In this document: piece by piece, positions 1-64,000 of the stretch
Layout of the letters: the number at the start of each line of letters is the position of its first letter
Position numbering within the stretch: position 1 is the first letter of the stretch
DNA from: a virus
Virus record (IMG/VR): IMGVR_UViG_3300035670_000079
Coordinates: 1-64,000 of that record
DNA: 64,000 nucleotides
Reading direction: 5' to 3' (one strand)
Made by a program: the position numbers and the translations under genes
Notes under the pieces: generated by a model
What the model saw: only the letters and a program-made list of their open reading frames with translations
Databases searched by the model: none
What the model was told of the DNA's origin: nothing

Positions 1-126
1 TAGTGAATCCGGCGAGTCTAGTGAATCCGGCGAGTCTAGTGAATCCGGCGAGTCTAGTGAATCCGGCGAGTCTAGTGAATCCGGCGAGTCTAGTGAATCC
101 GGCGAGTCTAGTGAATCCGGCGAGTC
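1..126 (+). repeat. 18-bp tandem repeat x7 (tagtgaatccggcgagtc), in-frame coding repeat
   Basis: Seven identical head-to-tail 18-mers start at the window edge. In frame 2 they encode (SESGES)n and continue into the vWA ORF. Confidence 0.95.
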
Positions 127-1402
127 TGATGATTACAAGGAGGAGAAAGGCTCTAAGGGTAAATCTAAAAATTCCAGTAAATCAGAAAATGGCTCGGATT
201 CTAGCAATAACTCCAAGTCAGGGTCTGAGGACTCCGGTAAGCCTAAGGACTCCGGTAAGCCTGAGAAGGATTCTGGTGATACTGCTAACGGTAGTGAGGC
301 CGACAGTCCAAAGAAATCGCCTAAGAAAACGGCTTCGGCAACTGCTGGTAAGAAACCGCGTGATCCGGAGGTGCCTAAGAAACTGCTACAGGCACTAGAA
401 AAGATGTTACAGAATGGTGTAATACCGGATAGATCAAGATTAGACATAAATAGTACTCTAGGTAAGACTATGGTACAGGTTCTCACGGATTCCTATACGC
501 ACACCACTGAGGATGATGACGGCTTCCTGTCTAAGCCTACGGTTAATAACCTAGTATTTGGTTATACCAATAACGGTGATGTTGAGACGCCTCCTGTTAT
601 GGTTGTGCGTGAGCCTATTACCGGACACACGTCCAAGACTTATGCTGCTGCTAGTGCCGCTATGGCAAATAGTGTAGCCGCTTTGCGGAGTATCTTTTCG
701 ATACGTCGCAATAGTTTGAAAACTACTCAGCATAACCTTAAAACTGGTTTTATAGATAGACGGTCACTGCATAAGGCTCCGTTCGATCCACACATTTTTA
801 AGATGTCCTCTACTAAAATGGCTGAGGGTATTGATATTGCCTTACTTATTGATGAATCTGGTTCCACCTCCGGTAGTGTTAGCAGAACGCTTCGAGAGAT
901 TTGTGTACTGTTTGCAAATGCTCTTAGCGGTGTGCCTAAAGTGCGTCTGCGTGTTTATGGTCACTCAACATCGCTCAGCGGTAGAGAAGCTATGGCCATG
1001 TTTGAGTACTATGATTCTAAGAATCCTAAACTTCGTAATTTGACACGACTAGGCAATACTGGTAGTCGCGGTAGTAATTACGATGGCTTTGCTATCCAGT
1101 GGGTTGCTGATAAGTTTGCAGATAGCAATTACGAGTCAAAGTGGCTCTTAGTAATGTCTGACGGTGCTCCTAATGGTGGTCACGGCTATTATGATCTTAG
1201 TGCTATTCGTCACACATCTGGATCAGTGCAGTATGTAGAGAAGAAGGGCATAAATGTAGTGGGAATTGGTGTAGCGGCCAGAGTACCGCTGCACAAGCTG
1301 TATACGCACTACATTGATTACTCGGATAAGTTGTTGGATGATGTTAGAAAACTGATTATCAAGATCATAAAGGATTCTGAAAGTCGTCTTAGGGAACTGT
1401 GA
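2..1402 (+). CDS. vWA-domain protein (5' partial) with acidic Ser/Glu/Lys-rich N-terminal repeat region
   Basis: Frame 2 is open from the window edge and is the same frame as track ORF 371..1402. MIDAS-like DIALLIDESGSTSG and LLVMSDGAPNG motifs are present. Confidence 0.8.
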   Translation, partial: SESGESSESGESSESGESSESGESSESGESSESGESSESGESDDYKEEKGSKGKSKNSSKSENGSDSSNNSKSGSEDSGKPKDSGKPEKDSGDTANGSEADSPKKSPKKTASATAGKKPRDPEVPKKLLQALEKMLQNGVIPDRSRLDINSTLGKTMVQVLTDSYTHTTEDDDGFLSKPTVNNLVFGYTNNGDVETPPVMVVREPITGHTSKTYAAASAAMANSVAALRSIFSIRRNSLKTTQHNLKTGFIDRRSLHKAPFDPHIFKMSSTKMAEGIDIALLIDESGSTSGSVSRTLREICVLFANALSGVPKVRLRVYGHSTSLSGREAMAMFEYYDSKNPKLRNLTRLGNTGSRGSNYDGFAIQWVADKFADSNYESKWLLVMSDGAPNGGHGYYDLSAIRHTSGSVQYVEKKGINVVGIGVAARVPLHKLYTHYIDYSDKLLDDVRKLIIKIIKDSESRLREL

Positions 1403-1404
1403 GT

Positions 1405-1872
1405 ATGCCTAAGCGTAGCCGTAAGACTCGGAAACCGTTGCATACTGTGTGCTTCCCGGTTTCCGAGTCTGATTATTGGGTGTATCTAGCCTTAAAGCAG
1501 CGTCAATTGCAGCTAGAGGCTGTTACGGGTATACCTCTGCCTCTATCGGAATTGGTGTTAGCTCTGTTGAAGGATGTTCTTAAGGATAATTACAAGCCCG
1601 ATATTGCTGCCGATATAGCTAAAGTTGCAGAAAATTCCACTAGATACGCTGGTGCGTCTGGAGTAGTTCACGTTAAACTTAGCGGCGAGACGGCTTGGTT
1701 GAACGATTTAGTAGTTGCGGCGGCTAATTCGGCGTATGTTGCGGGTAGTTCTAATGTGACACCTTCGGATATGCTCAGGGCGTTAGCTATGGCGGCGGTA
1801 TTTCAGAATACCGGAATGGTTGACAGTATTCTCAGGTTAGCCAAACTAGGCGGCTACAAGGAGTCGAAGTAA
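1405..1872 (+). CDS. hypothetical protein
   Basis: Track ORF 1399..1872. ATG 1405 lies 8 nt after agggaa. The ORF abuts the upstream stop. Confidence 0.6.
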   Translation: MPKRSRKTRKPLHTVCFPVSESDYWVYLALKQRQLQLEAVTGIPLPLSELVLALLKDVLKDNYKPDIAADIAKVAENSTRYAGASGVVHVKLSGETAWLNDLVVAAANSAYVAGSSNVTPSDMLRALAMAAVFQNTGMVDSILRLAKLGGYKESK

Positions 1873-1875
1873 ATC

Positions 1876-2130
1876 ATGGTCATACCGCTAACAGCGCTCA
1901 ATGGGTTTAAAAATATTTTAAGTGAGTGTGGTATTGTGCAGTTGACATCGAATCTTAAGGCTAAGACTGGGCGATCTGCCTATATTGGTAAGTTCGGCGA
2001 TGAGTTGGTTATAGGTACTGTGGTGGATGATAAGATATCGTTCGTATTTCCGTCACAACGACTAGCTGAGGAGGTAGAGAGCCTCTGGCAGTTAGTACTA
2101 GAAAAGCTGGAGTCCGAAGGTGGCAATTGA
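1876..2130 (+). CDS. hypothetical protein
   Basis: Track ORF that tiles the + strand with no gap. Confidence 0.55.
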   Translation: MVIPLTALNGFKNILSECGIVQLTSNLKAKTGRSAYIGKFGDELVIGTVVDDKISFVFPSQRLAEEVESLWQLVLEKLESEGGN

Positions 2131-2605
2131 AGAAATTACACTTAGTGCAATGACTGAGGATGAGCTAGTAGCTACTGTCTACGAGATACTCACTCTTAAG
2201 GATAGGATAGACGAGTTGCAGACTAGGCAACGGGAGTTGCGGCAGCAGCTTGCTAATAAATTACTGCCAGCAGACAAGAATGCTATCGCTGTACCCTTTA
2301 CGATCAACAGTCTGCGAAAGAAGGTTGTTATCGAGGTTCCGCTTACTCCTAAGTATCATGACGTGGAAGTTAGCGCGGATGATGGCACTGTTAGGAAGTT
2401 AGATGCTATCGAGTACCTTATCAGCAAGTGTCCTAACTTAAGCAGTTGCTATTCCATTAAATACTCAGAGAAAACTGCCACGCTTAAGTCTAGGCTGCAA
2501 GTACTTGCAAGTACACCTGAGTATGCGGAAGCTATGGCTATACTGAAAGCTCATAGAACTGAAACTAAAGGTCTCCCGACTGTGGATGTGGTTGATGTCA
2601 AATAG
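2120..2605 (+). CDS. hypothetical protein (coiled-coil-like N-terminus)
   Basis: Track ORF. The start is uncertain: either GTG 2120 inside a CCGAAGGTG motif, or ATG 2150. Confidence 0.5.
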   Translation: MAIEEITLSAMTEDELVATVYEILTLKDRIDELQTRQRELRQQLANKLLPADKNAIAVPFTINSLRKKVVIEVPLTPKYHDVEVSADDGTVRKLDAIEYLISKCPNLSSCYSIKYSEKTATLKSRLQVLASTPEYAEAMAILKAHRTETKGLPTVDVVDVK

Positions 2606-2912
2606 GCGACCACCGGACGAGTTACCTAAGACAGTACCTAAAGAGGCTCCGACCCTAAATAGGGTTACAGCCGAAATAATTCATAAGCGAATCTCTGAAG
2701 CACGTAGGGGTATAACCTTAAATCAACTCATTGCCAGCTTTCAGTGGGATGGTATGACTAGGCTGGAGAAGAAGGATTTGAGATATTCCATCATACGTGT
2801 TGTGCAAGAATTGCAACGATCTGGTAAGGTTGACTCTTGTCTAACAATATCTAGTGATTCTGTGGGTAATAGCTACAAGGTTTCCGGAGGTGCCAGTGGC
2901 AAAAGTACGTAA
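2586..2912 (+). CDS. hypothetical protein
   Basis: Track ORF with ATG 2586. It overlaps the upstream stop. Confidence 0.5.
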   Translation: MWLMSNRRPPDELPKTVPKEAPTLNRVTAEIIHKRISEARRGITLNQLIASFQWDGMTRLEKKDLRYSIIRVVQELQRSGKVDSCLTISSDSVGNSYKVSGGASGKST

Positions 2913-3489
2913 GACTAAACAATTACAGATATTCAGATACGTGTGTGCGAATGGTTTATACTCTTATGACCCCTCTGGTAAGATATTGAATAATAAGGGA
3001 GTTGAACTTAAGCTAAGCATCTCTCCGTCACATACTTATCCTACGGTGTCGTTTTACGTAGGGGTTAGTTTTGCTCAGAGTATAGGCAGGGCCGGTGGTT
3101 CGATAGCTGTGTCTGCCCACAGGTTTGCAGCTTATTGCCTCTTCGGTGAGAGTGCTTTTATAGGTAATACTCAGATTAGACATCTTAACGGTAATGTTAT
3201 GGATATCTCCAAAGCTAATTTAAAGTTAGGGGATGCCTCTAGCAATATGCGGGATATTCCTGCACATATTCGATCCGCCGCAGCTAGAACTGCGAGGGCT
3301 GCTCAGCCTAAGCGACCATCTACGGCTAAACTTACAGATAATCAAGTTACACACATAAAGCGGATTTGTAAAAAGGCTAGTAACGGCGTACCGCTACACG
3401 GTGAGGTTGGACGTATTGCTAAGATGTATGGAGTTGCACCCGCTACAATCAGTGGCATTCTTGCCGGAAAGATTTACAGAAATGACTGA
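2896..3489 (+). CDS. free-standing HNH endonuclease with C-terminal HTH
   Basis: HNH-type motif AHRFAAYCLF...IRHLNGNVMDISKANLKLGDASSNMRD. The C-terminal segment GRIAKMYGVAPATISGIL looks like an HTH. GTG 2896 lies 5 nt after GGAGG; the track start is 2854. Confidence 0.75.
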   Translation: MAKVRKTKQLQIFRYVCANGLYSYDPSGKILNNKGVELKLSISPSHTYPTVSFYVGVSFAQSIGRAGGSIAVSAHRFAAYCLFGESAFIGNTQIRHLNGNVMDISKANLKLGDASSNMRDIPAHIRSAAARTARAAQPKRPSTAKLTDNQVTHIKRICKKASNGVPLHGEVGRIAKMYGVAPATISGILAGKIYRND

Positions 3490-3823
3490 CGCCGTGACAA
3501 CATTTGAAATTCCGCAGACAAGCTACAACAATCTTATCAAAGCGGTTGAGCGAGTTCAAACCGCTCTTTCCGAGGTTAGTGGCGCCGGCCTGCCGTTTCA
3601 GCTTACTTCTGGTGTTATTATGGATCTGACTAATATTGCTGCGAGAGTACAGAGTCTCGTAAATATGTCTACACCTGTTAAATCGGGTCGTGGCCGTAAG
3701 GCTGAGGGTGTTGATTTTGCGGAAACTCCCGTAGGTGTGGATGATCCGCGTACTCCTGAGGAGAAAGCTGCGGATGCTGCGGCCGGAATTAATCCCCTGA
3801 CTACAGGGGCAGGATTGACATAA
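3482..3823 (+). CDS. hypothetical protein
   Basis: Internal ATG 3482 of track ORF 3401..3823. It overlaps the upstream stop. Confidence 0.55.
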   Translation: MTDAVTTFEIPQTSYNNLIKAVERVQTALSEVSGAGLPFQLTSGVIMDLTNIAARVQSLVNMSTPVKSGRGRKAEGVDFAETPVGVDDPRTPEEKAADAAAGINPLTTGAGLT

Positions 3824-3841
3824 CTTACATCTAATGTTACA

Positions 3842-3875
3842 ATACCTCCGGATAACCTCCGGAGGTATTTTTTTG
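3842..3875 (+). terminator. rho-independent terminator
   Basis: Perfect 11-bp stem atacctccgga/tccggaggtat with a 5-nt loop, followed by T7. Confidence 0.85.
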
Positions 3876-3884
3876 GAGTTAGCA

Positions 3885-4217
3885 ATGGTTTACAAGTCTG
3901 TGATTGTACGTGTAACGCTTAGAACGCAGCCGGCAGTACTCTTTGAGTCAGAGTACCCGTTATTGCAGCGACTTGGTGAGTTGCAGCATAGCTTGCAGCC
4001 TATTGCAAGTACTTGCAACCTTGTCTGCGAGAATTGTTTAAGCCTAAGTGTCGGGAAATACGCTACTTTCACGGGATCGTGGGAGTTTCCTGTAAGTGAC
4101 TTACACGAACTAGAAGTGGCGTCGCTTGCTCTGTTATTTGCTGAGATATCTGATAAGGTTCTTGCAGAGTCTGACGTGATTAGTTACGAAGTTTTGAGAT
4201 TCTCCGCAAACGTCTAA
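3885..4217 (+). CDS. hypothetical protein
   Basis: ATG 3885 follows ggag just after the terminator. It is in frame with track ORF 3834..4217. Confidence 0.5.
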   Translation: MVYKSVIVRVTLRTQPAVLFESEYPLLQRLGELQHSLQPIASTCNLVCENCLSLSVGKYATFTGSWEFPVSDLHELEVASLALLFAEISDKVLAESDVISYEVLRFSANV

Positions 4218-4234
4218 AAGCATTGGATTTGGTT

Positions 4235-5263
4235 ATGGATGCGCTGTTTGTGCCCTACTTTGCATTGACTGGAAATATCACTAGGTTTAAAGCCTTCATT
4301 TCCACATGCGAAGCTATAACTAAGGAGATTCCAAATACTCCGTTGTATACTTATACGCTGGGTTTACGTGAGCACGAAATTGCTGCTTTACGGTCCACAG
4401 GTGCCCATGTGCTGGGTAATATAGCGTTAGAGCCAACTTCAGCTAGGGTATGGTACAAAGAGGCTTTAACTAATGCTGCAATGTCAGCTTTGCTGCGTGA
4501 TAAGATTGTTAACTATGAGTCTATGGTAGCTGTCATTGACGCGGATGCTTATCCCGTCGCTGGTTGGGGTGCTACTATAGAGGCGTATGATAAGTTGATC
4601 TCATGTGGACTTACTGCGTTTCAGGGTTTTGGTACTTGCACATATAACGGCAATTCTAGGATGTCGGCAACATTGAAACTGTTTGATATGTTGGCGGAGA
4701 TGCCTTTAACTTTGCCTAAAGGTACAGTATTTCAAGTGGCATCTGAAAATCCTCCCGGAGGTGTTGTAGTAGGAAGACCCGGAAGAGAGCTACAACAATT
4801 TGAGTTATGTTTTAGCGGCGGCGGCGATTCTGCATGGTTTTACCCGATAAGTAACGGGTATTTCGGGTATTTTATCGAGTCCTACATGGGTATGAGTAAT
4901 ATTTATGCCTACGATAGTTGTAGCGTTACTCACGCTCATGATACAATTAGGAATCTGTATCGAAGTTACTATAAGGTAATGGCGGAGAAGTTCTACGAGG
5001 GCTTGGTAGGGCGGTCTGCGGTTACTTTGCAATCACTGAATACGGCTAGGGAAGTTCTGTCTAAGGTGCATTTCAACTTCGCATCTACGCGGGCCGTTAA
5101 CCCTAGATACGAGTCTAGGGCGAAATTGTTGGCAAATATTGACTTAAGGTGGTTTAATTTTACTGAGTTTGGTGGCGATCTTACGCCGACTATTTCAGTC
5201 AAGGATGAGCAAAAGTATAATCCACATTTACTGGAACTTAGAGCTTATCTGGAGAATGTATGA
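4235..5263 (+). CDS. hypothetical protein
   Basis: Track ORF 4223..5263. The first ATG is at 4235. Confidence 0.6.
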   Translation: MDALFVPYFALTGNITRFKAFISTCEAITKEIPNTPLYTYTLGLREHEIAALRSTGAHVLGNIALEPTSARVWYKEALTNAAMSALLRDKIVNYESMVAVIDADAYPVAGWGATIEAYDKLISCGLTAFQGFGTCTYNGNSRMSATLKLFDMLAEMPLTLPKGTVFQVASENPPGGVVVGRPGRELQQFELCFSGGGDSAWFYPISNGYFGYFIESYMGMSNIYAYDSCSVTHAHDTIRNLYRSYYKVMAEKFYEGLVGRSAVTLQSLNTAREVLSKVHFNFASTRAVNPRYESRAKLLANIDLRWFNFTEFGGDLTPTISVKDEQKYNPHLLELRAYLENV

Positions 5264-6192
5264 CTGACTTTACTGGCGGTGTGTCTGGCATTTATGCAGT
5301 TACCACTGCGGCTACATTCTCTGACTTATGGATATTTGGGGCTACTCCGGCTATATTTAGTATTCCGGAGGTGCTAGATCAATTTGTAGACGTAGTAAAC
5401 TTAGATCCCAGAGCTAGGGAGGGTGACGTAATTAGAAGTATAGTGGCCTACGATGTCGGGGGAGGTGCTCCTCTTAGTAGGGTATTTTCATTAAATTATC
5501 ACCAAGATTCTGGCAAAGATGCCCTTAAGGTAGGCTTATTACAAATCATCGGCAGTAAATTGCTTGTTAGTATGGGTAACCTTTTCAGTCAGCCACATTT
5601 ACGTTCAAATGCTCAGAAAGCTAATACAATACTGACTGAGGTTGTAAAAGACCTAACTAACTTGAGTAGCGGAACTCCGCCAAGCTTTGAGCAAGGTCGT
5701 TCGGTTATTTTAAATGCCGGGCGACGTTTATACGAATATTGGGAGGTGACCGCGGATAAAGCGGGTTACAGCAATACTTTGCGTTTATGGAACGATGCCA
5801 TGCTTAATTCGTATTACGCTGCATCGACCAATTGGATGTTTGTAACTCCGGCATCGGTTGCTTATACGTTTAAGTGCCTACATGGTATTACTTCCAAGGA
5901 ATTGCCGCCGTTTGTCTTCGTGCCGGCTATACGTGCTGACTATTGTGCTGACATGTACGGGGCTAAATATTGTCCTGACATGTACGTAGATGAGGTAAAT
6001 TCGCCTGATATGGTCCTTGAGACCGTGGTTAATGTTCCAGCCAGCTATACTGGTAGTAGTATGTTGTGGGTGAACTTAGGTAGGTTTTTACATGATGTTG
6101 TATTAGGTGATTCTGCCGGTGTAGTTATGCGGGAGAGTCCCGCAAGAAAGGGATATTGCTGGCAAATAAGTTACCCGGAGGGTGCGGAATAA
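5260..6192 (+). CDS. hypothetical protein
   Basis: Track ORF with an ATGA start/stop overlap with the upstream gene. Confidence 0.6.
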   Translation: MTDFTGGVSGIYAVTTAATFSDLWIFGATPAIFSIPEVLDQFVDVVNLDPRAREGDVIRSIVAYDVGGGAPLSRVFSLNYHQDSGKDALKVGLLQIIGSKLLVSMGNLFSQPHLRSNAQKANTILTEVVKDLTNLSSGTPPSFEQGRSVILNAGRRLYEYWEVTADKAGYSNTLRLWNDAMLNSYYAASTNWMFVTPASVAYTFKCLHGITSKELPPFVFVPAIRADYCADMYGAKYCPDMYVDEVNSPDMVLETVVNVPASYTGSSMLWVNLGRFLHDVVLGDSAGVVMRESPARKGYCWQISYPEGAE

Positions 6193-7520
6193 TGGTTATG
6201 ACTATACCTATAACGTCACAAGAAGATTTGATACTCAAGACACTGCTTAATCACCGGTCACCTAGGGTAGCACCCAATATTTGGATTAAGGTTACATTTT
6301 GGCAACTGTTTGGGCCTCCGATACCCCTTAGGCATGATAACGCTATTAGTCTTGAGGTTATGCAGACATTGCCTAAAATTACCTCAACTCTTATATCTGA
6401 GTGGAATTCGCACTCTAGGCCTAACATGCCTGCATGTAATTTGGTAGGGGATGCCAGCTTATATTCGATTAGGTTTGACTTCCAGTATTCGAGAAACTGG
6501 GATAATACCGATTGCATTGGGGCTGACTATGGTAAGTGTGGCTCGTATTTCGTTGCGTACCATACTCCTCTTGTGCGGCCGATTGTGTCGGAATTGCGAA
6601 AATCTCTTAAGGAAACCTATACAGATGCAATGCAATTTTGTGAGCGTAACAATCTTGGGGAGAAGTTTAGAAAGGTTATTCGTAATTTGCTTGTATGCCC
6701 TGTTAACCTAGTGCGCTCCGTGATGTTAGGCAGCGAGTATTTTTCGGGAACGCCGGTTAGACCTGCTGGCATGACAGTTAATGTAGATGTGATATTGGAT
6801 AGTCGTGGTAGCATTCTAATGCCATTTGATGGTTTTTGTGACTTAATTATATCTAAGTTTAGAGTACTTCTACGCTGTGTTTATAATACAGCAGTAGTTG
6901 GAAACTCCGATTCTAGTTGGGATCATGATGTACGTAAGGTAGCAGCTCGCGGTGGTGTTATAGGCTTAGGACAGGCCATGCTTCCGGATGGCCGAGATAA
7001 CTCTCCAGATGTGGCCGATTTAGTCAGACATCCTGAAGATGCTGTAGCTTTAATGTCGGCCTTAAATATAGGTGACGATCCTACATACGAGGCTATCATG
7101 GCGGAGTCACGTTTAGGGTTATTTCCTATTAATGTGCCGTTTGGATATGCTGACAAGGCCGTTGTGTTTAACGGTCTTCGCACGGCTAGTCCTGACATAT
7201 TTGAGGGTAGTTGCCGAAAATACGACGAGTGGATGTTACCCGCTGATATTTGTCATCTCGCGTTTAAGCTAGTGAAACCACACTATCGGAAGATATTGTC
7301 GTGCTATCCTGCGGACTTTGATAAGATTCTTGCGTCAAATTCTGTAGAGTTGCCTAGGCTAGACTTAGGTAGTACGCATGCTGAGATAATTCTTAATAGC
7401 AGTGGTGGAAATATTCCGGCTGACTTAGATAGTTCTCTTAGGGGTAAGCTAAGAGATGAAGGTCTTCAAGCTCGGTTACAATTCATTCTTTCCGGAGGTG
7501 GCAGTGATGAGGTTTTTTAG
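6192..7520 (+). CDS. hypothetical protein
   Basis: ATG 6192 overlaps the upstream TAA (TAATG). It is in frame with track ORF 6156..7520. Confidence 0.6.
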   Translation: MVMTIPITSQEDLILKTLLNHRSPRVAPNIWIKVTFWQLFGPPIPLRHDNAISLEVMQTLPKITSTLISEWNSHSRPNMPACNLVGDASLYSIRFDFQYSRNWDNTDCIGADYGKCGSYFVAYHTPLVRPIVSELRKSLKETYTDAMQFCERNNLGEKFRKVIRNLLVCPVNLVRSVMLGSEYFSGTPVRPAGMTVNVDVILDSRGSILMPFDGFCDLIISKFRVLLRCVYNTAVVGNSDSSWDHDVRKVAARGGVIGLGQAMLPDGRDNSPDVADLVRHPEDAVALMSALNIGDDPTYEAIMAESRLGLFPINVPFGYADKAVVFNGLRTASPDIFEGSCRKYDEWMLPADICHLAFKLVKPHYRKILSCYPADFDKILASNSVELPRLDLGSTHAEIILNSSGGNIPADLDSSLRGKLRDEGLQARLQFILSGGGSDEVF

Positions 7521-8283
7521 AGTTCTGGTGTGTATGCTGCTGTTAAGCTCATACGCCTATAGCGCTGATCCTATGGCTGTCATTAGTGGCGTTAATTCTG
7601 ACAAGCCGCCGGCTGCGGGTGTTACTGGCAGACTGCTCGTGTTTAGTTCTGAGGCGTCCAGTGCGGATACCCTTTTGTGGCAATTTGATGCCATTGAGCG
7701 GGTGGCTGAAATTTATGTTTGTAATAGCGGTACTACTGCTATTGTCAACTTCGTTACTCCCGGTGAGCACACTTTTAGCTTGTTGGCAATGTCAGTTAAC
7801 GAGACTCCCGGACCTAATAGGCCTAAGATACTCACGCATAGCGTGAAGCATACAGTAAAGGTAGTAGGAGATAACAAGAAAGATACACCGATTACACCTA
7901 AGCCGGATGATCCCGTAGTAGACGTTCCGAAGGTGCCGGAAGAGCAGGATAAGCCGGGACCATTTAATGATAAGTTTGGATTCTACTCACACATTACGGC
8001 AGTGGCTAAAACGGTGGAGTTGGATAAGAAACTGGCTAAAGCTATGGGCTTGAGCTACATTGCTAGATCGCTTCGTAAGTATGATGATATTCAAAAACTG
8101 GTACTGGATCAGAAGGCCGAAAATCAAACAATTGTGGGTACAGACGCGGCTGGCTTGCAAGTCTTGCAAGCTGTGACTGCCAAGCTGATAGAATCGGCTA
8201 AAGCTGGTAAGATTGCCACGTTAGCGGATCATGGTCAGGTGTGGTTGGAGATAGGGAGCGCACTCAATGACTATTCTAAGTAA
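7507..8283 (+). CDS. secreted protein with signal peptide and Pro-rich linker
   Basis: ATG 7507 lies 8 nt after GGAGG. The N-terminus MRFFRVLVCMLLLSSYAYSA looks like a signal peptide. Confidence 0.65.
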   Translation: MRFFRVLVCMLLLSSYAYSADPMAVISGVNSDKPPAAGVTGRLLVFSSEASSADTLLWQFDAIERVAEIYVCNSGTTAIVNFVTPGEHTFSLLAMSVNETPGPNRPKILTHSVKHTVKVVGDNKKDTPITPKPDDPVVDVPKVPEEQDKPGPFNDKFGFYSHITAVAKTVELDKKLAKAMGLSYIARSLRKYDDIQKLVLDQKAENQTIVGTDAAGLQVLQAVTAKLIESAKAGKIATLADHGQVWLEIGSALNDYSK

Positions 8284-9127
8284 TATCTCCGATTTAAGCG
8301 ATGCTGCAATAGCTAGATTGTACCATTTGGGGTATATCGACAACGGTATAGAGTTGCAGGAAGTCTTAGATATTAGGAGTCTCCCCGAACTTCAAGATGC
8401 GATAGCACACTTTCAACAGGCTAACAATATAGTTGAGACAGGTACTGTAGATAGTGAGACACTAACAGCGCTGACAATTGCGCGATGCATGACGCCAGAT
8501 AGGGCGGGGTCGGTCTGCGCGTGGCCGGCAAATATGCCCAAAACGCCAGAAGGCAACCTATTGATTAAGACTACTCATAGGATTGAGAATCTTAACCCGC
8601 TTGCGGCGGAACTTGAGCGGAAGGCTTGGTTGCAAGCTCTTGCAAACTGGTCGCAAGTTTGTGGGATTGAGTTAGTTCTGCACACGTCATTCGCAGATAG
8701 TAATATTCATGCCGAGGTCAGTGTCCTTGACGCGGGGACACTGGCTTATAGTTATTTGCCGTGCAATGCTAAGCCGACTACAAAGTTGGAGCAGCGTTAC
8801 AATAGAGCCGTTAACTGGAACTATAATCTGTTAGTGCAGGTCATTACGCATGAAATTGGTCATGCAATAGGGCTAGATCACGGTCCTCGCGGTGCTCTCA
8901 TGCAACCTACGGCTAATGGAGATATTCTTACGCCGCAGGCTTGGGATATTACAGAGGTAGTCAAGAGGTATGGTCCCCGTAAGGGTTCTGTACCTAAACC
9001 TAATCCAACACCTACTCCCGAAGGTGGGAAAGTAGTAGGAAAACTTGTATTGGATCAAACTCTTAACAAAGGTGAGTATGCCATCACACTTCGCGACGGT
9101 AAGCTGGAGATAGACTATGCGCAGTAG
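8267..9127 (+). CDS. matrixin (MMP/M10A)-like zinc metalloprotease zymogen with PG-binding-like prodomain
   Basis: Prodomain AIAHFQQANNIVETGTVDSETLTAL, cysteine-switch-like ARCMTPD, catalytic HEIGHAIGLDH (HExxHxxGxxH), and Met-turn GALMQP. Confidence 0.8.
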   Translation: MTILSNISDLSDAAIARLYHLGYIDNGIELQEVLDIRSLPELQDAIAHFQQANNIVETGTVDSETLTALTIARCMTPDRAGSVCAWPANMPKTPEGNLLIKTTHRIENLNPLAAELERKAWLQALANWSQVCGIELVLHTSFADSNIHAEVSVLDAGTLAYSYLPCNAKPTTKLEQRYNRAVNWNYNLLVQVITHEIGHAIGLDHGPRGALMQPTANGDILTPQAWDITEVVKRYGPRKGSVPKPNPTPTPEGGKVVGKLVLDQTLNKGEYAITLRDGKLEIDYAQ

Positions 9128-9425
9128 GTCAGGGCAGTTAAGTGCAGGTAATGCTTTTATGGCCATAGCTGCCTTTGGCTTTACGCTGATAGCCTTTGCT
9201 GTGAGTGTGTCATATCATATAAACCGTTCTTGGAATAATCGTGGATTACATGAGTCAGAAGTAGTTAAACTGGAAGAGTTAGTCAGTAAGGATACTACAG
9301 GTCTAGTAAGATCGGATATAGCTTACGCTATGCGTGATGGACATATTACATACAAGGAATATGAGTTTATACAAGTAGAAGATATGCGGCGCAGATTGCA
9401 GAAACTCTCTGAGACACCGAAGTGA
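9117..9425 (+). CDS. small single-pass membrane protein (paralog 1 of 3)
   Basis: TM segment FMAIAAFGFTLIAFAVSVSY and a shared DGHITYKEYEFI motif. Confidence 0.55.
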   Translation: MRSRSGQLSAGNAFMAIAAFGFTLIAFAVSVSYHINRSWNNRGLHESEVVKLEELVSKDTTGLVRSDIAYAMRDGHITYKEYEFIQVEDMRRRLQKLSETPK

Positions 9426-9685
9426 TTGCCGGCAACACCGCAGTACAAGATCCAACATTTCTGATGCTACTGGTGTCGTTAATTTCAGCATTGTCCCTAG
9501 TAGGACTCATGATTGTACACGCCGTAGAGGAGAAAGGTTGCTACTTTAAGGCTGATTTTGTAGATGCTTTTGTGGCGTATACTAGGCTTGATAGGCACCA
9601 GTACCTTCAGAAGCTTCTGGAGTATGTTGACTCAGGCTATGTGACGAGTACGGAGTTTTTGATGATTTGGGGACAAGTATTATGA
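9422..9685 (+). CDS. small single-pass membrane protein (paralog 2 of 3)
   Basis: TM segment LMLLVSLISALSLVGLMIV and a shared SGYVTSTEFLMI motif. Confidence 0.5.
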   Translation: MIAGNTAVQDPTFLMLLVSLISALSLVGLMIVHAVEEKGCYFKADFVDAFVAYTRLDRHQYLQKLLEYVDSGYVTSTEFLMIWGQVL

Positions 9686-9957
9686 ATTTCGATGCCATCA
9701 AGGGTATTACTATTCTTGCCTGCGTTATAGGTATTATTGGCGGTCTTCTTGCAATGACGGCTGGAGTGATTGGTGAGTCTCCTGCAAGTCAGGTTCACCT
9801 AGAGAAGCTGTATCTATACTATTATATTAATCCGGAGGTGGTAAAACCTATAATAGATAAATACTCCAGTGATGGAGTTATAACTGAGAATGACTACTGC
9901 GACATTGTTAGGGAGATTCATTTTAAGTTTCACGATGACTTAGTGGGTAAGCCTTAA
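9682..9957 (+). CDS. small single-pass membrane protein (paralog 3 of 3)
   Basis: ATG 9682 overlaps the upstream TGA. TM segment ITILACVIGIIGGLLAMTAGVIG and motif DGVITENDYCDI. Confidence 0.55.
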   Translation: MNFDAIKGITILACVIGIIGGLLAMTAGVIGESPASQVHLEKLYLYYYINPEVVKPIIDKYSSDGVITENDYCDIVREIHFKFHDDLVGKP

Positions 9958-10041
9958 AATCAATTTCAAAAATTCTGTCGGTTTATTGACAATATCCTCC
10001 CCGCGCCTCTTGCTAGGCCTTTCACTTAGATAGGAGTAAGG

Positions 10042-10602
10042 ATGCGACACTGGTTAATGGCAATGTTGTGCCTAGTTGATTACTCACAGATAGTGGATTA
10101 TTCACAAGTAGCTGAAGTTATTAGCTATAGTCAAGTTGATATTGTTGTAGAGACACCTACGGTAAAACCTGTAGAGGTGCCGAAACGTGTTTATGTTTAT
10201 ACTGCTGATTGGTGTGGGCCGTGTCTGGCATTCAAGGCGGAACCTAAACCAAGTGGTTATGAATTTATTTTCATAAATGAAGCTAATTGGCCGAGTTACG
10301 TTTACGGTAGGAAGCGGTTACCAGTGTTTCACTGGGAATATGCTGAAGATAGGTGGACATTTCAAGATGGTTATTTTGGAATGTCTCAACTTACGTCAGC
10401 TATTAGCAATAAGCCTATTGTTAGGGATGATTCTAGTCCGCTGTTCGGGGAGTGGACATTCCCCGGTAAAACTAGGGGTGACCTGATTAAGCATTTAGCC
10501 GGGCCACCGCATAACTATAGGTTAGGTTATCTGAAGGGTTTGTCTAACAGTCAATTACTGAACTTACACGACACTTGGCACAACAAGAACGGAGAAAATT
10601 GA
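10042..10602 (+). CDS. thioredoxin-fold protein (WCGPC) with N-terminal DYSQ(I/V) repeats
   Basis: Active-site-like YTADWCGPCLAFK. The N-terminus reads VDYSQIVDYSQV..ISYSQV. Confidence 0.7.
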   Translation: MRHWLMAMLCLVDYSQIVDYSQVAEVISYSQVDIVVETPTVKPVEVPKRVYVYTADWCGPCLAFKAEPKPSGYEFIFINEANWPSYVYGRKRLPVFHWEYAEDRWTFQDGYFGMSQLTSAISNKPIVRDDSSPLFGEWTFPGKTRGDLIKHLAGPPHNYRLGYLKGLSNSQLLNLHDTWHNKNGEN

Positions 10603-10605
10603 ATT

Positions 10606-10983
10606 ATGCCCGCAGCTAGAAACTCAGTTGAGTCGGCGGTAATTGCTTCTATCGGGGCCAGCAATAGGGTTATCCCTGAGGCATTGGTAGCTATGCTTAC
10701 CGATCTTATTTTCTCTGTTATCGGTAATTGCTTTAATCAGGGAGCGAGTCCGGCTAGCGTTAAAGCTAGCCTCTCTAAACCTTCCCCTTACCAGTTCGCG
10801 CAGTTTCGTTCTGCGGTGATTAAGAAAGCTTTTAAGGGTAGTTATTTCAAGTATATTAAAGAGGGCGGAGATGAGATGCTCCGCAATCTTATGGCACAGG
10901 CCGCTGCTGCGCCCGAAGGTGACTACGAAAAACTTAGTGACGACATTAAGAAAGACATTGCGATAGACTACTCTCAGATATAG
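10606..10983 (+). CDS. hypothetical protein ending in DYSQI
   Basis: Track ORF. The C-terminal sequence is IAIDYSQI. Confidence 0.55.
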   Translation: MPAARNSVESAVIASIGASNRVIPEALVAMLTDLIFSVIGNCFNQGASPASVKASLSKPSPYQFAQFRSAVIKKAFKGSYFKYIKEGGDEMLRNLMAQAAAAPEGDYEKLSDDIKKDIAIDYSQI

Positions 10984-11111
10984 CGGATTAGCATTAGTGA
11001 TAGTCGGCCGGACGGTAGAGCGAGCCGCTTAGTGGGCACCAGCCCGTTAGTGGTCGCCGCCGCCCGGCCTTAGTTTTTTCATTAGTGGCGGAAAGTCTGC
11101 CCGATAAAGGC

Positions 11112-11140
11112 TTGACAGGTCGATTAGTGGATGTTAAAAT
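11112..11140 (+). promoter_or_regulatory. sigma70-type promoter TTGACA-N17-TAAAAT with TTAGTGGA in the spacer
   Basis: Sequence is ttgaca ggtcgattagtggatgt taaaat. It lies in a 245-bp intergenic region carrying about 7 TTAGTG(G) sites. Confidence 0.6.
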
Positions 11141-11227
11141 GCGTGCTGCGAGCGGAGTGTGCCGCTTAGTGCGGCAACTTAGTGGGCCAGCCGGCTGGGT
11201 TAGTCGGCAGACCAGTAACTTACTCTT

Positions 11228-11740
11228 ATGGGGTGTGCTATGTTTAAGTTCTTTCGCGGCGATGATGTCACATGGTTACGTCATGGGGTGCTGGTTAAAG
11301 GTAGGATTACCGAGATTCTCCCGGATGCTCGGATGCTTGTGTGTTACAACACGGGCTACTTTAGGATTTCCATGAGGGATGTTAAGTATGTCAACGACAA
11401 TCCAGTTACGGCTGGGTTTATTGACGAGGCCATTGTACGGTCGCGTGTTACAGTTACGTCTTACATCAAGAATGGTGTTGAGGTTACCGTTTGTCGCGCT
11501 TGTCAATCTGGGCCATGCCGTTGTGCTGAGCTTGCCGCTATGCGTGACGATTGCATGTATGACTATTGGGATTACTGTGGTGATCCAGAAGAGTTAGCTG
11601 AGTGGGATATGTATGTTGATGCCTTTATTGACCGGGAAGAGGCTAAGTACACCGATCTTCGGATTAAGTATCGGCCATCCGGAAAGTACTGGAAGCATCA
11701 GCCGCGTAGGAGTAAGCCAGTGGCAAGCCCTTGCAAGTAG
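11228..11740 (+). CDS. hypothetical protein
   Basis: Track ORF. An alternative ATG is at 11240. Confidence 0.55.
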   Translation: MGCAMFKFFRGDDVTWLRHGVLVKGRITEILPDARMLVCYNTGYFRISMRDVKYVNDNPVTAGFIDEAIVRSRVTVTSYIKNGVEVTVCRACQSGPCRCAELAAMRDDCMYDYWDYCGDPEELAEWDMYVDAFIDREEAKYTDLRIKYRPSGKYWKHQPRRSKPVASPCK

Positions 11741-11846
11741 CAGCGGCTTAGAGATAGTGAGCGACGGGCAGCGGGCTTAGTGACAATACTGTGATTGCAG
11801 TTGTATAAGAGTAATCAGCAGCCGGATACTTGGAAGGATTACTCGG

Positions 11847-12062
11847 ATGAGTTGTGTTGTGTGCGGAGCTAATGTTCACCCCGATAGGGTAGAGTGGCTC
11901 CGGGATAACAATAAACCAGTGACATGCTTAGCTCACAGTACTGCTAAGTCTGTCACTGGTTTTATGGTCTTTAGTCACAAGACTGCACCGGAACTTATGA
12001 TTATTCCGGACGGTGCTGAAGCTAGGCGAGTTGCGGAACGTGCGTTTAAGCGTAGTCGCTAA
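11847..12062 (+). CDS. small zinc-finger protein (CxxC...CxxH; TraR/DksA-like?)
   Basis: Motif CVVCGANVHPDRVEWLRDNNKPVTCLAH. The family assignment is tentative. Confidence 0.45.
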   Translation: MSCVVCGANVHPDRVEWLRDNNKPVTCLAHSTAKSVTGFMVFSHKTAPELMIIPDGAEARRVAERAFKRSR

Positions 12063-12080
12063 TACATAGGGGTAAGTATT

Positions 12081-12998
12081 ATGAACGAACTTAAGTACGG
12101 GCCTTGTACAGAAGCTGGATTAGACACTGTGCTGGAGTGTTGTGTGCAAGCTGGTGGGGTAATTGCATGTGAGTTTTATAATGGGCCGGCGTCTTGTGTG
12201 GTAGTCTTAGGCCGAGATGCGTGGCCTTTAGTTCCAGTGTTGCGGCATATTTACTCTGTGCCAACTCAGTATTTCTGTTGGTCGCGTTCTAGCGATAGCG
12301 ATAGTATTGGTAAGCAGTGGCTCAAGGAAGTCCCCGTAGGTGCCTTAGTGGTAGACACAGGGTATTACGGAAGCATACCTATTGAGATTAAGCATAATTG
12401 TGATGACAGCATTTACGCAATTATGCTTAGCAGTGGCAGTGGTTCGCCCGTTAGGGGTATCTTCGGAAACTACGTTGGTGTTGACCACATACCTATATCA
12501 CTGCTGGAGTCACTGCCAAAGCCCCATTGTAGGGTTAGGACTTACGAGGGTGATAAGCCGATATGTGAGTCACATCCAAGCGATGCTGGTACAGTGGACG
12601 CGGACTTAGCAAGTTACATAGCATGGCATTACTGCCGTGAATTGGGGGAGCGACTTAAGAAGTATGTTCCAACTTGGGAACACGGTATTACAATAGAAGA
12701 GCGGATAGGTGTAACCGGTGATGCTCTTAATAAGCATCTGGCTTCTGTAGCCGCCGGACGATTAGAGTATGCCGACGCTCAAAGAGATGTTCGCAATAGG
12801 TTTACCATAGGTGACCTCGCAGGGATTAGGAATAAGTGGTGTAATGTACTGCCAGCTCTCTATAGTGAGATACTGGAACCTGAGATTCAGCGTGAGCTTA
12901 ACGCACTGGATAAAGATGATCCAGATGATGTTAAGTTGCATGAAAGATTGAAGGGCTTCGAGGAGCATTGTGTTAGGCTGTCAAAGTTGTACTTTTAG
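12081..12998 (+). CDS. hypothetical protein
   Basis: Track ORF of 305 aa. Confidence 0.6.
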   Translation: MNELKYGPCTEAGLDTVLECCVQAGGVIACEFYNGPASCVVVLGRDAWPLVPVLRHIYSVPTQYFCWSRSSDSDSIGKQWLKEVPVGALVVDTGYYGSIPIEIKHNCDDSIYAIMLSSGSGSPVRGIFGNYVGVDHIPISLLESLPKPHCRVRTYEGDKPICESHPSDAGTVDADLASYIAWHYCRELGERLKKYVPTWEHGITIEERIGVTGDALNKHLASVAAGRLEYADAQRDVRNRFTIGDLAGIRNKWCNVLPALYSEILEPEIQRELNALDKDDPDDVKLHERLKGFEEHCVRLSKLYF

Positions 12999-13136
12999 TG
13001 GAAAGGAGGATTACTCATAGTAATTAGGCCTATGCCTGTAGGCACGTAGCTTAGCGTTACTAAGCAAAAGGGACTGAGTTGCTCGCAATTTACTGGTGTT
13101 TCTCACTCATTGGGCTGATTTTAAGGGTACGAAAAG

Positions 13137-13583
13137 ATGACTGTACGATCAACTGCCGCGTCTATTGTGATCCCCGCCGCTAATCCTGAAAGCCGTGTCC
13201 GTCCTTTCAATATGATTGAGGATGAGAAGCATGTTATGGCCAGCCTTGATCCTAGGCTCGCCTCGGCTATCTCTACCATTATTTCCCGCCGCAATTCGTG
13301 TTACGAAACGCGAATTGATGTTCCGGCAAATAGCTTTTTCAACAACATTAAGAATCGCGGAGCAGCTCTGGCTAACGGCGATGACAGTGATATTGATGGC
13401 CAGAAGTTCTGGATCAGTAAAGATGAGGATGGTCGGGTTAGTGTTATTCTGGAACCCAGCTTCGCAATTCGGCTGGTAAGCTGGATTCTCGACACTACTG
13501 GCAATGTTAAGCCCACGCGGCCCATGTTGAGTTTCGGATATCTGCTTAAGAATGGGGGTAATCACCAGCAGACCTCCGAATAA
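13137..13583 (+). CDS. hypothetical protein
   Basis: Track ORF on the sense strand of the operon. The antisense ORFs here were disregarded. Confidence 0.5.
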   Translation: MTVRSTAASIVIPAANPESRVRPFNMIEDEKHVMASLDPRLASAISTIISRRNSCYETRIDVPANSFFNNIKNRGAALANGDDSDIDGQKFWISKDEDGRVSVILEPSFAIRLVSWILDTTGNVKPTRPMLSFGYLLKNGGNHQQTSE

Positions 13584-13617
13584 TCTCCGTTAGGTTACTC
13601 ATACAGGGGCAATCAGG

Positions 13618-13857
13618 ATGAACGAAGAGGACGATTTCAAAGGCCCGGTTAATTACGAACCCGGAAGTGCTGATAAAGTTAGGGTGCTGATACAACGGTA
13701 TGAACAGGGTTTACCTTTGTGGCATCCAGAAGACTTCACACGAGGTAAGTATGATTACGGGCAAGATTTTTCGTTTATCGGCGGAAAGCCCCGGAAAAAG
13801 TCCGTGGTTAAACACGCTGATATGGGTGACGACGAGGGGGATAGTTCTGAGGGCTGA
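13618..13857 (+). CDS. hypothetical protein
   Basis: Track ORF preceded by caggggcaatcagg. Confidence 0.5.
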   Translation: MNEEDDFKGPVNYEPGSADKVRVLIQRYEQGLPLWHPEDFTRGKYDYGQDFSFIGGKPRKKSVVKHADMGDDEGDSSEG

Positions 13858-13966
13858 CCCTAGTATTAACTGGAGTGTAGGTATCCCCTACATACGTTTG
13901 TTGGAATGGTTAGAGGGGAAGGGGTACTTGGTTACGGCTGAGTATCGCTTCCCCTTTTCTGAGTAG

Positions 13967-13981
13967 TTGCAAGTCTTGCAA
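13967..13981. promoter_or_regulatory. intergenic copy of the dispersed palindrome TTGCAAG-T-CTTGCAA fused to the SD
   Basis: The context is tag|TTGCAAGTCTTGCAAGGAGctagtATG, with the motif between an upstream stop codon and the SD. Confidence 0.6.
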
Positions 13982-13990
13982 GGAGCTAGT

Positions 13991-14215
13991 ATGAGTCCAG
14001 CTAAGTTGCGGCGTAAGCGTAGAGCTTATGATAGGCTTGTTGCTCGCTGGCGTGAGGTTGCTGCATGGCGGGATCGTCTGTTACGGAATAAGCCTAAGTC
14101 TGCCTACGACGAAGGCTGCATTGACTATTATGTGCAGTTGGCACTTAAGCTAGAGGAGGAGGTAAGATACCTCGAAAGGCTTAATGGTTGGCCCGCTATT
14201 CTGCTTAACGGTTAA
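13991..14215 (+). CDS. hypothetical basic protein
   Basis: ATG 13991 follows AAGGAG. It is in frame with track ORF 13967..14215. Confidence 0.55.
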   Translation: MSPAKLRRKRRAYDRLVARWREVAAWRDRLLRNKPKSAYDEGCIDYYVQLALKLEEEVRYLERLNGWPAILLNG

Positions 14216-14241
14216 TTACACCTAATTAGGAGTTGCTTGTT

Positions 14242-15603
14242 ATGTGGATTGAACTTAAGAATCAGGGTAAGTTTGAAGTCGTCACAGCACTGACAATGAT
14301 TGGTGCCAGCGTTAAAGTTACTGACGATCCAATCGGGCTGTTTGGTAGCGGTACTAAGTATGCACTGGCACAGGCATTACGGCTTGGCATTCGTGTTGTG
14401 TTTCAGGTTGGCTCTGTGCGATACAGCCTGACTTCTGTTAGGCAGGATTTCAGGGGTACTACTTTCGATATGGTTGCGTTAGCAGAGATGCACGCCCCTT
14501 TCGATAGTATTACAGCTACGCATGTTACTGGGATTACGTCCCAGTTTGGCAAAGAGGACTGGCAAGACCCGTGGTTTATATTCCGCGAGTTCTTTAGTAA
14601 TGGCTTGGATGAGGTAGGCTTTGAGCATCAAGTAGTTGCGGAGCTGCCTATTAACCCTACTGATGACGATACAACTCGCGTCTACCTTGAGTACGAGCCG
14701 CTGGCTCACGTCTACGATAACCTCAGTGATTACTTTCTGGATTCGCGTGAACCTGCTATATGGCTTACCGCAAATACTAGTGATCTCGGACGTGCTTACA
14801 AGTTAGGCGTTTATGTTGGACCCGCTGTGTACGGGTACAACGTAAGTAGCGAGAACATTAGTCTGAACGAGTGCCGTGTTGCTGATAGGGACTCTGTTCG
14901 ACGTGCTGTTAGCCGACGACTTAACCTCTCCACTAATCCGGAGCTATTTGAGCGGCTACTTAGTCCAGAGTATTACGATGTCACCGATCTCGATGTGAAT
15001 CTGGAAAAAAGTTTGCAGATTGTCATCAGCGATAGTAGTCTGTGCTCGGATACATGTAAATCAGTGGTACTGGCAAAGTTGCCGCCTACAGGTAAGCCGC
15101 CGATTGTTTGCTCTCATGGCGATAATGAGCTTAAGGATACGCTGAAGTCAATAGGCTTGCCGTTTATATCCCTGCCGCGTGGTGTCAGCATTACGGCGGA
15201 GTGGGTTGTTACCGGTGAGAAAGAGTTAGAGTCTCGGAATTACGTCCAACTTAACTCACGGGAGCGTAAAGTAATTGCGGCGGTGTTGCCTTGTGTTAGG
15301 GCAGCTTTCGGAGTTGAGTTGCCGGTAGTCACGTTTCTTAAGCTTAACGGCTCCCAAATGGTTAGTGGGCAGGCCAATAGGTCTAAGCGAGAGATTTCGA
15401 TTAACGCAGACCTGTTTGAACCTGCGAATGGGTTTGAATTAGTCGAGACCCTAATTCATGAATATGGTCATATAATCTCCAACTCTGGGGATTACGAGCG
15501 TAAGTTTGTGAATTGTTTTACGTCTGCCCTTACCAGACTGGCAGTTGCCAGTAATTTTGGAGGAGAGTCATGGCTGATAGCCCGTCTGACATCATTGGTA
15601 TAA
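14242..15603 (+). CDS. hypothetical protein with C-terminal HExxH motif
   Basis: ATG 14242 lies 8 nt after aggag. LIHEYGHII occurs near the C-terminus, so a metallopeptidase role is possible but unproven. Confidence 0.6.
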   Translation: MWIELKNQGKFEVVTALTMIGASVKVTDDPIGLFGSGTKYALAQALRLGIRVVFQVGSVRYSLTSVRQDFRGTTFDMVALAEMHAPFDSITATHVTGITSQFGKEDWQDPWFIFREFFSNGLDEVGFEHQVVAELPINPTDDDTTRVYLEYEPLAHVYDNLSDYFLDSREPAIWLTANTSDLGRAYKLGVYVGPAVYGYNVSSENISLNECRVADRDSVRRAVSRRLNLSTNPELFERLLSPEYYDVTDLDVNLEKSLQIVISDSSLCSDTCKSVVLAKLPPTGKPPIVCSHGDNELKDTLKSIGLPFISLPRGVSITAEWVVTGEKELESRNYVQLNSRERKVIAAVLPCVRAAFGVELPVVTFLKLNGSQMVSGQANRSKREISINADLFEPANGFELVETLIHEYGHIISNSGDYERKFVNCFTSALTRLAVASNFGGESWLIARLTSLV

Positions 15604-16022
15604 CGTCATGTCGTGTTACCGTTACGGGTACACAGGAATACGTTTACCGGCATTGTGTGCAACCACTGGCACGTCCCGGCATACTTATGTATATTGTTAA
15701 GTTGCCGGGTTATCCATTCCCATTCTCTGTTCTGGAGGGTAGGTTTACTAAGGAGCTTGTAGTTGAACCTACGGTTGTTGATAGCAACCGTGAGGTTATC
15801 ATCTGCCGTAATGTTTACTGTAGGCATTCGGATTGGCTGATTGATTACGGTGAGCATTTGCAGGAGGTGCGGGATATCACTACTCTTATGATGATAGCGG
15901 ATATTCTTGCACCTTACCACAAGCTTCGAGTTAACTATAAGAAAGACTACGGCAAGCTGGGCAGGCCATTTGAGGTACGCCGCGACGCTGCTGGTAAGCG
16001 TTGGGTAGCATTTAATAGGTAA
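15570..16022 (+). CDS. hypothetical protein
   Basis: ATG follows ggaggagagtc. It overlaps the end of the upstream gene. Confidence 0.55.
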   Translation: MADSPSDIIGITSCRVTVTGTQEYVYRHCVQPLARPGILMYIVKLPGYPFPFSVLEGRFTKELVVEPTVVDSNREVIICRNVYCRHSDWLIDYGEHLQEVRDITTLMMIADILAPYHKLRVNYKKDYGKLGRPFEVRRDAAGKRWVAFNR

Positions 16023-16073
16023 GGCAATAAGCTTTGAGGTACCGCCACAGTGAAATACACACAGTGGTAATTA

Positions 16074-16163
16074 CGCCCCTTAGCATAATGGTAATGCCTC
16101 CGGCTTATACCCGGATCAGCGTCTGATAAACGCGAGATGTAGGTTCGACTCCTACAGGGGTGA
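16074..16163 (+). tRNA. atypical ~90-nt tRNA with anticodon loop CUUAUAC (UAU, Ile-type) and a 23-nt extra arm
   Basis: Hand fold: acceptor CGCCCCT/AGGGGTG, D arm GCAT-aatggta-ATGC, anticodon arm TCCGG-cttatac-CCGGA, extra hairpin GCGT-ctgataa-ACGC, T arm GTAGG-ttcgact-CCTAC. Confidence 0.6.
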
Positions 16164-16214
16164 CTTAGAGTTGTAGGTTACTACGAGTATTAGTACCATT
16201 CTTGGGAGATAGCT

Positions 16215-16544
16215 ATGTGTATTTGGTTAGACGATGAGCGTGATCCTAAAGACCCGGTAATTCAGGAAAAGTTTTGGGCCACTGGGGATGAGGTTTGGGT
16301 TAAGACTGCCGATGAGGTGATACTGTTGCTCTTGTCGAATGAGGTAGAGTTTATTTCGTTTGACCACGACTTAGGCGAGAGTCAGCGTACCGGTTATGAC
16401 GTGGCTAAGTTTATAGAAGCCGGTGCTGAAAATGGTACTATTGATCCTATGGGCTGGAGAGTACACTCTCAGAACTCCGTAGGTGCTGCAAATATCCGTA
16501 GTGCTATGCATAGTGCGGAAAGGTGGTGGGACAATAATGCTTGA
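16215..16544 (+). CDS. hypothetical protein (IWLDDERDP...FDHDLG motif; receiver-like fold?)
   Basis: Track ORF. The motif resembles a small phage-associated receiver-like domain that I recall only from memory. Confidence 0.55.
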   Translation: MCIWLDDERDPKDPVIQEKFWATGDEVWVKTADEVILLLLSNEVEFISFDHDLGESQRTGYDVAKFIEAGAENGTIDPMGWRVHSQNSVGAANIRSAMHSAERWWDNNA

Positions 16545-16890
16545 GCTACCGCTAGTATCTAACTGTGATAATTGTGGTGCTTGTTGTATGGCTATGGAGT
16601 CACCTCCGGGATACATTCGGCTACTTGTGTCCGGAGGTGACGATATCTCTGAAAGTAATGGGTACTTAGACAGGCTAGCTAGCTAGCCTGCTGAGTTACG
16701 GCAGGGTTTGCGAGATTACATTAGTCATATGCACGAAGGGGGTACACATCCGAATAATAATGCTTGCATTTGGTTTGACGTAGATACTCATAAATGTAAG
16801 CATTATGAGCATCGTCCTGCGATATGCCGGGACTTTCCAGTTGGTAACCCATCATGCTTATGGTGGCGTGAGCATTTTCACATAACCTAG
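16537..16890 (+). pseudogene. YkgJ/UPF0153-like CxxCxxCC cysteine-cluster gene interrupted by one in-frame TAG (16684-16686)
   Basis: The N-half carries CDNCGACC and the C-half carries CIWFD..HKCKHYEHRPAICRDFP. Both halves are in the same frame. The stop lies inside the palindrome aggctagctagctagcct. Confidence 0.65.
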
Positions 16891-16905
16891 TTGCAAGGCT
16901 TGCAA
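16891..16905. promoter_or_regulatory. intergenic copy of the dispersed palindrome TTGCAAG-G-CTTGCAA fused to the SD
   Basis: The context is tag|TTGCAAGGCTTGCAAGGAGtgagtagtATG. Confidence 0.6.
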
Positions 16906-16917
16906 GGAGTGAGTAGT

Positions 16918-17175
16918 ATGTTCAAGTATGCTCGATATTTGCGAGACGAACCGGAAGATGTTACTGATAGGTACGAAAAGGACTGGTTCACATTAGAGGA
17001 GCTAGTCAGCCAATGCGCTTATTGGGAGGTGCCTATGGACAAAGGTAGTAAAATTGCATTTCTCGACTTACTTATGTATTGGAACAACAATACAGACGCT
17101 TGGGCTTATGTACCGCTGGCTGCCGAAGATGTTACGCTTGCAGGTAGTCAGGCCTGTATGCCGGAGGTGATATGA
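16918..17175 (+). CDS. hypothetical protein (paralog of 17172..17405)
   Basis: ATG 16918 follows AAGGAG. It shares the LLMYWNNN...YVPL signature with the next gene. Confidence 0.55.
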   Translation: MFKYARYLRDEPEDVTDRYEKDWFTLEELVSQCAYWEVPMDKGSKIAFLDLLMYWNNNTDAWAYVPLAAEDVTLAGSQACMPEVI

Positions 17176-17405
17176 CATACTTTAAGTTTACAAGAGCAAC
17201 CTTTAAGAATGGGGTACTAGCTCATGTAGATGAGGTAAAGCTAGATAAGGAGGCCTTACGAGAAGCGTCATACGATGTAGGTAGCTTACGCTGGGTAGAT
17301 AATGACTACGAATTGTTCCTGAAGCTGCTTATGCACTGGAACAAAAACGGTCCTGATAATCGCTCAGGATTAAGTTACCTGTACGCACCTCTTTCGATGG
17401 AGTGA
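17172..17405 (+). CDS. hypothetical protein (paralog of 16918..17175)
   Basis: ATG lies 4 nt after the GGAGG of a CCGGAGGTG motif. Signature LLMHWNKN...LYAPL. Confidence 0.55.
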   Translation: MTYFKFTRATFKNGVLAHVDEVKLDKEALREASYDVGSLRWVDNDYELFLKLLMHWNKNGPDNRSGLSYLYAPLSME

Positions 17406-17408
17406 CTA

Positions 17409-17609
17409 ATGCTCAAGCCCATGATGCTTTCCACTATTCTGGTGGATATGGCTGACGTGATTTGTGTGGATTCTTATGAATCTGAGGAGGAGGGTTATGT
17501 CCTGCGTGTGTTGTTTAGGAATGGTGACGAGCGCTATATCTCAGGTTTGACCTGTGAGGAGGCGGCTAAGATAGTGGTATCCGCTTTTGAGATGCTGCGA
17601 CAGCAATAA
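17409..17609 (+). CDS. hypothetical protein
   Basis: Track ORF of 66 aa. Confidence 0.5.
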   Translation: MLKPMMLSTILVDMADVICVDSYESEEEGYVLRVLFRNGDERYISGLTCEEAAKIVVSAFEMLRQQ

Positions 17610-17651
17610 GTGTAGTGGGGATATGGCGAAATAGGCAGACGCATCGGACTT

Positions 17652-18325
17652 TGGGGGACTCTTTACAGTGAAGCCTTATCATAACTGCAAGATTTCCGGA
17701 CCCTTCTTACGTAAGGATGGGCGGCAGCATGTTGTAGTCGTACATTCTTGCGGTAAACGGACTACCGTATCTTACCCGAAGTACTTAATGGAGTGCCATC
17801 TGGGTAAGTATCTTGCAAGTAATGAGACGGTTGATCACATTGATCAAAATTTTAGGAATAACAATCTTGACAATCCTAGGGTTATGGACAGAGTTGCTCA
17901 CAGTCGCAAAGATGCTTTGAGACTGCTACCGGTTGACCTGAGATGCCAAGTTTGTGGGAAGTCCTTCAGCCTTGTCGGTAAGAGATTGCACGACGCTATT
18001 TACAATAGAGCTAGGGGTAAGAAAGGACCATTTTGCTCTAAGAGTTGTGCAGGTATTGGAGGTAGGCTGAAACTCCCATTAGTGGAATTGCCTAGAATTT
18101 TAGAGTCCAATGGAGCCTTTGAGTAGAAATATTCAAAGTGGACGGGGCTAATTCGGTGAATCCTCTGATCATGGTAACGCCGAGCTAGGCTTATGGTAAT
18201 GATCCATAAGTTGAGTGTAGAGACTTTACACCCCGCACCTAAGTCTTGCTTATGTAAGATATGGTGAAGACAAAGTCCAGACTACAAACGCACTTAATTG
18301 CGGCGTCGAAAGACGTAGTAGTACG
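17652..18325 (+). mobile_element. group I intron (IC3-like core) carrying an HNH homing endonuclease ORF
   Basis: It sits between U34 and A35 of the tRNA-Leu anticodon and ends in G. Core-like blocks are ctaattcggtgaatcc (18148), atggtaacgccgagctaggc (18171), gtgtagagact (18215) and cacctaag (18236). They resemble the Azoarcus/cyanobacterial tRNA introns as I remember them. Confidence 0.7.
17668..18126 (+). CDS. intron-encoded HNH homing endonuclease
   Basis: Motif YPKYLMECHLGKYL..ETVDHIDQNFRNNNLDN..RVAH, plus C-terminal CQVCG..CSKSC. Confidence 0.8.
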   Translation: MKPYHNCKISGPFLRKDGRQHVVVVHSCGKRTTVSYPKYLMECHLGKYLASNETVDHIDQNFRNNNLDNPRVMDRVAHSRKDALRLLPVDLRCQVCGKSFSLVGKRLHDAIYNRARGKKGPFCSKSCAGIGGRLKLPLVELPRILESNGAFE

Positions 18326-18392
18326 AAAATCCGATGGGGGTTACCCCGTGTGGGTTCGAGTCCCACTATCCCTAATTCTTAGAGGTAGCGTT

Positions 18393-18794
18393 ATGGAAGA
18401 GTTTGCTGAGCAGCTACGCGAGTTTATAGCTAATTGGCAGCAATTCAATAAATCTGCCACTGTATTTCGTGGTAGCAGTAGGTGGATTCACGTTGATGAA
18501 CTCTCGGCTTACCTTAGGATATCTCTTAGATATATCAACGGCACTTACTGCACCGTGTTAGACGTAGCCTCTGTTACAGTACATGACGAGAACTTAGGTT
18601 ACTGTCAGCAGATATTTAGGCTAGTGGAATCCGAGGCATCTAAAACTGTAGGTGGTGTTTTTGTTGAGAGTGTGTGCCACCCTGCTATGGCACACATTTG
18701 TGAAAAGCGTGGTTACTCCCGTATTAGTAATGGCGGGGGTTTAAATTACTTCAAATGTAAGGATGAATTATGTACTGCAACGACCCTGCTGTAG
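18393..18794 (+). CDS. hypothetical protein
   Basis: ATG 18393 lies just after the tRNA 3' exon. The upstream part of track ORF 18261..18794 reads through the intron and exon. Confidence 0.55.
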   Translation: MEEFAEQLREFIANWQQFNKSATVFRGSSRWIHVDELSAYLRISLRYINGTYCTVLDVASVTVHDENLGYCQQIFRLVESEASKTVGGVFVESVCHPAMAHICEKRGYSRISNGGGLNYFKCKDELCTATTLL

Positions 18795-19342
18795 TTAGTG
18801 TCGCACGTACCGTAGCTGGTTCAGGTGTTCGTCAAGTTACGTATGAACTTACGGATACGGTTACACTTCACAGCCGGTACTGGAGTGGCGGAACTAAGCA
18901 CCACTATTACCGCAGAAGTATCGCGGTGTCTCCTAGTGGTACTATTAAATTCCCGGAAACTCAGAAAACTGAAGACTATAAACTGAGTCCCGGTGAGGTT
19001 GTAGTGCTGTGTGCTGATGTTGGCACTAAGCAGTATGTGACAGTGTACTGTCACCCGGATACGCCTATTGCCAAGATGCCGGCGAATCAAGTTACGCTGC
19101 AAGGCTTAACTACGCACCTGAAACTCGTGTTGTGGTCAACCCGCAACAATAAGTCAAGTTATGCTGGTATCAGCAACTACAGATACTACTGCGTTCGCAG
19201 TTATATTACGCAAAGTGAGTGGGATGCTGCCCGGTCTGCCTTGATAAAAGTAGGCCTGCTCGACGGGCGTGGTGCTCTTACTACTGCTGGTAAGAATCTT
19301 GCAGATGAGCTTGGGCATACAGTTACTAGCATCGTAGGTTAG
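18770..19342 (+). CDS. hypothetical protein
   Basis: Track ORF. Confidence 0.55.
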   Translation: MYCNDPAVVSVARTVAGSGVRQVTYELTDTVTLHSRYWSGGTKHHYYRRSIAVSPSGTIKFPETQKTEDYKLSPGEVVVLCADVGTKQYVTVYCHPDTPIAKMPANQVTLQGLTTHLKLVLWSTRNNKSSYAGISNYRYYCVRSYITQSEWDAARSALIKVGLLDGRGALTTAGKNLADELGHTVTSIVG

Positions 19343-19344
19343 TC

Positions 19345-19992
19345 ATGCGTCGATTAGACGTACCCAAGAGCGTGCTGCTGAAGATAATCTCAGACCGCCC
19401 CTTAATTAACCTGAAGAGTCTAGCTGCTGTTGCCCAGGTTAGCCCTAAAATAGCTCGCAGGCTTTGTAAGGTATATGACCTTAAGCTTGCCGGTAAGCAT
19501 ACGCGATCGGTAGTTAGTTACATCAAGTTAACTGCTGCTGACGTGGAAGAGTTACGGGCTAGGCATGCTGCGGGGGATATGATTAAGGAATTAGCTCGCC
19601 GCTATAAGATTAGCCGCCAACGTATTTATGAGCTGTGCGGTAAGCGGCGTACCCCCGCTGTGCGTGCCCCTAAAGTACGCAAGCCACGCTTAGGTAAGCA
19701 CGGCGAAAAATACAATATGCTACTCGCCGGACCTAAGCTTAGTAATGCACAATTAGCCGCCCAGCTAGGTATAAGCTTAGACAGCCTGTACCAGCTAGAT
19801 TACCGGCGTCGGCTTAATGGTCTGCCTACCATGAATCCTAGTGGTCGTCCTTATAATAGGACACCTCCGGAGGTGGTTAAAGCAATACACGCAGACTTAG
19901 CGGCTGGTTTTAGTGACGCGGCCATAGCTAAGAGGCAAGGCGTACCTAGATACATTCCTAAAGGGTACAGGAAACGCTATGTCAACAGCTAG
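19345..19992 (+). CDS. multi-HTH DNA-binding protein (paralog family member 1)
   Basis: Modules IKELARRYKISRQRIYELCGK and RRRLNGLPTMNP...PPEVVKAI are shared with the next two genes. Confidence 0.6.
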   Translation: MRRLDVPKSVLLKIISDRPLINLKSLAAVAQVSPKIARRLCKVYDLKLAGKHTRSVVSYIKLTAADVEELRARHAAGDMIKELARRYKISRQRIYELCGKRRTPAVRAPKVRKPRLGKHGEKYNMLLAGPKLSNAQLAAQLGISLDSLYQLDYRRRLNGLPTMNPSGRPYNRTPPEVVKAIHADLAAGFSDAAIAKRQGVPRYIPKGYRKRYVNS

Positions 19993-20293
19993 GGATACCC
20001 TTCTAAGTGAGGTCAGTGCGTTAATAGCCGTAGAACCTAACTTAACGCTGGCCGATATTGCCAAACTCTTGCAGTATAACCAAAGATACTTGGGTAGGCA
20101 GCTTAGCGGTACAGCCCTTAGGAAGAAGATACGAAACAAGGCTAGGGGTATGCGTTACTCTAAGCTTAATGCTGCTAAGCACGAAGAGATACGGGCACTA
20201 CGCCTTAAGGGTAAAAAACTGCGAGAACTCGCAGAGCAGTTTGGCGTAAGCCATCAAATGATTTCACAAATATGTTCAAAGGGGTTAAAATGA
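19979..20293 (+). CDS. HTH DNA-binding protein (paralog family member 2)
   Basis: Module KHEEIRALRLKGKKLRELAEQFGVSHQMISQICSKG. Confidence 0.6.
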   Translation: MSTARDTLLSEVSALIAVEPNLTLADIAKLLQYNQRYLGRQLSGTALRKKIRNKARGMRYSKLNAAKHEEIRALRLKGKKLRELAEQFGVSHQMISQICSKGLK

Positions 20294-21231
20294 CAGTTCA
20301 CAGGGATGAGTTGCAGGTAAAAATACAAGAGCTACTGGATAAGGAGCCTACCCTAACTATTAGGGAAATTGCTGACGAGCTTAGACACTGTCAGCAAGTT
20401 GTCAGCGATACTATGAAAGCTATGGGAGTTAAGTCTCTACGCGAGCGTAGGACTGCGGATGCTGTTATGCGTATGCGGATGCTCTTGCAGGATGCGCCTG
20501 AGATTACGTTGGCTGAGCTTGCTGCTAATCTAGGATACTGCGAGGAGTATGTAAGGGGGATGGCTAAAGCTGCGGGCATTACGCTTAAGCGTAAGCCGGT
20601 TGCTGTTAAACGGTATTCTAAACTTAGTTCGGATAAGTACGAAGAGATACGTGTACTTCGCCGCACAGGTAAGACGTTACGCCAGCTTGCTAAGCAGTTC
20701 GGTATAACTTATCAAATGGTATCCCTTATCTGTAAGGGGATTAAGGTTGAACGTGAGCCTAAGCTGATTATACCTAAGGCTGAGCTTGAGCAGGCTATTA
20801 AGTCTGATCCTGAGGCTGATCTTAAGAGCCTCGCAGCTAAATTTAACAGTAGTGTATCCCGTGTACGCTATGCAATACAGCGATACGGGCTTAGTTACAA
20901 GTCTAAGCTGTACCGTCCGTGGAGTAAGCTTAACAAGATGTATGATGCGATATTGGCATCGGGAGTTAAGCTCACTAATAATGAGCTGTATGCTCGCTTA
21001 GGGGTTAGCCGCGTTCACGGCGGGATTATTACGCTGCGTAGGCGACGTAAGGGTTTGCCTACGATGAACCCTAAGACAAAGACTTACTCTCCCGGCCCTA
21101 GTCCGGAGGTGGTAGCACAGGTAGAGGCTACGCTTAATAGCGGGCTTGGTGTAACAGCTACTGCTAGAGAATTAGGTCTTAAGCATACTCAAGTAGCTTG
21201 GATACGGCGGAAGATGAAGCGAGTACGCTGA
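20290..21231 (+). CDS. multi-HTH DNA-binding protein (paralog family member 3)
   Basis: ATG 20290 has an ATGA overlap with the upstream gene. Modules KYEEIRVLRRTGKTLRQLAKQFGITYQMVSLICKG and RRRRKGLPTMNP...SPEVVAQV. Confidence 0.6.
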   Translation: MTVHRDELQVKIQELLDKEPTLTIREIADELRHCQQVVSDTMKAMGVKSLRERRTADAVMRMRMLLQDAPEITLAELAANLGYCEEYVRGMAKAAGITLKRKPVAVKRYSKLSSDKYEEIRVLRRTGKTLRQLAKQFGITYQMVSLICKGIKVEREPKLIIPKAELEQAIKSDPEADLKSLAAKFNSSVSRVRYAIQRYGLSYKSKLYRPWSKLNKMYDAILASGVKLTNNELYARLGVSRVHGGIITLRRRRKGLPTMNPKTKTYSPGPSPEVVAQVEATLNSGLGVTATARELGLKHTQVAWIRRKMKRVR

Positions 21232-21277
21232 TGTAGGCATACTCGCCATACAGAGTTCCCTGAATTAGGATTTGAAG

Positions 21278-21796
21278 ATGAAATTTTTGCACAACGGTGG
21301 TTACGATACACGTGCCAGCAGTTACTTGGATGCATTGCGGTACTGGTATATGGCGGCTCGTAATGATGAGAGGCTGCCAGTACCAGATGGCTCTGCTCTT
21401 ATTGAAGCAGTTACTAATCAACTTGTACTTACATGTGGTTTTGAAGATACTCCGCACCTCCGGGAACATACTCCCGAAGGTGCTGCTATGATATTGTTTA
21501 AGTTTCTTAAAGTAAAGGGGTTGGTGACGGACGTTACTGATGAGCCTTGCAAGACTTGCGAGCTTATGGTGGCGTTCTCCGGCTCGCTCAGGGTTAGCTC
21601 TGATGATGTTACGTTTGTTTGTGTGGATGGTAACTCGCGGTTCGTAGAGATTACCGGAGGTGACTGGGTTAATTTGCCATATGGGGATAAGCCTAGATAT
21701 GTGCTGAAGTCATTGGCAGACGCCATGAATGCCACTAATGATACTACTATTGATGAACTTGACATTACTATTGAGGATGAGACATGTCTGAGTTAG
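21278..21796 (+). CDS. hypothetical protein
   Basis: Track ORF 21272..21796. The first ATG is at 21278. Confidence 0.55.
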   Translation: MKFLHNGGYDTRASSYLDALRYWYMAARNDERLPVPDGSALIEAVTNQLVLTCGFEDTPHLREHTPEGAAMILFKFLKVKGLVTDVTDEPCKTCELMVAFSGSLRVSSDDVTFVCVDGNSRFVEITGGDWVNLPYGDKPRYVLKSLADAMNATNDTTIDELDITIEDETCLS

Positions 21797-22143
21797 GCCC
21801 ACTTCAAACTGAGTTTATACGGGCACTTAGGGAGGACAATATTCCCCAAGGTAGGTTTGCGTTCTTTCGGATAATTCCCGGTAAAGAGGTGTGCGAGCAT
21901 TGTGCCTTAGGGGTAGCCATTATGACCTGTGCCAGTAATGGTTTAGATTTAAGGTGGACTAAGGTAAACTCTAAGTGGACACTTAATGATAATCAAGGGC
22001 TTAAAGTAGCAGAGATGCTGAAGTTTACTGAAGCCGGCTCACATCAGATAATTGTACTCAACGATATTAATATGTTGACGTTCCCACAAATAGCTGATGA
22101 GATTGAGAAAAATCCTCTTTTCTATTTTACGGAGCCTGCATAA
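21784..22143 (+). CDS. hypothetical protein (tandem paralog A)
   Basis: Its N-terminus LGPLQTEFIRALREDNIPQG is nearly identical to that of the next gene. Confidence 0.6.
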   Translation: MSELGPLQTEFIRALREDNIPQGRFAFFRIIPGKEVCEHCALGVAIMTCASNGLDLRWTKVNSKWTLNDNQGLKVAEMLKFTEAGSHQIIVLNDINMLTFPQIADEIEKNPLFYFTEPA

Positions 22144-22496
22144 TGGAACTAGGGCCACTTCAAACTGAATTTATTCGAGCACTCCGTGAGGATAACATCC
22201 CTCAGGGTTTCGGTCAAGAGTTTACTATTGTACCCGGTGAGCCTGTGTGTAGGCACTGCGCATTCGGTGTAGCAGTTATGACGTGTGTTAGCAACGGTCT
22301 TAAATTGAAATGGGCTAAATCTGATAATGGGTGGTACTACAGGGACTCACAATCACTTATTAGGGGCATGCTGGCAATGACGTTTTGCGGTAACGCTAAC
22401 ATTATTAGAATGAATGACTCTAAAAAGTTGACTTTTCCTGAGATAGCTGCCTGTATTGAAGCTACTCCTGCCTATTATTTTGAGAGGTCAGTGTGA
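22143..22496 (+). CDS. hypothetical protein (tandem paralog B)
   Basis: Shares LGPLQTEFIRALREDNIPQG, C.HCA.GVA.MTC.SNGL and LTFP.IA with paralog A. Confidence 0.6.
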   Translation: MELGPLQTEFIRALREDNIPQGFGQEFTIVPGEPVCRHCAFGVAVMTCVSNGLKLKWAKSDNGWYYRDSQSLIRGMLAMTFCGNANIIRMNDSKKLTFPEIAACIEATPAYYFERSV

Positions 22497-22729
22497 GATA
22501 CCGTGTGATTGAACCGTGTACTTTTGAAGTGTTCGATAGTTGTGCTGGCGGCGATGCCAGTGACCCAATACTTAGGGAGTGCTCCGTAGGTGACATATTA
22601 GAAGTAATGCATACAGACCACCCTCATACGTTCGAGGGTGTTGAGATTAGTGATCTCATTAACGCTGAATTTGCAGATGGTACTGTTGCCTTCTGCTTAA
22701 GTACGACATGGTTTGAGGAGATTGAATAG
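22493..22729 (+). CDS. hypothetical protein
   Basis: Track ORF with a GTG start that overlaps the upstream stop. Confidence 0.5.
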   Translation: MRYRVIEPCTFEVFDSCAGGDASDPILRECSVGDILEVMHTDHPHTFEGVEISDLINAEFADGTVAFCLSTTWFEEIE

Positions 22730-23100
22730 TGAGAGTATTTAGCTTATCGCGGCAACCGGAATCCCTGCCACCTAACGGCAGATGTTACTCCTTTGGGTTA
22801 GCCAAGACCCTAATTTCTGTTAAGCGGTCCTTCACAAAGTTGGAGTTACAAAAGGCTCGCAGAGACTATATTCTCTGTAATGGTAAGATTACCGCTTCCG
22901 CAGATGCGACGTGGTTAATGTCACTTCCGCTAAATTTGTGCGTTAAGTTTGCACACCTGTGGCGTGATGTTAAGGTTATTGGTAATAAGGTTACCGTGAG
23001 TAAGGCACCCCGCGATAATGATATTCAACGGTTTAAGAGAGTTGGGTACATACGATATAATCCGCACTTGAAGGTACGCGGGCAACGCCGTTACGGGTGA
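22729..23100 (+). CDS. hypothetical protein
   Basis: Track ORF with a GTG start. Confidence 0.45.
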   Translation: MRVFSLSRQPESLPPNGRCYSFGLAKTLISVKRSFTKLELQKARRDYILCNGKITASADATWLMSLPLNLCVKFAHLWRDVKVIGNKVTVSKAPRDNDIQRFKRVGYIRYNPHLKVRGQRRYG

Positions 23101-23204
23101 TACTCAATTCATGTACTTTCTAATAATGAAAAAGTTAGATATTTTGACGAATTTAGTCACAAATGGTTGGAATTGTTGTAAAAAGGCCTACAGGATGACA
23201 AGAC

Positions 23205-23774
23205 ATGTTTACTGTTGTTGATACTGCCGGGTTCCGACATGACTGGCTTGATGCTAAGCCAGTCATATTCCTTGCCAATACACGTGATCCGAGTGAAGCC
23301 TATGATATGTATAGGCGTGAAGGCTATAAAAGCCTTCACGGATCGTCAGTTACAGTGGCTCTGTTGCAGGATATGAGTGTGTATATCACTGTGTCTGCTG
23401 CACCGCTCATTGATGTAGTTATGCAGAACGCTATGTTACGTGAGGCGTTTACTCAAGTTTACGATGAGTATGACTATGACTCACTTGAGGATGTTGCTAA
23501 TGATCTTGCAGAGGCTTTCTGCACCAATACGTTAGAGGAGCCGCACTTACGGGTTCTTCTAGATGTTGTGAATACTTATAGGAAGTGGATTTTGGATGCA
23601 TACGACATCCCATTGCTCATTGGTTTTAATGGTGAGGGGTATATTTATAGGTTAATCAGTACGCCCAAGGTTATTAGCAGGCTCAGTCTTACGCTGGATG
23701 TGGCACAGATTCGTGTGAATAAGGCTGCGTTGTTGCAAGCCTTGCAAGCAACCTCCTCAAGTAATATTCCGTAG
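23205..23774 (+). CDS. hypothetical protein
   Basis: Track ORF. Confidence 0.55.
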   Translation: MFTVVDTAGFRHDWLDAKPVIFLANTRDPSEAYDMYRREGYKSLHGSSVTVALLQDMSVYITVSAAPLIDVVMQNAMLREAFTQVYDEYDYDSLEDVANDLAEAFCTNTLEEPHLRVLLDVVNTYRKWILDAYDIPLLIGFNGEGYIYRLISTPKVISRLSLTLDVAQIRVNKAALLQALQATSSSNIP

Positions 23775-24365
23775 GTGACACAAATGCAATTTAACTACGA
23801 CAACGACACTGGAATGGGTAAACTCATTAATAGAGGTGCTATCATACCTATTACGGATATCGACGGTGAGGTTATGGGGGAGATTGCTGATAAGTACTTG
23901 CAGCGTGTGTTCTTGCAACTTGCTGCTTATGATGTTACTCTTGGGCAGTTAGCTGAGAGTATTAAGGATTCGCAGGTAACTAAGGCCAAGTTATTGGGAA
24001 TGGCCGCACTGGTTAAGCAGTTGCCGGGCACTGCTGACGATATTCGTGAGGATATTGACAATAAGTACCCAGTGTATGCCAGCATGGTGGCATCACTGGT
24101 GGCGATAGTGGCCACTGCGTATAATCGTAAGTATCCGGAAACGCCTTATAATATCTCTGTGATTAGGTATCAGCTCTCTGATGGTGAGCAGTCCGGTTGC
24201 TTGGCCATGTGCAATACTGATAAGATGCGTGAGATAATGGAGGAGGACGGCGGTACCGTTACAGAAGTTCGTGGTGATACGCCTAATACTGCTGAGGTTA
24301 CTTTTAAGTCACCTACGGGTAAGACCAGTCTTAGCGATATTCAAGGTGATCCTAGCCTGAATTGA
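23775..24365 (+). CDS. hypothetical protein
   Basis: Track ORF starting at GTG 23775. An alternative ATG is at 23784. Confidence 0.55.
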   Translation: MTQMQFNYDNDTGMGKLINRGAIIPITDIDGEVMGEIADKYLQRVFLQLAAYDVTLGQLAESIKDSQVTKAKLLGMAALVKQLPGTADDIREDIDNKYPVYASMVASLVAIVATAYNRKYPETPYNISVIRYQLSDGEQSGCLAMCNTDKMREIMEEDGGTVTEVRGDTPNTAEVTFKSPTGKTSLSDIQGDPSLN

Positions 24366-24419
24366 GCTTACTAGTCTATATGCTTGTGTGATCACACTTA
24401 ATTCTCTTGAAAGGTTGAC

Positions 24420-25661
24420 ATGCCGTTTTTGACTTGTGCTTCTGATTTTGTCTACATGGCCGGTAATACGTCTAATGCCATTGTAGACACATTACCAGCC
24501 GGCGTATATACGCTGGATTACAACAAGTTTAGGGGGTGGTTGTTTACGCCGACTACTATGTACACTGTTCCGGAGACTCTTTACGGTAATACTGTTAGCC
24601 GGGCAGATAGGGTTATGCAGTCGTTTAATGCCCGCAGCACCGGATTAGGTGTACTGCTTAGTGGTAGGAAAGGTGCCGGTAAATCCCTATTGGCCAAGCT
24701 TATTGCTCTTAGGTGCATTGAGGCAGGTATTCCTGTAGTTACTTTGCAGCAGGCTATTGCTGGACAGGACTTTACTGGTCTGATTACGGCTATTAATCAA
24801 CCGTTGTGCGTATTTGTAGATGAGTTTGAGAAACTGTATATTCCCAATGATAATGAGGAGACTAATCCTCAAGCTCACCTACTTACATTGCTTGATGGGG
24901 TTACTCATAATGATAAGAGGCTCTGGCTATTTACTGCTAATAGTTCTGGTAGTGTGCATGAGGCTTTGCTCGGTAGGCCCAGTCGTATTTTTTACAACTT
25001 CAAGTATAAGGGGCTTGATCCGGAGGTGATTACAGAATACTGTAAGGACAACCTCAAGGATAAGTCTAGGGCACAGGACGTACTGGCAATAGGCCGAAAG
25101 CTTGAATTGTTTGAGTTCGACGGCCTGAAGTCAGTAGTAGAGGAGATTAATAGGTATCCTGATATTACTACTGAAGAAATTTTCGCGAGCCTTAATTTGG
25201 GAGATATCAAATATACGCTGGGTGATTGGCAGACTTACCAGATGGATATCGAGATAACCCCTAAAGCTACTCGTGGTAAGTCTCTTCATGAGATTAAGCC
25301 TTCGGTTCCGGCACACCTTAGTAGGAACTATATGCATAGTGTTGGCATGACTGATAGTTTCCGAATGTCGGCTACACTTGAAGCAGGGGAGCATACCTTG
25401 CTGTTTGATAATGCATATAGTTTGATAATTCGTACTATCGAAGGTATGGGTAGGGATGAGGACGATACTACCGTTATTACGGGTGTGTGTCATTGTGTTA
25501 ATGGTAAGTATCTTATTCTTACACCTACGGAAAAGTGTATTCAGAAGTGGCGTGACGATATTGCCCGGAATCTTATGGTCTTAGGTGATACCAAGCATAC
25601 CACAAAGGTGCTGGGTACGTATACAATTCGATTTACACCTGTCATTGATGTGGAGAGGTAA
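24420..25661 (+). CDS. AAA+ ATPase
   Basis: Walker A GRKGAGKSLLAK, Walker B CVFVDEFEK, sensor-1-like LFTANS, and GRPSRIF. Confidence 0.8.
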   Translation: MPFLTCASDFVYMAGNTSNAIVDTLPAGVYTLDYNKFRGWLFTPTTMYTVPETLYGNTVSRADRVMQSFNARSTGLGVLLSGRKGAGKSLLAKLIALRCIEAGIPVVTLQQAIAGQDFTGLITAINQPLCVFVDEFEKLYIPNDNEETNPQAHLLTLLDGVTHNDKRLWLFTANSSGSVHEALLGRPSRIFYNFKYKGLDPEVITEYCKDNLKDKSRAQDVLAIGRKLELFEFDGLKSVVEEINRYPDITTEEIFASLNLGDIKYTLGDWQTYQMDIEITPKATRGKSLHEIKPSVPAHLSRNYMHSVGMTDSFRMSATLEAGEHTLLFDNAYSLIIRTIEGMGRDEDDTTVITGVCHCVNGKYLILTPTEKCIQKWRDDIARNLMVLGDTKHTTKVLGTYTIRFTPVIDVER

Positions 25662-25791
25662 CGAGGATACGCCCATTACGGCAGACATTAAGTTAATAGA
25701 TTACATAAATGAGCCGGCAGACTCAGTGCTGGATTATATATTGAAGCATCATCTCAGCTACGCTATAGCTAAGGGGTTTCTCGACAACTGA
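25648..25791 (+). CDS. possible small protein
   Basis: Internal ATG of track ORF 25585..25791 that overlaps the ATPase stop. It ends just before a strong terminator. Confidence 0.3.
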   Translation: MWRGNEDTPITADIKLIDYINEPADSVLDYILKHHLSYAIAKGFLDN

Positions 25792-25812
25792 GTTTACGCG
25801 CAAAGAAACTTA

Positions 25813-25847
25813 CTCGCAAGCACTTGCAAGTGCTTGCGAGTTTTTTT
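25813..25847 (+). terminator. rho-independent terminator built around the CTTGCAAG core
   Basis: Perfect 11-bp stem ctcgcaagcac/gtgcttgcgag with loop ttgcaa, followed by T7. Confidence 0.9.
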
Positions 25848-25886
25848 ATGCCCATAGCTAGAGTCACTTAGTGTTACACTTACAGA

Positions 25887-26106
25887 GAATTTTAGCACAC
25901 CGAAAATTTTAGCACACCAAAAAATTTTAAGGCCCGGCCGAGCGTAAGCGAGGTGACACAAAGAATAACACATAAGAGAGAGAGAGAGAGAGTATAGAGA
26001 TAGAAGTAAGGCATACAGGTAGGCGCACGCCTATACCAAAAATTTTAAGCGAAGGCCTATACCAAAAATTTTAGCGAAGGCCCGTACCAAAAATTTTAGA
26101 GGCCGG
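25887..26106 (+). repeat. six dispersed copies of (ACC)AAAAATTTTAG
   Basis: Copies lie near 25887, 25902, 25919, 26035, 26061 and 26085. The third and sixth lead directly into box/polypurine units. Confidence 0.8.
25921..26012 (+). repeat. box + polypurine unit 1 (forward)
   Basis: Box ggcccggccgagcgtaagcgaggtgaca is followed by a largely purine stretch that includes (GA)n. Confidence 0.85.
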
Positions 26107-26200
26107 CCGAGCGGAGCGAGGTGACAGTTAAGAGTAATATAAAGAAGAGAAGGAAAGTATAGGAAGAGAGGAGATAGTAGAGGGGGAGTAATAGGTAGTG
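26091..26200 (+). repeat. box + polypurine unit 2 (forward)
   Basis: Box aaaattttagaggccggccgagcggagcgaggtgaca is followed by a ~75-nt A/G-rich tract. Confidence 0.85.
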
Positions 26201-26511
26201 TTCTCGCCCTTTCTGTTGCAAGCCTTGCATAACCCATAACTTCCATAACTTCCCTAGAGTAGACTTTAGTTAGTAGACTTTAGTTCCCTGTTCCCTAGAG
26301 TAGACTGTAATTTTAGTGCTAATTTTAGTAAAAATTGTAGTTTTATAGCTATTTTTATGCGTATTTTGGTCATTTACGAGTAGTTTTAGTACTATTTCTG
26401 GTAGTTTTAGTGAAAAATTTTAGTCTTGGTGCTAACTCACGCACAGCGGGGAATTTTTGGTCGGAATTTTCGGTAAAATTTCTGCTAAAATTCTTGGTAC
26501 GGAATTTTTGG

Positions 26512-26746
26512 TTGCAAGTGCTTGCAATTATGACCTAAAAGACGGTCTGAACTGTAAAAGTGTACACACTTTTAGAAGTAAAAGTTGCAAGCGCTTGCAA
26601 GTATAACCAAAATGATGGTTTGAACTGTAAAAGTGTACACACTTTTAAAAGTAAAAGTTGCAAGCGCTTGCAAGTACAACCAAAATGATGGTTTGAACTG
26701 TAAAAGTGTACACACTTTTTAGTTTCATAATTGCAAGTACTTGCAA
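26512..26746 (+). repeat. 73-bp tandem repeat x3 plus a fourth palindrome
   Basis: TTGCAAG..CTTGCAA palindromes start at 26512, 26585, 26658 and 26731. Each unit also contains aaaagtgtacacactttt, an 8-bp inverted repeat. Confidence 0.9.
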
Positions 26747-26875
26747 GAATAGAGGTGAGCGGAATCAGAATGAAAAATTTTCGCTTATTGTTATAGTTAG
26801 TGGGGCGAGGCCGGCAGAGCCGGCTTAGTGGGTTACGTAGCGGTATAGTTGCGGCTCGTAGTGCGGTTGGGCGTG

Positions 26876-26944
26876 TTAGTGTCTCTTATCTCTGTTCTAA
26901 TCTCATGCCAATTATTAGCACCTCGCTTACGCTCGGCCCGGCGG
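26876..26944 (-). repeat. box + polypurine unit 3 (reverse)
   Basis: cacctcgcttacgctcggcccggc is the reverse complement of the unit-1 box. On + it is preceded by a pyrimidine-rich tract. Confidence 0.8.
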
Positions 26945-26954
26945 TTAAATTTTT

Positions 26955-27040
26955 CGGATAGTCCGCTGCCGAGGCGTTAGCCGAGGTGACACAAAGTAGT
27001 GAGGAGATAGGTAACAAGGTAGTGGAGAGAGATAGAGGCG
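26955..27040 (+). repeat. box + polypurine unit 4 (forward, divergent from unit 3)
   Basis: Box ccgaggcgttagccgaggtgacaca is followed by aagtagtgaggagataggtaacaaggtagtggagagagatagagg. Confidence 0.8.
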
Positions 27041-27162
27041 TGCCACGCTGGTTAATTTTTTATGCGCCAGGTAAAAGCTTGCAAGGCTTGCAAGTGCCCT
27101 CAATAATTTTAGCGGTAGGGATATTTCCGAGGGCTTTATTTTAGTGGGGAATTTATGTACTC

Positions 27163-27240
27163 AAAATTTTAGAGGCCCGGCCGAGGCGTTAGCCGAGGTG
27201 ACACAGATAAGTAATAAGGAGAGGAGTAGAGATAAGAATG
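27163..27240 (+). repeat. box + polypurine unit 5 (forward)
   Basis: Box aaaattttagaggcccggccgaggcgttagccgaggtgacaca is followed by gataagtaataaggagaggagtagagataagaa. Confidence 0.85.
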
Positions 27241-27326
27241 AAATCGAATCAAAAAATTCCCGTTTTCTGTAATGATACTGGAAAATTTAGAAATAGTGGT
27301 TGGGGCGGCGCGTTAGCCGCCCTCCC

Positions 27327-27399
27327 GCCATTTTGGCGTGCTCATTTTGACTGCTCAAAAAATAGGCAGCCATTTTGGCAGGAAATCGGCCAATTTGGC
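27327..27399. repeat. three GCCAWTTTGGC near-palindromes
   Basis: gccattttggc at 27327 and 27369, and gccaatttggc at 27389. Confidence 0.75.
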
Positions 27400-27464
27400 A
27401 GCAAAATCGCGTGCCAATTCTCAAAAATGAGAAAAAAATTTTATTATTATCGAAAATGATAAAA

Positions 27465-27510
27465 AATTTTCCCGAAAGTGAGAAACTTTTTCCCGAAAGT
27501 GAGAAAATTA
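27465..27510 (+). repeat. direct repeat ttttcccgaaagtgagaaa x2
   Basis: Two adjacent copies read directly from the sequence. Confidence 0.8.
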
Positions 27511-27584
27511 TCAGAATTTCGCGGATTGGTATGCCATAATGGCGTGCCAAACTCGCGGCGGTCGCCGGGAATTCTCATTTGTGG

Positions 27585-27672
27585 GAATCTTCTGTTTTTC
27601 CCTTCTCTTTTGTGGGAATTGGCATGCCATTTTATGTAATCTGGATAATTATTATCACCTCGCTCCGCTCGG
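27585..27672 (-). repeat. box + polypurine unit 6 (reverse)
   Basis: tcacctcgctccgctcgg is the reverse complement of the unit-2 box. On + it is preceded by cttctgtttttcccttctctttt. Confidence 0.8.
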
Positions 27673-27780
27673 TAGTGTAGTCAAACTGATACTGCCCGGT
27701 TTCTGACGGACAGTGCCCGGTTTCTGTGCAGTGCGAAGTCAGGGTATTTTCGGCGATCCTCTAAAATAGTTGGTCCGGCC

Positions 27781-27934
27781 TGCCAATTTGACACCCGCGC
27801 GAAAGCGGAGTAAACCCGCTTGTGGACAGCGGTTGACGGCCGGCTCCTAGTGGTCGTCTGCGTCGGCTCCCCTGCGTACACTGAACACATGCCAATTTGG
27901 CACATGCGTCGAAGCGGAGTAAACCCGCTTATGG
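27781..27934 (+). repeat. two ~45-nt copies of tgccaatttgRca...gaagcggagtaaacccgctt
   Basis: Copies lie at 27781-27826 and 27890-27934. Each ends in the hairpin aagcgg-agtaaac-ccgctt. Confidence 0.8.
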
Positions 27935-27958
27935 GCGGGGGCGGGCGGGTGATTTGGT

Positions 27959-28055
27959 TAGCCAAATTTGCATAACCAAATTGGCATAACCAAATTTGCC
28001 GAACCAAATTTGCCGAACCAAATTGGCATAACCAAATTGGCATAACCAAACCTGG
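27959..28055 (+). repeat. 14-bp tandem array x7 (AACCAAATTGGCAT / AACCAAATTTGCCG)
   Basis: Unit boundaries are 27974, 27988, 28002, 28016, 28030 and 28044, plus a degenerate first unit. Confidence 0.9.
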
Positions 28056-28180
28056 AGCGTGCCGCACGTTCACCAGTGTCCGGAGGTGACCTTCTGACGA
28101 TAATTCATAACGTGGCATAATGGCATATCGTGGCAAGCGTATAGTGACACGGGCGGAACTATACACGGGCATCGTCACTC

Positions 28181-28216
28181 TACTGTGTCCGCAGTAGGTA
28201 CTGTGTCCGCAGTAGG
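28181..28216 (+). repeat. 18-bp tandem repeat x2 (tactgtgtccgcagtagg), each an inverted repeat
   Basis: Two exact adjacent copies. Each unit contains TACTG..CAGTA. Confidence 0.9.
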
Positions 28217-28487
28217 TCACGCCCAGCGTGGACCGTAGGTGCCTGCCTTACTAAGCATGCGGCACCTGATGCGATGCTATGGGTCCAGAATCGCCTAGGA
28301 TGCGTTCTGACGCATCGAATCGGCGGACGATATATCCATCGTCCTGATAGGCTATCGTCGATCCTACGCGAAATAAGGTTTTACTTATACTAGGTCACGC
28401 AAGCGGGGACTGGTTGCAAGTGCTTGCAAGTGCAGGACTTGTGACTACGGGTTTCACCGTTGGTACGCGGTTTGCGTTTCTTTATAT

Positions 28488-28532
28488 CACGCCCAGACCG
28501 GCCACGCCCAGACCGGCCACGCCCAGACCGGC
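28488..28532 (+). repeat. 15-bp tandem repeat x3 (cacgcccagaccggc)
   Basis: Three exact adjacent copies. Confidence 0.9.
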
Positions 28533-28691
28533 CACTTGCCGTAGGTGACATGCGAGCATGAATTGAGATTCAGTCTCAGCTAAAAAATTAGTCCAGAAAA
28601 GTAATCGTCTGGGATAGACACTGCCGATACTGGTCGTCATAGTCCGCTTCGTTGGTTGTGTGCTGATGACGCTAACTGAAAGGAATGATTG

Positions 28692-28790
28692 ATGAGTAAG
28701 ACAGAATTCGTGATTGCTCTGTCAGTCGCTGTGATGTGGGCCGCGTGTGTGGCTTACAGTTTCTGTCTGGTTTTCTGTAAGGGGTTTTGA
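28692..28790 (+). CDS. possible 32-aa hydrophobic peptide
   Basis: MSKTEFVIALSVAVMWAACVAYSFCLVFCKGF, preceded by gaaagga. It ends 2 nt before the next ATG. Confidence 0.3.
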   Translation: MSKTEFVIALSVAVMWAACVAYSFCLVFCKGF

Positions 28791-28792
28791 AA

Positions 28793-29167
28793 ATGGCCGA
28801 TGCACGTAATCTTGCTCAGAATCTGGAGTCTCGTTTCAAAGGCAGTCGTCTCGCTGCCGTTGCTGCTGAGTGTCTGGAGTTGTTTCGGCGGGCTGATCGG
28901 CTCCAGAGAGCCGCTCAGTTGGCGTATGATGAGTCAGTGGGTGCTTATGCTGATGCTGATGAGTCCGGCGAACAACCCTACTTGCGGGCTGAGGAGATGC
29001 TTGGACATAGGGCGTGGCAACTCCGGGGGCAGGCGATTGCCTGCCTCAATAGGGAATTGGCCACGCTACCGATTGAGGCTCGGTATAACGTGTTGTCCAT
29101 TGCCTGCGGGCTTGGCGGTGTGCTGGACGATGCCTTGCCGAAGGCTGAAACGGTGCCGGCTCTGTGA
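28793..29167 (+). CDS. hypothetical protein (GC-rich island gene 1)
   Basis: Track ORF 28787..29167. The ATG is at 28793. The sequence is helical and Ala/Leu/Arg-rich, and its codon composition is visibly G/C-skewed. Confidence 0.55.
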   Translation: MADARNLAQNLESRFKGSRLAAVAAECLELFRRADRLQRAAQLAYDESVGAYADADESGEQPYLRAEEMLGHRAWQLRGQAIACLNRELATLPIEARYNVLSIACGLGGVLDDALPKAETVPAL

Positions 29168-29169
29168 GC

Positions 29170-29207
29170 CTGCTGGAAGCAAGTTTGACTCTCATCCGCG
29201 TTTGTTT
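29170..29207 (+). repeat. 38-nt island leader repeat, copy 1
   Basis: ctgctggaagcaagtttgactctcatccgcgtttgttt. It is followed by CCGGAGGTG at 29249. Confidence 0.85.
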
Positions 29208-29286
29208 CCTGCCCGGCGTGGTGCCGGGCGGGGTTTCATGGTCGGCTTCCGGAGGTGATCCGGGAGCCAGATAAGGGGTGTGTGCT

Positions 29287-29964
29287 ATGTCTACGATTAG
29301 GTGCTGGAATGCGTCTGCGTTTGCTCTGCTGACGATGCCTCTGCCTGTCGGGGCAGATGGACTCGTGCGGAGTCGTGACGTGCGGTCCTCTCTGCGGGGT
29401 GCGGGGTTGATCGAGTGCACCCGGCTCCGGGAGTCGGTCGAAACCGGCGGGCTGGAGCGTGTGTCTCTGGCAGCGACGCTGCGGGAGGGTGATACTCTCA
29501 CTCTCCCGGCGGGCTGGACGGTTGCGGGGGCAGTCCCCCGGAGCAAGCTGGTTCATGTGGTACGTGGGGAACTGCGGTCCCTCACGGCATCAATTGATGC
29601 CGCGGTGCACCACTACGCCGCCCTCGCCGGCGATGTCTCCGATGCCGAACGCAAGGCTTCGCGGGATGATGCCTATCGACTGATGCGTGAAATGGGCGAG
29701 AGCATCGAGTCCCTCGTTCCGGCGGGGCGGTTCGGCGTGCTGATGGTGCCGCCGGCGTGGCTGATGGCCCTGCTGCCGTCAGCCTTCCGGGTCAAGCCGT
29801 CAGCGGGCGGACGCTACCGTGGTCCGGGCATCACCGCTCCGGCCGTGTCCCTGCTGTCGGCGGACGATCTGATCGTCCCGTCTGCGAGTGACTCACAGCC
29901 GTCTGCCGGTGAGTCGCTGGAAGTCGTCTTCGCTGAAGCTGCGGCGGACTTGCTCAACGCCTAG
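29287..29964 (+). CDS. hypothetical protein (GC-rich island gene 2)
   Basis: Track ORF 29278..29964. The ATG is at 29287. Confidence 0.55.
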   Translation: MSTIRCWNASAFALLTMPLPVGADGLVRSRDVRSSLRGAGLIECTRLRESVETGGLERVSLAATLREGDTLTLPAGWTVAGAVPRSKLVHVVRGELRSLTASIDAAVHHYAALAGDVSDAERKASRDDAYRLMREMGESIESLVPAGRFGVLMVPPAWLMALLPSAFRVKPSAGGRYRGPGITAPAVSLLSADDLIVPSASDSQPSAGESLEVVFAEAAADLLNA

Positions 29965-30010
29965 CTGTTGCAAGTGCTTGCCAGTGCGGGGCGGGCCACT
30001 TCGGTCCGCC

Positions 30011-30048
30011 CTGCCGGAAGCAAGTTTGACTCTGTTCCGCGTTTGTTT
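30011..30048 (+). repeat. 38-nt island leader repeat, copy 2
   Basis: ctgccggaagcaagtttgactctgttccgcgtttgttt. It is followed by CCGGAGGTG at 30053 and ATG 30068. Confidence 0.85.
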
Positions 30049-30067
30049 TTGTCCGGAGGTGCTGAGA

Positions 30068-30292
30068 ATGATCGAAGTCAAGCGTGAACCGTGGGGCGTC
30101 CGCCAGTATGTCCGGCGTCTGCAATGGGAGGGCGGGGCAACCATCCCCGCCTGCGTCTGGCGGGGATGGCGGGAAGCCAAGCGGGACCGTGTGCGGTCTG
30201 CCGTACGGTCTGCGGGCGGCCGCTTCCGCATTGAAGCGGTCCGCTCCGAGGAAGGGCGGCGGATTGTTTCCGCCGTTATCGTTGAGTTTTGA
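30068..30292 (+). CDS. hypothetical basic protein (GC-rich island gene 3)
   Basis: ATG 30068 lies 8 nt after GGAGGTG. It is in frame with track ORF 29888..30292. Confidence 0.5.
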   Translation: MIEVKREPWGVRQYVRRLQWEGGATIPACVWRGWREAKRDRVRSAVRSAGGRFRIEAVRSEEGRRIVSAVIVEF

Positions 30293-30426
30293 ATAATTCT
30301 GGGATAACCGATATGCCGTGAGATAATTTTATCACGCGGCATATCGGTCCGCCATTCCGGCAGGCTGTCAATCTGACAGTTTGCCGGGGGCATGCCAAGA
30401 TGGCAGGTCCGGCGGGTGCGCAAACA

Positions 30427-30605
30427 GTCAATATGTATTTTTTTGCGTATTTTTTATTTTGCGTATTTTTTTGCGTATTTTTTATTTTTCAAACTTTTAG
30501 TCAATATGTATTTTTTTGCGTATTTTTTATTTTGCGTATTTTTTTGCGTATTTTTTATTTTTCAAAACTGGCAACCAATACGTATTTTTTTTTATTTTTC
30601 AAAAT
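30427..30605 (+). repeat. AT-rich 73-bp tandem repeat (~2.4 copies) built of GCGTATTTTTT sub-repeats
   Basis: Units start at 30427 and 30500, with a partial third from ~30573. Confidence 0.9.
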
Positions 30606-30671
30606 TCTAACTCTCTCAGCGTCCGCGAACAGGCATGCTCGAAACAATACATATTGCTCGAAAGAGCTAAC

Positions 30672-30716
30672 GTGCTTGGCGTGCTCCCGGTGCTTGACGT
30701 GTTCGACGTGCTTCGG
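30672..30716 (+). repeat. 9-bp tandem repeat x5 (GTGCTTNNC)
   Basis: The five units are gtgcttggc, gtgctcccg, gtgcttgac, gtgttcgac and gtgcttcgg. Confidence 0.8.
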
Positions 30717-30788
30717 CAGTTGCAAGACTTGCAAGCGTGCTACCTTAGTTAGGTGCGCGAAAACGGCAGATACGTGTAAAGTACGGAT

Positions 30789-30817
30789 TTGACTTACGAT
30801 TCACAGTGTGCTATAAT
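30789..30817 (+). promoter_or_regulatory. near-consensus sigma70 promoter TTGACT-N17-TATAAT
   Basis: Sequence is ttgact tacgattcacagtgtgc tataat. The -10 lies about 90 nt upstream of ATG 30909. Confidence 0.75.
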
Positions 30818-30826
30818 ACACTAGGG

Positions 30827-30874
30827 ATGTATCCTACGTTGAGACGTATCCTACGTTACGATGTATCCTGTATT
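30827..30874 (+). promoter_or_regulatory. three 17-bp-phased repeats (GTATCCTACGTT-like) in the 5' leader; candidate operator
   Basis: atgtatcctacgtt at 30827, acgtatcctacgtt at 30844 and atgtatcctgtatt at 30861, immediately downstream of the -10. Confidence 0.6.
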
Positions 30875-30908
30875 AAGACATACCTCAAACTAAAAAGGTG
30901 CTAGAAAG

Positions 30909-33161
30909 ATGCCCAGTTTTCCAAGTAAACGCCCGTATGGTGACAGTAGTGAGTCTTACAGTAGCAGTGAGTCTTACAACAGTGAGTCTTACAGCGATAA
31001 TGAGCTTGACAACAGTGATAGTGACAACAGTAGTCCTGTAGATAACGCTGAAGATAATAGTTCCGCTAGTAAAAGTTTATCTGTAGCGGGTGTTCTGACA
31101 CGTGCCGAAGAGGTGCATGCCAGCATTGCCACTAATTGGGTAGTACTTATATCTGATAGCCCTGCACCCACTACTCCTGAACGTATGCTCAGAGAAGCTG
31201 CAAAGCTTGGCGAGACTACTAAGCTCGGTGAGACTACTGAATTCAGTGAGGCTGCTCTGAATGGGCGTAGTTTAACACCGGAAGAAACCGCTAAAAGAGA
31301 TGCATTGCTGGATTTTGGGTTAATGGAGAGATTCCACAATGTAGCTTCCCAAGTCGCGGAATACTTCAAATTAGATAGGGCTTGTGCCTTGCGGCTGCGT
31401 AAGGCAACTGCCGCAGATTTTCAAGAGATAGCTAAAGGTAAGTGTAGTCCTAATAACCTTGCGGATCTCACGCTTGTGCGGTTAAGCCCATGTATTAGTG
31501 AGGGTTATGACCTTGGTGAGCTTTGCCAATGTGATTACAGCCGACACTCCCATACAGTAAAGCTCCTGTGGGATGTGCGGCGGGACATGGAGAAACTCCG
31601 CGATAACCCACACGTCAGACAAGAGGATAAGCCTAAATTGATAGAAGCAAGCCGTAAACTCTACGAAGCTGAGCATGTACTTGAGTTACTGCAATTCAGC
31701 CTTCTTAAATTTGCAAGTGCTTGCAAGCTCGGTGTTGTCACTATGCCGGAGTTGCATTTACCGAAAGACGCACGTGGTAACTTCGTTGCTCCTATGCTTT
31801 ACAGGGAGGAGGAATACGATACCAGCGGTATCCTGATATTGGAGGGGGAATTAATGCCGATGAATGGCGAAGTTCCAAGTAATCCGCGCACATGGCTACC
31901 TTCCAGCGCTAATAGTCGATCTGAATTCACCGAAAATGACTACGAATATCTTAAACATACTGCTAGTGCCGGGCCTTTTCAGCCGCAACCAAATAACTTA
32001 GTTGCTGGCATTCTTGTCAATATCCTGATGAATAACAGCAAAGCTTGCCGTAACTTGACTGACCTTATTCGGGAATTTCCAGTTAGACCTATGGCTGCCG
32101 TACATAATGAGGCTGCTGTACCTAATAACACTGCTGGTATACTCCGTCCGGTAACTCACGTAGTGTTGCCACACTTTGACAGAGCCAGTGTTATCCCTGC
32201 TACTAATTACGCTGTGGTGGAACTTTCGGATAGTGTTGATAACTGTGGGGAAACTATTGAAAACTATGCTTACAATCACCCCGATAATGACGGTCCTGTA
32301 AAACCCCTCACTACTAAGCAGGCTATTCGTAAATTTGGTTATCGCAAGACCGGTGAAATGGGTATTATGTCAATAAGTGATGCCAATCTTGCCACTAGCA
32401 ATGTCACAACCGGAATTACGGAAGTGTTCGGTAATGATGGTATTGAAGTGGATAGGTTTACACTCAATACACGGGAATATCGTCCTGTTGGTATCTCTTC
32501 GTGTAAATTTGAAGATATCTCATTTTTCATAGAAGTTCCGGGCATGCTTACCAGAGCTGCCCTTGCAGATGCCCTGCGTGAGTGCGCTCAAACATATTCG
32601 CATAGGTACACCACTAGTCACGAAGTTTTCATCAATGCTGACAAAAATCTTCGTGATATCCTCAGGCCTAATGAGTACCGCAAAGCGTTGGTAACAGCCG
32701 ATAACTACTATGCCTTTACGTTACGGCAGCCGGAGCAGCGATTAGTGTTTTTTTCTTATGGTTATGTACAGCCGCCGACATTGTCACAGCTTTACTCTAC
32801 TATTATCACTGGGTTAGAGCGTACATGTTACCGTGGGCGGACAATACTTCCTCGCCAATTTGTAGATGGCCGAGAAGTTATGAAATTATCAATTGAAGAC
32901 TTCAGTGCGGACGGGTCGCTTGCACAGCATAAGGTTATAGGTGAGCTTGAGATATCATTGGCTGCGGAACCTCCTATTGAAGATATCCCAGTTCTCGATA
33001 AAGCAAGCTTCGATAAGTATGGTAATCAAACCCGTACCCCCACAATCGTGGGCAAGTACAGCGTTAAAATTGCAAGTCTTGCAACTTTGAAGTTCACACC
33101 TTGTTATGATTCCGCTTATGCTAGTGGTGGCTCTGACGACACTTTTTCTGAAACACTGTGA
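30909..33161 (+). CDS. large hypothetical protein (750 aa) with Ser/Glu/Asp-rich N-terminus
   Basis: Track ORF. It is the first gene after the strong promoter. I recognised no motif. Confidence 0.7.
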   Translation: MPSFPSKRPYGDSSESYSSSESYNSESYSDNELDNSDSDNSSPVDNAEDNSSASKSLSVAGVLTRAEEVHASIATNWVVLISDSPAPTTPERMLREAAKLGETTKLGETTEFSEAALNGRSLTPEETAKRDALLDFGLMERFHNVASQVAEYFKLDRACALRLRKATAADFQEIAKGKCSPNNLADLTLVRLSPCISEGYDLGELCQCDYSRHSHTVKLLWDVRRDMEKLRDNPHVRQEDKPKLIEASRKLYEAEHVLELLQFSLLKFASACKLGVVTMPELHLPKDARGNFVAPMLYREEEYDTSGILILEGELMPMNGEVPSNPRTWLPSSANSRSEFTENDYEYLKHTASAGPFQPQPNNLVAGILVNILMNNSKACRNLTDLIREFPVRPMAAVHNEAAVPNNTAGILRPVTHVVLPHFDRASVIPATNYAVVELSDSVDNCGETIENYAYNHPDNDGPVKPLTTKQAIRKFGYRKTGEMGIMSISDANLATSNVTTGITEVFGNDGIEVDRFTLNTREYRPVGISSCKFEDISFFIEVPGMLTRAALADALRECAQTYSHRYTTSHEVFINADKNLRDILRPNEYRKALVTADNYYAFTLRQPEQRLVFFSYGYVQPPTLSQLYSTIITGLERTCYRGRTILPRQFVDGREVMKLSIEDFSADGSLAQHKVIGELEISLAAEPPIEDIPVLDKASFDKYGNQTRTPTIVGKYSVKIASLATLKFTPCYDSAYASGGSDDTFSETL

Positions 33162-33176
33162 AATTAAGGTAAAAAA

Positions 33177-34430
33177 ATGCCAGCAAGCTATGACACACCT
33201 AAAGGTATCCGCGAGTTAGCGGGAATTATGAGTTCACCGGGAGTTACTACCCATGTTGCCGGTAAAGTTATTAGCAATCTAGCTAAGGCGGGAGACCTTG
33301 CCACTAAGAGTGGAGACCTCGCTGCCGTGTCCGGTAAACCGGTAATCAATAGTTTTACTGAGCTTAACCGTGAGTTGCGAGAGCTTACGGCTGCTTCCGA
33401 TAACGCCTCAGGTAAGTTACAGGAACTTTTGAATACCGACAATCCTGAGATTACCTGCAATCCTGAGATTACCTGTGACGATTTTAGTGAAGCGGTTGAG
33501 GGCGCCGCTAAGCCGATATTTGACGTAACTCCGTTTGATGAACTAGTATTTCAGGTTCGCAGGGAGCATGCAGGTAAGCGACCTCCGGGAATTACGCTTG
33601 CCGTTACTGAGCGTGATCCTGATATAGGCGGATCATTAGATTCATTCTTTGTCGTAGATTCTACCAATAATTTCAGTTTTAAGTTCTCGGAAATGCAGTC
33701 CGGAATAACGCTACACTTGGCGGATTACGCCGATGAGGCATTGATTTCTAAGATGTTACCCAATACTCACCCAATTTCACAGATTCCTCTCAATGGCCGG
33801 GCTTTTTACGGTGAGTGCCAGAATCACTGGATTAGTGCCGTATTTCGGATGCCTAATATACCTAATAGGGTACCGGGTATTCTACTATCTCCTAGTCGGC
33901 TTGATCATCTAGAAACTAGAGTTCGGGACATGCGGTACGCTATGGACCGCAACTACGATTACTCTGCCCCAATGGACGGGTGGTTATATGACTTTAGGAC
34001 ACTTTCTGACCATATCATAGGTGTAATGGAGCGTGTTGTAAACAAAGTTCACCCTGACTATGGACATATAATGGGTGTAATATATATTGCAAATAGGTTG
34101 ATACAGTCTTATAGGTCTGTGTGTAAACTCTGCCGTGACTATGGGGTTATAGCAATTAATGCCGGAGATATAGACGAGCTGGTGGTGCGGATTAAGTCAC
34201 TGTTACCCAAGTATGAATCTATTCGTGCTAATATACATAGCACTGCTCGCGGAGAGTTACTGCAAAAGCTAAATAAGCGCATAAAAAATGCCGGTTATAA
34301 CGCACGTTTTATAGATACCGATGAGATGCAGATAACGTCCAGAGGTGATCGCCAACTTGACTTAGGTAGAATCACATTTAAGCACGAATATGATAATATA
34401 TTTACCATTAAATACACCTCTCGCATCTAG
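33177..34430 (+). CDS. hypothetical protein (417 aa)
   Basis: Track ORF. Confidence 0.65.
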   Translation: MPASYDTPKGIRELAGIMSSPGVTTHVAGKVISNLAKAGDLATKSGDLAAVSGKPVINSFTELNRELRELTAASDNASGKLQELLNTDNPEITCNPEITCDDFSEAVEGAAKPIFDVTPFDELVFQVRREHAGKRPPGITLAVTERDPDIGGSLDSFFVVDSTNNFSFKFSEMQSGITLHLADYADEALISKMLPNTHPISQIPLNGRAFYGECQNHWISAVFRMPNIPNRVPGILLSPSRLDHLETRVRDMRYAMDRNYDYSAPMDGWLYDFRTLSDHIIGVMERVVNKVHPDYGHIMGVIYIANRLIQSYRSVCKLCRDYGVIAINAGDIDELVVRIKSLLPKYESIRANIHSTARGELLQKLNKRIKNAGYNARFIDTDEMQITSRGDRQLDLGRITFKHEYDNIFTIKYTSRI

Positions 34431-34436
34431 GAGCAC

Positions 34437-35324
34437 ATGATGGGCGACGACAAGATCCTTGAATATGCTTCCATTGATGCAGATTATGAGGATGTAATCT
34501 ACAAAACTTTAGAATCTGCTATATTCAATTCAGGGAAGTCTCCCCCTATATTAGAAAGCGTTCCTAAGCATATACTTTTTGGTCACACAGGTCATCCGAT
34601 AATCGGCAATACCTTACCGCAGGATACAGATAATGCCGAGGAATCTGATGCTATGGAAATTTTCGGTGACAGTGATGAGGGCGTGCCGCTAAAGGTGGAT
34701 GACCCACTTAATAATCGGTTGCCGCGACTTGTCGAGCCTCCAACTAAGCTGACATATCGGGATATTATTGAACCTGTGATATGCGACCCCTATGAGCGCT
34801 GTACAATAAGTGGCGAATTTATGCAAAAAATTTATACACAACTACGCATCCTTCTCGATGAGTCCCCTGAACCTCTGTTAGGGAGATACAGAAGTGATAC
34901 GAGTTTCTACGTAGAGAGATATAGTGTTCCGGGCATGTCCTTTTACTACGCTGCGGTATTGCAAGCACTTGCAGATACGCTATCTCACAAGGCCCACTAC
35001 TTTAATGGGATAGCCCCAAGAGTGGGTACGTTGGTTAAAGATAGGTTTTACAGATTTTGTGAAATTACTCTAGTGAATGGCCATAACAGGACTCTTGGGG
35101 TATTCCGTGTAAGTGTTGAACCAATTGGGCCTGCGCCACTGCCAGCCGGTGTTTACACCGTAATACATAACAACGCTAATAGGATTGAGAATATTGTTGG
35201 GTTAGCTCTGCCTATACTTAAGTATCAATTTACTCCTATATTTGTACCGGTTGAGTATTCCGTGGCGGCAATCCACGACGAGGTTAAAACTACACTGGAA
35301 GGTATTAAATACAGTGTCAATTGA
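34437..35324 (+). CDS. hypothetical protein (295 aa)
   Basis: Track ORF preceded by aggagcac. Confidence 0.65.
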   Translation: MMGDDKILEYASIDADYEDVIYKTLESAIFNSGKSPPILESVPKHILFGHTGHPIIGNTLPQDTDNAEESDAMEIFGDSDEGVPLKVDDPLNNRLPRLVEPPTKLTYRDIIEPVICDPYERCTISGEFMQKIYTQLRILLDESPEPLLGRYRSDTSFYVERYSVPGMSFYYAAVLQALADTLSHKAHYFNGIAPRVGTLVKDRFYRFCEITLVNGHNRTLGVFRVSVEPIGPAPLPAGVYTVIHNNANRIENIVGLALPILKYQFTPIFVPVEYSVAAIHDEVKTTLEGIKYSVN

Positions 35325-36036
35325 AGAAAGCTTCTCTAATCCTTCCGTAGGTGCCCCTATACTGGAATCAGTGGAAGACTTACTAGGTAAGCTCCCTGTA
35401 ATATTCCCCATGTTCCAGCGTCCGACTACGCCGACCTACGTATTAAAGGGGTGTCTGTATAGTGGCAGGACCATCTCCTGTGATCCGCATAGTAGGTCTA
35501 CCACTGAGGAAGATATTAGCGTGTATAATTTCTTTGTAAACGAGTATAGGCACGCTGTAGAAGAGGCCTTAAGACTAGCCTCGCGCCACCATAACACGTC
35601 TGTAATGGAGGTTGCCGCTGGGGTATTCCTCCGGACTATTGAAGGTTGCTATCTTGCTACTTATGATGCTAGTGTGTGGGAGCCGCTCAAGACTCTTACA
35701 TTTTGGACTATGTCGGAATTTATTCGGAACAGATTCTTGGATGTATTCACACAGCATGCCAACACTAGTGGACATCTCAAGCTACACGGTACTTTCCTAG
35801 CCCCCAATATGTACGGGTTACCAATGATTAAAATTGGGTACTATCACCCAGCAGTGGCCTCTAATGGTAATTGTGTCGATTTCTTGGGTAATCTCTATTT
35901 AAATTTCGTGACACGGGGTAGGCCCGTAACTGTTAAATTAGCTGGGCATGGTGATAGTATTGAGGTGGAGTCTGTACAGCTACCTTACATGATGCGCGGA
36001 CAATTTGAAATGCATCCAGAGGCTAGGGGAGTGTAA
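35314..36036 (+). CDS. hypothetical protein
   Basis: Track ORF 35242..36036. The start is uncertain: GTG 35314 overlaps the upstream stop, and ATG 35410 is an alternative. Confidence 0.5.
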   Translation: MSIEESFSNPSVGAPILESVEDLLGKLPVIFPMFQRPTTPTYVLKGCLYSGRTISCDPHSRSTTEEDISVYNFFVNEYRHAVEEALRLASRHHNTSVMEVAAGVFLRTIEGCYLATYDASVWEPLKTLTFWTMSEFIRNRFLDVFTQHANTSGHLKLHGTFLAPNMYGLPMIKIGYYHPAVASNGNCVDFLGNLYLNFVTRGRPVTVKLAGHGDSIEVESVQLPYMMRGQFEMHPEARGV

Positions 36037-36040
36037 GATT

Positions 36041-36613
36041 ATGCCAGATGGTCAGAAGCTGCTAGACGGTCTTTCAGGATACCACTCGCTGTATACAGAC
36101 GGTTCCCTAAATACTGCCCGCAATGCCGGCGGTTATGCAGTAATTGCCCTAGTTAATAGGGGTGGAATAAATTATCCTGAAGTGCTTACCGTAGGTGCTA
36201 TAGCAGGAGCCACTAATAACATAGTAGAACTAGCCGGTATAGGTGAAGCTATGCTATTCTCACCTACATTGATATACAGTGACTCACGCTACGCGATTGG
36301 TACGCTAGCGGAGTGGTCAGATAAGTGGCGAGCTAATGGATGGGCACGCAGTGCTGGCCCGATAGCAAATCTAGCTATTGTAAAAACATTGAATCACGTG
36401 TATAATACACTTCAAACCCATAGCAACTTGCCGACGTTGTTACACGTCAAAGGTCATGCCGGAAATATTGGTAATGAAGCTGCTGACAGTGAATCTCGTA
36501 ATTTCATTGATAGGGCAGATTCAATTCCCAGTATTTCTGCATGGCTAGAGGGCTATAGGCAACGTGCCACACTGGTATTGCAGAGTCTTGGAAGTACTGC
36601 ACCAATCCCGTGA
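36041..36613 (+). CDS. rnh: ribonuclease HI
   Basis: Motifs LYTDGS..GGYAV, NNIVELAGIGEA, SDSRYAIGTL..W...W and VKGHAGNIGNEAAD. Confidence 0.85.
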   Translation: MPDGQKLLDGLSGYHSLYTDGSLNTARNAGGYAVIALVNRGGINYPEVLTVGAIAGATNNIVELAGIGEAMLFSPTLIYSDSRYAIGTLAEWSDKWRANGWARSAGPIANLAIVKTLNHVYNTLQTHSNLPTLLHVKGHAGNIGNEAADSESRNFIDRADSIPSISAWLEGYRQRATLVLQSLGSTAPIP

Positions 36614-36636
36614 CACTCAAAGGATTGACATAAAAC

Positions 36637-37449
36637 ATGTCTTCTGAACTTTCAGATACTCCCGCTACGTGTAGTAATCCTGAGACTAGTGTTAACCTAT
36701 CTAGCGTACCCGTTAAAGCTAATAGCTTGATGGTTAGCAAGTATGTTACAGTTAATAAAATTCCAGATGGGGTTATAGTAACTCCTAGCCTATTCGCCGA
36801 GGTTATGCGTCACCTATCGGAGAAGCGTCACCCGTATTACTACTCACGAGATTTACAGGACTCCGTTACCGTGGCAGAAGCTATTTCAAAGAGTGCATTC
36901 CCACTAGTTGTTTTCGCGTACTCCTCAAAGCCTGCTGAGGAGCTAGAGCCGCTATTTAAGTTAATGCAAGAAATGATGCTCACTGACTTCGGTGAGTATG
37001 GTCTTACCGTATTTGTGGCAACAGGCAACCTTAGCTGTGTTACGCTGCATGAGCTGGGTTTACCCGCTAAGTATGATGTTGCGTTTACATCGGCTTCGTT
37101 TGCCTCGCAGGATGCAAGCGCTTGCAAGCTTCAAATCACGGCAAGCTTGCTGCGTAATCTTTATCCTGATAGCTGGGTAGCAGGTTGTATTGACTTAGAC
37201 TTAATGACACCTGAATCCTTTAAGGCAGTACTGAAAACGGCTAAGTCACTATTCTTCTCTGTGGCTATAACAAATACGACTATACGAAGCTCTGTGAAGT
37301 ATGTGAAAAATACTGTCAATTACGCCAATATAAAATGGCAACTCTATAAGTTGGATTGTGCTGTATTTGCAAGTGCTGACATGTGGTTAGATGGTCTGTC
37401 TGCTGTGAAAGATAATCTAATGCTTGAGCATCATCCTTTAACCCAGTGA
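36637..37449 (+). CDS. hypothetical protein
   Basis: Track ORF. Confidence 0.6.
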   Translation: MSSELSDTPATCSNPETSVNLSSVPVKANSLMVSKYVTVNKIPDGVIVTPSLFAEVMRHLSEKRHPYYYSRDLQDSVTVAEAISKSAFPLVVFAYSSKPAEELEPLFKLMQEMMLTDFGEYGLTVFVATGNLSCVTLHELGLPAKYDVAFTSASFASQDASACKLQITASLLRNLYPDSWVAGCIDLDLMTPESFKAVLKTAKSLFFSVAITNTTIRSSVKYVKNTVNYANIKWQLYKLDCAVFASADMWLDGLSAVKDNLMLEHHPLTQ

Positions 37450-37456
37450 GGTAATC

Positions 37457-37600
37457 ATGATAAAGTATTTGGCGATAGTGAGTTTTATTTTAGTCGTTGT
37501 GGCAATACTGCGAATGCGCCTGTTACGTAAACGCTGCAAGTATATGGTCTGGAAAACTGACTCACAACCCCTTCAGAAAAGAACCGGAAATGCCAGTTAA
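37457..37600 (+). CDS. possible 47-aa membrane peptide
   Basis: MIKYLAIVSFILVVVAILRMRLLRKR..., with ATG 5 nt after gaggt. It overlaps the thyX start. Confidence 0.3.
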   Translation: MIKYLAIVSFILVVVAILRMRLLRKRCKYMVWKTDSQPLQKRTGNAS

Positions 37601-38537
37601 AGTCACTGCTGCAAATTTTAGCGTTGAAGTTATCGCTGACACCGTAAATTTAGGACATCGGATTAGTTCAGTGGTTTTGACTTACCCTAGAATTATCCTT
37701 GCTGAGCTTAATACTCATCGTGTTTTTAGTCGTAATTCTGCAAGTAGCCGTGCGATTCCTACTAGGATTATGCTTGAAACCATTAAGAATAGTCCATTTG
37801 TACCTATTAAGATACCTGTACCCGCTCCGGGTATGGCGACTACTAAGTTTATGGAAGATCCTTCAGAAATACTGCGACAACATCAGAAACATCTTGAGTA
37901 TACGCTGGCGTTTGTGCAAGAATGTCTTGATAAGGGTATGCCTAAGAGTCTGGCTAATAGATATCTTGAACCTTTTATGATGGTATCTACCATTGTCACT
38001 GCTACGGAGTGGGCTAACTTTCTCCGCTTGCGTCGGCATAAGGATGCTGAGACTCATTTTACACTGCTTGCGGAGATGACGTTCAGGGCTTTTAGGGCTA
38101 GTACTCCTCGACTCGGCGTAATCCATGCGCCTTTTGCGCTACCGGATGAGTTAGAAGACTTAGAAAGTTGTTATGATAATCCTGCTAAACTGCTGGAGTC
38201 GGCTGCTATGAAGTCTGTAGTAGCCCGCGCAGCGCGCGTGTCCTATTTGAATCACGGTACACCTAAATCTGACGAAGCCGCTATGTTCGATAAGCTTGTC
38301 AGTGGTTCCGGTTTCGGGCACTGGTCGCCACACGAGCACATGGCAATATCTCCTACGCACATGCCATCACATGCCACTAAGTATAACGGCGGTAATTTTG
38401 ATTGGTGGCTGCAACTTCGGCAATTCTTTAATGGTGAGAATCTGCCCGGTCACGTTGATGAGTATCTTGATGCTATGCCGAATGCGTCTGTACCGGAGAC
38501 TATCGCAGATATTCCCATTACGGTTACACTGACATGA
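37590..38537 (+). CDS. thyX: flavin-dependent thymidylate synthase ThyX
   Basis: The ThyX signature (R/T)HRxxSxxxxSxR appears as THRVFSRNSASSR. ATG 37590 is in frame with track ORF 37497..38537. Confidence 0.9.
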   Translation: MPVKVTAANFSVEVIADTVNLGHRISSVVLTYPRIILAELNTHRVFSRNSASSRAIPTRIMLETIKNSPFVPIKIPVPAPGMATTKFMEDPSEILRQHQKHLEYTLAFVQECLDKGMPKSLANRYLEPFMMVSTIVTATEWANFLRLRRHKDAETHFTLLAEMTFRAFRASTPRLGVIHAPFALPDELEDLESCYDNPAKLLESAAMKSVVARAARVSYLNHGTPKSDEAAMFDKLVSGSGFGHWSPHEHMAISPTHMPSHATKYNGGNFDWWLQLRQFFNGENLPGHVDEYLDAMPNASVPETIADIPITVTLT

Positions 38538-38818
38538 GCGTAGATTTCGCAGGTATAGTAGAGTCATTTGAGGAGTGTGGTGTAACTGTGGTTAACCTTA
38601 ATAAAGACTTGACTAGCTTAACTAATGCGGAGTTGCAGGCTAAGTTAGGGCAAGTTGATAGCGATATGCGCCAAGCGGGTAGCTTCTCGGCGTTAAATGG
38701 TTCGGCCAAGGCATTTGAGTCCGTGGCCTTAGGTGAGCCTCATCCGGGTACTGGAGGTATTGCACAGTTAGTTCAGCAACGCTCGAAAATAGTGCCGGCA
38801 TTGATGAAATCCGATTAG
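38534..38818 (+). CDS. hypothetical protein
   Basis: Track ORF with an ATGA overlap with thyX. Confidence 0.55.
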   Translation: MSVDFAGIVESFEECGVTVVNLNKDLTSLTNAELQAKLGQVDSDMRQAGSFSALNGSAKAFESVALGEPHPGTGGIAQLVQQRSKIVPALMKSD

Positions 38819-38843
38819 TCGGCAAGAGAGCGTCAATAAACCC

Positions 38844-38872
38844 TTGACAAGCCCGTTAGTGGACGCTACACT
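38844..38872 (+). promoter_or_regulatory. sigma70-type promoter TTGACA-N17-TACACT with TTAGTGGA in the spacer
   Basis: Sequence is ttgaca agcccgttagtggacgc tacact. The architecture matches the promoter at 11112. Confidence 0.6.
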
Positions 38873-38952
38873 ACGTGGTCGGTGTTCGTTTTCCGGAGGT
38901 GCCATGACGGCGACTTTTATGGCGGTAGTTGGCAGCTTAGTGGAGCTTAGCA

Positions 38953-39324
38953 ATGAGTCCTAAACCGGTGGGACCGCCTAGAAAATTCCTAGATTATATA
39001 CAGTGGAAAGTTAGACGTATGCATACTAGGCCGGGCGTAACCTTGCCCTGCATGGATTGTCGCGGCTACGGTGTAGTATATGATCCTAATGACCCTCCAG
39101 ATGTTTACGAAGGTAATAAGAATAGACGTAAGATTGGTTGCAATTCTTGCAAGGGTACGGGCCATGCTAAGTTGCAGGATTATCGCGAAAGCTATCGACA
39201 GGATTGGGCTACTTATAGCCAGAGACTTAAAGAATACAACAACACTAAAAAACTTATTGCTAGTATTAAGCGTAAGCTTAATAAAGAGGAGCAGCTATAT
39301 CTGCGAGGTAACTTTTTGAGGTAG
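38953..39324 (+). CDS. zinc-finger protein with two CxxCxGxG motifs (DnaJ cysteine-rich-domain-like)
   Basis: Motifs CMDCRGYG and CNSCKGTG. Confidence 0.6.
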   Translation: MSPKPVGPPRKFLDYIQWKVRRMHTRPGVTLPCMDCRGYGVVYDPNDPPDVYEGNKNRRKIGCNSCKGTGHAKLQDYRESYRQDWATYSQRLKEYNNTKKLIASIKRKLNKEEQLYLRGNFLR

Positions 39325-39345
39325 ACCTGAGGAGATTTGTTTCAG

Positions 39346-39840
39346 ATGAGCGGACCCAAGACAATACTGGGAGATTACTTTAATTTGAATGATAGGATAT
39401 ACTTTGTACCGTCACTTGCAGATATTGAAAAACGCAAACTATTAATTCGTGCGGATGGTAAGGTATACTCCCCCAGGAATTGGCATAGAGGTTTGCCGCT
39501 ATCCTTGGATTTAGTACCTGAGTCCGAAGGTGCCACTAATGTAGTAGATGCCATGTATTATGGGTACATGGCAGATAAGACTACTAAGTTTGAGGCTGGT
39601 GCTGATCAAGTTCGCACGGGCAAAGTATTTGTAATACGATTAAACTTAACTGACATTATGGGTATGACTTATGATGCCTTTTGCAGTTACCTAGTCTCGA
39701 TATTCACTGATCCTAGTATCTGGAAGCAAGTAACTTGTCAGTGGGTTATAGTAGGTTTCGAGGCACCTTACACTGTGATGATTAAAGGTAAGCTCATCCC
39801 TAAGGATAAGCTCATCCCTAAGGAGCGGGTTCAAAAATGA
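39346..39840 (+). CDS. hypothetical protein
   Basis: Track ORF 39337..39840. The first ATG is at 39346. Confidence 0.55.
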   Translation: MSGPKTILGDYFNLNDRIYFVPSLADIEKRKLLIRADGKVYSPRNWHRGLPLSLDLVPESEGATNVVDAMYYGYMADKTTKFEAGADQVRTGKVFVIRLNLTDIMGMTYDAFCSYLVSIFTDPSIWKQVTCQWVIVGFEAPYTVMIKGKLIPKDKLIPKERVQK

Positions 39841-40181
39841 GACCAGCGTGGCTAACTGACTTCAATGCATTTAAAGCGCTGGTTGTCGGCGTTTTATGTA
39901 GGTTGGATTTAACCGAGGAAATGCTAGAAGATGCCTTCACTGGTCTTACAGTACCTCAAGCTAACTTCAATTATGATGGTTGGAACGACTGGAATACTGA
40001 AAGTGTCTGGATTAGCTGGTTGAAGAATAGGTTGCCAGCATTTCAACCTGTTGCACCTGCGCGTGAGCCTATTCCTTATGCTACCGATGGGTGTAAGGTT
40101 AGACGTAGTGAAGTAGCCGAAATTCAATCACACTTGTGTCGCACAATAGGTCAACGCACTAAGCTTGGAATGGGCCATTGA
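39837..40181 (+). CDS. hypothetical protein
   Basis: Track ORF with an ATGA overlap with the upstream gene. Confidence 0.55.
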   Translation: MRPAWLTDFNAFKALVVGVLCRLDLTEEMLEDAFTGLTVPQANFNYDGWNDWNTESVWISWLKNRLPAFQPVAPAREPIPYATDGCKVRRSEVAEIQSHLCRTIGQRTKLGMGH

Positions 40182-40786
40182 TTACTGATCCTAAGTTGCC
40201 TAGAAATTTTGTAATTGTTGACCTAGAGTTCGCAGACTACACTGTAGCAGTGCGTACTACTGGTAGCTTACCGTGTCCACTGCAAATTGGTGCCACTCAC
40301 GTCGCCTTTGACGGGGCATTCGAGGTAGTGTCGGAATACTCCACTAACATAATTCCGCATGATGCCTCGCATGTAACTGAGGCGATACAAAACTTCCTTG
40401 AGTTAGACTTGCAAGACTTGCAACGAACTGGTAAACCTCTATCTGAAGTTTTGACGGAGTTTAAGGCTTTTCAAGGTCATAAGCCACTGTGGTCATTCAC
40501 TGCGATAGATGCCCTGATTTTACACTACTGGTATCAAAAATGCAGTATGACTTCCTTACATCTGGCTAACCATACGGATGTTGCCTCATACGCACAAGCT
40601 CTAGGTAATTACCCAACTGCCCCTAGTTTGAATGCGCTGTGTAAGTCACTGGGAATTGAAGTTAGGCCGGGGCATCACGCATTAACACACGTTAAGCTGG
40701 TTGTGAGAGTGTTGGAAGTTCTGCTGGGGCTTGATACTATTGAGGAAAAGCCTAGTTCAGATTCCTTTAAGTTGTTTGAGTTTTGA
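40178..40786 (+). CDS. DEDD-type 3'-5' exonuclease
   Basis: Exo I FVIVDLEF, Exo II-like FTAIDALIL, and Exo III-like GHHALTHV. Confidence 0.6.
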   Translation: MITDPKLPRNFVIVDLEFADYTVAVRTTGSLPCPLQIGATHVAFDGAFEVVSEYSTNIIPHDASHVTEAIQNFLELDLQDLQRTGKPLSEVLTEFKAFQGHKPLWSFTAIDALILHYWYQKCSMTSLHLANHTDVASYAQALGNYPTAPSLNALCKSLGIEVRPGHHALTHVKLVVRVLEVLLGLDTIEEKPSSDSFKLFEF

Positions 40787-40816
40787 TTGTTGAGACAACC
40801 TGCATTTGAGGTCACA

Positions 40817-41383
40817 ATGATTCAAGCGGCAGCAATTATGCCAGACGATTTGGAACAAGGCGTACCCTACCACGACGACATACGTGTTAGGGCTTACCTA
40901 TCTTCTCTGAGTAAGGAAGAACGTATTGCGTGGCATTCCGCTAGGGTGGAACGCGAGCAGCGGCCGCAGGATATTGTAGATACCGTTACTATGAATACTG
41001 TAATTGATGAGGAGCTTATAAAAAATTATCACGCCACTAAAGCTGAGTTGCGATTAGCTAGTAAAGTTAAAGCTTTTCGGCAACGTCCGGAGGTGGCAAT
41101 AGTAATAAATAGGGTAAACGTACTAATGACGGAGATAAGACGACTAGCTAATCAAAGAGTTGAATTATTCTTCAAAGGTAATAGAAAAGATGCCGCAGTT
41201 AAACTACGACAAGAGGACGCCTACATTGAGGGTATACTTGAGTTAGAGTGTCAGCTTGAGAGATATGCGGAAGGTTTAAAATTTCCGCCGGAGATATTTA
41301 AAATTGCCCATAAAATTCTCGAAGAAACTCGCGGAGCTGTTACTAAGGCATTTGCCGTGGAAGTTACTGGAAGTCCATTCTGA
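40817..41383 (+). CDS. hypothetical protein
   Basis: ATG 40817 follows gaggt. It is in frame with track ORF 40787..41383. Confidence 0.55.
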   Translation: MIQAAAIMPDDLEQGVPYHDDIRVRAYLSSLSKEERIAWHSARVEREQRPQDIVDTVTMNTVIDEELIKNYHATKAELRLASKVKAFRQRPEVAIVINRVNVLMTEIRRLANQRVELFFKGNRKDAAVKLRQEDAYIEGILELECQLERYAEGLKFPPEIFKIAHKILEETRGAVTKAFAVEVTGSPF

Positions 41384-41393
41384 AGGGTGTTCG

Positions 41394-41876
41394 ATGATTA
41401 CGACTTGTACAACTGGAGGTAGTTGCGGTGTTCCCGCAGGTGAGCCGGATAGGCTTGGCCAGCTAGTCCTTGCAGGCTTAACCATAGGTGAGTTGTTGGA
41501 TAAGCTCAGTATCGCTAGAATTAAGTTTAAGGGATGCCCAAGTGAGGTAAGCGAGAATAGGCATACGCAGTTAACTGCACTTGTTCAGGCTGTGTTTAAT
41601 ACGCAGGGTATGGTTACACCAATCCAAGCGCCGACATCTATTGGTGCAGTGGGTTGCGATATACTGGAGCGTATTAATGAGGCGTTGTATATGCTGGAGA
41701 ATGCTGTTAGGTCTGAAGAGGCTGTCGGATTAGCGGAGTATCGGCAAATCACTGTTTTAAATGATTTACGTCATGCTGTTAAGCGTGCTATTGATAAAGC
41801 TGTAGGCCAATCTGAGTATACCGATACTAAGCAATACGGTGCTAGTGTTAGTCCAGTTCCCGCAGTGCGAAGGTAA
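41394..41876 (+). CDS. hypothetical protein
   Basis: Internal ATG 41394 of track ORF 41304..41876, located just after the upstream stop. Confidence 0.55.
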   Translation: MITTCTTGGSCGVPAGEPDRLGQLVLAGLTIGELLDKLSIARIKFKGCPSEVSENRHTQLTALVQAVFNTQGMVTPIQAPTSIGAVGCDILERINEALYMLENAVRSEEAVGLAEYRQITVLNDLRHAVKRAIDKAVGQSEYTDTKQYGASVSPVPAVRR

Positions 41877-41881
41877 ATCCA

Positions 41882-42382
41882 GTGGCTGGCAACGTCCCAA
41901 TGACGCAAGTTCAAGGTAGTGTGACGCTCTACTCCACTAAAGCGTGGGGCGATGATTTTCGCACTATCTTCTCATTGCCATTCTCGCCTTATTATGAGAG
42001 TGACGATGCTAAGAATGCCTCACTATGCTTAGCCGCTGAGCGTGCTAGGGCACTTCTCAAGGAATTTGGTGTAGTTTATTACAGGGATGAGTTTAACGCT
42101 AATAACGGCATAATTATACCATCCCCCGATGTGCCGGCTATGAAAGATATGACTGAGTATGATTCAGTTAATTTCCCATTAGAGGAACCACTAACACTGT
42201 ATAGGTATGTAGGTATCTGTAAGTACCCGAAAGTTGAAATCTGCATTATGCCTAGAAACAATGCTCGCAGTAAGCGGCCGGGTAAGCAAGCTGCTGTTTA
42301 CAAAGACTTGGCTAGGTGGCTTATTTGGAAGCAGCCGGTTCAAGTTGTTAGCATCTCTCCCACTATTGTTAGGACTATCTAA
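41882..42382 (+). CDS. hypothetical protein
   Basis: Track ORF with a GTG start. An alternative ATG is at 41900. Confidence 0.5.
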   Translation: MAGNVPMTQVQGSVTLYSTKAWGDDFRTIFSLPFSPYYESDDAKNASLCLAAERARALLKEFGVVYYRDEFNANNGIIIPSPDVPAMKDMTEYDSVNFPLEEPLTLYRYVGICKYPKVEICIMPRNNARSKRPGKQAAVYKDLARWLIWKQPVQVVSISPTIVRTI

Positions 42383-42978
42383 TGGCTAAGAAAAAACCAT
42401 TAGAACTTATGTTAATGTCTGACGCCGAGTTAGATGCTTACATAGAGGATCTCGGAAAGTCTGAGGAGCGACTGGCAACTGCCATGCTTATCAGGGATTG
42501 TCCGGCATACGCTAATCTGATAAAGCGAATTGCTGCACATGCCTGTAAACTCAGCAGCACGGTCAAAGAGGCATCTGCGTTGTCCTTTACCGATGGTGAT
42601 GAAGTAGCTGCTAATAAAGAGCGTTTAATTGAGAATATCCGTAGACTTAAGGCCAAGATAGATTCTCTGCCTAATAACGAACATGGGGCGAAGTTAAAGC
42701 TATTCTATGGAGAAGGTCTTAAGAAGGCTGAAGTAGAGTTGCTTGGTTGTAATATGACTCCGAAGATGCGTAAGCTGACAGATGAGTTTGGTAAGCTTAA
42801 GCAAGACTTGCAAGTGATGCTTACGCAGTGGAACAATACACCTGAGTTGCAGTCACACGATATTTTCCAGTATTTCCCGGTATTGGTGACAATATTTAAT
42901 TGCACCACAGTGTCTAGTTTACCTGCGGATGCTAGTGATGACTTTTCTGAAGCGGAGACTTCAAATGTCGGGCAGTGA
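42382..42978 (+). CDS. hypothetical protein
   Basis: Track ORF with a TAATG overlap with the upstream gene. Confidence 0.55.
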   Translation: MAKKKPLELMLMSDAELDAYIEDLGKSEERLATAMLIRDCPAYANLIKRIAAHACKLSSTVKEASALSFTDGDEVAANKERLIENIRRLKAKIDSLPNNEHGAKLKLFYGEGLKKAEVELLGCNMTPKMRKLTDEFGKLKQDLQVMLTQWNNTPELQSHDIFQYFPVLVTIFNCTTVSSLPADASDDFSEAETSNVGQ

Positions 42979-43612
42979 GGACATGGAACTTTGGGTACAT
43001 CCGTCTACGCTGGTGTTCGATCCCAATAATAGGAATAGACATACTCCCAGCGATTTGGAGGTTACGCGGCGTCTTCTGGAGAAGTTCGGCCAGATTGAGC
43101 CGCTGATTGTTCGCAAATCTAATAATATGGTAATCTCCGGTAATGGTCGTCTTAAGATTATCCTTGAGCAGCTTAAGTGGGATAAAGTTTGGATTAAGTA
43201 CTTGGATTGTACTGATACAGAGTTCCAAGCTCTTAGTATTGCCATAAACCAGTCTGGCAGAAACAGTGAGCTGGATTACGACAGTATCACTGGATTCTTG
43301 GTTAACCTGCGAGACAGTGATCCAGAAATGCTGGGCTTAGTTGGTTTTTCGCAGGATTACATTAACGAGAATATCCTAGCTCTCAACGTAGCAGCAGAGT
43401 TGCCAGAAGATGCAGGTGAAGTAGCCCCTCCGCCACCGCCACCTAAGGCTAGGTCACGTGGCATGACTGTTGGGTTTAGTGATAGTAATAGGGACTTGCT
43501 GGAAAACTGCTTCTCTTTGGTCAGGGATAAGTGGAATGATCACGGCCTTACGCCGAGCGAGTGTATTCTGAAAATCCTCAATGAGTACTGGAAAAATAAT
43601 GGCGGTACGTAG
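42965..43612 (+). CDS. ParB N-terminal-domain (ParB/Srx-like nuclease) protein
   Basis: Motif LVFDPNNRNRHT...FGQIEPLIV....VISGNGRL. ATG 42965 is in frame with track ORF 42929..43612. Confidence 0.7.
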   Translation: MSGSEDMELWVHPSTLVFDPNNRNRHTPSDLEVTRRLLEKFGQIEPLIVRKSNNMVISGNGRLKIILEQLKWDKVWIKYLDCTDTEFQALSIAINQSGRNSELDYDSITGFLVNLRDSDPEMLGLVGFSQDYINENILALNVAAELPEDAGEVAPPPPPPKARSRGMTVGFSDSNRDLLENCFSLVRDKWNDHGLTPSECILKILNEYWKNNGGT

Positions 43613-43991
43613 ATTTATTTGCCTTACGATTCCTGTAGCATTTTGGCACGCTGAACCTATAGAGCCGTTAGTACCTGAGGGCGAGTTATCTCCCCACAGT
43701 CATTATCATAACGGTAGACTCACACTTAAGTTCGCGGTCCCGGAAGGCGCAGATAGTCGCGAGGTCATCTCCGTAAATGCTGTATACTCTGAGGTTATCC
43801 GACAACTTAGAGATGCAAGTCTTGCAGGTGCGTCTGAGCAGGACTTTGATTTTGGCTATGCGACTGTTCCAGAAATTGGTGAGATTATCTGGCAAATACT
43901 CAAATCAAAGTACTTTCATATATTACATACACTTGAGTTTACAGATGGTGTTATGCTAAATACTATAGTTACTTGTGATGATATTATTTGA
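43599..43991 (+). CDS. hypothetical protein
   Basis: Track ORF 43581..43991. ATG 43599 overlaps the end of the upstream gene. Confidence 0.5.
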   Translation: MAVRRFICLTIPVAFWHAEPIEPLVPEGELSPHSHYHNGRLTLKFAVPEGADSREVISVNAVYSEVIRQLRDASLAGASEQDFDFGYATVPEIGEIIWQILKSKYFHILHTLEFTDGVMLNTIVTCDDII

Positions 43992-43998
43992 TTTCATC

Positions 43999-44026
43999 TT
44001 GACTTTTACACAATCTGATGTACAAT
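43999..44026 (+). promoter_or_regulatory. sigma70-type promoter TTGACT-N16-TACAAT
   Basis: Sequence is ttgact tttacacaatctgatg tacaat. The -10 overlaps the 5' arm of the adjacent terminator stem. Confidence 0.5.
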
Positions 44027-44063
44027 GGCCAGTGACGCTAATGTGTCACTGGCCATTTTTTTT
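44024..44063 (+). terminator. rho-independent terminator
   Basis: 13-bp stem aatggccagtgac/gtcactggccatt with an 8-nt loop, followed by a T run. Confidence 0.85.
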
Positions 44064-44072
44064 GGAGTAACT

Positions 44073-44480
44073 ATGCGTACATTAATTTTAGTGATAATCA
44101 TACTGCTATGCACTCCAGTTAGTGCGGATACGTTTAAGCTATCCAATATAACAGTAGTGGATGGTGATACCGTTAGAGCGGATATTCATTTACCGTTTCA
44201 GATAACTCTCACTAATAAAAGTATACGTCTTAAGGATATTGATGCTCCGGAGGTGACTCAGCGCAGAAAATCTGTAACAGTAACAGCAGAAGAAATAGAA
44301 CGAGGTAAGGCGGCTAAGGCCTATTTGCAGACACTGCTAAAGAATGGCGCATTGCTGGAGATAGGTCATAGCGGTTACTCAGATAAGTACGGCAGGGTAA
44401 GCGGAAAGTTGTTAATACTGGAGAAGGGTAGTAGGGTATCTGTGGCGGTCCCAATGAAGGCTGCGGGGTACTCGCGGTAA
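44073..44480 (+). CDS. secreted staphylococcal-nuclease (SNase/thermonuclease)-like nuclease
   Basis: Signal peptide MRTLILVIIILLCTPVSA. Motifs VVDGDTV, IRLKDIDAPE and DKYGRVSG. Confidence 0.75.
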   Translation: MRTLILVIIILLCTPVSADTFKLSNITVVDGDTVRADIHLPFQITLTNKSIRLKDIDAPEVTQRRKSVTVTAEEIERGKAAKAYLQTLLKNGALLEIGHSGYSDKYGRVSGKLLILEKGSRVSVAVPMKAAGYSR

Positions 44481-44481
44481 C

Positions 44482-44496
44482 TTGCAAGACTTGCAA
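44482..44496. promoter_or_regulatory. intergenic copy of the dispersed palindrome TTGCAAG-A-CTTGCAA
   Basis: The context is taaC|TTGCAAGACTTGCAAgcggagatttggaATG, between the stop and the SD of the TerS-like gene. Confidence 0.6.
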
Positions 44497-44509
44497 GCGG
44501 AGATTTGGA

Positions 44510-45364
44510 ATGGCGTCTTCGGGTTTTGGTCCAACTCATCCATCTAATACCAGTACGGCTGACATACTCGGCGACGTACAGTCACTCGGTATAGTGGCAG
44601 CGTCGGTTAGTGCCGGCTCTGCCCCTTCGACGCCAGCCACTCCTGATTTTGGGGAGATGACTGATAAAGAGTTTGAAGAGATGCTTACGCTTGATCGTAG
44701 GAAAAAGACTGCCTACGATCTTTACTCTAAGCAAGTTCCTGTCAATACAATCGCCAAGCACTTTAGAGTTGCCTCATCGACAGTCTACAACTGGATTAAA
44801 GACTATCGTGATAGTGTTACTACTAGGTACACAAGCAGGACTCGTTCTGATTTACTCTTAGATAGCATAAGTTTTCTTGAACTTATTCGAGATGGCGCGA
44901 TGATGGAAGTTCATAATGTTGACCTCCGGGTAGCTTCTGCCGCCGCCGGTACTGGTAAATCTCTTGAAGGTCGCGCTAAGCTTGCGGAGCTGGCTACTAA
45001 GCGTAAGTTCATGGAATTAGCCGTAGACGCAAATACGCATATATTCACCGAATTGCTCAAAACTGGCGTACTGCCGAACGCCGTTAAAGAAATGCATTGT
45101 TCGTTTGAGGCTACTCGTCCAGTGGTCGCAGATTCGCGCGATGTTAAGGCCGTCAAGAGCCGGGAAGAACTTGAGGCATCTATTTTGGACTTGTTGAGAT
45201 GTGGACGAACTATTGATATCAAAGATGAGGCAGAAGAGGAGGTTCCGGATGGTAAGTACGGTAAACGACTTGGGGAAGATGCTGGAGACAGCATCGGAAC
45301 AGGAACTTGTGCGGGCGCAGAAGCTTCTGGAGATACGCAACAACCGAGTCCTGTTTGCAACTAA
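44510..45364 (+). CDS. terminase small subunit-like HTH protein
   Basis: HTH VNTIAKHFRVASSTVYNWIKDY. It lies immediately upstream of TerL and overlaps it. Confidence 0.55.
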   Translation: MASSGFGPTHPSNTSTADILGDVQSLGIVAASVSAGSAPSTPATPDFGEMTDKEFEEMLTLDRRKKTAYDLYSKQVPVNTIAKHFRVASSTVYNWIKDYRDSVTTRYTSRTRSDLLLDSISFLELIRDGAMMEVHNVDLRVASAAAGTGKSLEGRAKLAELATKRKFMELAVDANTHIFTELLKTGVLPNAVKEMHCSFEATRPVVADSRDVKAVKSREELEASILDLLRCGRTIDIKDEAEEEVPDGKYGKRLGEDAGDSIGTGTCAGAEASGDTQQPSPVCN

Positions 45365-46952
45365 GGCACACATAAATAGTCGTGGTGAACCCCTAAACTT
45401 TGTGGATTATCCGCATATTCGAGAACTATATAATTCTGCTGCGCCTCACATAATTCTTAAGGGGTCTGTGCAGTGCTTTAAGAGTGAGTTTATCATTGTA
45501 GACCATTTTGCTGCCGCTGTAGCGGGCTTATCAATATTCTTTGTGCTCCCTAAAGTGGAATCACGCAGTACCTATGTTCAAAACCGGATTAATCGAACAG
45601 TTGAGAATGTAGATGCCTATAAGACAATTATCGGAGAAAGTTTCTTTGACAGTGTTATCCTTAAGAGTTTCGGCAAGGGCGTTATTAAATATGTGGGTTC
45701 TAATAGTATAGCGGACTTCCGAGAGTTCCCGGCTGATATGCTGATAGTGGATGAATATGACGAATGTAACATGGATAATATTGCGTATGCGTCTGACCGG
45801 TTACGCGGATCACCTTACCAGTTTTCTAGGCTAATAGCTAACCCTAGTATAGTTGATGGCGGCATAAGTCAACTTTATAAGGATTCATCTCAAAAGGCTT
45901 GGCATGTGCCGTGCTATGCTTGCGGTAAGTACTCTGAAGTAGACTGGTTCAAAACAGTCGTCCGAGAAGTACGCGACGGCGGTAATAACATCATAGACTA
46001 TGCGTTAAGGGATACTGAGTGGGAACCCGGCATGCGCCGGGATATTTATTTAATCTGTCCACATTGTAATGGCGCAATGCTTAGGCATAGTAAGAAGGGT
46101 AAGTGGGTTCCGAAGGTGCCAGATCACCCCATAGAAGGGTATCACTTATCTATGCTCACTAGTTTGCTTAATAGAGTCTCCGACATGTACCGGAGATTTA
46201 AAGTTGCACAACATGATCCTTCAGCTTTGCAGCATTTTTACTCATCTGAATTGGGTCTAACCTATGCAACCTCTGACAATAAAATTACGCTGGATCTTTT
46301 GAGAAGTTGTACGCAGGGTGGGTATAATTTTGAGATTCAGGATAGCTATGCGTCTATTCCCGGAGATGCCTGTGTTGGACCATGCTCTATGGGAATAGAT
46401 GTTGGAAAGTCGCTTGATGTTAGGATTAGTCGTAAGCTACAGAATGGCAAGCGATTGGCCGTATTCATTGGAAAGGTCTTCGGACAGAGTAACGTGCTGG
46501 AGTTGATTGAACGATATAATGTACAAGCTGTCGTAATGGATGCTGGACCCGAACTGGCCTTTGCTCGTGAGACGCAGGAGATAGTTCAAAATGAACTCGG
46601 ACTTGAAATGTGGTTATGCCGTTTTAAGGGTAATGATGGTACTCCCGGTAATATCACTCATAACGAAGTTAGTCGTACTATATCTATAGACCGCACAGAA
46701 GGTTTAGATAAAGTTCTCAGTGAGTTACGCAGAAAGCGTACAATTCTACCGGAGAACTTTGAAGCTATCTATCAGGGTGGTTATAAGGCCGAGATGTGTA
46801 CGCTGAATAGAATAGCAGAGGAGGATGCTAAAGGTCGTAAGAAATATAGGTGGGTCGGAAAGGATGCCGACCATTCTATGTTCGCTGATCTTTATGACAT
46901 CTTAGCGTCAAGTTTTATAGACTCTACTCCGATCGAAGCCATAGTCGGCTAG
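45279..46952 (+). CDS. terminase large subunit (GpA-like)
   Basis: Walker-A-like LKGSVQCFKSE, Walker B MLIVDEYDE, and Cys pairs CYACG..CPHCNG. It is followed by the portal. The start is uncertain (ATG 45279, GTG 45309 or track 45201). Confidence 0.8.
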   Translation: MLETASEQELVRAQKLLEIRNNRVLFATKAHINSRGEPLNFVDYPHIRELYNSAAPHIILKGSVQCFKSEFIIVDHFAAAVAGLSIFFVLPKVESRSTYVQNRINRTVENVDAYKTIIGESFFDSVILKSFGKGVIKYVGSNSIADFREFPADMLIVDEYDECNMDNIAYASDRLRGSPYQFSRLIANPSIVDGGISQLYKDSSQKAWHVPCYACGKYSEVDWFKTVVREVRDGGNNIIDYALRDTEWEPGMRRDIYLICPHCNGAMLRHSKKGKWVPKVPDHPIEGYHLSMLTSLLNRVSDMYRRFKVAQHDPSALQHFYSSELGLTYATSDNKITLDLLRSCTQGGYNFEIQDSYASIPGDACVGPCSMGIDVGKSLDVRISRKLQNGKRLAVFIGKVFGQSNVLELIERYNVQAVVMDAGPELAFARETQEIVQNELGLEMWLCRFKGNDGTPGNITHNEVSRTISIDRTEGLDKVLSELRRKRTILPENFEAIYQGGYKAEMCTLNRIAEEDAKGRKKYRWVGKDADHSMFADLYDILASSFIDSTPIEAIVG

Positions 46953-46967
46953 TTGCAAGACTTGCAA
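46953..46967. promoter_or_regulatory. intergenic copy of the dispersed palindrome TTGCAAG-A-CTTGCAA
   Basis: The context is tag|TTGCAAGACTTGCAAggggtgatcATG, between the TerL stop and the portal SD. Confidence 0.6.
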
Positions 46968-46976
46968 GGGGTGATC

Positions 46977-48689
46977 ATGCCGTCCGCCGTAGATACACTT
47001 GAGTTTACCGAAGACTCCGATGAAGTCGTTGAGATTACTGAAGCCTTCATCGTTGGGGACGGTGATGCTGAGACCATTACAACTGATCCCTTAACGTCCT
47101 TTATAGCAAGTCTTCAAAAGTCTGCAAAATCTACATCGCCTGAGGGTACGTTTGACGTACTTAAAAGCGTCGTAGGTAGTCAGCAGATATTGGAATTGCC
47201 GGCAGGTATCACGGAGAAAGTGGTACCTCCGCCATATAATCCGGCTATACCTTTGTTTTTTCTGCAAATGGACGAAGTAGTTCATAGAGCCGTAATGGCA
47301 AAGGCCTACGATTCCGTAGGTGTTAAATTTAACCTAGTGCATAGGAAAGCACCCGATGGTCAACCTACAAAGAATGAACGTAAGGTTAAAGCTGAGTTAG
47401 AGGAAATACGGACCTTTATAGAGAATTGCAACGAAGCGTTTGGCTTTACCGGCGTACTCACCAAAACCTGTATGGACATGGAAGCTGTAGGTTGGGGTGC
47501 CATTGAAGTTATCCGTGGCGCGGATATGAAGATAAAGAAAATTGATCACGTACCGGCTCAGCGTATACAGGTAGCTCGTGGTTGGGAGTATTTTGTAGAA
47601 TCATTTGCCGGAGAGGTTCGATACTATCAACCGTTCGGTAGGAAAGTTGTAAGTAAGACTAGACGCCAACTTGATGGCAAGCCCGCAAGCTTTGATCCAC
47701 GATTAGACGGCGGACCTCCTACTGCTGTAAATGCGCAGTTTAACCTTATTGACGCAACTACCGGTCAAGGCACTGAAAACTTCTTAAAATCCGCTAATGA
47801 AATTTTATGGTTTACTAAGCATCACCCTGCCACCGTGTACTACGGAGTTTCCGATAGCGTACCGGCCAGATCGCAGATACTCGGCAACATTCATATTAGA
47901 GAGTATCTATTGCAGTTCTTTGAGCACAATACTGTACCTCGTTACGCTATTATCGTTAAAGGTGCCAATCTGTCTCCGGAGGTTAGAGACGCTATCTTAA
48001 GCTACTTCCAAACTAATATCAAAGGTAGAGCACATAAGACATTGTTTATACCTATTCCTAGTGTTAGGGGCAATATTGAAGTTAAGTTTGAAAAACTGGA
48101 TATGGGTACTGAGAATAGTTTCTTCAAAGATATCTCCTTGGAACTTGCCCATTCTATCGGACGCGCTCACGGTGTACCCTCGGCTATTTTAGGTTTTAGT
48201 GAAGCGGCTTCGCTTGGTTCTGGTAAAGGCACTGCTCAGAACCAGATGTACAAAGATAGGGTCATTACACCACTTCAGGAGAAATTCAGTACAGCTATTA
48301 ATGCCATGTTTTCTAAGGGTTTAGGTGTATCCAATGTAGATATTATATTTAATCCCCTCGATATTCGTGATAGGGAAGCTGAGGCTCGGCTGTACGGACA
48401 ATTATTTGATAGGGGTAGTGTGACTATTAATCAAGTTATTGAAGCTTTTCAACTGGGTAAGCCTATTGAAGGTGGTGACAGGGCATTCATTAAGTTTGGC
48501 AATAAGATTGTATTTATTGATGAGTTGCCCGGTATGGAGTCCGGAGATATCGGAGAAGATGAACCTCCGGCAGGTGATAATGGTGCTCCCGGAGTGCCTA
48601 AGACGCCTGATGGTAATAGTAAGACTAAGAAAGGTCCGGAGAATACTCCAGATAATATGATAGAGTCTCAATTATCTGGAAAAAACTAA
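46977..48689 (+). CDS. portal protein
   Basis: A ~570-aa ORF directly after TerL and before the protease/scaffold and capsid genes. The acidic/Pro-rich C-terminus is typical of portals. The call is positional. Confidence 0.7.
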   Translation: MPSAVDTLEFTEDSDEVVEITEAFIVGDGDAETITTDPLTSFIASLQKSAKSTSPEGTFDVLKSVVGSQQILELPAGITEKVVPPPYNPAIPLFFLQMDEVVHRAVMAKAYDSVGVKFNLVHRKAPDGQPTKNERKVKAELEEIRTFIENCNEAFGFTGVLTKTCMDMEAVGWGAIEVIRGADMKIKKIDHVPAQRIQVARGWEYFVESFAGEVRYYQPFGRKVVSKTRRQLDGKPASFDPRLDGGPPTAVNAQFNLIDATTGQGTENFLKSANEILWFTKHHPATVYYGVSDSVPARSQILGNIHIREYLLQFFEHNTVPRYAIIVKGANLSPEVRDAILSYFQTNIKGRAHKTLFIPIPSVRGNIEVKFEKLDMGTENSFFKDISLELAHSIGRAHGVPSAILGFSEAASLGSGKGTAQNQMYKDRVITPLQEKFSTAINAMFSKGLGVSNVDIIFNPLDIRDREAEARLYGQLFDRGSVTINQVIEAFQLGKPIEGGDRAFIKFGNKIVFIDELPGMESGDIGEDEPPAGDNGAPGVPKTPDGNSKTKKGPENTPDNMIESQLSGKN

Positions 48690-48766
48690 AAATTAATTTA
48701 TGATTATTCATATTGCAAGTTAACGAATATCTGTTAAAATTAACACATCCACGAGGTACACCGATT

Positions 48767-50176
48767 ATGCCCGACGTTGTAGTTGCAGTTAGCCCTGGAA
48801 ATTCTGTCATTTATGACAATACGGCAGATCGTATTGTCATAGAAGGCACTCCGGATATGACCTCAACCCTCAATATTAAGGGTTTTGTGTCGGTAGATAT
48901 TGTAGACCGTCAGGGTGAGAAAGTAGACCCCTCTGCATTCGACATTGATGGGTTTATGAGGGCTGGCTCTGTTCTGGTCAATCATCACCTCTGGTTTGAT
49001 GATAGGGGTTGTCCAGGTTCCGTAGGTACCGTAACTTCTCTTCATGAAGTAGAGTTACGGGAACTTGATGCAGAAAACTGGGAAGTCTACGACGTGCGTA
49101 AGAATGTGCGTGTAGATACTTATCCCAAATCTCGCAATGGTAACTTCTATAAAGGCTTAAAGGGTCTTTATACATTTATACGTCTTTCTAATCCTGATGT
49201 TATAAGTATGGTTAATAAGGGAGAGTTGAAGTCATTCTCATGGCGCGGCGATTCGATACGTGACTACAGATATGACCGCGCTACAAACTCTACATACCCC
49301 AGTTACTCTAAAATAGGTATTTGGGAAATATCCTTAGTATCGGTACCGGTGCAACCAGACTCCGGTTTCGTGGTTTCAAAGGATATGTTCCACTCAATGT
49401 GGTTAGATAAGAGTCGGTATAACTTGAATCAGGCAAGAGCACTGGCAGATAAATTTAGACTGCCTTGTGATAAAATATACGAAACTGATGACGGTATCTG
49501 CATTTATTCAGGTAATGCTACATTGGCTACCAAGTCGCTATCTACGTTCGAGGCGTTTTCAGGAGCCTGTATAGTAACTGCAAGTACTTGCAACTTGGCG
49601 ACTACCTCGCAGGCTAAGTTCGATATTTCAAAAGATGCCCTAACTCGATTTCATTCCAGTTTGATGAGGACGACTCAAATGAGTGAACAGGCTCCTGCTA
49701 CGGGTAATGCTACTCCGGTGGCGCCGGTTGCAAAGTTTACCCCCGAAGAACTCTCTGTTGTGACTAAGGGTGTCGTGGATGCGCTCATCCCGGCATTCTC
49801 TGAAACCATCACAAAGTTGACTGACAGCCTTACCAGTACGCTCACCACTGGTATGACCGGTCTGACTGAGGTGGTTAAGGGTATGCAACCCAAGACGCCC
49901 GAACCTGCGGCTAAGGCACCTGAAGTTGCTGCCGAAGGTGCTCAGAAGCTTGTGGATAGCGTTAAGAGTCTTATTGAAGAGCATCAGAGGGCTGTTGATG
50001 CTAAGTTGGCTGATATTCAAAAGTCCTTTACTACGATTATTCCGCAGAGTAAGCCGCGTGGTGACTCTACGGAACCGGGGAAGACGCCCGCTGACGGCAA
50101 TACCGGCAATAATGGAGGTACTCCGGATAAGAACTCCGTGTTTAATTCTATTTTCTTGCAGATGGCTCGGCGCTAA
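48767..50176 (+). CDS. prohead protease/scaffold-like protein
   Basis: It lies between the portal and capsid genes. The C-terminal third is Ala/Glu/Lys-rich and helical, as in scaffolds. I recognised no catalytic motif. Confidence 0.45.
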   Translation: MPDVVVAVSPGNSVIYDNTADRIVIEGTPDMTSTLNIKGFVSVDIVDRQGEKVDPSAFDIDGFMRAGSVLVNHHLWFDDRGCPGSVGTVTSLHEVELRELDAENWEVYDVRKNVRVDTYPKSRNGNFYKGLKGLYTFIRLSNPDVISMVNKGELKSFSWRGDSIRDYRYDRATNSTYPSYSKIGIWEISLVSVPVQPDSGFVVSKDMFHSMWLDKSRYNLNQARALADKFRLPCDKIYETDDGICIYSGNATLATKSLSTFEAFSGACIVTASTCNLATTSQAKFDISKDALTRFHSSLMRTTQMSEQAPATGNATPVAPVAKFTPEELSVVTKGVVDALIPAFSETITKLTDSLTSTLTTGMTGLTEVVKGMQPKTPEPAAKAPEVAAEGAQKLVDSVKSLIEEHQRAVDAKLADIQKSFTTIIPQSKPRGDSTEPGKTPADGNTGNNGGTPDKNSVFNSIFLQMARR

Positions 50177-50232
50177 CTGCGGGATGTATCTAGGTTAAGT
50201 GGCGTCTTCACAGTTCAATTGAGGGTTTCCCA

Positions 50233-51261
50233 ATGTCGTACCAGATTTCTCAGGCCTTAAACGGCCTCTTCACTCAGGAACAGGTTGATGCACTGAAGGG
50301 TGTTATCGACCAGAATACGCTGCCGAATAGTGTATTGAACCGGCAGCAGTCAAATGCCTTTATTGATATGCTTGTTGATGAGACGGTGCTCATCAAGAAT
50401 ATTCGTAGGTCTGTTGTCAGTGCTCCTAAGGGCGAGATCAATAAGCTGGATATCGGTGTTATCGTTACAGAGGGCGCGCATGCTACTAGTGGTGCCACAG
50501 TTCGCGGTGTCACTGAAGATGCTGTGTCCTACGATACCGTGAAGTATCGTAGTGCCTTCGATATTCGGCAGGACTTCCTTGAGGATAATCTGGAAGGTCC
50601 GGCCGTCCGTGATAAGATTCTGCGTATGTTTACTAAGCGTATCGCCATCGACAGCGAACTGGCTGCTATTCGTAGCGACGATACGCTGACCGTGGGTGAC
50701 AGTCAGAGCGATGAGAATAACCTGTATGGTGTTAACGTCGGCTTCAATAAGATTTTGCTGGACGAAGTTCCGGCTGGCCAGATTCTTGCGGCTGAGGGTG
50801 CGGCCCCGTCGCATAAGTTGTATTATGATATGAAGCGGCTGATTCCGTCGCGCTACCGTGCGGCTGCGCCAAATTACACTTGGGTTATGCCGTCTGGTCC
50901 TCACGATAAGTGGCAGTATGATATGTCACTGCGTGAGACTAATTACGGTGACTCAGCTATCATGGGAGTGCCCGTTAAAGGTCCGATGGGTTATCCCATG
51001 CTTCAGGTTCCTCTTATGCCTGAAGATATGACTTATACTGGCGGAAGTGGTGGCAGCACTGGTTCAATGATCTGGCTGACCCCGCTCGATAATCTGATCT
51101 TCTTTATTCAGCGTGAAATTACTATTGAATTTGAGCGTAAGCCCCGGCTGGACCTGTGGGAAGCTACTATCCACTGGCGTGGTGACTTCGAGGTTGAAAA
51201 TCCGGATCTTTGTGTGATTGCACACGAAGTGGATATGAGCGGGTCCGACTACGCCGGCTAA
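50233..51261 (+). CDS. major capsid protein
   Basis: A 342-aa ORF after the protease/scaffold gene, followed by a strong hairpin. The call rests on position and size. Confidence 0.65.
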   Translation: MSYQISQALNGLFTQEQVDALKGVIDQNTLPNSVLNRQQSNAFIDMLVDETVLIKNIRRSVVSAPKGEINKLDIGVIVTEGAHATSGATVRGVTEDAVSYDTVKYRSAFDIRQDFLEDNLEGPAVRDKILRMFTKRIAIDSELAAIRSDDTLTVGDSQSDENNLYGVNVGFNKILLDEVPAGQILAAEGAAPSHKLYYDMKRLIPSRYRAAAPNYTWVMPSGPHDKWQYDMSLRETNYGDSAIMGVPVKGPMGYPMLQVPLMPEDMTYTGGSGGSTGSMIWLTPLDNLIFFIQREITIEFERKPRLDLWEATIHWRGDFEVENPDLCVIAHEVDMSGSDYAG

Positions 51262-51272
51262 GGTGTAATATT

Positions 51273-51314
51273 GCAAACAGGCTAATCAGGGGGAATACTG
51301 GTTAGCCTGTTTGC
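51273..51314 (+). terminator. stable hairpin after the capsid gene (terminator or mRNA stabiliser)
   Basis: 13-bp stem gcaaacaggctaa/ttagcctgtttgc with a 16-nt loop. No clear T tract follows. Confidence 0.5.
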
Positions 51315-51370
51315 GAGTTTGGGGCAAACAAATTAATTTGCACCAAAACCAGCATGTCGGAGCATTAAAT

Positions 51371-51691
51371 ATGTGGCTTCTCGCAGAGAGTGAGGTCATA
51401 CCAAACGCTATTTTTGATATAATAAATACTGGGTTTTTGGCGTGGTACGCATGGTATACTACGGTAAAACTCATTCCAAGTATAATTAAAGATAACCAAA
51501 TTGCCACTAAAGAGCTTATGGCAAGATATGATGCACAAGTTGCTGAGATAACAGAATCATCAGAACTCCGATCAGCCGAAGCTGCAAGTATACTGGAAGA
51601 GGAGCGTAAAAAGCTCACATCGCTTGTCAGTTCATTTGAGAGTCTAAGTGACTCGTTTGAAAAGTTAGCTAAATCGTATTATGATAAGTAA
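51371..51691 (+). CDS. hypothetical membrane-associated protein
   Basis: ATG 51371 is in frame with track ORF 51311..51691. The N-terminus is hydrophobic and the C-terminal half is coiled. Confidence 0.5.
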   Translation: MWLLAESEVIPNAIFDIINTGFLAWYAWYTTVKLIPSIIKDNQIATKELMARYDAQVAEITESSELRSAEAASILEEERKKLTSLVSSFESLSDSFEKLAKSYYDK

Positions 51692-51711
51692 GGCAGGCTA
51701 TGTCCTGCCTT
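51690..51711 (+). terminator. small hairpin aaggcagg-ctatgt-cctgcctt
   Basis: An 8-bp stem right at the stop codon with only a weak T tract. Confidence 0.35.
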
Positions 51712-51719
51712 CTGTCATG

Positions 51720-51735
51720 TTGCAAGCCCTTGCAA
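51720..51735. promoter_or_regulatory. intergenic copy of the dispersed palindrome TTGCAAG-CC-CTTGCAA
   Basis: It lies between the hairpin and the next start (GTG 51737 or ATG 51749). Confidence 0.55.
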
Positions 51736-51736
51736 A

Positions 51737-51946
51737 GTGGAACTAAAAATGGTCTCAATCGGCAATTCAAAGCATCCAGTTTGGCCATTCTTAGAACGCA
51801 TTCTAGGGCTGGCTGCTCTTGTAGCTATTCTGTATATTAATGCCAATAAGTTCGATGAGAGTGAGATTAAGGTAATATTACAGCAGTTGGTAGCTATGGT
51901 TGGGTTAGGTGCAATCGGTGCTAAGTTGGCAGGTAAATCCGAATGA
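51737..51946 (+). CDS. small two-TM membrane protein
   Basis: Hydrophobic segments WPFLERILGLAALVAILYI and LVAMVGLGAIGAKLAG. Confidence 0.5.
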   Translation: MELKMVSIGNSKHPVWPFLERILGLAALVAILYINANKFDESEIKVILQQLVAMVGLGAIGAKLAGKSE

Positions 51947-52416
51947 CTGATGCGGAGCTGCGTTCTGCAATATTGGCTAATCCTACTGTACTGCAACTAG
52001 TTAAAGACGGCGATGATTACGCTGCTGCCAGTGAGCTTTGCAATATACTACCAGCAGAGGTTAGAACAACTCGCGTTAATTATATGGACATATCTGTTGC
52101 CCCCGGTGCAGCTAATATTATTAGGAGGCTAATAGCTACAATTGATGCAGCCGCCTCAGTAGACCCCTTAGTTGCAGAGGCTCGGCACTGGTTGCGTAGT
52201 CCTACGGGGCTTGACGTAGGGCATCCGCTAACTCGGCAAATGCTGGATTTCTTTGGCGGGAGTAGCGAGTTACCTCTTACAGTTGAGGATGCAGCTACTA
52301 TTAAAGGTTTGGCTGAGTTTAAACCTAATATAACTTATCAGGATGTGGCTAGAGTAATGCGACAAAATCGAATTGGTGGTAAAGTTGGTGAAGCCAACTG
52401 GCAGGAGACACCGTAA
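51943..52416 (+). CDS. hypothetical protein (head module)
   Basis: Track ORF with an ATGA overlap with the upstream gene. Confidence 0.55.
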   Translation: MTDAELRSAILANPTVLQLVKDGDDYAAASELCNILPAEVRTTRVNYMDISVAPGAANIIRRLIATIDAAASVDPLVAEARHWLRSPTGLDVGHPLTRQMLDFFGGSSELPLTVEDAATIKGLAEFKPNITYQDVARVMRQNRIGGKVGEANWQETP

Positions 52417-52961
52417 TGGCATTGCCAGATTATTTCAAAGTGGCCCAAGGTACTGCCGTTATTTGGGGAGAGTCTGGCGCTACCGGCGGTTTAGGTGCTG
52501 TCACTAAGACACTGAGCTTAAATGCACTAGCATCCGGGTCAGGTAGAATGGGCGCATCTGCTGACTTAGGCGCCACTTGGGATATGGAGCATATCCTTAT
52601 AGGTGCGATAGAGTCTGGTACAGCCCCTACAGCCGGTTTAAGTATTGACATTTATTTGGCGTGGAGTCATGATAACACTAACTGGCCCGCAGGTGTAACT
52701 GGTAGTGACGGTGCATGGCCCGCTGACGGCAATGAGGATGAGTGGGCGCTGCAATTGACACCAATAGCCTTATCAGTAATCTCCACTAATGATGGTAATG
52801 TGGTTCAAATGCAGAATCCTCGCATAATTATACCTAAAGCGCGGTACGTGGCCCCTGTGGTAGATAATAACTGGAATCAGGCTATCAGGAATCAGGGTAC
52901 GGCCAGCAATAATTTGTCTAGAATACTGCTTGTACCATTAATATCCTCTGTTGAGGACTAA
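52416..52961 (+). CDS. hypothetical protein (head module)
   Basis: Track ORF with a TAATG overlap with the upstream gene. Confidence 0.55.
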   Translation: MALPDYFKVAQGTAVIWGESGATGGLGAVTKTLSLNALASGSGRMGASADLGATWDMEHILIGAIESGTAPTAGLSIDIYLAWSHDNTNWPAGVTGSDGAWPADGNEDEWALQLTPIALSVISTNDGNVVQMQNPRIIIPKARYVAPVVDNNWNQAIRNQGTASNNLSRILLVPLISSVED

Positions 52962-52962
52962 T

Positions 52963-53733
52963 ATGTTAAGCATTGATGGGCTAGAGGAGTATTTAACTAC
53001 ATTATGGTGCCCGCTAATTCAAAGTGGTCCAAATTTAACTGATCTTAGTGGGTTGGGCCATGACGTTAACTTAACTGGGACACTCACTAATGTGCCCAAT
53101 AAGGGGGTACTCCTCAATAACTCTACTGGCGCAATAGGTACATATAAGAGTCAGTTAGGTCGAAGGTTAGTCGGAACTCTATCTATTTGGTTTGAGCTAA
53201 TCAGCAGCGCTAGTACGGGTTATTTTATTAGGCAACGGTTTTCAGCCTCTGATTATGCAGAGTTTGGCATTAACAGTGCTGGAAGATTTTTTTACACTAC
53301 TAGCAGCGGCTTAGCAATTAACGATAGTATGCAAACATTTTCACCAGGGGTTCGCTATAACTTAATACTTTCTGTAGGCAGTTTTGGAAATAGGGTTTAT
53401 ATAAATGGCTCTAGGGATCTCTGTTCTTATGGTAATGGGACAGCCGCCACACAAGTGTTTTTAGCGACTGTTACGTATCCAGGAACGCTGACCTTAGGGC
53501 ACATCGGTGCAGGCGCTAGTAGCATTAATGCTTACCTAGGCGAGCTAGCTATCTTTGACTGTTCTATTAACGAAGTTTCAGCTAGACGACTTTACAGTAT
53601 TGGCCCCCTAGGACTGCTAAGTGCAAGAAATTTACTAAGACGCAAACGTGTAGGCTCAGCAAGTGCGGCTACTTTTAATGCCGCTTTAGCTCGACACTCA
53701 AATCAGCTTATTTACCCGAACTTGGTGAGATAA
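52963..53733 (+). CDS. LamG/concanavalin-like jelly-roll protein (tentative)
   Basis: ATG 52963. The C-terminal YLGELAIFDCSINEVSARRLYS resembles the LamG-type signature. The assignment is tentative. Confidence 0.5.
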   Translation: MLSIDGLEEYLTTLWCPLIQSGPNLTDLSGLGHDVNLTGTLTNVPNKGVLLNNSTGAIGTYKSQLGRRLVGTLSIWFELISSASTGYFIRQRFSASDYAEFGINSAGRFFYTTSSGLAINDSMQTFSPGVRYNLILSVGSFGNRVYINGSRDLCSYGNGTAATQVFLATVTYPGTLTLGHIGAGASSINAYLGELAIFDCSINEVSARRLYSIGPLGLLSARNLLRRKRVGSASAATFNAALARHSNQLIYPNLVR

Positions 53734-56147
53734 TGCGCAAAAACGTGGCTGGGCAGATCATCGGCATACAAATGCTGGCCACTGATGGCAGTAACTTCAC
53801 TGGCACAGTGACCGTGTATATCACTGGTGATAACGGTACGCAAGCAATTGGTACCGTTGGTTCAGGTGTGTGTACGCATAAAGGTAAAGGTTTTCACACT
53901 TACGCACCGTCGCAAGCAGAGACTAACTATGATCATATTGCTTTCACTTTTGAGGGGACCGGGGCAATAACTGCGACTCTGCAAGTCTACACTCGTGTAG
54001 ATGTCAATATTACGCATTGGTTAGCTACGGCAGTTACCGGAGACGGGGATTGGGCTGAGTTGCAAGGTGATATTGACGATATTTTAGTCGATACTGGCAC
54101 CTCCGGAGTTATTGTTGCCACCAATAATGACAAGACCGGGTATAGCCTTACTCAAGCATTTCCAACCAACTTTGCAAGTCTTGCAATTACGGTCGGTGGC
54201 GCCGTTACTGTGGGTACTAATAGCGATAAGACGGGGTATAGTGTTTCCGGCACAATTACTACGTTGGACGCACTTGATACTGCGCTCGATGCTGCTCATG
54301 GTGGTGGAAGCTGGGCAACTGCTACGGGTTTCTCCACATTTGACCATACTACAGATCAAGTTACAGTTGCTGTTAATAACGATAAGACTGGTTACAGTCT
54401 TACTCAGGCATTTCCTAGCAACTTTGCAAGTCTCGCAATTACTGTGGGAGGTGCTGTTACTGTTGGCACCAATAGTGATAAAACTGGATACAGTATTTCC
54501 GGCACAATTACTACGTTGGACGCACTTGATACTGCGCTCGATGCTGCTCATGGTGGTGGAAGCTGGGCAACTGCTACCGGATTTTCCACGTTTGATCACA
54601 CAACAGATCAAGTTACGGTTGCTACCAATAACGATAAAACGGGGTATAGCTTAACACAAGCATTCCCAAGTAACTTTGCAAGTCTTGCAATTACCGTAGG
54701 TGGTGCTGTGACAGTTGGAACTAATAACGATAAGTCTGGATATAGTATTTCCGGAACAATTACCACTCTCGATGCTCTGGATACCGCCCTTGATTCGGCG
54801 CATGGTGGTGGTAGCTGGGAAGCTCCAAGTGCGGCTACGGTTGCTGATGCAGTGTGGGACGAACTGCTTAGTGGGCATGTCATTGCAGGTAGCGCTGGGG
54901 CGGCTTTGTCCGCAGCAAGTAGTGCAGGAGATCCGTGGGCTACGGCTCTCCCCGGAGCATACTCAGCAGGTACGGCGGGGCATATTATTGGCAATCTCAA
55001 TGATTTGTCTATGGCGGATATCCGCACTGCTGTAGGGTTAGCGTCGGCTAATCTAGATACGCAGTTGTCCGGATTAAGTACTTTCGATCACACTTCAGAC
55101 CAAGTTACGGTGGCCACTAATAACGACAAGACCGGTTACAGTCTCACTCAGGCATTTCCTAGCAACTTTGCAAGTCTTGCAATTACGGGAGGTGGTGCTG
55201 TCACGGTTGGTACCAATAACGACAAAACTGGGTATAGTATCTCCGGTACGTTGACTACGTTGGATGCGCTTGATACTGCCCTTGATTCTGCTCACGGCGG
55301 TGGAAACTGGGAAGCTCCCTCGGCTGCTACGATAGCAGATGCTGTTTGGGATGAGTTATTAAGTGGTCATGTTATAGCAGGTAGTGCTGGTGCCGCACTG
55401 GCCGCTGCTGGTAGTGCAGGTGATCCGTGGTCAACTCTACTTCCGGGAGCGTATTCTGCGGGAACTGCCGGGCACATTATCGGTAATCTCAACGATCTTT
55501 CGGCAGCGGAGATTCGTACAGCGGTCGGGTTAGCTGCGGCTAATTTGGATACGCAGCTTGCAGCTATGGATACTATACTTGATAGATTTAATACCATGAT
55601 TGAACTTGACGGTTCCGTGTATCGGTATACTACGAATGCACTGGAATTAGCTCCGGCGGGGTCCGGAGGTGGCAGTACTGCCGCACAAATATGGTCGTAT
55701 GCTAGTAGAACACTTACTATGACGGCTCAACAGATACAGGATGTAGTAGAGTCAAATCTAATTACAATACATCGCGGAGACACGATCAGCATATCTTTGA
55801 CAGGTCTTGGTGACTTGTCTGACGCTTATGATATAATATTCACTATTAAGCGATCCTCTGGTGATCCGGAAGATTCAGCCTCAATGCTGCAAGTGCGTAT
55901 GGAAGGTGGCTTAATTTACTTAAACGGTGAAGTTGCCGCTGATTCCGCGCTGGGTGATATTCTTGTAGTGGATGAGGCCGAAGGTGATATTGAGATTAGT
56001 GTAGAGGCTGAGGCAAGTGCTGAGCTTGTACCCAGTGAATGCTACGTCTGCGATGTGCAAGTCTTGCGATATCCGACAGGCACCGTAAATACCGTGCATA
56101 ACAGCGCATGTCATGTGATTGAAGACGTTACACGAGGAATCGTCTAA
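53733..56147 (+). CDS. repeat-rich fibre protein (head or tail fibre)
   Basis: 804 aa. It has about 4 NNDKTGYSLTQAFP.NFASLAIT.GGAVTVGTN.DKTGYS.SGT.TTLDALDTALD.AHGGG.W modules and two AVWDELLSGHVIAGSAG...ANLDTQL modules. Confidence 0.7.
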   Translation: MRKNVAGQIIGIQMLATDGSNFTGTVTVYITGDNGTQAIGTVGSGVCTHKGKGFHTYAPSQAETNYDHIAFTFEGTGAITATLQVYTRVDVNITHWLATAVTGDGDWAELQGDIDDILVDTGTSGVIVATNNDKTGYSLTQAFPTNFASLAITVGGAVTVGTNSDKTGYSVSGTITTLDALDTALDAAHGGGSWATATGFSTFDHTTDQVTVAVNNDKTGYSLTQAFPSNFASLAITVGGAVTVGTNSDKTGYSISGTITTLDALDTALDAAHGGGSWATATGFSTFDHTTDQVTVATNNDKTGYSLTQAFPSNFASLAITVGGAVTVGTNNDKSGYSISGTITTLDALDTALDSAHGGGSWEAPSAATVADAVWDELLSGHVIAGSAGAALSAASSAGDPWATALPGAYSAGTAGHIIGNLNDLSMADIRTAVGLASANLDTQLSGLSTFDHTSDQVTVATNNDKTGYSLTQAFPSNFASLAITGGGAVTVGTNNDKTGYSISGTLTTLDALDTALDSAHGGGNWEAPSAATIADAVWDELLSGHVIAGSAGAALAAAGSAGDPWSTLLPGAYSAGTAGHIIGNLNDLSAAEIRTAVGLAAANLDTQLAAMDTILDRFNTMIELDGSVYRYTTNALELAPAGSGGGSTAAQIWSYASRTLTMTAQQIQDVVESNLITIHRGDTISISLTGLGDLSDAYDIIFTIKRSSGDPEDSASMLQVRMEGGLIYLNGEVAADSALGDILVVDEAEGDIEISVEAEASAELVPSECYVCDVQVLRYPTGTVNTVHNSACHVIEDVTRGIV
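54110..55570 (+). repeat. intragenic 252-bp (84-aa) repeats and a higher-order ~480-bp duplication
   Basis: The stretch tttccggcacaattactacgttggacgcacttgatactgcgctcgatgctgctcatggtggtggaagctgggcaactgcta recurs at 54244 and 54496. Confidence 0.85.
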
Positions 56148-56851
56148 TGCCGAACTATGCAACGGTGTCTCAGGTGATGGAGCACAAAATTGCAGGTGAG
56201 ATACCTCGCAAGATTAAAAATTATTCTCCGGAGGAGATAGCGGAGCATATCGAGGTAGCGGAAGCTATAATTGAGAATCATACTAATACAATTTTCTACA
56301 GCAAAACAGAGACCGTGTACCTTAATGGTACGGGTAATTTATCATTGTTTTTCTACCATGTTGTCAACTACCCTATTATATCTGCGACCTCTGTTAAAGA
56401 GGTAGACCCTGATGGCACTGTTAAATATACTTACTTGGCTACTGATTACGTAGTACAGCCTTGGTATATCTCAGTTGCGTATAACGAGCAGCTAGGTGCC
56501 AGAGAGTTTACTGTGCGACAGGCGCGTTGGCCGAAAGGCCTGCGTAATATTCAGATAGTGGGTACTTGGGGTAGGTCAGCAGTACCGTCGGTTGTAAAGA
56601 CAGCCACCATATTGCTGACTTTGGAATCTCTGATACCCGGATGTACTGGGCTGGTGTCTAATAATATTGTTGAGCGTGAGTGGGAGGATTTACGCTTGAA
56701 ATATCGTGGAACTAGTTCCGAAAGTATTCCTCCTCAGGCATCCGTAGGTTATGACTACATTGACCGGCTGTTAGCTAAGTACGTACTGTCACCGGCTATT
56801 TTTATAACGCCTGATACCCATATCCCTCATCCATTGAGCGATTATGTTTGA
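56147..56851 (+). CDS. head-tail connector/neck module protein (positional)
   Basis: Track ORF with a TAATG overlap. It is the first of four neck-sized ORFs before the tail tube. Confidence 0.5.
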   Translation: MPNYATVSQVMEHKIAGEIPRKIKNYSPEEIAEHIEVAEAIIENHTNTIFYSKTETVYLNGTGNLSLFFYHVVNYPIISATSVKEVDPDGTVKYTYLATDYVVQPWYISVAYNEQLGAREFTVRQARWPKGLRNIQIVGTWGRSAVPSVVKTATILLTLESLIPGCTGLVSNNIVEREWEDLRLKYRGTSSESIPPQASVGYDYIDRLLAKYVLSPAIFITPDTHIPHPLSDYV

Positions 56852-57236
56852 TAGTTACGGCTGCTATGAGAGTTTCGATATCTTCAGATATACGGTTGAG
56901 GATGATGGTATAGGTGGAATAATCCAAAGCGGTAAGACATTCTTGTACCGCAAATTAGTAGGTCGCTCAACGGTAATGAGTGCTAAAAAGCAATTAGACT
57001 TGCTGGGATTTGCCGGAGGTGTTAAGTGGTCGGTGTATATGGAAGCTGTACCATTAGTACCTCTGAATGGTGAGGGTATTTTCTTACGGCTGTCTCCCGG
57101 CAGTCCTGAAATAAATTTGAAGTTAAATACAATCTACAAAATAGTACATTGCAGGAATCAGCAAGACGAGTCAGGGCAGTTAGATCATGGGACTGTTGTA
57201 GTGGAGTTGGACGACGCTCGAACTGCTCAGGAGTAA
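56844..57236 (+). CDS. neck module protein (positional)
   Basis: Track ORF. Confidence 0.5.
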   Translation: MFDSYGCYESFDIFRYTVEDDGIGGIIQSGKTFLYRKLVGRSTVMSAKKQLDLLGFAGGVKWSVYMEAVPLVPLNGEGIFLRLSPGSPEINLKLNTIYKIVHCRNQQDESGQLDHGTVVVELDDARTAQE

Positions 57237-57240
57237 TCAA

Positions 57241-57840
57241 ATGCAAATCCGGATGAAGCCTAGAGAATTGCCGCTCTCTAGTGATAATCCGGATGCAGTC
57301 ATGTTCCGAAGATTTCTTATAGAGGCCTTCTACAAGAGAGTAGCCGGCAGGCCTCGGCAAGGGTTTGAAAAGCGCATATTGCAAACTATTCGTGAAAAAA
57401 TTATAGGTTATATGAGTGAGCATCTTATAGCTCATTATAGAGAGTACATGGACGGTCCTAACGGTGCCTACGGTAAGCCGATTAGCTTTACCGGTACGGC
57501 TGCTGATAGTTTTCAAGTAGTTGAATCCGGCGATAAGTCAATAACAGTGGCAGCAATTGATTATCTCTACCTTCAGGAAACTGATAGTCCGCCGCGAGAA
57601 GTTCCAGCAGATGAGTTTGAACGATTGATAGACTGGGTACTGGCTAGAGGTAGAGCTAAGCATTCCGATTCAGCAATTATCGCCGCAGACCGTATTATGG
57701 AAAAAATCGAGAATGAGGGTTCAGCATTACGGCCATTCATACGAGAGCAGTTTGAAGTATTCATGCAGGAGCATGAGGATAAGCTTGAGCAAATAGTTTT
57801 AGATATCTCTAAGTCCTCCCGAAGGTGGCGAAAGAAATGA
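57241..57840 (+). CDS. neck/tail-completion module protein (positional)
   Basis: Track ORF. Confidence 0.5.
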   Translation: MQIRMKPRELPLSSDNPDAVMFRRFLIEAFYKRVAGRPRQGFEKRILQTIREKIIGYMSEHLIAHYREYMDGPNGAYGKPISFTGTAADSFQVVESGDKSITVAAIDYLYLQETDSPPREVPADEFERLIDWVLARGRAKHSDSAIIAADRIMEKIENEGSALRPFIREQFEVFMQEHEDKLEQIVLDISKSSRRWRKK

Positions 57841-58301
57841 CGGAGCATACAGGCTTAGCGGGTGTATATCAGACGGTGATTGGCGGGCTGCGGGCTAATG
57901 CAACACTTGCAAGTCTTGCAACTCACACCACTACAAATTTGAGAATCGGCAGAGAGATGCCGATTACAGCTAAGTCAATACCATATGTCAGCGTAGCTGT
58001 GGCAAAGTCTATGCCGCAACTTGTGGATGTTCCGGATATCATATCGGGTAAGCTATGTGTGAGTGGGTATCATAGCAATTCAAAAGATTGCACGATATTA
58101 GCAGATGCTATTCAAGCGGTTTTTAATACGGCAATGTCTGATAATAGGGCATATTTTAATCCAAGTGGCGGAGTTAGTTTTAAGGATCTGAGATTTCTGA
58201 GTAGGTCTTCTCAAGTGTATAAACAGGCAGAGGGTTACTATATGGAGTCTGTGGAGGCTCTGTTTATCTGTAACATCACTACACCTTGCCCGGAGGTATA
58301 A
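57837..58301 (+). CDS. neck/tail-terminator module protein (positional)
   Basis: ATG 57837 has an ATGA overlap. It is in frame with track ORF 57825..58301. Confidence 0.5.
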   Translation: MTEHTGLAGVYQTVIGGLRANATLASLATHTTTNLRIGREMPITAKSIPYVSVAVAKSMPQLVDVPDIISGKLCVSGYHSNSKDCTILADAIQAVFNTAMSDNRAYFNPSGGVSFKDLRFLSRSSQVYKQAEGYYMESVEALFICNITTPCPEV

Positions 58302-58307
58302 GACTGA

Positions 58308-58784
58308 ATGGCGACTACGGACATCTTAATTGGCTCCGCGACGGTTCAGCTCAATGGAGCTGATATCGGATATACTCGCGGCGGTGTTATGTGGAGAATT
58401 GATTCTGAGCATGTCGATATTGACGCCGATCAGGCAGTTGGTATTGTTCGCGTAGCGCGAGCGATGGAGCGTGCTTATGTAGAATTTTCTATGATCGAGC
58501 TTACGCTCGAAAATATGCGTATTGCTATGATGCTGCCTACCGCTAATCTGGTTGGTAGTGTTCTTACGCTGGGTTACAACTCACCGTGTTGGGTTGATGA
58601 AATTGAGGTTATCCTCACTGGTCCCGGACCATCCTGTGGCGACAGGGTTGCTACTTTCCCGCGATGCGTTGCTAAGGGTCAGCGTGAGTACAGCATGAAG
58701 CGTGATGCTGCTGCTGAATTTAAGGTTACGTTTGAAGCTCTTAAGGATACTGATGGTAACTTCGGCACTATTGAAGATATCTAA
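58308..58784 (+). CDS. putative major tail (tube) protein (positional)
   Basis: A 158-aa ORF upstream of the chaperone and tape-measure genes. Confidence 0.45.
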   Translation: MATTDILIGSATVQLNGADIGYTRGGVMWRIDSEHVDIDADQAVGIVRVARAMERAYVEFSMIELTLENMRIAMMLPTANLVGSVLTLGYNSPCWVDEIEVILTGPGPSCGDRVATFPRCVAKGQREYSMKRDAAAEFKVTFEALKDTDGNFGTIEDI

Positions 58785-58846
58785 CGTAATCAGCTATACC
58801 GATTGTGCGGAAGCTGTGACACTCGTGACAAGGAGATGCAGGTAAC

Positions 58847-59200
58847 ATGGCTCATGGTTACACCCGATTCCAGTCGTTTACGGTTACAAAGAGCAACCCT
58901 AGCGGTAACATTGTTCGGTTCACTGTTGGCGATACGCCTAATGATCTTAGTGATCCTAAGATGATCCGTATGGTGCTGCAAGACGCTATTCAGCAGTGGA
59001 TCAACTCTGAACGGGCTGATCTTGATTCTAACGGGGATACTGACGTTACCGGTGAAGATACGGCTAATCCCGGCAACGGCTTCGCAGCCTTTAACTTCGT
59101 GTATGGTAGTAAGTATGCTCAAGTCACGCTTACGGCTCTGACCAGTATTTCCTCGACCGGCACTATTACCGCCGCAGTGCCTTTCTCTGACGTGGTTTAA
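58847..59200 (+). CDS. hypothetical protein (tail module)
   Basis: Track ORF preceded by aaggagatgcagg. Confidence 0.5.
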   Translation: MAHGYTRFQSFTVTKSNPSGNIVRFTVGDTPNDLSDPKMIRMVLQDAIQQWINSERADLDSNGDTDVTGEDTANPGNGFAAFNFVYGSKYAQVTLTALTSISSTGTITAAVPFSDVV

Positions 59201-59234
59201 CCGGCACTTAAATTGAAATTAATGGAAATGCACC

Positions 59235-59516
59235 ATGACAACCGATGAAAAATTTATCGAGTATTCTACGTCTGATTTCGCTACAGCGGCCTTCCTGTGG
59301 ACGCAGGCTGGGATTGATTACAAGGAAGCTGTCTTAGCGCCGGGAACATCCAATAAGTTGATATTTGTATTCAGAGCTTGTGGTTACACATCTGACACTC
59401 TGAATGAGCTATTGCTTAGATATTGCAATAAGAAATGTATGGTGGAGCCAAATGCCTTGGTAGCTGCCCAAAATGCTTTGAGGAATATCGTACACTCCAA
59501 GACACGGAAAAATTGA
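59235..59516 (+). CDS. hypothetical protein (tail module)
   Basis: Track ORF. Confidence 0.5.
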   Translation: MTTDEKFIEYSTSDFATAAFLWTQAGIDYKEAVLAPGTSNKLIFVFRACGYTSDTLNELLLRYCNKKCMVEPNALVAAQNALRNIVHSKTRKN

Positions 59517-59517
59517 A

Positions 59518-59922
59518 ATGACAGAGTCTGTCAGTGCTTATCTGTTGCCGTCTAAGGCGCTTAAGCTTAAGGATCAGGATGTCACGGTTAGAAATCCCAG
59601 CTTACGTGACACTATTCGAGTAATCTCAAAGCTGTTGGCACATAAGGATGATATTGTAGAGTACTTTCAGAGTGATAACGCCACCGATGGTGCCAATATC
59701 CTTTTGAAGATATCGGAGAATGATACCTTCTTCAACCTGTACTGCGACATTGCAAGTGCTTGCAGCGATAAACCTGCGAGCTTTTACGCTGACTTGTCGC
59801 TACCGGAATCGTTACAGTTTATAGATGCTCTTATTGAAGTTGTCAATTTTAAGCAAATTTATGACCTTTTTCAAAAAACCCTGATGAAAGTCCCGGCGCT
59901 GTCGTCGAGCAATTCGACGTAG
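59518..59922 (+). CDS. tail assembly chaperone (G-like, zero-frame product)
   Basis: It lies immediately upstream of the tape measure. A -1 frame ORF overlaps its 3' end. Confidence 0.65.
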   Translation: MTESVSAYLLPSKALKLKDQDVTVRNPSLRDTIRVISKLLAHKDDIVEYFQSDNATDGANILLKISENDTFFNLYCDIASACSDKPASFYADLSLPESLQFIDALIEVVNFKQIYDLFQKTLMKVPALSSSNST

Positions 59923-60221
59923 ACAACGTAGCTGCCATCATAGACACCATCTGCAACCAGTACGGTTGGTCTGACGAATATGTGTTGGATCGACCGTATT
60001 GTGTTGTAATGGCTTTATGTGGTGCGATCAGGGTTAGGAAGTATCGGGAAATTCGCCTAAATCACTCGGTAGCAGCGTTAGCTCAGCCGTTAGGTGAGGG
60101 CGGGACAACTGCAATAGATAATTTCTTTGAGTCGATATGTCCTAAAGATATGCTAGTAAGCTCTATGTATAGTTTTAATGTTAACAGTAGCTCTGCTCCG
60201 ACCGGTCTGGCAAGGATCTGA
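59518..60221 (+). CDS. tail assembly chaperone, -1 frameshift-extended form (GT-like)
   Basis: The -1 frame is open from 59865 (just after TGA 59862-64) to TGA 60219-21. A T5-C-A6 tract at 59867-59878 lies inside the 58-nt overlap window. Confidence 0.55.
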
Positions 60222-60224
60222 AAA

Positions 60225-63200
60225 ATGTCGCTGGGAAAGTTCATATTAGAGCTTGACCTTGAAGTTAAGAAATTCTCACAAGGGGCCGCGCAAGCTACTA
60301 GGGATTTCGCAGCCTTCTCTAAAGCCATCGGTGGCGATAGTGAGGCTATGCGAAATAGTCTTGAGAATAATCTCAAAACATGGGAAGCTGAGCTTTCCAA
60401 GATTCAGGGTCAACTTAAGAAGTTTAATGACCCAATGGCCCCTATGATGGGGTTATCTAAAACCAGTCCGCAGTTCTCACAACTTACGGCGGAACTTCAG
60501 CAAGCTACTGCAAATGTAGAGAAATTTAAAAGTGCTCTGGCAGGCTTGCCTACATTTGTAAATAATCTGTCATATTCGGCAAGTCTTGTTAAAGACCTCG
60601 CTTTTCAAGTAAATAGCCTTAACCTACAAAATATGGTCAATGCGGGTAATATTCTTGTAAGAACTTCTACTATGTTTAAGACTCAATTTGCCCTGATGAT
60701 CGGGCAAATCGGGTTATTTGGCATGGCTGTTAAATCAATCGTAGATTACGGTGCTGGTTTCCAGCAGCAAATGGACCGGGTTAGGTCCGTTGTTGGAGGT
60801 TTGGCGGAGCCTACTGAGCAGGCTACGGCAGACTTCAATAGACTTGAGGCTGAGATTACTCGGCTTGGTGATAAGTTACCGGTTACTTCGGCTCAAGTTG
60901 CAGAAGCAGCACAAGCGTTAGGTCAGGCTGGTTTCAGTGTTCAGGAAATTATAGATTCTCTTGAAGCTGCCGTTGACTTAGCGCTGATATCAGGTATGGA
61001 GTTAGGTAGGGCGGCTGAGGCTCTCGCGGATATTAAGACTGCGTTCGGACTTGAAGCAGACTCCCTTAACGGTGTGTTGGATGTGTTGGCTAAGACAGCC
61101 GCATCCGCTAATACTACCGTGGATCAGCTTGTTAACGCCTTTAGTTTTGCCGCACCGGTTGCCGCATCGCTGGGTCAAGCCGTAGATGAGACAGCTATTG
61201 CACTGGCAGCGTTGTCCAATTCAGGCATTAAGTCAAGTCGCGCAGGTACAGGCTTAGCTCAGATTCTCTCAGGTCTTGTTAGAAAGACCCAAGAGACCGA
61301 TGAGCTTATGCGTAAATATGGTTCTAGCTTTGATGCTGTTAACCCGGCTGTTCACAGTCTTACTGAGATTATAGCAGAATTCCAGCGAGTTAATATTAGC
61401 TCCGGCGATGCTATGGAGTTCTTCGGTGAGCGTGCCGGTAGAGCTATGCTTGCACTTACTAATATTGATCAAGATCAGCTTACGCGGCTTGGCACCACTA
61501 TTCGAGATAATTTTGGTGAAGGTGCTAAGCAGGCCGCAGTTCGATGGGAAAACGTCGCCGGCCTTATCGCCGAAGGCGTGTCACGTATAGAAGCAATTAA
61601 ACTTACAGTATTCAATGCAATAGAGAAGGATATAGTAAGGATTCTCTCTATTGCAGTTGACTGGCTGACAAAACTCTCCGAGGCTATGAAGATGCCGGAG
61701 AATCAGCAGTTTATTGCAAGTCTTGCAAGAATTGGTGCGATTCTCTCCATACTCTTGGTTACCTTAGGTGCGGTAGGCCTGGCACTGGGTTCTATTGCTG
61801 GTGTAATCGGTACCCTTACGGTTACATTTGCCTCAGCTTCGATGCAGGTAGCTATTACTGAGGCTAGTATAGCTAAGCTTGAGACTGAGCTAGAGCAAGC
61901 ACAGTTGGAGGCTTTGAAAACTGCCGCAGCTAACACAGAATTGGCTGCAAGCTACACTGCTTTGGCCATAGCTGCCGGTGCTGCCGGTAAAAAGCTTGTT
62001 GCAAATACTGCTGCTGCCCGCGCCACTGCTGACGTAGTTGCGGCTCAGGGTATGTTCGGCGCCATTATGCCGATGCTTAAGCAAGCTTTTCTGTACATGG
62101 GGCAATTTTTAGCTAAATTTGCAACAACTATTGCCACAACTCTGGTAATAGTAGGCGTAATAGTTAGCGCTATTGAGACATTATCTCAGCTTGCTGCGGA
62201 GGGTGCTGGTAAGTTCGGCATGCTGAGTGGTCTAGTTGAGGCTATTAGCAGCAGTCTTCGCGGCCTGTGGTCCGGTGTTATGGCTGTTTATGACGCTTTT
62301 GAGAGTCTTACAGGCTCCTTAGGCGGCACAGCTAAGACTGTAATGTATGAACTTGTCGAGCAATTTAGGATACTTCTTGAAGTCTTGCAGCCACTGTTTC
62401 CACTAATAGGCGCCATAGCGGCTATTTTCATAGGTGGTCCCATAGTGGCGGGGATGAAGGTATTTAAGTTATTGGTCATAGGCATTAGCGGCGCTATATC
62501 CTTTATGCTTGATATAGTGAACGGCCTTGTAGCAGGCTTAGCTGTATTGGCTAAAGGTTTTATGGAAAATCGCAGTCTTAGTGAAATGATGTTTGATGCC
62601 TACCTAGCCGCCTTTGGCGGACTTGTAGCTAATATCATGGATCTAATAGGTACCCTCGCCTATTATGCAGATTACGTGTTTATGGGATTAATTCCTGACC
62701 ATGTTATTGAAAAGATATTTGAAGAGGCTGACAAAGTTCGCAAGAAGCGTAAAGAGGTATTTGGAGATGTCGGTATAGAGACAGACTCCCAAGAGGGCAT
62801 GCGTGAGCGCGATGCGCGCGGTCGCGAAGAGTATAACCAATCAACTGAAACCAACGTAGTTCGCTCCAACTTACTGGATCGTCAAGTTCAGCAATACAAT
62901 GAAATGTTGGACTTGCAGAAGCGTTATGATCAGTTGACTGGTGCGGAGCTGGATAAGCTTGCCCAACTCAAGGACAGTTTAAGGAATAACGGTCAATCAA
63001 TAGAAGATTTAAAGAAACGTGCAGAAGAACTCATAGAAGTAGAAAAGAAAAACAGAGCGTTCGCAGAGGAGACTGGGCAAACTCAGGCTGTTCGTCTGCA
63101 CGATATTCGCATAGAAAAGCTTCAAGAGGAGTTGGAAACACTTAAGGAACTCGACAAAGCTAATCTTGAGTTCCAAGCTAACAAGACTATGACTACTTCT

Positions 63201-64000
63201 GCTGAAGATAGAGCCGCGTCTGCGGATAAACTTCGGTGGGATAAGCAAACTCGTGACTTGGCCGAAGCCCGAAAAGCGGCGGAAGAGATCGAGTCTAAGT
63301 ATAATAATGCATTTGAAGCCGCGACGAAGGAGCGTGACGGTAAATTAACAGGTGACTTCAATAAAGAGATGGCTAGAATTAAAGAACTGGAGAAGGCCTA
63401 CATGGACCTCTCCAAAGTTAAGAAGGATGCACTCACGGCACAAGAGACTGTGCTCGATACATCTGTTGCTACTGCTCAAGATGATTATATGAAAGCCGAT
63501 GCTAATTTGCAGAAGGCTACAGCAGAGGCTAATCAAGATTTGACTCGCATGCCTACACTCAGTAGGCAAGAGTCCGACGAATATGTACGTAAAAAGACAG
63601 AGGCATTCGTAAAGGCTAAGGAAGCAGCTTCTAAGCGGTTAGACGATCTTACTGCGGCGTATCTGGAGTTACTGGATCAGCAGCAGGCTGCTCAGACAAA
63701 AGATGCTGAAGTTCAAGCTAATACTGCTCAAGCTGTTACTAAGCTATATGCTGACAGCACTGAGGAGCGTAATGAGTATCTGCTTAAGCAGCGTATTGCT
63801 GAGGCAGAGGCTAAGGATGATATTGTCCAAGTTGCTACGCTTAAGGCTCAAGAGTACATTGCTCAAGAGCAGAAGCGTATAGACGAAGTGTTTGATATTA
63901 ATGATGCTGCTAATGCTCAGCTTAAGGCACAGGCCGAGCAGGCTATGCGTGATCGTGCGAAGCTGATGATAGACGAGGCTAATAAGAAACTCCAAGAACA
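60225..64000 (+). CDS. tail tape measure protein (3' partial, >1250 codons in window)
   Basis: The frame stays open from ATG 60225 to the window edge. The conserved TMP core reads MDRVRSVVGG...LPVTSAQVAEAAQALGQAGFS...AFSFAAPVAASLGQ..ALAALSNSGIKSSRAGTGL. TM-like segments and a long coiled coil are present. Confidence 0.85.
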   Translation, partial: MSLGKFILELDLEVKKFSQGAAQATRDFAAFSKAIGGDSEAMRNSLENNLKTWEAELSKIQGQLKKFNDPMAPMMGLSKTSPQFSQLTAELQQATANVEKFKSALAGLPTFVNNLSYSASLVKDLAFQVNSLNLQNMVNAGNILVRTSTMFKTQFALMIGQIGLFGMAVKSIVDYGAGFQQQMDRVRSVVGGLAEPTEQATADFNRLEAEITRLGDKLPVTSAQVAEAAQALGQAGFSVQEIIDSLEAAVDLALISGMELGRAAEALADIKTAFGLEADSLNGVLDVLAKTAASANTTVDQLVNAFSFAAPVAASLGQAVDETAIALAALSNSGIKSSRAGTGLAQILSGLVRKTQETDELMRKYGSSFDAVNPAVHSLTEIIAEFQRVNISSGDAMEFFGERAGRAMLALTNIDQDQLTRLGTTIRDNFGEGAKQAAVRWENVAGLIAEGVSRIEAIKLTVFNAIEKDIVRILSIAVDWLTKLSEAMKMPENQQFIASLARIGAILSILLVTLGAVGLALGSIAGVIGTLTVTFASASMQVAITEASIAKLETELEQAQLEALKTAAANTELAASYTALAIAAGAAGKKLVANTAAARATADVVAAQGMFGAIMPMLKQAFLYMGQFLAKFATTIATTLVIVGVIVSAIETLSQLAAEGAGKFGMLSGLVEAISSSLRGLWSGVMAVYDAFESLTGSLGGTAKTVMYELVEQFRILLEVLQPLFPLIGAIAAIFIGGPIVAGMKVFKLLVIGISGAISFMLDIVNGLVAGLAVLAKGFMENRSLSEMMFDAYLAAFGGLVANIMDLIGTLAYYADYVFMGLIPDHVIEKIFEEADKVRKKRKEVFGDVGIETDSQEGMRERDARGREEYNQSTETNVVRSNLLDRQVQQYNEMLDLQKRYDQLTGAELDKLAQLKDSLRNNGQSIEDLKKRAEELIEVEKKNRAFAEETGQTQAVRLHDIRIEKLQEELETLKELDKANLEFQANKTMTTSAEDRAASADKLRWDKQTRDLAEARKAAEEIESKYNNAFEAATKERDGKLTGDFNKEMARIKELEKAYMDLSKVKKDALTAQETVLDTSVATAQDDYMKADANLQKATAEANQDLTRMPTLSRQESDEYVRKKTEAFVKAKEAASKRLDDLTAAYLELLDQQQAAQTKDAEVQANTAQAVTKLYADSTEERNEYLLKQRIAEAEAKDDIVQVATLKAQEYIAQEQKRIDEVFDINDAANAQLKAQAEQAMRDRAKLMIDEANKKLQE

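Follow-up and report, generated by a model that had tools for sequence, protein, structure and literature searches.

A repeat-dense, mostly non-coding region in a bacterial virus genome, probably its main control region

In the unidirectional genome of phage T7, the left end/concatemer junction contains short-repeat arrays and strong host-type early promoters between the last and first genes, and in T7-like layouts the ends are located between a terminator and an early promoter. Herpesvirus oriLyt is a complex kilobase-scale non-coding region in which many repeat families and AT-rich palindromes are combined with purine/pyrimidine-rich tracts and divergent transcription units. Three stretches of the phage T5 terminal repeat are untranslated (629 bp, 188 bp and 1.2 kb); they are rich in direct and inverted repeats and palindromes, and a few genes are interleaved with them (10.1101/866236). 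The Vibrio satellite PLE has a 2.7-kb non-coding origin region (NCR) with RepA_N iterons (PMC7145576).

In this work, we analysed a 64-kb stretch (the window) of a ~101-kb bacterial virus, 37 kb of which lie outside it, focusing on a 5-kb hub at positions 25848-30908. Like the T5 left terminal repeat (injection-stop-signal region), the hub is kilobase-scale non-coding DNA of a large lytic phage, with many nested direct and inverted repeats, palindromes, a few small early genes interleaved, and distant inverted copies of one element (10.1101/866236). However, the terminal repeat that holds the T5 regions is mapped, and these regions contain eight paired DnaA boxes, whereas DnaA boxes in the hub are at chance level; the two are not similar in sequence, and the matches listed in the terminase search were mainly phages of Gram-positive hosts and included no T5 record. 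The hub resembles iteron origins (PLE, lambda ori and P1/plasmid replicons) in its kilobase-scale non-coding setting, in arrays of direct repeats whose units are semi-palindromic about an A/T tract, in the small genes next to these arrays and in a neighbouring AT-rich segment that melts easily. In contrast to these origins, no initiator homologue was found for the hub. Its repeat period, 14 bp versus ~17-22 bp, is atypical for iterons, and its more than 12 repeat families, versus one or two, are far more than a single origin needs; both points run counter to an origin. T7 and the hub have in common a unidirectional genome, short-repeat arrays and strong early promoters between the last and first genes, but the T7 region measures ~1 kb with a 160-bp terminal repeat, whereas the hub measures 5 kb with an internal gene cassette. 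The hub combines the same kinds of elements as herpesvirus oriLyt, but this likeness is architectural only, herpesviruses being eukaryotic viruses with different proteins.

Repeat load, coding status and boundaries

Local direct 11-mer repeats occupy 25.7% of hub bases, 7-fold the density in the remainder of the window (3.5%) and 23-fold that in shuffled hub sequence (1.1%, maximum 3.1%). Outside the hub, 97% of the window is covered by plus-strand open reading frames (ORFs) of 60 aa or more; inside the hub, the figure is 42%. In the whole window, plus-strand ORF-free gaps longer than 200 nt occur only at 25792-27237 and 27460-28786, and none of the alternative stop-codon readings tried on the hub opens the region. 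Repeat density and ORF coverage thus bear out the earlier note, which had described a repeat-dense, mostly non-coding hub from the letters and ORFs. Every repeat family it listed is present at or near the positions it gave (Table 1). The families are fewer than had been proposed and not all unrelated, since some of them merge.

Contigs from JGI, ENA and Logan samples give at least twofold cover of positions 25848-30015 and 30537-30908, with 99.97-100% identity, and two contigs (L004 and L008) cover 30016-30536. Because these overlapping contigs, none of which spans the whole hub alone, come from independent assemblies and reproduce nearly all of it, an assembly artefact is ruled out. No phage relatives were found in any collection searched.

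The terminator (25812-25841) and sigma-70 promoter that had been taken as the hub boundaries were both recovered, the former being one of only three strong plus-strand terminators in 64 kb. Strong sigma-70 promoters also occur at 3815 and at 11112, which makes the hub one of several early starts. Within the hub, sigma-70-like sites are not enriched (16 versus 11 +/- 3.9 expected). Elsewhere, TTAGTGG sits in the spacers of the sigma-70-type promoters at 11112 and 38844, a position that points to an operator role for one or more of the repeat families. All genes in the window have the same direction, and the GC skew shows no sign change.

Table 1. Features of the hub and its boundaries
Feature	Position	Strand	Details
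Strong intrinsic terminator	25812-25847	+	TTGCAAG palindrome, 13-bp stem then T-run; end of upstream operon, left edge of hub
AAAATTTTAG-type sites	25886-25930, 26038-26099, 26412, 27163		
Module u1	25886-26018	+	three AAAATTTTAG sites, hairpin box 25937-25954, purine-rich tail
Module u2	26029-26195	+	25-bp x2.8 repeat with TTTTAG sites, hairpin box 26106-26122, purine-rich tail
AT-rich, easily melted segment	26228-26510	.	short direct repeats, five TTTTAGT sites
Short direct repeats	26234-26285		
TTTTAGT sites	26310-26427		
73-bp x3.3 array	26511-26751	.	three palindromes per unit
Weak promoter-like site	26770-26831	+	followed by two TTAGTGG motifs flanking a GC hairpin
Module u5	26850-26957	-	hairpin box 26920-26937; back to back with u3
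Module u3	26958-27059	+	hairpin box 26968-26987, purine-rich tail
Terminator-like small hairpin and T-run of u3	27037-27059	+	
Module u4	27160-27237	+	TTTTAG site, hairpin box 27180-27199, purine-rich tail
Scattered TGCCAA/TTGGCA palindromes	27325-27640	.	31-nt inverted repeat pair, TGTGGGAAT x2
GCCAWTTTGGC	27327, 27369, 27389, plus 27533, 27891		
21-bp x1.9 repeat	27467-27506		earlier read as 19 nt
Module u6	27560-27778	-	hairpin box 27657-27672
59-nt x2 repeat with hairpin	27781-27839, 27890-27948		earlier read as 45 nt
G-quadruplex (G4) motif GGGCGGGGGCGGGCGGG	27933-27949		end of 27781-27949 repeat region
14-bp x7 array	27952-28064	.	CCAAATT(G/T)GC(A/C)(T/G)AA
GC-rich non-coding palindrome stretch	28181-28535	.	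18-bp x2, TTGCAAG doublet, 15-bp x3.2
18-bp x2	28181-28216		
TTGCAAG doublet	28414-28433		
15-bp x3.2	28488-28535		
Four-ORFan cassette	28692-30292	+	55-70% GC; codon-position GC periodicity, independent gene calls, composition
32-aa gene	28692-28790	+	hydrophobic product
124-aa gene	28793-29167	+	
225-aa gene	29287-29964	+	
74-aa gene	30068-30292	+	basic product
39-nt x2 repeat	29169-29207, 30010-30048		earlier read as 38 nt
Near-perfect 42-bp palindrome	30307-30348	.	20-nt arms; immediately 3' of cassette
AT-rich repeat segment	30422-30621	.	~26% GC; GTATTTTTTTGC-type 12-mers
AT-rich 73-bp x2.2 repeat	30426-30591		
Five degenerate 9-mers	30670-30715	.	(A/G)CGTGCT(T/C)N; upstream of early promoter
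TTGCAAG doublet after 9-mers	within 30670-30736	.	upstream of early promoter
Near-consensus sigma-70 promoter	30789-30817	+	TTGACT-17-TATAAT, 11/12 matches, plus TG
Leader with 17-nt x2.4 repeat	within 30789-30908	+	ahead of 750-aa ORFan gene

Modules, repeat arrays and the gene cassette

The six boxes with polypurine stretches form one conserved hairpin family (modules u1-u6), with four units on the plus and two on the minus strand. The hairpin box, with its Shine-Dalgarno-like 3' arm, is conserved in sequence, and its stem persists where u3 and u4 gain one G:C pair. The purine tails, by contrast, are unstructured and conserved in composition only; that of u1 ranks in the top four of the window for purine content. 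In u6, the TTTTAG element is displaced by ~80 nt, and the displacing stretch carries TGCCCGGTTTCTG x2. No promoter could be assigned to any of the six modules, and the hub gave no match to Rfam families. R-loop priming receives no special support, since the hybrid-versus-duplex energy picks out only u2 and the G4 site rather than all six modules.

The two least stable 150-200-bp duplexes of the window both lie inside the hub: the segment 30422-30621, a candidate DNA-unwinding element, ranks first at 150 and 200 bp, and 26228-26510, which also has AATTTT tracts with a period of ~12 bp, ranks second. Each unit of the 73-bp x3.3 array contains a TTGCAAG doublet, AACCA..TGGTT and AAAAGTGT..ACACTTTT; the array folds with z-scores of -2.0 to -4.3, and an A-T pair is changed to G-C between copies in one hairpin. 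The GC-rich stretch 28181-28535 folds as well on one strand as on the other (z about -2.2 to -2.3), which favours palindromic DNA over an RNA structure. A TGCCAA/TTGGCA half-site is common to the GCCAWTTTGGC sites and the 14-bp x7 array, a candidate iteron or centromere-like element. In total, ~20 sites of this type occur in 27325-28140, the array included, and such tandem and dispersed semi-palindromic sites around an A/T tract were found only in the hub within the window. Each copy of the 59-nt repeat includes a TGCCAATTTG site and a hairpin.

The GC-rich island, previously read as three or four genes, comprises four, and no homologues or families were found for their products. The 39-nt repeat and CCGGAGGTG precede each of the last two genes, and the cassette carries genome-wide motifs, CCGGAGGTG and TTGCAAG doublets, where its genes begin. 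Real genes of the hub are confined to this cassette: a 152-aa frame in the island is spurious, and the minus-strand ORF of 179 aa and the ORFs of 73 and 130 aa lack codon-position GC periodicity. Flanking DNA-metabolism genes encode RNase HI (36005-36613), ThyX and a DEDD exonuclease, and three multi-HTH proteins are encoded at 19345-21231. No initiator, helicase, primase or polymerase is recognisable adjoining the hub; the AAA+ ATPase encoded next to it falls into the clade of classical unfoldases (Bcs1, Rpt, Cdc48, FtsH) and is not DnaA-, Orc-, DnaC- or clamp-loader-like.

Possible functions of the hub

We tentatively favour a composite cis-acting control region that would include a lytic replication origin beside the strong early promoter. 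The hub lies between the terminator that closes a long rightward transcription unit and the strongest of the early promoters, and its origin would be of the iteron type: the ~20 TGCCAA/TTGGCA-type sites and neighbouring palindromes would load a phage DNA-binding protein, either one of the four cassette ORFans or one of the three multi-HTH proteins, and melting would occur in one or the other AT-rich stability minimum (30422-30621 or 26228-26427). The six modules may act as short non-coding transcripts or single-strand elements in priming or regulation. The anatomy, the non-coding status, the stability minima, the orientation of the modules and the recurrence across samples are observed, whereas binding of a protein, melting, priming and activity as an origin are all inferred; by analogy, the order of array, small genes and AT-rich repeats appears to mimic an iteron replicon. 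The origin or regulatory centre suggested in the earlier note gains from the stability minima, the semi-palindromic arrays and the terminator/promoter setting. Repeat density, the confinement of long non-coding DNA to the hub, the conserved hairpin boxes and the flanking DNA-metabolism genes also speak for an origin. Against it stand the lack of a recognisable initiator, helicase, primase or polymerase beside the hub, the unfoldase-type ATPase, the DnaA boxes at chance level and the GC skew without a sign change. In one sample, SPAdes coverage is 32-34x to the left of 27.95 kb and 14-26x to the right, weak evidence for an origin that is confounded by strain microdiversity and short contigs.

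It is rather doubtful that the hub holds the genome's physical termini, probably in the form of direct terminal repeats, with its repeats serving terminase recognition, concatemer processing or T5-like staged DNA injection and the four cassette genes entering the cell first. The unidirectional genes, the place of the hub after a major terminator and ahead of the strongest early promoter and the resemblance to the untranslated regions of T5 are consistent with such ends, and the 14-bp x7 array could suit a ring-shaped small terminase. However, further strong promoters exist in the window, DnaA boxes are lacking unlike in T5, and 37 kb of the genome lie beyond the analysed sequence. The nearest TerL relatives, at ~21% identity, come mostly from phages of Listeria, Staphylococcus, Bacillus and Enterococcus. 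The large myoviruses of these genera (Herelleviridae) have long direct terminal repeats and not cos ends, which fits termini of the former type. The cos ends proposed earlier find little favour: the hub is 14 kb distant from the terminase, and several assemblies read through all or most of the hub, which also argues against termini of other kinds. Contig ends are scattered (26424, 26634, 27936/27975, 28506, 30015, 30455 and 30537); all except 26424 and 30015 fall within repeats or at the G4 motif, on both sides of which the ENA contigs break, whereas no repeat explains these two, and 30015 recurs in contigs L006 and L013. The step in coverage of the ENA-sample contigs at ~27.95 kb, from 34x to 26x, would fit a terminus, but the ratio is 1.3, not 2, and is confounded.

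A purely regulatory and non-coding-RNA region with neither origin nor end function is unlikely. The modules would then be small RNAs of ~90-120 nt with a 5' hairpin, a Shine-Dalgarno-like GAGGUGA, a purine tail and a 3' hairpin, acting as decoys or sponges for ribosomes or purine-binding proteins (Hfq, CsrA), while the arrays would be operators for the multi-HTH regulators timing early transcription. Module orientation, the contrast between sequence-conserved hairpins and unstructured tails, and the hairpin and T-run at the 3' end of u3 agree with small RNAs; the TTAGTGG-type motifs in promoter spacers, the three multi-HTH proteins and the repeats that bracket the early promoter (9-mers, TTGCAAG doublet and 17-nt x2.4) agree with operators. 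Against these stand the lack of an assignable promoter, of sigma-70-like enrichment and of Rfam matches, and the strand-symmetric folding of the GC-rich part.

A largely functionless recombination scar, in which foreign GC-rich DNA and locally duplicated debris are tolerated between operons, is improbable. Its signs would be the GC content of the cassette and its non-coding flank (~27.7-30.4 kb; 50-70% versus 45% for the genome) and the exclusively ORFan products, but 3.4 kb of DNA without function would stand out in a genome with 97% long-ORF coverage outside the hub, the repeats are ordered, oriented and palindromic, and the phage's own motifs mark the cassette gene starts. The plasmid-type partition or maintenance centre of a phage-plasmid, also raised earlier, is highly improbable: the 14-bp x7 array and dispersed palindromes resemble centromere repeats and the only ParB-like protein found is encoded at 42929-43612, but that gene lies 12 kb away beside packaging genes and lacks Pfam confirmation at E <= 0.01, ParA, ParM, integrase, protelomerase and plasmid Rep were not found in ~50 ORFs scanned, and no related prophage or plasmid was found.

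Judged by its sequence organization, the hub is probably the main control region of this viral genome, and perhaps the site at which its replication starts.

Composition of the hub

The earlier note had described the hub, at 25848-30908, as a repeat-dense and mostly non-coding region; this observation was confirmed and sharpened, and the function of the region is not established. All repeat families listed earlier were recovered with Tandem Repeats Finder and a repeat finder, and local direct 11-mer repeats occupy 25.7% of the bases in the hub, compared with 3.5% elsewhere and 1.1% in the shuffled hub. Long plus-strand ORFs cover 42% of the hub versus 97% of the window outside it, and the only ORF-free plus-strand gaps of more than 200 nt in the window are located at 25792-27237 and 27460-28786. 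Hidden coding via reassigned stop codons was rejected, as reading through TAG, TGA or TAA leaves the hub closed.

An assembly artefact, which the earlier note had named as a possible refutation, is not what was found: the hub is reproduced by separate JGI, ENA and Logan contigs (see table), and no differences were seen where Logan contigs of three runs overlap the window. The sampled populations are all near-clonal (99.3-100%), and identity across samples is therefore uninformative on selective constraint. One ENA contig (L033, ERZ4201046) differs at 14553-14613, where about 61 nt of the window are unaligned versus 10 nt in the contig; the difference falls in a 453-aa gene (436 aa in L033), and eight more mismatches are located in 13148-14552. 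The remaining 2.1 kb of this contig and all other compared contigs have either full (100%) identity or no more than two differing bases.

Features of the hub and its genome setting, with the contigs that reproduce the hub
Feature	Position	Strand	Remarks
tRNA	16074		Sole match to reach the Rfam gathering threshold
Three multi-HTH proteins	19345-21231	+	
Strong terminator	25812-25841	+	One of only three on the plus strand in 64 kb
Rightward modules (n=4), hairpins	25937, 26106, 26968, 27180	+	
AT-rich segment with short repeats	26228-26510		
73-bp x3.3 array	26511-26751		Three palindromes per unit
Leftward modules (n=2), hairpins	26920-26937, 27657-27672	-	
TGCCAA/TTGGCA-type half-sites, ~20	27325-28140		Include GCCAWTTTGGC palindromes and 14-bp x7 array
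G-quadruplex (G4) motif GGGCGGGGGCGGGCGGG	27933-27949		Canonical; directly before 14-bp array
GC-rich palindromes with 18-bp and 15-bp repeats	Between G4 motif and cassette		
Cassette of four GC-rich ORFan genes	28692-30292		
42-bp palindrome	Directly after cassette in order of parts		
AT-rich 73-bp x2.2 repeat	30422-30621		
Five 9-mers and TTGCAAG doublet	Between AT-rich 73-bp repeat and early promoter		
Near-consensus sigma-70 promoter	30789-30817		Leader with 17-nt x2.4 repeat
RNase HI	36005-36613	+	
ThyX	37497-38537	+	
DEDD exonuclease	40178-40786	+	
Large terminase TerL, GpA-type	45201-46952	+	Followed by portal, protease, major capsid protein
JGI contig L006	23101-30015		One mismatch
JGI contig L008	26278-32115		Two mismatches
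ENA contig L014	16744-27936		100% identity
ENA contig L004	27975-38677		100% identity

Exact TGCCAA/TTGGCA hexamers are concentrated in the half-site segment, which holds 11 of the 51 copies in the window within 820 nt. The stretch of GC-rich palindromes folds equally on both strands (z -2.2 to -2.7), which points to symmetry at the DNA level and not to a strand-specific RNA.

Codon-position GC periodicity supports only three genes in the GC-rich cassette inside the hub (28793-29167, 29287-29964 and 30068-30292), to which independent gene callers add a hydrophobic 32-aa ORF at 28692-28790. The minus-strand 179-aa ORF and the ORFs of 73 and 130 aa were rejected as genes since their periodicity is flat, and a 152-aa ORF was rejected as well. 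The cassette has a GC content of 55-70% versus 45% for the genome and makes use of two motifs of the phage itself, CCGGAGGTG and TTGCAAG; target-site duplications around the GC-rich segment were looked for and rejected. Neither the cassette nor the early ORFans gave a match to a defence-system, NCBIfam, Pfam or PHROG family. The reading as a defence or anti-defence cassette was rejected after a PADLOC scan of the four cassette genes, the neighbouring ATPase and three early genes, and the same genes hold no defence-system family that would fit a type III toxin-antitoxin RNA array. For the 225-aa cassette protein, no homologue was found, and its AlphaFold model is unusable (pLDDT 46.6).

Genome setting and genome-wide motifs

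The window belongs to a phage genome of ~101 kb, the longest contig in the cluster of the ATPase gene to the left of the hub (24420-25661) being 101,068 bp. Both window edges cut genes: the start is intragenic, and the end falls within the gene for a tape-measure protein of 1,545 aa (PF10145), as shown by Logan contig L028. Every credible gene in the window is carried by the plus strand. A putative small terminase of 284 aa, with an HTH, is encoded at 44510-45364. Behind the strongest early promoter, the gene that comes first (30909-33161) encodes a 750-aa protein with a repetitive, Ser/Glu/Tyr-rich N-terminus.

Comparison of synteny with related phages, proposed in the earlier note as a way to see which repeat families are conserved, was attempted and yielded no usable relative at any level, hence no such comparison. 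Megablast of 50,697 phage records gave no match to the phage; TerL is only ~21% identical to its best matches, and IMG/VR holds no close TerL relative. For the 750-aa protein, no homologue was found by tblastn, word index or full HMMER, and none among 5.8 billion clustered proteins or 1.84 billion representatives, its sole matches in the protein collections searched being fragments of itself. The nearest relatives of the ATPase are at most 45% identical and there is no hub on their contigs, and the metagenome collection does not contain the CobT-like protein encoded at the window start. Judged by sequence comparison, the phage is an orphan: none of the collections searched holds a relative of its lineage.

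Several motifs are spread over the genome. The 9-mer CCGGAGGTG has 25 copies in the window versus 0.22 expected, 20 on the plus and five on the minus strand (for example at 365, 2884, 19862-19875, 28080, 29249 and 30053), found at gene starts, as Shine-Dalgarno sequence, and within coding sequence; one 14-bp palindrome, CACCTCCGGAGGTG, is located at 19862-19875. By analogy, the oriented, genome-spread pattern of CCGGAGGTG recalls stoperators or Chi-like sites. The palindrome CTTGCAAG has 27 copies versus 1.26 expected in the window, seven of them in the hub, whose left terminator is made of this motif. Its frequent doublets, 9-10 bp apart (for example at 13967, 16891, 44482, 46953 and 51720), immediately precede the Shine-Dalgarno sequence in several genes; others fall within coding sequence. 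TTAGTGG/TTAGTG motifs, probably operators for a phage regulator, cluster at two sigma-70-type promoters (11020-11210 and 38844-38872), inside the promoter spacers TTGACAGGTCGATTAGTGGATGTTAAAAT and TTGACAAGCCCGTTAGTGGACGCTACACT, and the hub has copies of this motif at 26797, 26825 and 27141. At 3815-3869 and 43999-44057, a sigma-70-like promoter runs straight into a strong hairpin that ends in a T-run, and a Shine-Dalgarno sequence with its gene comes next, a layout that looks like an attenuator, an antitermination switch or a tiny RNA. Long repeats are also found within genes: a perfect 18-bp x7.1 repeat (1-127) in coding sequence, where the adjoining 343 aa (371-1399) match CobT-like PHROG families, and a 252-bp x2.8 repeat (54107-54819) in an 804-aa gene downstream of the head genes. 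Logan assemblies break at both.

Six hairpin and polypurine modules

Each module consists of one to three AAAATTTTAG sites of the TTTTAG type, a hairpin and a purine-rich tail, in this order. The conserved hairpin, GCC-GA-GC-[GUAA or GGA]-GC-GA-GGU, has a loop described as GNRA-like, and its 3' arm is the Shine-Dalgarno-like CGAGGUGA; modules u3 and u4 have one extra G:C stem pair and the loop GUUA. The spacing of the CCGAG and CGAGG arms varies from 10 to 12 nt, so that a hairpin fits better than tandem protein sites. The tails, of 50-80 nt, are conserved in composition and not in sequence, are predicted to be unstructured (z about 0) and have no consistent start codon; no stretch of the window is richer in purines than those of the four rightward modules. 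The leftward module u5 and the rightward module u3 are arranged back to back. When the degenerate box pattern was compared with IMG/VR, the 30 single matches were at chance level, and the few two-match loci were high-GC coding DNA.

It is conceivable, though doubtful, that the modules form a new class of phage non-coding elements, either start-codon-less decoy RNAs for ribosomes or Hfq/CsrA or transcripts that would prime replication in both directions. Decoy RNAs would serve host takeover; in the priming alternative, four module transcripts would point right and two left. A nearest-neighbour scan of hybrid versus duplex energy, with literature values for the hybrid parameters, highlights only module u2 and the G4 site, and R-loop priming from the modules thus stays speculative.

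Candidate roles of the hub

Readings of the hub as an origin, as a genome end and as an RNA or regulatory region are not mutually exclusive. We tentatively consider it a composite control region that may contain the lytic origin. The 14-bp x7, 15-bp x3.2, 9-bp x5 and 18-bp x2 arrays are candidate initiator sites, with periods atypical for iterons, and the AT-rich DNA-unwinding element of iteron origins has candidate counterparts at 30422-30621 and 26228-26427, where duplex stability over 150 and 200 bp is lowest in the 64 kb. The parts follow one another as in an iteron replicon, with A/T-centred semi-palindromic arrays, then small genes, then an AT-rich repeat, and the layout resembles the description of the 2.7-kb non-coding ori region of the PLE satellite with its RepA_N iterons (PMC7145576). 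Beside the repeats, none of the cassette or early ORFans matches a Rep, O, RepA or DnaA family of initiators; an initiator encoded there would be of an unrecognisable type. The neighbouring AAA+ ATPase was rejected as an initiator or clamp loader, as its predicted structure resembles the classical unfoldase clade: the confident part of the model (residues 1-266) matches Bcs1, YjoB, proteasomal Rpt, Cdc48 and FtsH, and not DnaA, Orc, DnaC or clamp loaders. Some records label this ATPase a replication protein. A DnaA-box origin of the oriC or T5 iss type was also rejected, the TTATCCACA-type boxes being unclustered and at chance level (21 one-mismatch matches versus 15.8 expected in the window, one of them in the hub).

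SPAdes k-mer coverage of the ENA contigs, available for one sample at contig level, is 31.8 at 13-17 kb, 34.3 at 16.7-27.9 kb, 25.6 at 28.0-38.7 kb, 24.3 at 39.1-43.5 kb, 14.3 at 48.8-51.5 kb and 19.5 at 55.4-58.3 kb. The step from 34x left of 27.95 kb to 14-26x on the right is confounded by strain variation and short contigs; the profile would fit a copy number that peaks at the hub or to its left, or else a terminal block of which part is duplicated. GC and GC3 skew drop locally over the hub with no sign change and no clear switch.

That the hub is a genome-end or packaging region is rather unlikely. Large myoviruses package long direct terminal repeats in the host genera from which most of the distant TerL relatives come, so that a direct-terminal-repeat boundary in the hub is possible, and kb-scale untranslated repeat regions have a precedent in the terminal repeat of phage T5 (10.1101/866236). 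Against this, several assemblies read through the hub, L006 and L008 crossing most of it. The cos site that the earlier note offered as one option was not borne out, as TerL lies 14 kb away and does not adjoin the hub as it would in lambda or a P2-type phage. At contig level, no shared end coordinate marking a fixed terminus was found, most contig ends in the hub being different (26424, 26634, 27936/27975, 28506, 30015, 30455 and 30537). Five of these (26634, 27936/27975, 28506, 30455 and 30537) are located inside repeats or beside the G4 motif, on either side of which ENA contigs stop, at 27936 and 27975. The ends at 26424 and 30015 have no repeat long enough to explain the break; 30015 is shared by L006 and L013, which may be two assemblies of one sample. 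A contig end at 27926 was rejected as a genome end because it carries a Nextera adapter tail, a library artefact.

An RNA or regulatory region only is an unlikely account: in the Rfam 15 scan, no family matched the hub (best RAGATH-30, 22.6 bits versus a gathering threshold of 59.5, E = 0.54), and a promoter cluster was rejected, sigma-70-like promoters being not enriched in the hub. A recombination scar seems improbable. A plasmid partition locus is highly improbable, as ParA and ParM are absent among the ~50 ORFs scanned and the one ParB-like PHROG match (42929-43612), which Pfam does not support, is 12 kb from the hub. A CRISPR array was rejected, the arrays in the hub being contiguous and free of spacers.

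It is rare, to our knowledge, for a large phage to tolerate non-coding DNA on a kilobase scale. Where such DNA is tolerated, it runs replication, packaging or injection, examples being the T5 terminal repeat, satellite origins and herpesvirus oriLyt, and the hub is the one place for such functions in an otherwise gap-free, unidirectional genome. The early proteins of this lineage without relatives in any collection searched are complete ORFans, and the six Shine-Dalgarno-hairpin/polypurine modules would be new, whatever their role. If the origin or the genome ends map to the hub, it would supply, within little space, a set of new modules for protein-DNA recognition.

Follow-up and report, generated by a model that had tools for sequence, protein, structure and literature searches.

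Six copies of a conserved box, spanning 1.75 kb of a non-coding region, share a variable centre that, judged from its letters, is in every case a DNA mini-hairpin of the GCGNAGC/GCGNNAGC family. This hairpin is new here and was missed in an earlier note on the same DNA, a 64,000-nt stretch of IMG/VR record IMGVR_UViG_3300035670_000079 (positions 1 to 64,000; hereafter the window) that comes from an orphan tailed phage of ~100 kb. The boxes are probably start signals in an origin or early-control region. More specifically, and tentatively, the six units are read here as hairpin-marked initiation modules of a replication-origin or early-control hub, with a probability of roughly one in three. 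Few systems are known to mark their starts with a hairpin (N4 virion RNAP promoters, G4-type primase origins, and plasmid ssi signals), and T4, T7, and ColE1 supply the known transcript-primed origins. If this reading is true, the hub would be a compact, easily testable model for initiation specified by DNA structure as opposed to duplex sequence. The pairing of a mini-hairpin with a C-free, hybrid-prone tract, six times over in a phage without recognisable replication or transcription enzymes, could point to new ORFan enzymes. If the units are ordinary phage-specific promoters, their value would be limited to the annotation of an orphan lineage.

The six boxes and their mini-hairpin

Four boxes (F1–F4) lie on the + strand and two (R1 and R2) on the − strand. 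F1 (25931..25959; 47.6 bits under a covariance model of the box) reads GGCCCGGCC-GAG-CGTAAG-CGAGG-TGACAC, and F2 (26101..26127; 39.1 bits) reads GGCCGGCC-GAG-CGGAG-CGAGG-TGACAG. R1 (26910..26942; 42.4 bits), which reads GCCGGGCC-GAG-CGTAAG-CGAGG-TGCTAATAATT, is arranged back to back with F3 (26968..26992; GCC-GAG-GCGTTAGC-CGAGG-TGACAC; 39.0 bits), as the earlier note had described for its third and fourth units. F4 (27174..27204; 42.4 bits) reads GGCCCGGCC-GAG-GCGTTAGC-CGAGG-TGACAC, and R2 (27647..27672; 38.6 bits) reads CC-GAG-CGGAG-CGAGG-TGATAATAATT. The arms are 100% conserved across copies while the flanks have diverged, and box length varies by 4 nt. Box F3 has neither GGCC(C)GGCC nor the AAATTTTAG flank, and in R1 and R2 the word TAATAATT, absent from the rest of the window, directly follows GGTG.

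The recurrence of the box is real and far beyond chance. CGAGGTG occurs exactly six times in the 64-kb window, always inside 25949-27662, and the patterns GCCGAG-N(4-9)-CGAGG and GCG-N(1-2)-AGC(C)GAGG match five and six times against 0.05 and 0.15 expected. With filters off, scores under the covariance model are 38.6-47.6 bits for the six copies and at most 13.5 bits for any other site in 82 kb. The word count and the model thus confirm six copies, in both orientations, at the positions first reported, and a search for the box elsewhere in the genome, proposed at that time, found none beyond the hub in 82 kb, including at any other gene boundary. A partial seventh copy is located at L136:1179, where its GAGG serves as the Shine-Dalgarno (SD) sequence of the next ORF. 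Sigma70 promoters at the F units were rejected, there being no -10/-35 elements at a fixed distance. The view that neither sigma70 hexamers nor ORFs explain the units holds for F1–F4; R2 overlaps a weak sigma70-like match, GTGATA-18-TAAAAT.

All six boxes contain the mini-hairpin pattern GC-G-N(1-2)-A-GC, with the centre GCGTAAGC in F1 and R1, GCGGAGC in F2 and R2, and GCGTTAGC in F3 and F4 (mini-hairpin GGCGTTAGCC in F3). In the GCGNAGC/GCGNNAGC family described by Hirao et al., two G-C pairs close a sheared G.A pair, and GBAA, GNA, and GTTA loops are acceptable; such motifs recur at origins of replication and transcription, GCGGAGC being the N4 vRNAP promoter word and GCGTTAGC the St-1/alpha3 primase-origin word (PMC13037366). 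The N4 words were located in the N4 genome, on the − strand upstream of + strand genes. In the boxes, the invariant arms CCGAG/CGAGG would lengthen the stem by two C-G pairs and a tandem G.A/A.G. The hairpin is favourable on one strand only, the strand with the purine-rich side of the tract. Pairing is found in 86.7% of cells in the correct register, compared with 27-47% in slid controls, for a structure derived from these same sequences. One stem pair is swapped from C-G to G-C, and F3 and F4 have an extra C-G pair; this covariation is probably one event among six paralogues. RNA parameters place a predicted hairpin with a 2x2 G.A loop in the minimum free energy (MFE) structures of F1 and F3, with unremarkable fold z-scores, and nearest-neighbour DNA folding of the boxes gives z about 0; thermodynamic models are known to miss mini-hairpin stability (PMC13037366). 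The mini-hairpin word alone is common, with 78 occurrences in the window against about 65 expected.

Tracts, repeat arrays, and the surrounding hub

The F1–F4 boxes are followed by tracts that are 80-83% purine with 0-4 C per 40-76 nt, and lack of C is a sharper property of these tracts than purine content. The F1 tract (25960..26019, +; 82% purine, 4 C) includes (GA)9 and a C-free run at 25972-26011. The F2 tract (26128..26202, +; 80% purine, 0 C) has a 77-nt C-free run, the longest in the window. The tracts of F3 (26993..27038, +) and F4 (27205..27244, +) are 83% and 82% purine with 1 and 0 C, respectively, and the latter leads into an SD and an ATG at 27238 that open a dubious 73-aa ORF called by JGI. 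The window's three longest C-free runs, at 77, 40, and 40 nt, lie directly 3' of F2, F4, and F1. Since the hairpin strand has no C in the forward stretches (40-77 nt), neither strand is expected to fold on itself. The sequences downstream of the reverse boxes are different: that of R1 (26876..26909, −) is 70% purine with 4 C and is not a significant tract, while that of R2 (27585..27646, −) is 63% purine with 12 C and carries another repeat family, TTCCCACAAA-GAGAA (I3, I24). Because R1 and R2 are without a tract and instead have TAATAATT in common, the units form two sub-classes, not six equal units. The almost pure polypurine tract once ascribed to every box is therefore seen in part: the purine-rich, C-free character stands for F1–F4, but at 80-83% it is not near-pure and it does not extend to R1 and R2. 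The GGAG/AGGAG cores noted in the tracts are likewise missing from F1.

In a ranking of least stable duplexes, the tracts of F1, F2, and F4 reach at least the 98th percentile and that of F3 the 87th. By estimated RNA:DNA hybrid-minus-duplex energy, F1–F4 fall in the top 0.0-2.7% of the window's 40-mers, the F2 tract holding the second most hybrid-favourable 40-mer. These calculations give the forward tracts the easy unwinding and hybrid preference of an R-loop element, which R1 and R2 do not show. Mirror repeats measure 17 nt in F1, 9 nt in F2–F4, and 5-7 nt in R1 and R2. H-DNA, proposed in the earlier note, calls for a homopurine.homopyrimidine mirror repeat of about 15 nt or more, and a long one is present only in F1; it is thus not a family property. 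The proposed SD-rich sponge RNA fares similarly, as the F1 tract is without SD words and the property is not common to the units.

Upstream of three forward boxes are repeat arrays on the + strand. Three tandem AAATTTTAG-containing repeats with a period of 17-18 nt (25887..25930) adjoin F1, three tandem 25-26-nt repeats of family D8, each with ACCAAAAATTTTAG at its end (26037..26099), adjoin F2, and three ATTTTAG copies with a period of about 30 nt (27104..27172) lie upstream of F4. The word AAAATTTTAG is exact before F2 and F4 and degenerate before R1; it had been given as preceding three of the four forward copies, and before F1 this is true with 1 mismatch. The box-adjacent AAAATTTTAG is always the last of three tandem copies.

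All six units lie in a non-coding hub of 2.9 kb (25792..28692, unstranded). It is ORF-poor, with no convincing ORF in 25792..28692, and repeat-dense, being rich in iterons and palindromes (31 direct and 31 inverted repeat families). A strong hairpin terminator with a 13-bp stem and T7 (25812..25841, +, also scoring on the − strand) ends the upstream operon. Immediately past the F3 tract is a terminator-like hairpin, GGCGTGCCACGCT followed by GGTTAATTTT (27037..27059, +). Further on, a box-related hairpin of repeat family D10, GGGCGGC-GCGTTA-GCCGCCC (27301..27320, +), has the same GCGTTAGC word with fully Watson-Crick arms; it is preceded by AAAATTTAG at 27282 and followed by a terminator-like site at 27326-27338. 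Against an origin reading, GC skew does not switch at the hub and no DnaA-box cluster is found, with 21 near-matches against 15.8 expected in the window and one of them in the hub. Elsewhere, the phage encodes an RNase HI (PF00075, E 2.5e-20), a tape-measure protein that is its largest ORF and implies a long tail, a terminase with best matches of the long-terminal-repeat type, and a cluster of three adjacent multi-HTH genes (19345-21231), one product of which is a borderline sigma70 region 4 match.

A possible initiation mechanism and its precedents

As initiation modules, the units could work as follows. Upon unwinding or negative supercoiling, the box would form the hairpin and mark the start point, and an RNA, either a short transcript or a primer, would be made across the tract, rightward at F1–F4 and leftward at R1–R2. 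The tract would act as an unwinding and RNA:DNA-hybrid element, since an unusually stable hybrid is predicted if the purine strand is made as RNA. This hybrid may persist and be trimmed by the phage RNase HI, thereby priming DNA synthesis as at T4 oriF/oriG or ColE1. The upstream AAATTTTAG arrays are candidate sites for a phage DNA-binding protein that would open or activate the units. Rightward polarity is supported by the + strand terminator-like hairpins past the F3 and F4 tracts, and the two orientations with their divergent pair suit bidirectional firing. Least secure in this scheme are which enzyme reads the box and in which direction synthesis runs. The missing tract at R1 and R2 counts against the initiation-module reading. 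Of the functions suggested in the earlier note, R-loop or primer-type origin units come closest to this reading: the hybrid-favourable, easily melted F1–F4 tracts and the RNase HI agree with that proposal, while no promoter was identified and R1 and R2 are without a tract.

A precedent is T4 oriF/oriG, in which a promoter, an unwinding element, an R-loop, and RNase H act together; there, as in ColE1, a start signal is followed by an easily unwound, hybrid-forming element and RNase H makes the primer (PMC3016281). The calculated low stability and hybrid preference of the tracts, together with the phage RNase HI, resemble this arrangement. The differences are considerable. At the T4 origins the promoter needs MotA and has a normal -10, the DNA unwinding element is A+T-rich, and T4 RNase H is of the flap-nuclease type. 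Here, the box is correctly placed upstream of the tract, but no recognisable promoter elements were identified at the F units; the element is C-free and purine/pyrimidine-asymmetric, and there are six units in two orientations.

Likeness to the N4 early promoters lies in a strand-specific mini-hairpin with a G.A-closed purine loop (GCGGAGC being the F2/R2 centre) and in several copies clustered in a non-coding leader region. However, N4 stems are 5-7 Watson-Crick pairs long with 3-nt loops, whereas the boxes have 2+2(3) pairs around a tandem G.A and loops of 3-4 nt; the 3-nt purine loop with a central G is found only as the GGA of F2 and R2. N4 hairpins are on the template strand upstream of genes, while F1–F4 are on the coding strand and only R1 and R2 fit. 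N4 is also a podovirus with a vRNAP, in contrast to a phage with a tape-measure protein and no vRNAP in about 72 kb. The N4 polarity, with the hairpin on the template strand and synthesis toward its 5' side, runs against the one favoured here. G4-type priming likewise has the hairpin on the template strand and synthesis toward its 5' side, opposite to the favoured polarity. The G4/St-1/alpha3 origins and ssi signals share with the boxes a GCGTTAGC/GCGAAAGC mini-hairpin, which there marks an RNA-primer start on single-stranded DNA, and RSF1010 ssiA and ssiB are in opposed orientation inside an iteron-type origin. Those signals are larger multi-hairpin structures, found in ssDNA replicons or on plasmids, and start at defined trinucleotides; here, a single short hairpin is found in a dsDNA phage, no CTG lies 3' of the box hairpin, and the C-free tract has no counterpart among them.

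SP6 promoters share the AGGTGACAC core (their -12..-4), followed by an A/T-rich tetranucleotide and purine-rich sequence, but the boxes are without the AT-rich -17..-13 block and the TATA-G start and match 9-12/19 consensus positions. T7 and SP6 promoters are a rigid duplex consensus of ~23 bp ahead of gene clusters, whereas the boxes vary in length and are confined to the hub. A DnaA-box region like the T5 iss was rejected on the counts given above: that site is an ordered set of 8 DnaA boxes, the single near-match in the hub is no enrichment, and the hub has no sequence similarity to the iss region.

Competing explanations and searches for relatives

It is possible, if on the unlikely side, that the units are plain phage-specific duplex promoters, served by the host RNAP together with a phage factor or by a phage polymerase that escaped recognition. 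Their short non-coding or leader RNAs, C-free, unstructured, and purine-rich, would then have regulatory or translational functions and no role in replication. A conserved block adjoining a compositionally constrained downstream stretch would suit this, and the F units run in the same direction as every gene and stand ahead of the early block, much as tandem early promoters would. The terminator-like sites past F3 and F4, the SD and ATG in the F4 tract, the 9-nt core common to SP6 promoters, and the multi-HTH cluster with its sigma70 region 4 match point the same way. Yet the F units lack -10/-35 elements at a constant distance, about 72 kb yielded no RNAP of whatever class, a box of variable length is ill-suited to a T7-type enzyme, two SP6 blocks are missing, no copy precedes any other gene cluster, and two units face against all genes. 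A non-sigma70 RNAP promoter, as proposed in the earlier note, is unsupported by the gene content of about 72 kb, by a likeness to SP6 of only 9 nt, and by the absence of the box at other gene boundaries. Distinctly improbable are single-strand start signals of N4/G4 polarity. In these, the hairpin strand would be the template for a primase or polymerase that begins on the 3' side of the hairpin and proceeds toward its 5' side; firing would be to the left at F1–F4 and to the right at R1/R2, and the C-free tract behind the start would be no more than a landing pad that does not fold. The N4 promoter and the St-1/alpha3 origins carry the very same mini-hairpin words, N4 was confirmed to have them on the template strand, the conserved GGCC(C)GGCC and AAATTTTAG on the 5' side would be the region copied initially, R2 would face the early genes, and the opposed orientations resemble RSF1010 ssiA/ssiB. 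Four of the six units would nevertheless fire against all genes, the stems are far shorter than those of N4 (5-7 Watson-Crick pairs) or G4 hairpin I, neither a CTG start site nor a multi-hairpin structure is present, a search of about 72 kb turned up neither a giant virion RNAP nor a primase, and the + strand terminators past the tracts are left unexplained.

Two further alternatives involve no synthesis start at the box. The units could be sites (operator, iteron, partition, or packaging) bound as duplex DNA by a phage protein that recognises CGAG...CGAG, which is quite improbable. The arms do repeat directly (as GCCGAGG x2 in F3/F4), the hub is rich in other protein-site-like repeats and differs in coverage along its length, the three adjacent multi-HTH genes are a possible source of the binder, and the terminase is of the long-terminal-repeat type by best matches. 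A half-site spacing of 9, 10, or 12 nt is awkward for a rigid dimer, however, the centre varies only inside the hairpin family, and a strand-specific C-free tract tied to box orientation is not explained. Very doubtful are RNA-level elements transcribed from upstream, with a 5' stem-loop that sequesters an extended SD, GAGGUGA, and an unstructured purine tail, serving as a decoy for ribosomes or an RNA-binding protein, a nut-like antitermination site, or an anti-defence RNA, for instance one that mimics a CRISPR repeat. GAGGTGA(T) can pair with the 16S 3' end and is an SD type used by the phage genes, the box hairpin is in the RNA MFE structures of F1 and F3, and the partial seventh copy provides the SD of the next ORF; Racr RNAs offer a precedent (PMC10651486). 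Against such elements, only GUAA is a canonical stable RNA loop while GGA and GUUA fit the DNA family better, the F1 tract is without SD words, no start codon stands at SD distance, and the fold z-scores are unremarkable. A known RNA family was rejected in the absence of any Rfam match. The exact box 20- and 21-mers are absent from IMG/VR, and the exact 20-mer occurs once, singly and in no CRISPR array, in 185,579 species genomes; the CRISPR-repeat mimic is thus unsupported, although diverged repeats would escape an exact search. A new kind of hairpin-dependent initiation system of a long-tailed ORFan phage, in which a G.A-stabilised mini-hairpin on the non-template strand is recognised and a C-free purine RNA remains in its hybrid and primes replication in both directions, is unlikely. 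Its reader would be a polymerase or primase among the unassignable proteins, or a host enzyme redirected by the multi-HTH proteins.

Such a reading enzyme was not found with Pfam, PHROGs, a PDB sequence search, a word-indexed protein search, motif scans, or an exhaustive search of 1.84 billion proteins, and a single-sequence AlphaFold model made in the course of this search had a pLDDT of 34, too low for use. In about 72 kb, no RNA polymerase (giant virion RNAP included), complete sigma factor, primase, DNA polymerase, or initiator is recognisable, and neither the DxDGD motif, T7 motif B, nor PF00940 has a match; a 750-aa ORF is an ORFan without polymerase motifs. Megablast and blastn against 50,697 phages gave no match, and the 750-aa, ThyX, and RNase H anchors gave no useful relatives. 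A gapped pattern scan of IMG/VR returned single matches per contig, at chance level. An origin beside the neighbouring AAA+ ATPase was considered and dropped, because in Aeromonas phage LAh_9 this family is not tied to an origin; further relatives by the ATPase are at most 45% identical and without a comparable region. In a Deltaproteobacterial MAG, GAGCGGAGC and GAGCGTAAGCGAGG are both present in neighbouring repeat units, a match that is not relied on because about one occurrence of the 20-mer is expected by chance and the repeat around it is of another kind. One strain, at 98.3% identity, is represented by its tail region only. In one sample, SPAdes coverage was highest for the hub contig (34 vs 26 and 20), which is weak evidence for the initiation-module reading. 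Among all contigs with the flanking genes, which come from several independent metagenome samples, the hub is 99.97-100% identical, and it is therefore not an assembly artefact.

A box family with a mini-hairpin centre

The GC-rich box described in the earlier note is real, and its copies form an element family that is far from random and under internal constraint. All six copies of CGAGGTG in the 64 kb lie within 25949-27662; GCCGAG-N(4-9)-CGAGG has five matches against 0.05 expected, and under a box covariance model the six copies reach 38.6-47.6 bits, with the next best hit at 13.5 bits in 82 kb of phage sequence searched with filters off. Four boxes are on the + strand (F1, 25931-25959; F2, 26101-26127; F3, 26968-26992; F4, 27174-27204) and two on the - strand (R1, 26910-26942; R2, 27647-27672). 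When aligned, they share an invariant CCGAG and CGAGGTG, separated by a centre of 5, 6 or 8 nt. F1 and R1 have the core CCGAG-C-GTAA-G-CGAGG, which contains the mini-hairpin word GCGTAAGC, while F2 and R2 have CCGAG-C-GGA-G-CGAGG (word GCGGAGC) and F3 and F4 have CCGAG-GC-GTTA-GC-CGAGG (word GCGTTAGC). R1 and R2 carry TAATAATT right after GGTG, a word absent from the rest of the window, and GGCC(C)GGCC is limited to F1, F2 and F4. Because R1 and R2 differ in TAATAATT and in the tract, the stretch 3' of each box, the units of box plus tract fall into two sub-classes. The AAATTTTAG element reported before forward boxes does adjoin F1, F2 and F4, as the third copy in a tandem array of three with a spacing of 17-31 nt.

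One stem describes all six boxes and consists of two outer C-G pairs, tandem G.A/A.G and inner pairs. Next to the loop, four copies have a C-G pair; F3 and F4 have G-C there, plus an extra C-G pair. Standard pairs fill 86.7% of cells when the register is right, the remainder being loop-closing G.A only, compared with 27-47% in every slid control. This support for pairing is modest, as the boxes are six paralogues and the structure was derived from the same sequences, and the swap in F3/F4 is probably a single event. In the complement, pyrimidine mismatches replace the G.A pairs and the loop has no G.A closure; from what is established on sheared G.A pairs, the favourable hairpin would thus be strand-specific.

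All box centres fit the GCGNAGC/GCGNNAGC family of DNA mini-hairpins exactly. These have a Tm of ~76 °C on three pairs only, a stability unexplained by thermodynamic models; loops GBAA and GTTA are acceptable, and the motif is recurrent at replication and transcription origins (2026 review, PMC13037366). Phages St-1 and alpha3 carry the F3/F4 word GCGTTAGC at their primase-dependent origins, and the F2/R2 word GCGGAGC is part of the N4 virion-RNAP promoter (PMC13037366); the N4 words were verified in the N4 genome. Standard folding of the boxes gave null z-scores, for which the failure of such models to capture this stability would account. The word by itself is common (78 in the window vs ~65 expected), and the weight rests on all variants of a six-copy family keeping within the mini-hairpin family. 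The hairpin core is newly recognised and ties the boxes to known initiation signals.

Other box-like sites stand apart. A partial seventh box, GGCGGAGCGAGGTAATAC, lies at a gene junction some 830 nt ahead of window position 1, in the sequence extending this phage (L136:1179-1200). It has GCGGAGC plus GAGGT and no left arm, and its GAGG sits 8 nt ahead of the next ORF's GTG start; as it scores under the covariance-model threshold, it may be a chance overlap with a ribosome-binding site. Possible degenerate unit remnants occur at 28537-28555 and 27750-27778 (- strand), CCGTAGGTGACATGCGAGC being the 3' core alone and CTATTTTAGAGGATCGCCGA the 5' flank alone.

Tract composition and polarity

The almost pure polypurine tract proposed for every unit needs correction: on the + strand F1-F4 have 80-83% purine, interrupted mainly by T, and on the - strand R1 (70%) and R2 (63%) are below every threshold. 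The absence of cytosine is the sharpest property of the forward tracts: F2, F4 and F1 lead straight into the window's three longest C-free runs (77, 40 and 40 nt), and the F3 tract has one C in 46 nt. Self-folding is impossible for either strand, since one lacks C and its partner lacks G. Within the window, duplex instability reaches at least the 98th percentile at F1, F2 and F4 and the 87th at F3. In estimated hybrid-minus-duplex energy, with the purine strand as RNA, F2 ranks second of all 40-mers on both strands, followed by F3 (top 0.16%), F1 (top 0.6%) and F4 (top 2.7%), and R1 and R2 are unremarkable. Aside from (A)GAGATA(G), present in five of six tracts, tract sequence is not conserved, and selection appears to act on composition rather than sequence. 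Neither H-DNA nor an SD-rich sponge, both suggested previously, can be the common function, since a long mirror repeat (17 nt) is confined to F1 and F1 has no SD-like words.

In N4, the mini-hairpin is on the template strand and transcription heads to its 5' side; by this rule, firing would be leftward from F1-F4 and rightward from R1/R2. On the + strand, the F3 and F4 tracts are followed by terminator-like hairpins, and an SD and ATG lie inside the F4 tract. Together with tract properties that suit a downstream unwinding and hybrid element, these features point against N4 polarity for the F units. Rightward synthesis is favoured for these units and is the weakest link.

Readings of the units

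Our preferred reading, to which we give a probability of about 0.35, is that each unit is an initiation module marked by its hairpin, in a hub that serves as an origin or in early control. The hairpin box would mark the initiation point, the tract would serve as unwinding and hybrid element, and the phage RNase HI might be the processing enzyme. T4 oriF/oriG is the closest precedent (PMC3016281). These roles, like every function given here to boxes and tracts, are ones that we infer.

Plain phage-specific promoters making short RNAs are a possible, if rather unlikely, alternative. Sigma70-type hexamers, already discounted in the earlier note, are missing at the F units, and R2 has a weak match. 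No protein that would read the box is recognisable: Pfam and PHROGs scans of the main ORFs found no RNAP, complete sigma factor, primase, helicase or DNA polymerase, and neither the universal DxDGD nor T7 motif B occurs in any + frame of ~72 kb. Protein-binding sites in duplex DNA are improbable; three adjacent genes at 19345-21231 encode multi-HTH proteins (HTH_7, HTH_28, HTH_24 and, in one, a borderline Sigma70_r4) that are candidate binders of the hub repeat families. Single-strand initiation signals with N4/G4 polarity, which the shared words recall and the forward tracts speak against, are similarly improbable. Least probable are RNA-level elements (a decoy SD hairpin, nut-like site or Racr-like RNA).

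Other candidates were rejected or found no support. The boxes have only AGGTGACAC in common with real SP6 promoters, match 9-12 of 19 consensus positions, and lack the AT-rich upstream block and TATA-G start. Membership in the T5 iss class fails, DnaA boxes being wanting. A CRISPR mimic (idea after PMC10651486) found no support in searches with exact box 20/21-mers, which have no match in IMG/VR and a single one in the species-genome collection. The latter, a 20-mer in a deltaproteobacterial MAG (CAVVNC010000041.1; L146:5998-6140), sits between genes, in a tandem repeat that precedes a radical-SAM/SPASM gene; a neighbouring copy has GAGCGGAGC at the equivalent position, bringing both loop variants together. 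It is probably chance, about one match being expected.

The hub and its phage

The window derives from a long-tailed phage with a genome of ~101 kb (longest contig for the ATPase cluster), of which it is a part. Every long ORF is on the + strand, including terminase (45201), portal (46953), a capsid-type protein (50233) and a tape-measure protein (60222 to past the window's end). All six units lie in the hub, an ORF-poor block of 2.9 kb (25792-28692) where a strong terminator (25812-25841) ends the upstream operon; a small-gene block is downstream, followed by RNase HI (36041) and ThyX. The phage represents an orphan lineage: its terminase shares ~21% identity with Listeria and Bacillus phage terminases, its AAA+ ATPase has at most 45% identity to anything else, and no relatives were found in any collection searched. 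Downstream of the hub, a 750-aa ORFan (30909-33161) with an acidic, Ser-rich, low-complexity N-terminus has its own fragment as sole homologue among 1.84 billion representatives and a structure model without confidence (pLDDT 34). A strain from another sample (ERZ27299533) is 98.3% identical to window 58101-61169, and the only evolutionary contrast to be had would come from its copy of the hub.

The hub sequence is identical across contigs of several independent metagenome samples and is therefore no assembly artefact. Contig ends often fall within its tandem repeats; breaks at 27936/27975 and 28506 coincide exactly with two arrays, one of seven 14-bp repeats (CCAAATTKGCMKAA; 27938-28064), the other of three perfect 15-bp repeats (CACGCCCAGACCGGC; 28488-28535). 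SPAdes coverage of ERZ4201046 contigs is 34.3 (16744-27936), 25.6 (27975-38677), 19.8 (58270-64000+) and 20.5 (window start), and the peak on the hub-bearing contig would fit either a copy-number gradient centred on an origin or a terminal repeat. Iteron-like (A/T)ATTTTAG has ~20 copies at 25887-27172, mainly on the + strand and densest at 26300-26500, with inverted copies at 26473-26502; half of its 44 window matches (22 expected) are within the hub. Three 73-bp tandem repeats (26511-26751) each contain two palindromes, TTGCAAG..CTTGCAA and AAAAGTGT-AC-ACACTTTT. The 16-bp palindrome TTGCAAGNNCTTGCAA has 18 copies window-wide (at most 2 mismatches; 0.3 expected), at positions including 4003, 8630, 26512, 26585, 26658, 26731, 28414, 31711 and 51720. 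It occurs within genes and also immediately before ribosome-binding sites (13991, 16918, 44510, 51737), and resembles either the target of a factor that binds DNA or RNA across the genome or a hairpin for processing. Immediately downstream of the hub, a GC-rich island (28001-30400; 58.6% vs ~45% elsewhere) includes several of the window's most RNA:DNA-hybrid-favourable 40-mers, and neither Pfam nor PHROGs gives a match for the ORFs in it. Coding 18-bp tandem repeats (GAATCCGGCGAGTCTAGT; window 1-127 and L136:1951-2044), where the ENA assembly has an N run, give a VWA-domain protein an acidic Ser/Glu-rich repeat in its N-terminal part. A tRNA-Ile with anticodon TAT (16074-16164) is 90-91 nt long against a 71-position model and thus has an insertion or long extra arm.

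Follow-up and report, generated by a model that had tools for sequence, protein, structure and literature searches.

Foreign genes that have entered a new genome reportedly show a disequilibrium in G+C among their codon positions while they are partly ameliorated, as formulated in the Lawrence-Ochman amelioration model. Morons, a concept going back to Hendrix and Juhala, are independently transcribed units of 'more DNA' with atypical G+C; the classical examples were recognised by their absence from related phages, and often possess homologues in other classes of phages or in bacteria (PMC2920897). A different kind of accessory element is represented by the promoter/stem-loop (PeSL) cassettes of T4-type phages, which are mobile and regulatory (PMC2839356, PMC4122927).

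The locus described here resembles both systems in part. The window, by which we mean the whole 64,000-nt stretch of viral DNA that was analysed, averages 45% G+C, and harbours an island of ~1.7 kb that exceeds the remaining phage genome by about 20 percentage points. This island is situated in what appears to be a 5-kb repeat-rich regulatory region (the hub), with an AAA ATPase gene on one side and the genes of the replication module on the other. We consider it a real and conserved operon of accessory genes, belonging to a novel, ~100-kb, 45%-GC tailed phage and imported from a GC-richer source before the split of the three lineages in which it is found, and assign this reading a probability of roughly 0.55. 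The features of the island and of its upstream shoulder are the following:

27550-28690, + strand: non-coding shoulder of elevated G+C (0.50-0.55) upstream of the genes, with many short inverted repeats
27952-28063, + strand: 14-nt iteron-like array within the shoulder
28094-28121, + strand: putative promoter-like site from a consensus scan (CTGACG, 16-nt spacer, CATAAT, TG of an extended -10)
28181-28217, + strand: 18-nt repeat, two copies, within the shoulder
28414-28429, no strand assigned: perfect palindrome TTGCAAGTGCTTGCAA, found phage-wide
28488-28535, + strand: 15-nt repeat, three copies, within the shoulder
28615-28643, + strand: promoter-like site (TAGACA, 17-nt spacer, CATAGT) ~45 nt before the first ORF, a weak consensus match (9/12) and candidate operon promoter
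28692-28790, + strand: h32, single-pass hydrophobic peptide of 32 aa (listed ORF begins at TTG 28689; called as a gene by JGI)
28793-29167, + strand: g1, acidic (pI 5.0), all-helical protein of 124 aa (listed from TTG 28787)
29169-29207, + strand: 39-nt repeat, copy 1, directly after the g1 stop
29208-29233 and 29244-29268, + strand: two GC-rich hairpins between g1 and g2 (RNAfold z = -2.4), the second holding CCGGAGGTG at 29249-29257
29287-29964, + strand: g2, orphan protein of 225 aa (listed from GTG 29278)
29968-29983, no strand assigned: one-mismatch copy of the palindrome, TTGCAAGTGCTTGCCA, directly 3' of the g2 stop
29986-30014, + strand: 12-bp GC hairpin between g2 and g3 (RNAfold)
30010-30048, + strand: 39-nt repeat, copy 2, followed after 4 nt by CCGGAGGTG at 30053-30061
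30068-30292, + strand: g3, very basic (pI 11.4), Arg/Trp-rich protein of 74 aa, a probable gene by codon model and Shine-Dalgarno sequence
30307-30414, + strand: three consecutive strong hairpins closing the unit (inverted repeat I17; RNAfold -74 kcal/mol, z = -8.2)

The original prediction of a G+C-rich island at ~28.2-30.4 kb is borne out by sliding windows, with the quoted run ccggcggggcggttcggcgtgctgatggtgccgccggcgtgg located at 29721-29762. When the 64 kb are divided into 1-kb windows, G+C remains between 0.41 and 0.51 save at 28001-29000 (0.524) and 29001-30000 (0.648); at the 300-nt scale it amounts to 0.59-0.68 over 28900-30400 and is down to 0.35-0.41 by 30400-30550, the shoulder beginning at ~27550 at this resolution. 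Windows of 700 nt outside the hub have a mean of 0.453 (sd 0.024, maximum 0.533), and every one of them is exceeded by the island peak of 0.669, which lies ~9 sd away. As is typical of morons, g1-g3 differ in G+C from their surroundings (0.58-0.66, versus 0.453 +/- 0.020 in 33 phage ORFs), and their third codon positions do so as well (GC3 of 0.57-0.73, versus 0.42 +/- 0.04 in phage ORFs, n=33). Position by position, GC1/GC2/GC3 is 0.71/0.55/0.73 in g2 and 0.70/0.48/0.57 in g1 against a phage background of ~0.52/0.41/0.42, g2 displaying the disequilibrium, both among its own positions and with respect to the resident genome, that characterises ameliorating genes. Synonymous codon choice is equally foreign to the phage: ATA accounts for 0% of Ile codons in the island versus 31% in phage genes, and the corresponding values are 53% versus 13% for CGG, 74% versus 31% for CCG and 49% versus 19% for CTG, so that the island departs from the phage both in synonymous codons and in amino-acid content. 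The codons for Asp and Glu (GAT 70%, GAA 44%) resemble those of the phage, unlike those of a high-GC genome, and the G+C of h32 (0.475) and of the 5' portion of g1 is background-like; these two observations count against import.

Such an abrupt change of composition might have been produced by an assembly error in which DNA of a GC-rich organism was fused to that of the phage, and some short Logan contigs (L003, L004) do hold the island alone, breaking in the flanking repeats. However, three independent contigs from different projects and samples, two from JGI and one from ENA, cross both the left and the right junctions with 0-2 mismatches: L007 covers 23101-30015 of the window with 1 mismatch, L008 covers 26278-32115 with 2, and L002 is identical over 27975-38677. 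The phage-wide motifs that had been cited against a chimera (TTGCAAGTGCTTGCAA and CCGGAGGTG) are indeed present inside the island as well. The chimera is thereby refuted, as had been predicted, and the worry that the island is an assembly error is removed.

Two diverged relatives with ~77% nucleotide identity were recovered through g1 itself, L005 from sample SRR27946957 and L006 from ERZ28615627; both therefore carry the cassette by construction. Further relatives were sought via TerL, DNA motifs and protein patterns in viral, metagenome and genome collections, which yielded no related locus and no relative devoid of the island. The nearest relatives by capsid are low-GC phages of Streptomyces, at only 26% identity; the Streptomyces hosts of these phages are GC-rich.

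All four predicted ORFs were found at the positions given above. Their length is no evidence that they are genes, since equally long frames are expected by chance at such G+C: of dinucleotide-shuffled sequences, 42% contain a stop-free stretch of 226 codons or more. The alternative and antisense frames reported earlier are likewise open (28800-29258 on the + strand, 29046-29546 and 29893-30423 on the - strand), and the region is flanked by an iteron-like array on one side and an AT-rich repeat block on the other, all of which would suit a hub element that is non-coding and has a structural or replicative role, with open frames as mere by-products of high G+C. We nevertheless find this explanation extremely improbable, and for g1 and g2 effectively refuted. 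Precisely in their annotated frames, synonymous change is saturated while omega is 0.08-0.20 in g1 (three pairs, including those with L005 and L006) and ~0.12 (0.115) in g2 at a dS of 1.27 with respect to L005, the dS across the g1 and g2 comparisons being 0.6-1.3. Both genes are thus protein-coding and under purifying selection. In addition, the G+C pattern by codon position is consistent along the ORFs, and g1, g2 and g3 share a codon usage missing from the non-coding control region 27700-28599. A codon model trained on g1 and g2 scores the frame of g3 at +0.29 bit/codon, higher than the other five frames and level with the positive controls, and is negative in every frame of that control. 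The coding signal of g3, from which no diverged orthologue was recovered, consists of this shared codon usage and a consensus Shine-Dalgarno sequence (CCGGAGGTG at 30053-30061, 6 nt ahead of the ATG); the gene is called by the JGI, ENA and Logan pipelines. A reverse-strand ORF of 179 aa at 27681-28220, called by JGI, was rejected, as it traverses tandem repeats and has a 14-nt indel there in L005.

The hydrophobic ORF that had been noticed ahead of g1 is indeed present, with a 19-residue hydropathy maximum of 2.12 and homologues in L005 (MSKTEFAVALSIALAWAICFAYGVSLVMFKGF) and L006; its stop lies 2 nt upstream of the g1 start, suggesting translational coupling. The g1 product belongs to an orphan family of three known variants, all from this same locus (81-84% aa identity to P0004 and P0005). 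Its AF2 model (pLDDT 68) comprises four helices, for which Foldseek retrieved only generic helical bundles and nothing at E < 0.3. The g2 product has a beta-rich N-terminal portion, helices and a probably disordered acidic tail; a hydrophobic segment that is invariant (residues 149-167, hydropathy of 1.66 at residue 149) possibly anchors it in the membrane; a single-sequence AF2 model reached a pLDDT of 46, and Foldseek matches to it a TM < 0.25. The composition of g3 makes it plausibly nucleic-acid binding.

In line with the earlier statement that no motif could be recognised in the three proteins, profile and structure searches gave no usable homologue. For g1-g3, no PHROG or Pfam family was matched at E <= 0.05, PADLOC and NCBIfam gave nothing usable, and sequence searches of the PDB returned nothing; weak profile matches were confined to g1, with two sub-threshold Pfam entries (E 0.07-0.10), and h32, with a single PHROG of unknown function (E 0.003). 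The search with g2 was exhaustive (HMMER against 1.84 billion representative proteins) and returned only g2 itself and P0002, which was rejected as a repeat artefact; g1 and g3 were subjected to weaker searches. A tblastn comparison with 50,697 phage records disclosed no homologue, a match of g3 at E = 0.1 being dismissed, and g3 found no match in the genome, viral or phage collections. The homologues in other classes of phages or in bacteria that often accompany morons were consequently not encountered: g2 matched only itself, g1 variants of the same locus, and g3 nothing.

Where the cassette came from has to be judged from composition and divergence. It is old, having been present before the three lineages diverged (dS 0.6-1.3), and each of them has it at an equally high G+C. 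According to the reading that we prefer, it would have entered the phage lineage from a far GC-richer source, either another phage or a host, before that split; its amino-acid composition, as reflected in GC1 and GC2, would still mirror the source, and GC3 would have partly relaxed. GC1 and GC2 too high for the GC3 of the island point to such a partly ameliorated import. Indeed, the island is similar to known ameliorated transfers in that its GC1 and GC2 fit a ~70%-GC genome at a GC3 of 0.73, within a phage whose GC3 is 0.42, and differs from them in that the expected net flux from GC to AT is absent from its small sample of changes and no donor was found.

Alternatively, the cassette might be native, its G+C being maintained by selection or local bias, synonymous sites included, so that it would be neither a recent nor a decaying import. 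If the host is GC-rich, the cassette might contain early genes fitted to the host's tRNAs and codon usage, with phage tRNAs serving the AT-richer remainder of the genome; further candidates are selection on mRNA structure, gene conversion biased towards GC at a hot spot of recombination, and de novo emergence of genes from GC-rich hub DNA. The equally high GC3 in the three lineages despite a dS of up to 1.3 agrees with this, as do the zero frequency of ATA in the island of a phage that uses it for 31% of the Ile in its genes and encodes a tRNA-Ile(UAU), the affiliation of the closest capsids with low-GC phages of Streptomyces, the long ORFs that arise by chance in such composition and the lack of a donor in the databases searched. 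Polarised third-position changes are balanced (31 S>W versus 26 W>S), and a maximum-likelihood fit to three taxa, made on 83 synonymous third positions of g1, puts the equilibrium GC3 at 0.60, the phage value of 0.40 being worse (2dlnL 4.4, p ~0.04). This test nonetheless concerns 83 sites of one gene, and polarisation by parsimony is biased towards balance at such divergence; under a two-state model, the g2 data fit a window/L005 ancestor with a GC3 of ~0.88 decaying towards 0.40 just as well as a stationary model. Moreover, selection at the level of codons leaves the GC2 of 0.55 and the Ala/Arg-rich proteins unexplained, and an omega of ~0.1 together with folded helices opposes very young genes. 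We therefore regard a native origin as rather unlikely, and still more doubtful is its specific form in which a richness of ~60-70%, synonymous sites included, is actively maintained by host tRNA-pool timing or by GC-biased recombination in the hub. As to the original prediction of a moron from a high-GC donor, the atypical composition and the moron-like architecture stand, but a donor or outside homologue was searched for and not found, so that a high-GC donor is suggested by base composition, and the GC3 test slightly favours stationarity. With neither a donor nor an island-less relative found, and with this hint of stationarity, the label moron is plausible at most.

The non-coding shoulder is itself conserved: its blocks at 27962-28030, 28076-28200 and 28355-28440 are 88-100% identical in L005, which exceeds the identity of synonymous sites in the genes. 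Both of its strands fold better than shuffled sequences (z -2.9 and -3.8), so that DNA palindromes are indistinguishable from RNA structure there. An Rfam scan of the hub produced a sole match, to RAGATH-30 at 27226 and below threshold. Around the promoter-like site at 28094-28121, CGATAATTCATAACGTGGCATAATGGCAT is identical in L005, and the hexamers of the site at 28615-28643 are retained (TAGACG ... CATAGT). The palindrome TTGCAAGTGCTTGCAA occurs as 30 strand-matches in the window at <=2 mismatches, versus 0.06 expected, and is likely the site of a dimeric DNA-binding protein. Two phage HTH proteins, at 19345-19992 and 20272-21231, are candidate binders of TTGCAAGYRCTTGCAA sites. Ten IMG/VR loci with the same palindrome proved unrelated by tblastx. 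The 9-mer CCGGAGGTG is present at 28080, 29249 and 30053 and has 25 copies in the window versus 0.22 expected. It was rejected as a simple ribosome-binding site, given that most copies are intra-ORF without a start codon downstream, and this genome-wide distribution indicates that it does not serve specifically as a signal for expression. Although both motifs occur where they had been reported, including the near copy of the palindrome at 29968, the proposal that the island has been wired into phage regulation is weak: the palindrome at 28414 is perfectly conserved in L005, inside a 97%-identical block, but the 9-mers at 28080 and 29249 are not.

The conserved leader predicted ahead of g2 and g3 is real, as a direct repeat of 39 rather than 38 nt whose copies are 92% identical and 841 nt apart; the motif said to follow it does so promptly after copy 2, but after copy 1 CCGGAGGTG comes only past 42 nt and a hairpin. 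In L005, the two hairpins between g1 and g2 occupy the same positions with other sequences (CCCGCCGC...GCGGCGGG and GGCACCU...AGGUGCC). Since these differing arms still pair, the structure has been kept through changes on both arms. At the 3' end, none of 200 shuffles was as stable as the fold of 30307-30414, beyond which G+C collapses into a T-rich repeat array (30426-30600).

The arrangement of repeats and hairpins around an orphan gene in a plastic region recalls PeSL cassettes, and g2 could be separately mobile if a PeSL-like recombination inserted, deleted or swapped the gene between them. The 39-nt copies sit exactly on either side of g2 and are the only two in the 64-kb window; they resemble each other more than copy 1 resembles its orthologue in L005, a sign that conversion may have occurred or that the duplication is recent; and PeSLs do border orphan genes in hyperplastic regions (PMC2839356). 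We consider this improbable all the same. A PeSL combines an early promoter with a stem-loop, but here a repeat and hairpin are accompanied by no promoter in or next to the repeat, the TTGACT of which lacks a downstream sigma70-type -10, and the promoter scan finds none there. PeSL regions also vary in gene content, but in L005, which like the other relative covers the locus short of the second repeat and g3, g1 is likewise followed by repeat copy 1 and then g2, without any presence/absence polymorphism. There are only two copies, and no shuffled, excised or empty-site variant was observed among the recovered contigs.

Considered as an accessory operon, the cassette would be transcribed rightward as one unit, with the promoter-like sites at 28.1 and 28.6 kb followed by h32 coupled to g1, two hairpins, g2, the palindrome and a hairpin, g3 and the triple hairpin; how strongly g1, g2 and g3 are expressed relative to one another, or how they are processed, would depend on the hairpins and the paired 39-nt repeats. 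The promoters and terminators of this unit are putative, being recognised by consensus and by structure, as are its signs of own control: the promoter-like sites at 28094 and 28615 kept in L005, the operator-like palindrome at 28414 and the triple hairpin. As with morons, the island lies between two blocks of phage genes, is co-oriented with them, contrasts sharply in G+C, has promoter-like sites at one end and strong hairpins at the other, and encodes small, probably accessory proteins. Unlike morons, it is carried by every known relative (these having been found via g1) and has no homologue found elsewhere, comprises four genes instead of one, resides in a large non-coding hub and not between adjacent genes, and belongs to a phage without sign of a temperate lifestyle in the 64-kb window. 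A core function in replication or in the virion is unlikely for the cassette; with low confidence, we would imagine a host-directed accessory role, in exclusion, anti-defence or takeover, exercised partly at the membrane.

The island is an accessory cassette of atypical composition, a kind often carried by phages, and otherwise reflects ordinary phage mosaicism. What is new are three protein families, along with a micro-membrane peptide, from a lineage of phages of which hardly any relative has been characterised; as functions in anti-defence, exclusion and takeover usually reside in such cassettes, screening this one for function would be reasonable. Were its G+C truly maintained, local base composition would be a programmed feature of the timing of phage gene expression. 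The persistence of a +20-point G+C anomaly through saturating synonymous divergence, if confirmed in more lineages, would bear on the speed, and on the very occurrence, of amelioration.

Sliding-window analysis bore out the GC-rich island of the original prediction. In 1-kb windows the G+C content is 0.41-0.51 everywhere except at 28-29 kb (0.524) and 29-30 kb (0.648), and the island peak of 0.669 lies about 9 sd above the 700-nt windows outside the surrounding repeat-rich regulatory hub (mean 0.453, sd 0.024, maximum 0.533). In 300-nt steps the core (28.9-30.4 kb) reaches 0.59-0.68; its right edge is abrupt (about 30,420, after which GC is 0.35), and a left shoulder with GC of 0.50-0.55 begins at about 27,550. 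The ORFs, repeats and motifs previously described were all recovered in place, the cassette consisting of:

28692-28790, (+), h32, a 32-aa hydrophobic peptide
28793-29167, (+), g1, 124 aa
29169-29207, first copy of a 39-nt repeat
29287-29964, (+), g2, 225 aa
30010-30048, second copy of the 39-nt repeat
30068-30292, (+), g3, 74 aa

The island is not an assembly artefact. Contigs of other projects, retrieved via exact-protein look-ups, correspond to window positions 23101-30015 (L007, JGI 3300034073; one mismatch), 26278-32115 (L008, JGI 3300034072; two mismatches) and 27975-38677 (L002, ENA ERZ4201046; identical), and taken together they cross both junctions, which upholds the earlier case against a chimeric assembly. 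Short Logan contigs contain the island alone and end in the flanking tandem repeats, so that the region may appear detached in some assemblies.

The window is a segment of a tailed-phage genome with all genes on one strand, among them those for the large terminase, portal, capsid, RNase H, ThyX and an AAA ATPase. TerL and capsid are 21% and 26% identical to those of known phages and no DNA match was found among 50,697 phage records; the phage is only remotely related to anything sequenced. The same phage was retrieved at 99.97-100% identity (L001-L004, L007 and L008) from at least six samples in three archives (JGI, ENA, Logan), and such clonality is unusual in an environmental phage. The sole tRNA in the window (16074-16164) is tRNA-Ile(UAU) by ARAGORN; its length of about 90 nt is unusually high, which points to an intron or a long variable arm.

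Open frames do exist where they had been reported, but their length is expected in DNA this GC-rich: 42% of dinucleotide shuffles contain a stop-free run at least the length of g2. The coding signal was instead sought in diverged relatives. Searches with g1 yielded two variants, P0004 (84% identity) and P0005 (81%), encoded respectively on contigs L005 (1847 nt, aligning to window 27962-29819 at 77%) and L006 (588 nt). By the Nei-Gojobori method, the three pairwise comparisons of g1 give omega of 0.20, 0.10 and 0.08 and the g2 comparison gives 0.115, with dS of 0.6-1.3, indicating purifying selection on both genes; h32 is found in all three lineages. Codon-position GC is uniform along each ORF and lowest at position 2. 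The g3 frame, which has no diverged orthologue for comparison, has a score of +0.29 bit/codon in a codon model built from g1 and g2, top of the six frames and equal to positive controls, while a non-coding control (27700-28599) is negative in all frames; GGAGGTG precedes the g3 ATG. On these sequence grounds we consider the island genes real, g3 being a probable one. The antisense and alternative open frames are by-products of composition. A 179-aa reverse ORF within the repeats was rejected, as a 14-nt indel in L005 breaks its frame.

Profile and structure searches returned no family, structure or fold match for h32, g1, g2 or g3, in line with the earlier failure to recognise any motif in the three larger proteins, and of 1.84 billion representatives the sole match to g2 was g2 itself. 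Roughly half of the remaining phage proteins scanned are orphan to the same degree, so this status says little about origin. The h32 product is a peptide predicted to cross the membrane once; g1 is an acidic helical protein (AF2 pLDDT 68, four helices), g2 has a β-rich N-terminal part, an invariant hydrophobic segment (residues 149-167) and an acidic tail, and g3 is very basic (pI 11.4).

Upstream non-coding blocks are 88-100% identical between the window and L005, above the synonymous sites of the genes. Among the elements in these blocks are:

27952-28063, iteron-like array in which a 14-nt unit (CCAAATTKGCMKAA) is repeated about seven times in tandem, 95-100% kept in L005
28094-28121, promoter-like site with an extended -10
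28414, perfect TTGCAAGTGCTTGCAA
28615-28643, second promoter-like site, 45 nt before the h32 ORF

The array may be a replication origin; TGCCAAWWTGGCA-type palindromes related to its unit are dispersed over 27300-27900. Non-coding positions 28125-28490, flanked by a promoter-like site and weak terminator-like hairpins, are dense in short inverted repeats, fold better than shuffles on both strands and are 72-97% identical to L005, above the synonymous sites of the adjoining genes; a non-coding RNA some 350 nt in length and a cluster of palindromes bound by protein are both candidate readings. No similarity was detected between the 100 nt that precede the h32 ORF in L006 (L006:1-100) and their counterparts in the window or L005; that stretch has either diverged beyond alignment or belongs to a different left neighbour of the cassette in that lineage.

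Within the gene block, the h32 stop lies 2 nt upstream of the g1 start. Copy 1 of the 39-nt repeat occupies the g1-g2 gap together with two hairpins whose arms have both changed in L005 with pairing kept; copy 2 shares the g2-g3 gap with a 12-bp hairpin and a one-mismatch palindrome, and the window contains no further copy of the repeat. Three strong hairpins follow g3 (-74 kcal/mol, z = -8.2), succeeded by a T-rich repeat array and, 370 nt on, by the near-consensus sigma70 promoter of a 750-aa gene. The simplest reading is that the island would be transcribed rightward as one unit, with internal structures at which the transcript is attenuated or processed. The T-rich array, an AT-rich block directly after the island (30426-30600, GC 0.25-0.35) with two perfect 73-nt repeats of TTTGCGTATTTTTTA units, within which contigs break, may be a DNA-unwinding element. 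The sigma70 promoter (TTGACT, 17-nt spacer, TATAAT with TG; 11/12), which together with the three 17-nt repeats after it (GATGTATCCTACGTT...) spans 30789-30882, is likely a strong, regulated promoter of the replication module. The N-terminus of the 750-aa protein (30909-31050) is a Ser/Asp/Asn/Glu-rich low-complexity region encoded by 15-nt repeats.

Two motifs of the island are phage-wide. The 16-nt palindrome TTGCAAGYRCTTGCAA, a likely operator for a phage HTH protein, has 30 strand-matches in the window against 0.06 expected, scattered genome-wide and densest in the hub:

2495, 4003, 8630, 11721, 25814-25839, 26512-26746 (four), 27079, 28414, 29968, 30720, 31711, 34959, 37112, 49578, 51720, 59750

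At 25812-25841, after the ATPase gene, it is extended to a terminator-like 13-bp hairpin with a T-run, and at 26511-26751 each of three 73-nt tandem repeats carries the TTGCAAG palindrome and a second one, AAAGTGTACACACTTT. The other motif, CCGGAGGTG, is present in 25 copies where 0.22 are expected, 20 of them on the coding strand; copies lie, for example, at:

365, 2884, 4755, 5365, 7492, 16631, 19867, 21103, 25020, 38893, 44247, 55663

Most copies lie within long ORFs with no start codon after them, and a simple Shine-Dalgarno role was therefore rejected; candidate roles are those of a Chi-like, a methylation or a packaging-related motif. L005 does not conserve the copies at 28080 and 29249. 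The 39-nt repeat had been described as a leader followed by CCGGAGGTG; the repeat is present, but a hairpin and 42 nt intervene between its first copy and CCGGAGGTG.

Synonymous codon choice in the island is strongly unlike that of the phage: CGG, CCG, CTG and ACG are favoured, and ATA, the codon used for 31% of Ile in phage genes, is absent (0%). Asp and Glu codons are chosen as in the phage. GC1/GC2/GC3 of g2 is 0.71/0.55/0.73, positions 1 and 2 resembling a genome of about 70% GC and position 3 lying far below that expected for such a genome. High GC1 and GC2 with lagging GC3 is the pattern classically expected of an import that has partly ameliorated (Lawrence-Ochman model), and a two-state model permits g2 to have had a GC3 of about 0.88 in the ancestor, with decay towards 0.40. 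Against simple decay, the three lineages are equal in GC-richness, polarised g1 third-position changes are balanced (31 S>W, 26 W>S; a small sample, with parsimony biased towards balance), and an equilibrium GC3 of 0.60 is preferred over 0.40 (2dlnL 4.4; three-taxon likelihood on a small sample of 83 sites); this case is only a hint. Neither a GC-rich donor nor a relative without the island was found in any collection searched. The moron from a high-GC donor that had been proposed is borne out in part: by the criteria listed in PMC2920897, the cassette resembles a moron in composition and, plausibly, in its predicted transcriptional elements, but differs in that the searches located it nowhere else. 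The repeats flanking g2 recall PeSL cassettes (PMC2839356), although they have no detectable promoter and no shuffling was observed.

We conclude that the island is a genuine orphan operon, old, atypical in composition and maintained by selection, which most likely was imported long ago from a GC-rich source and lies today in the regulatory hub of the phage. Our best guess at its function is a host-directed accessory role, partly acting at the membrane. The sole unusual aspect of the island is the persistence, and possibly the maintenance, of its GC anomaly.
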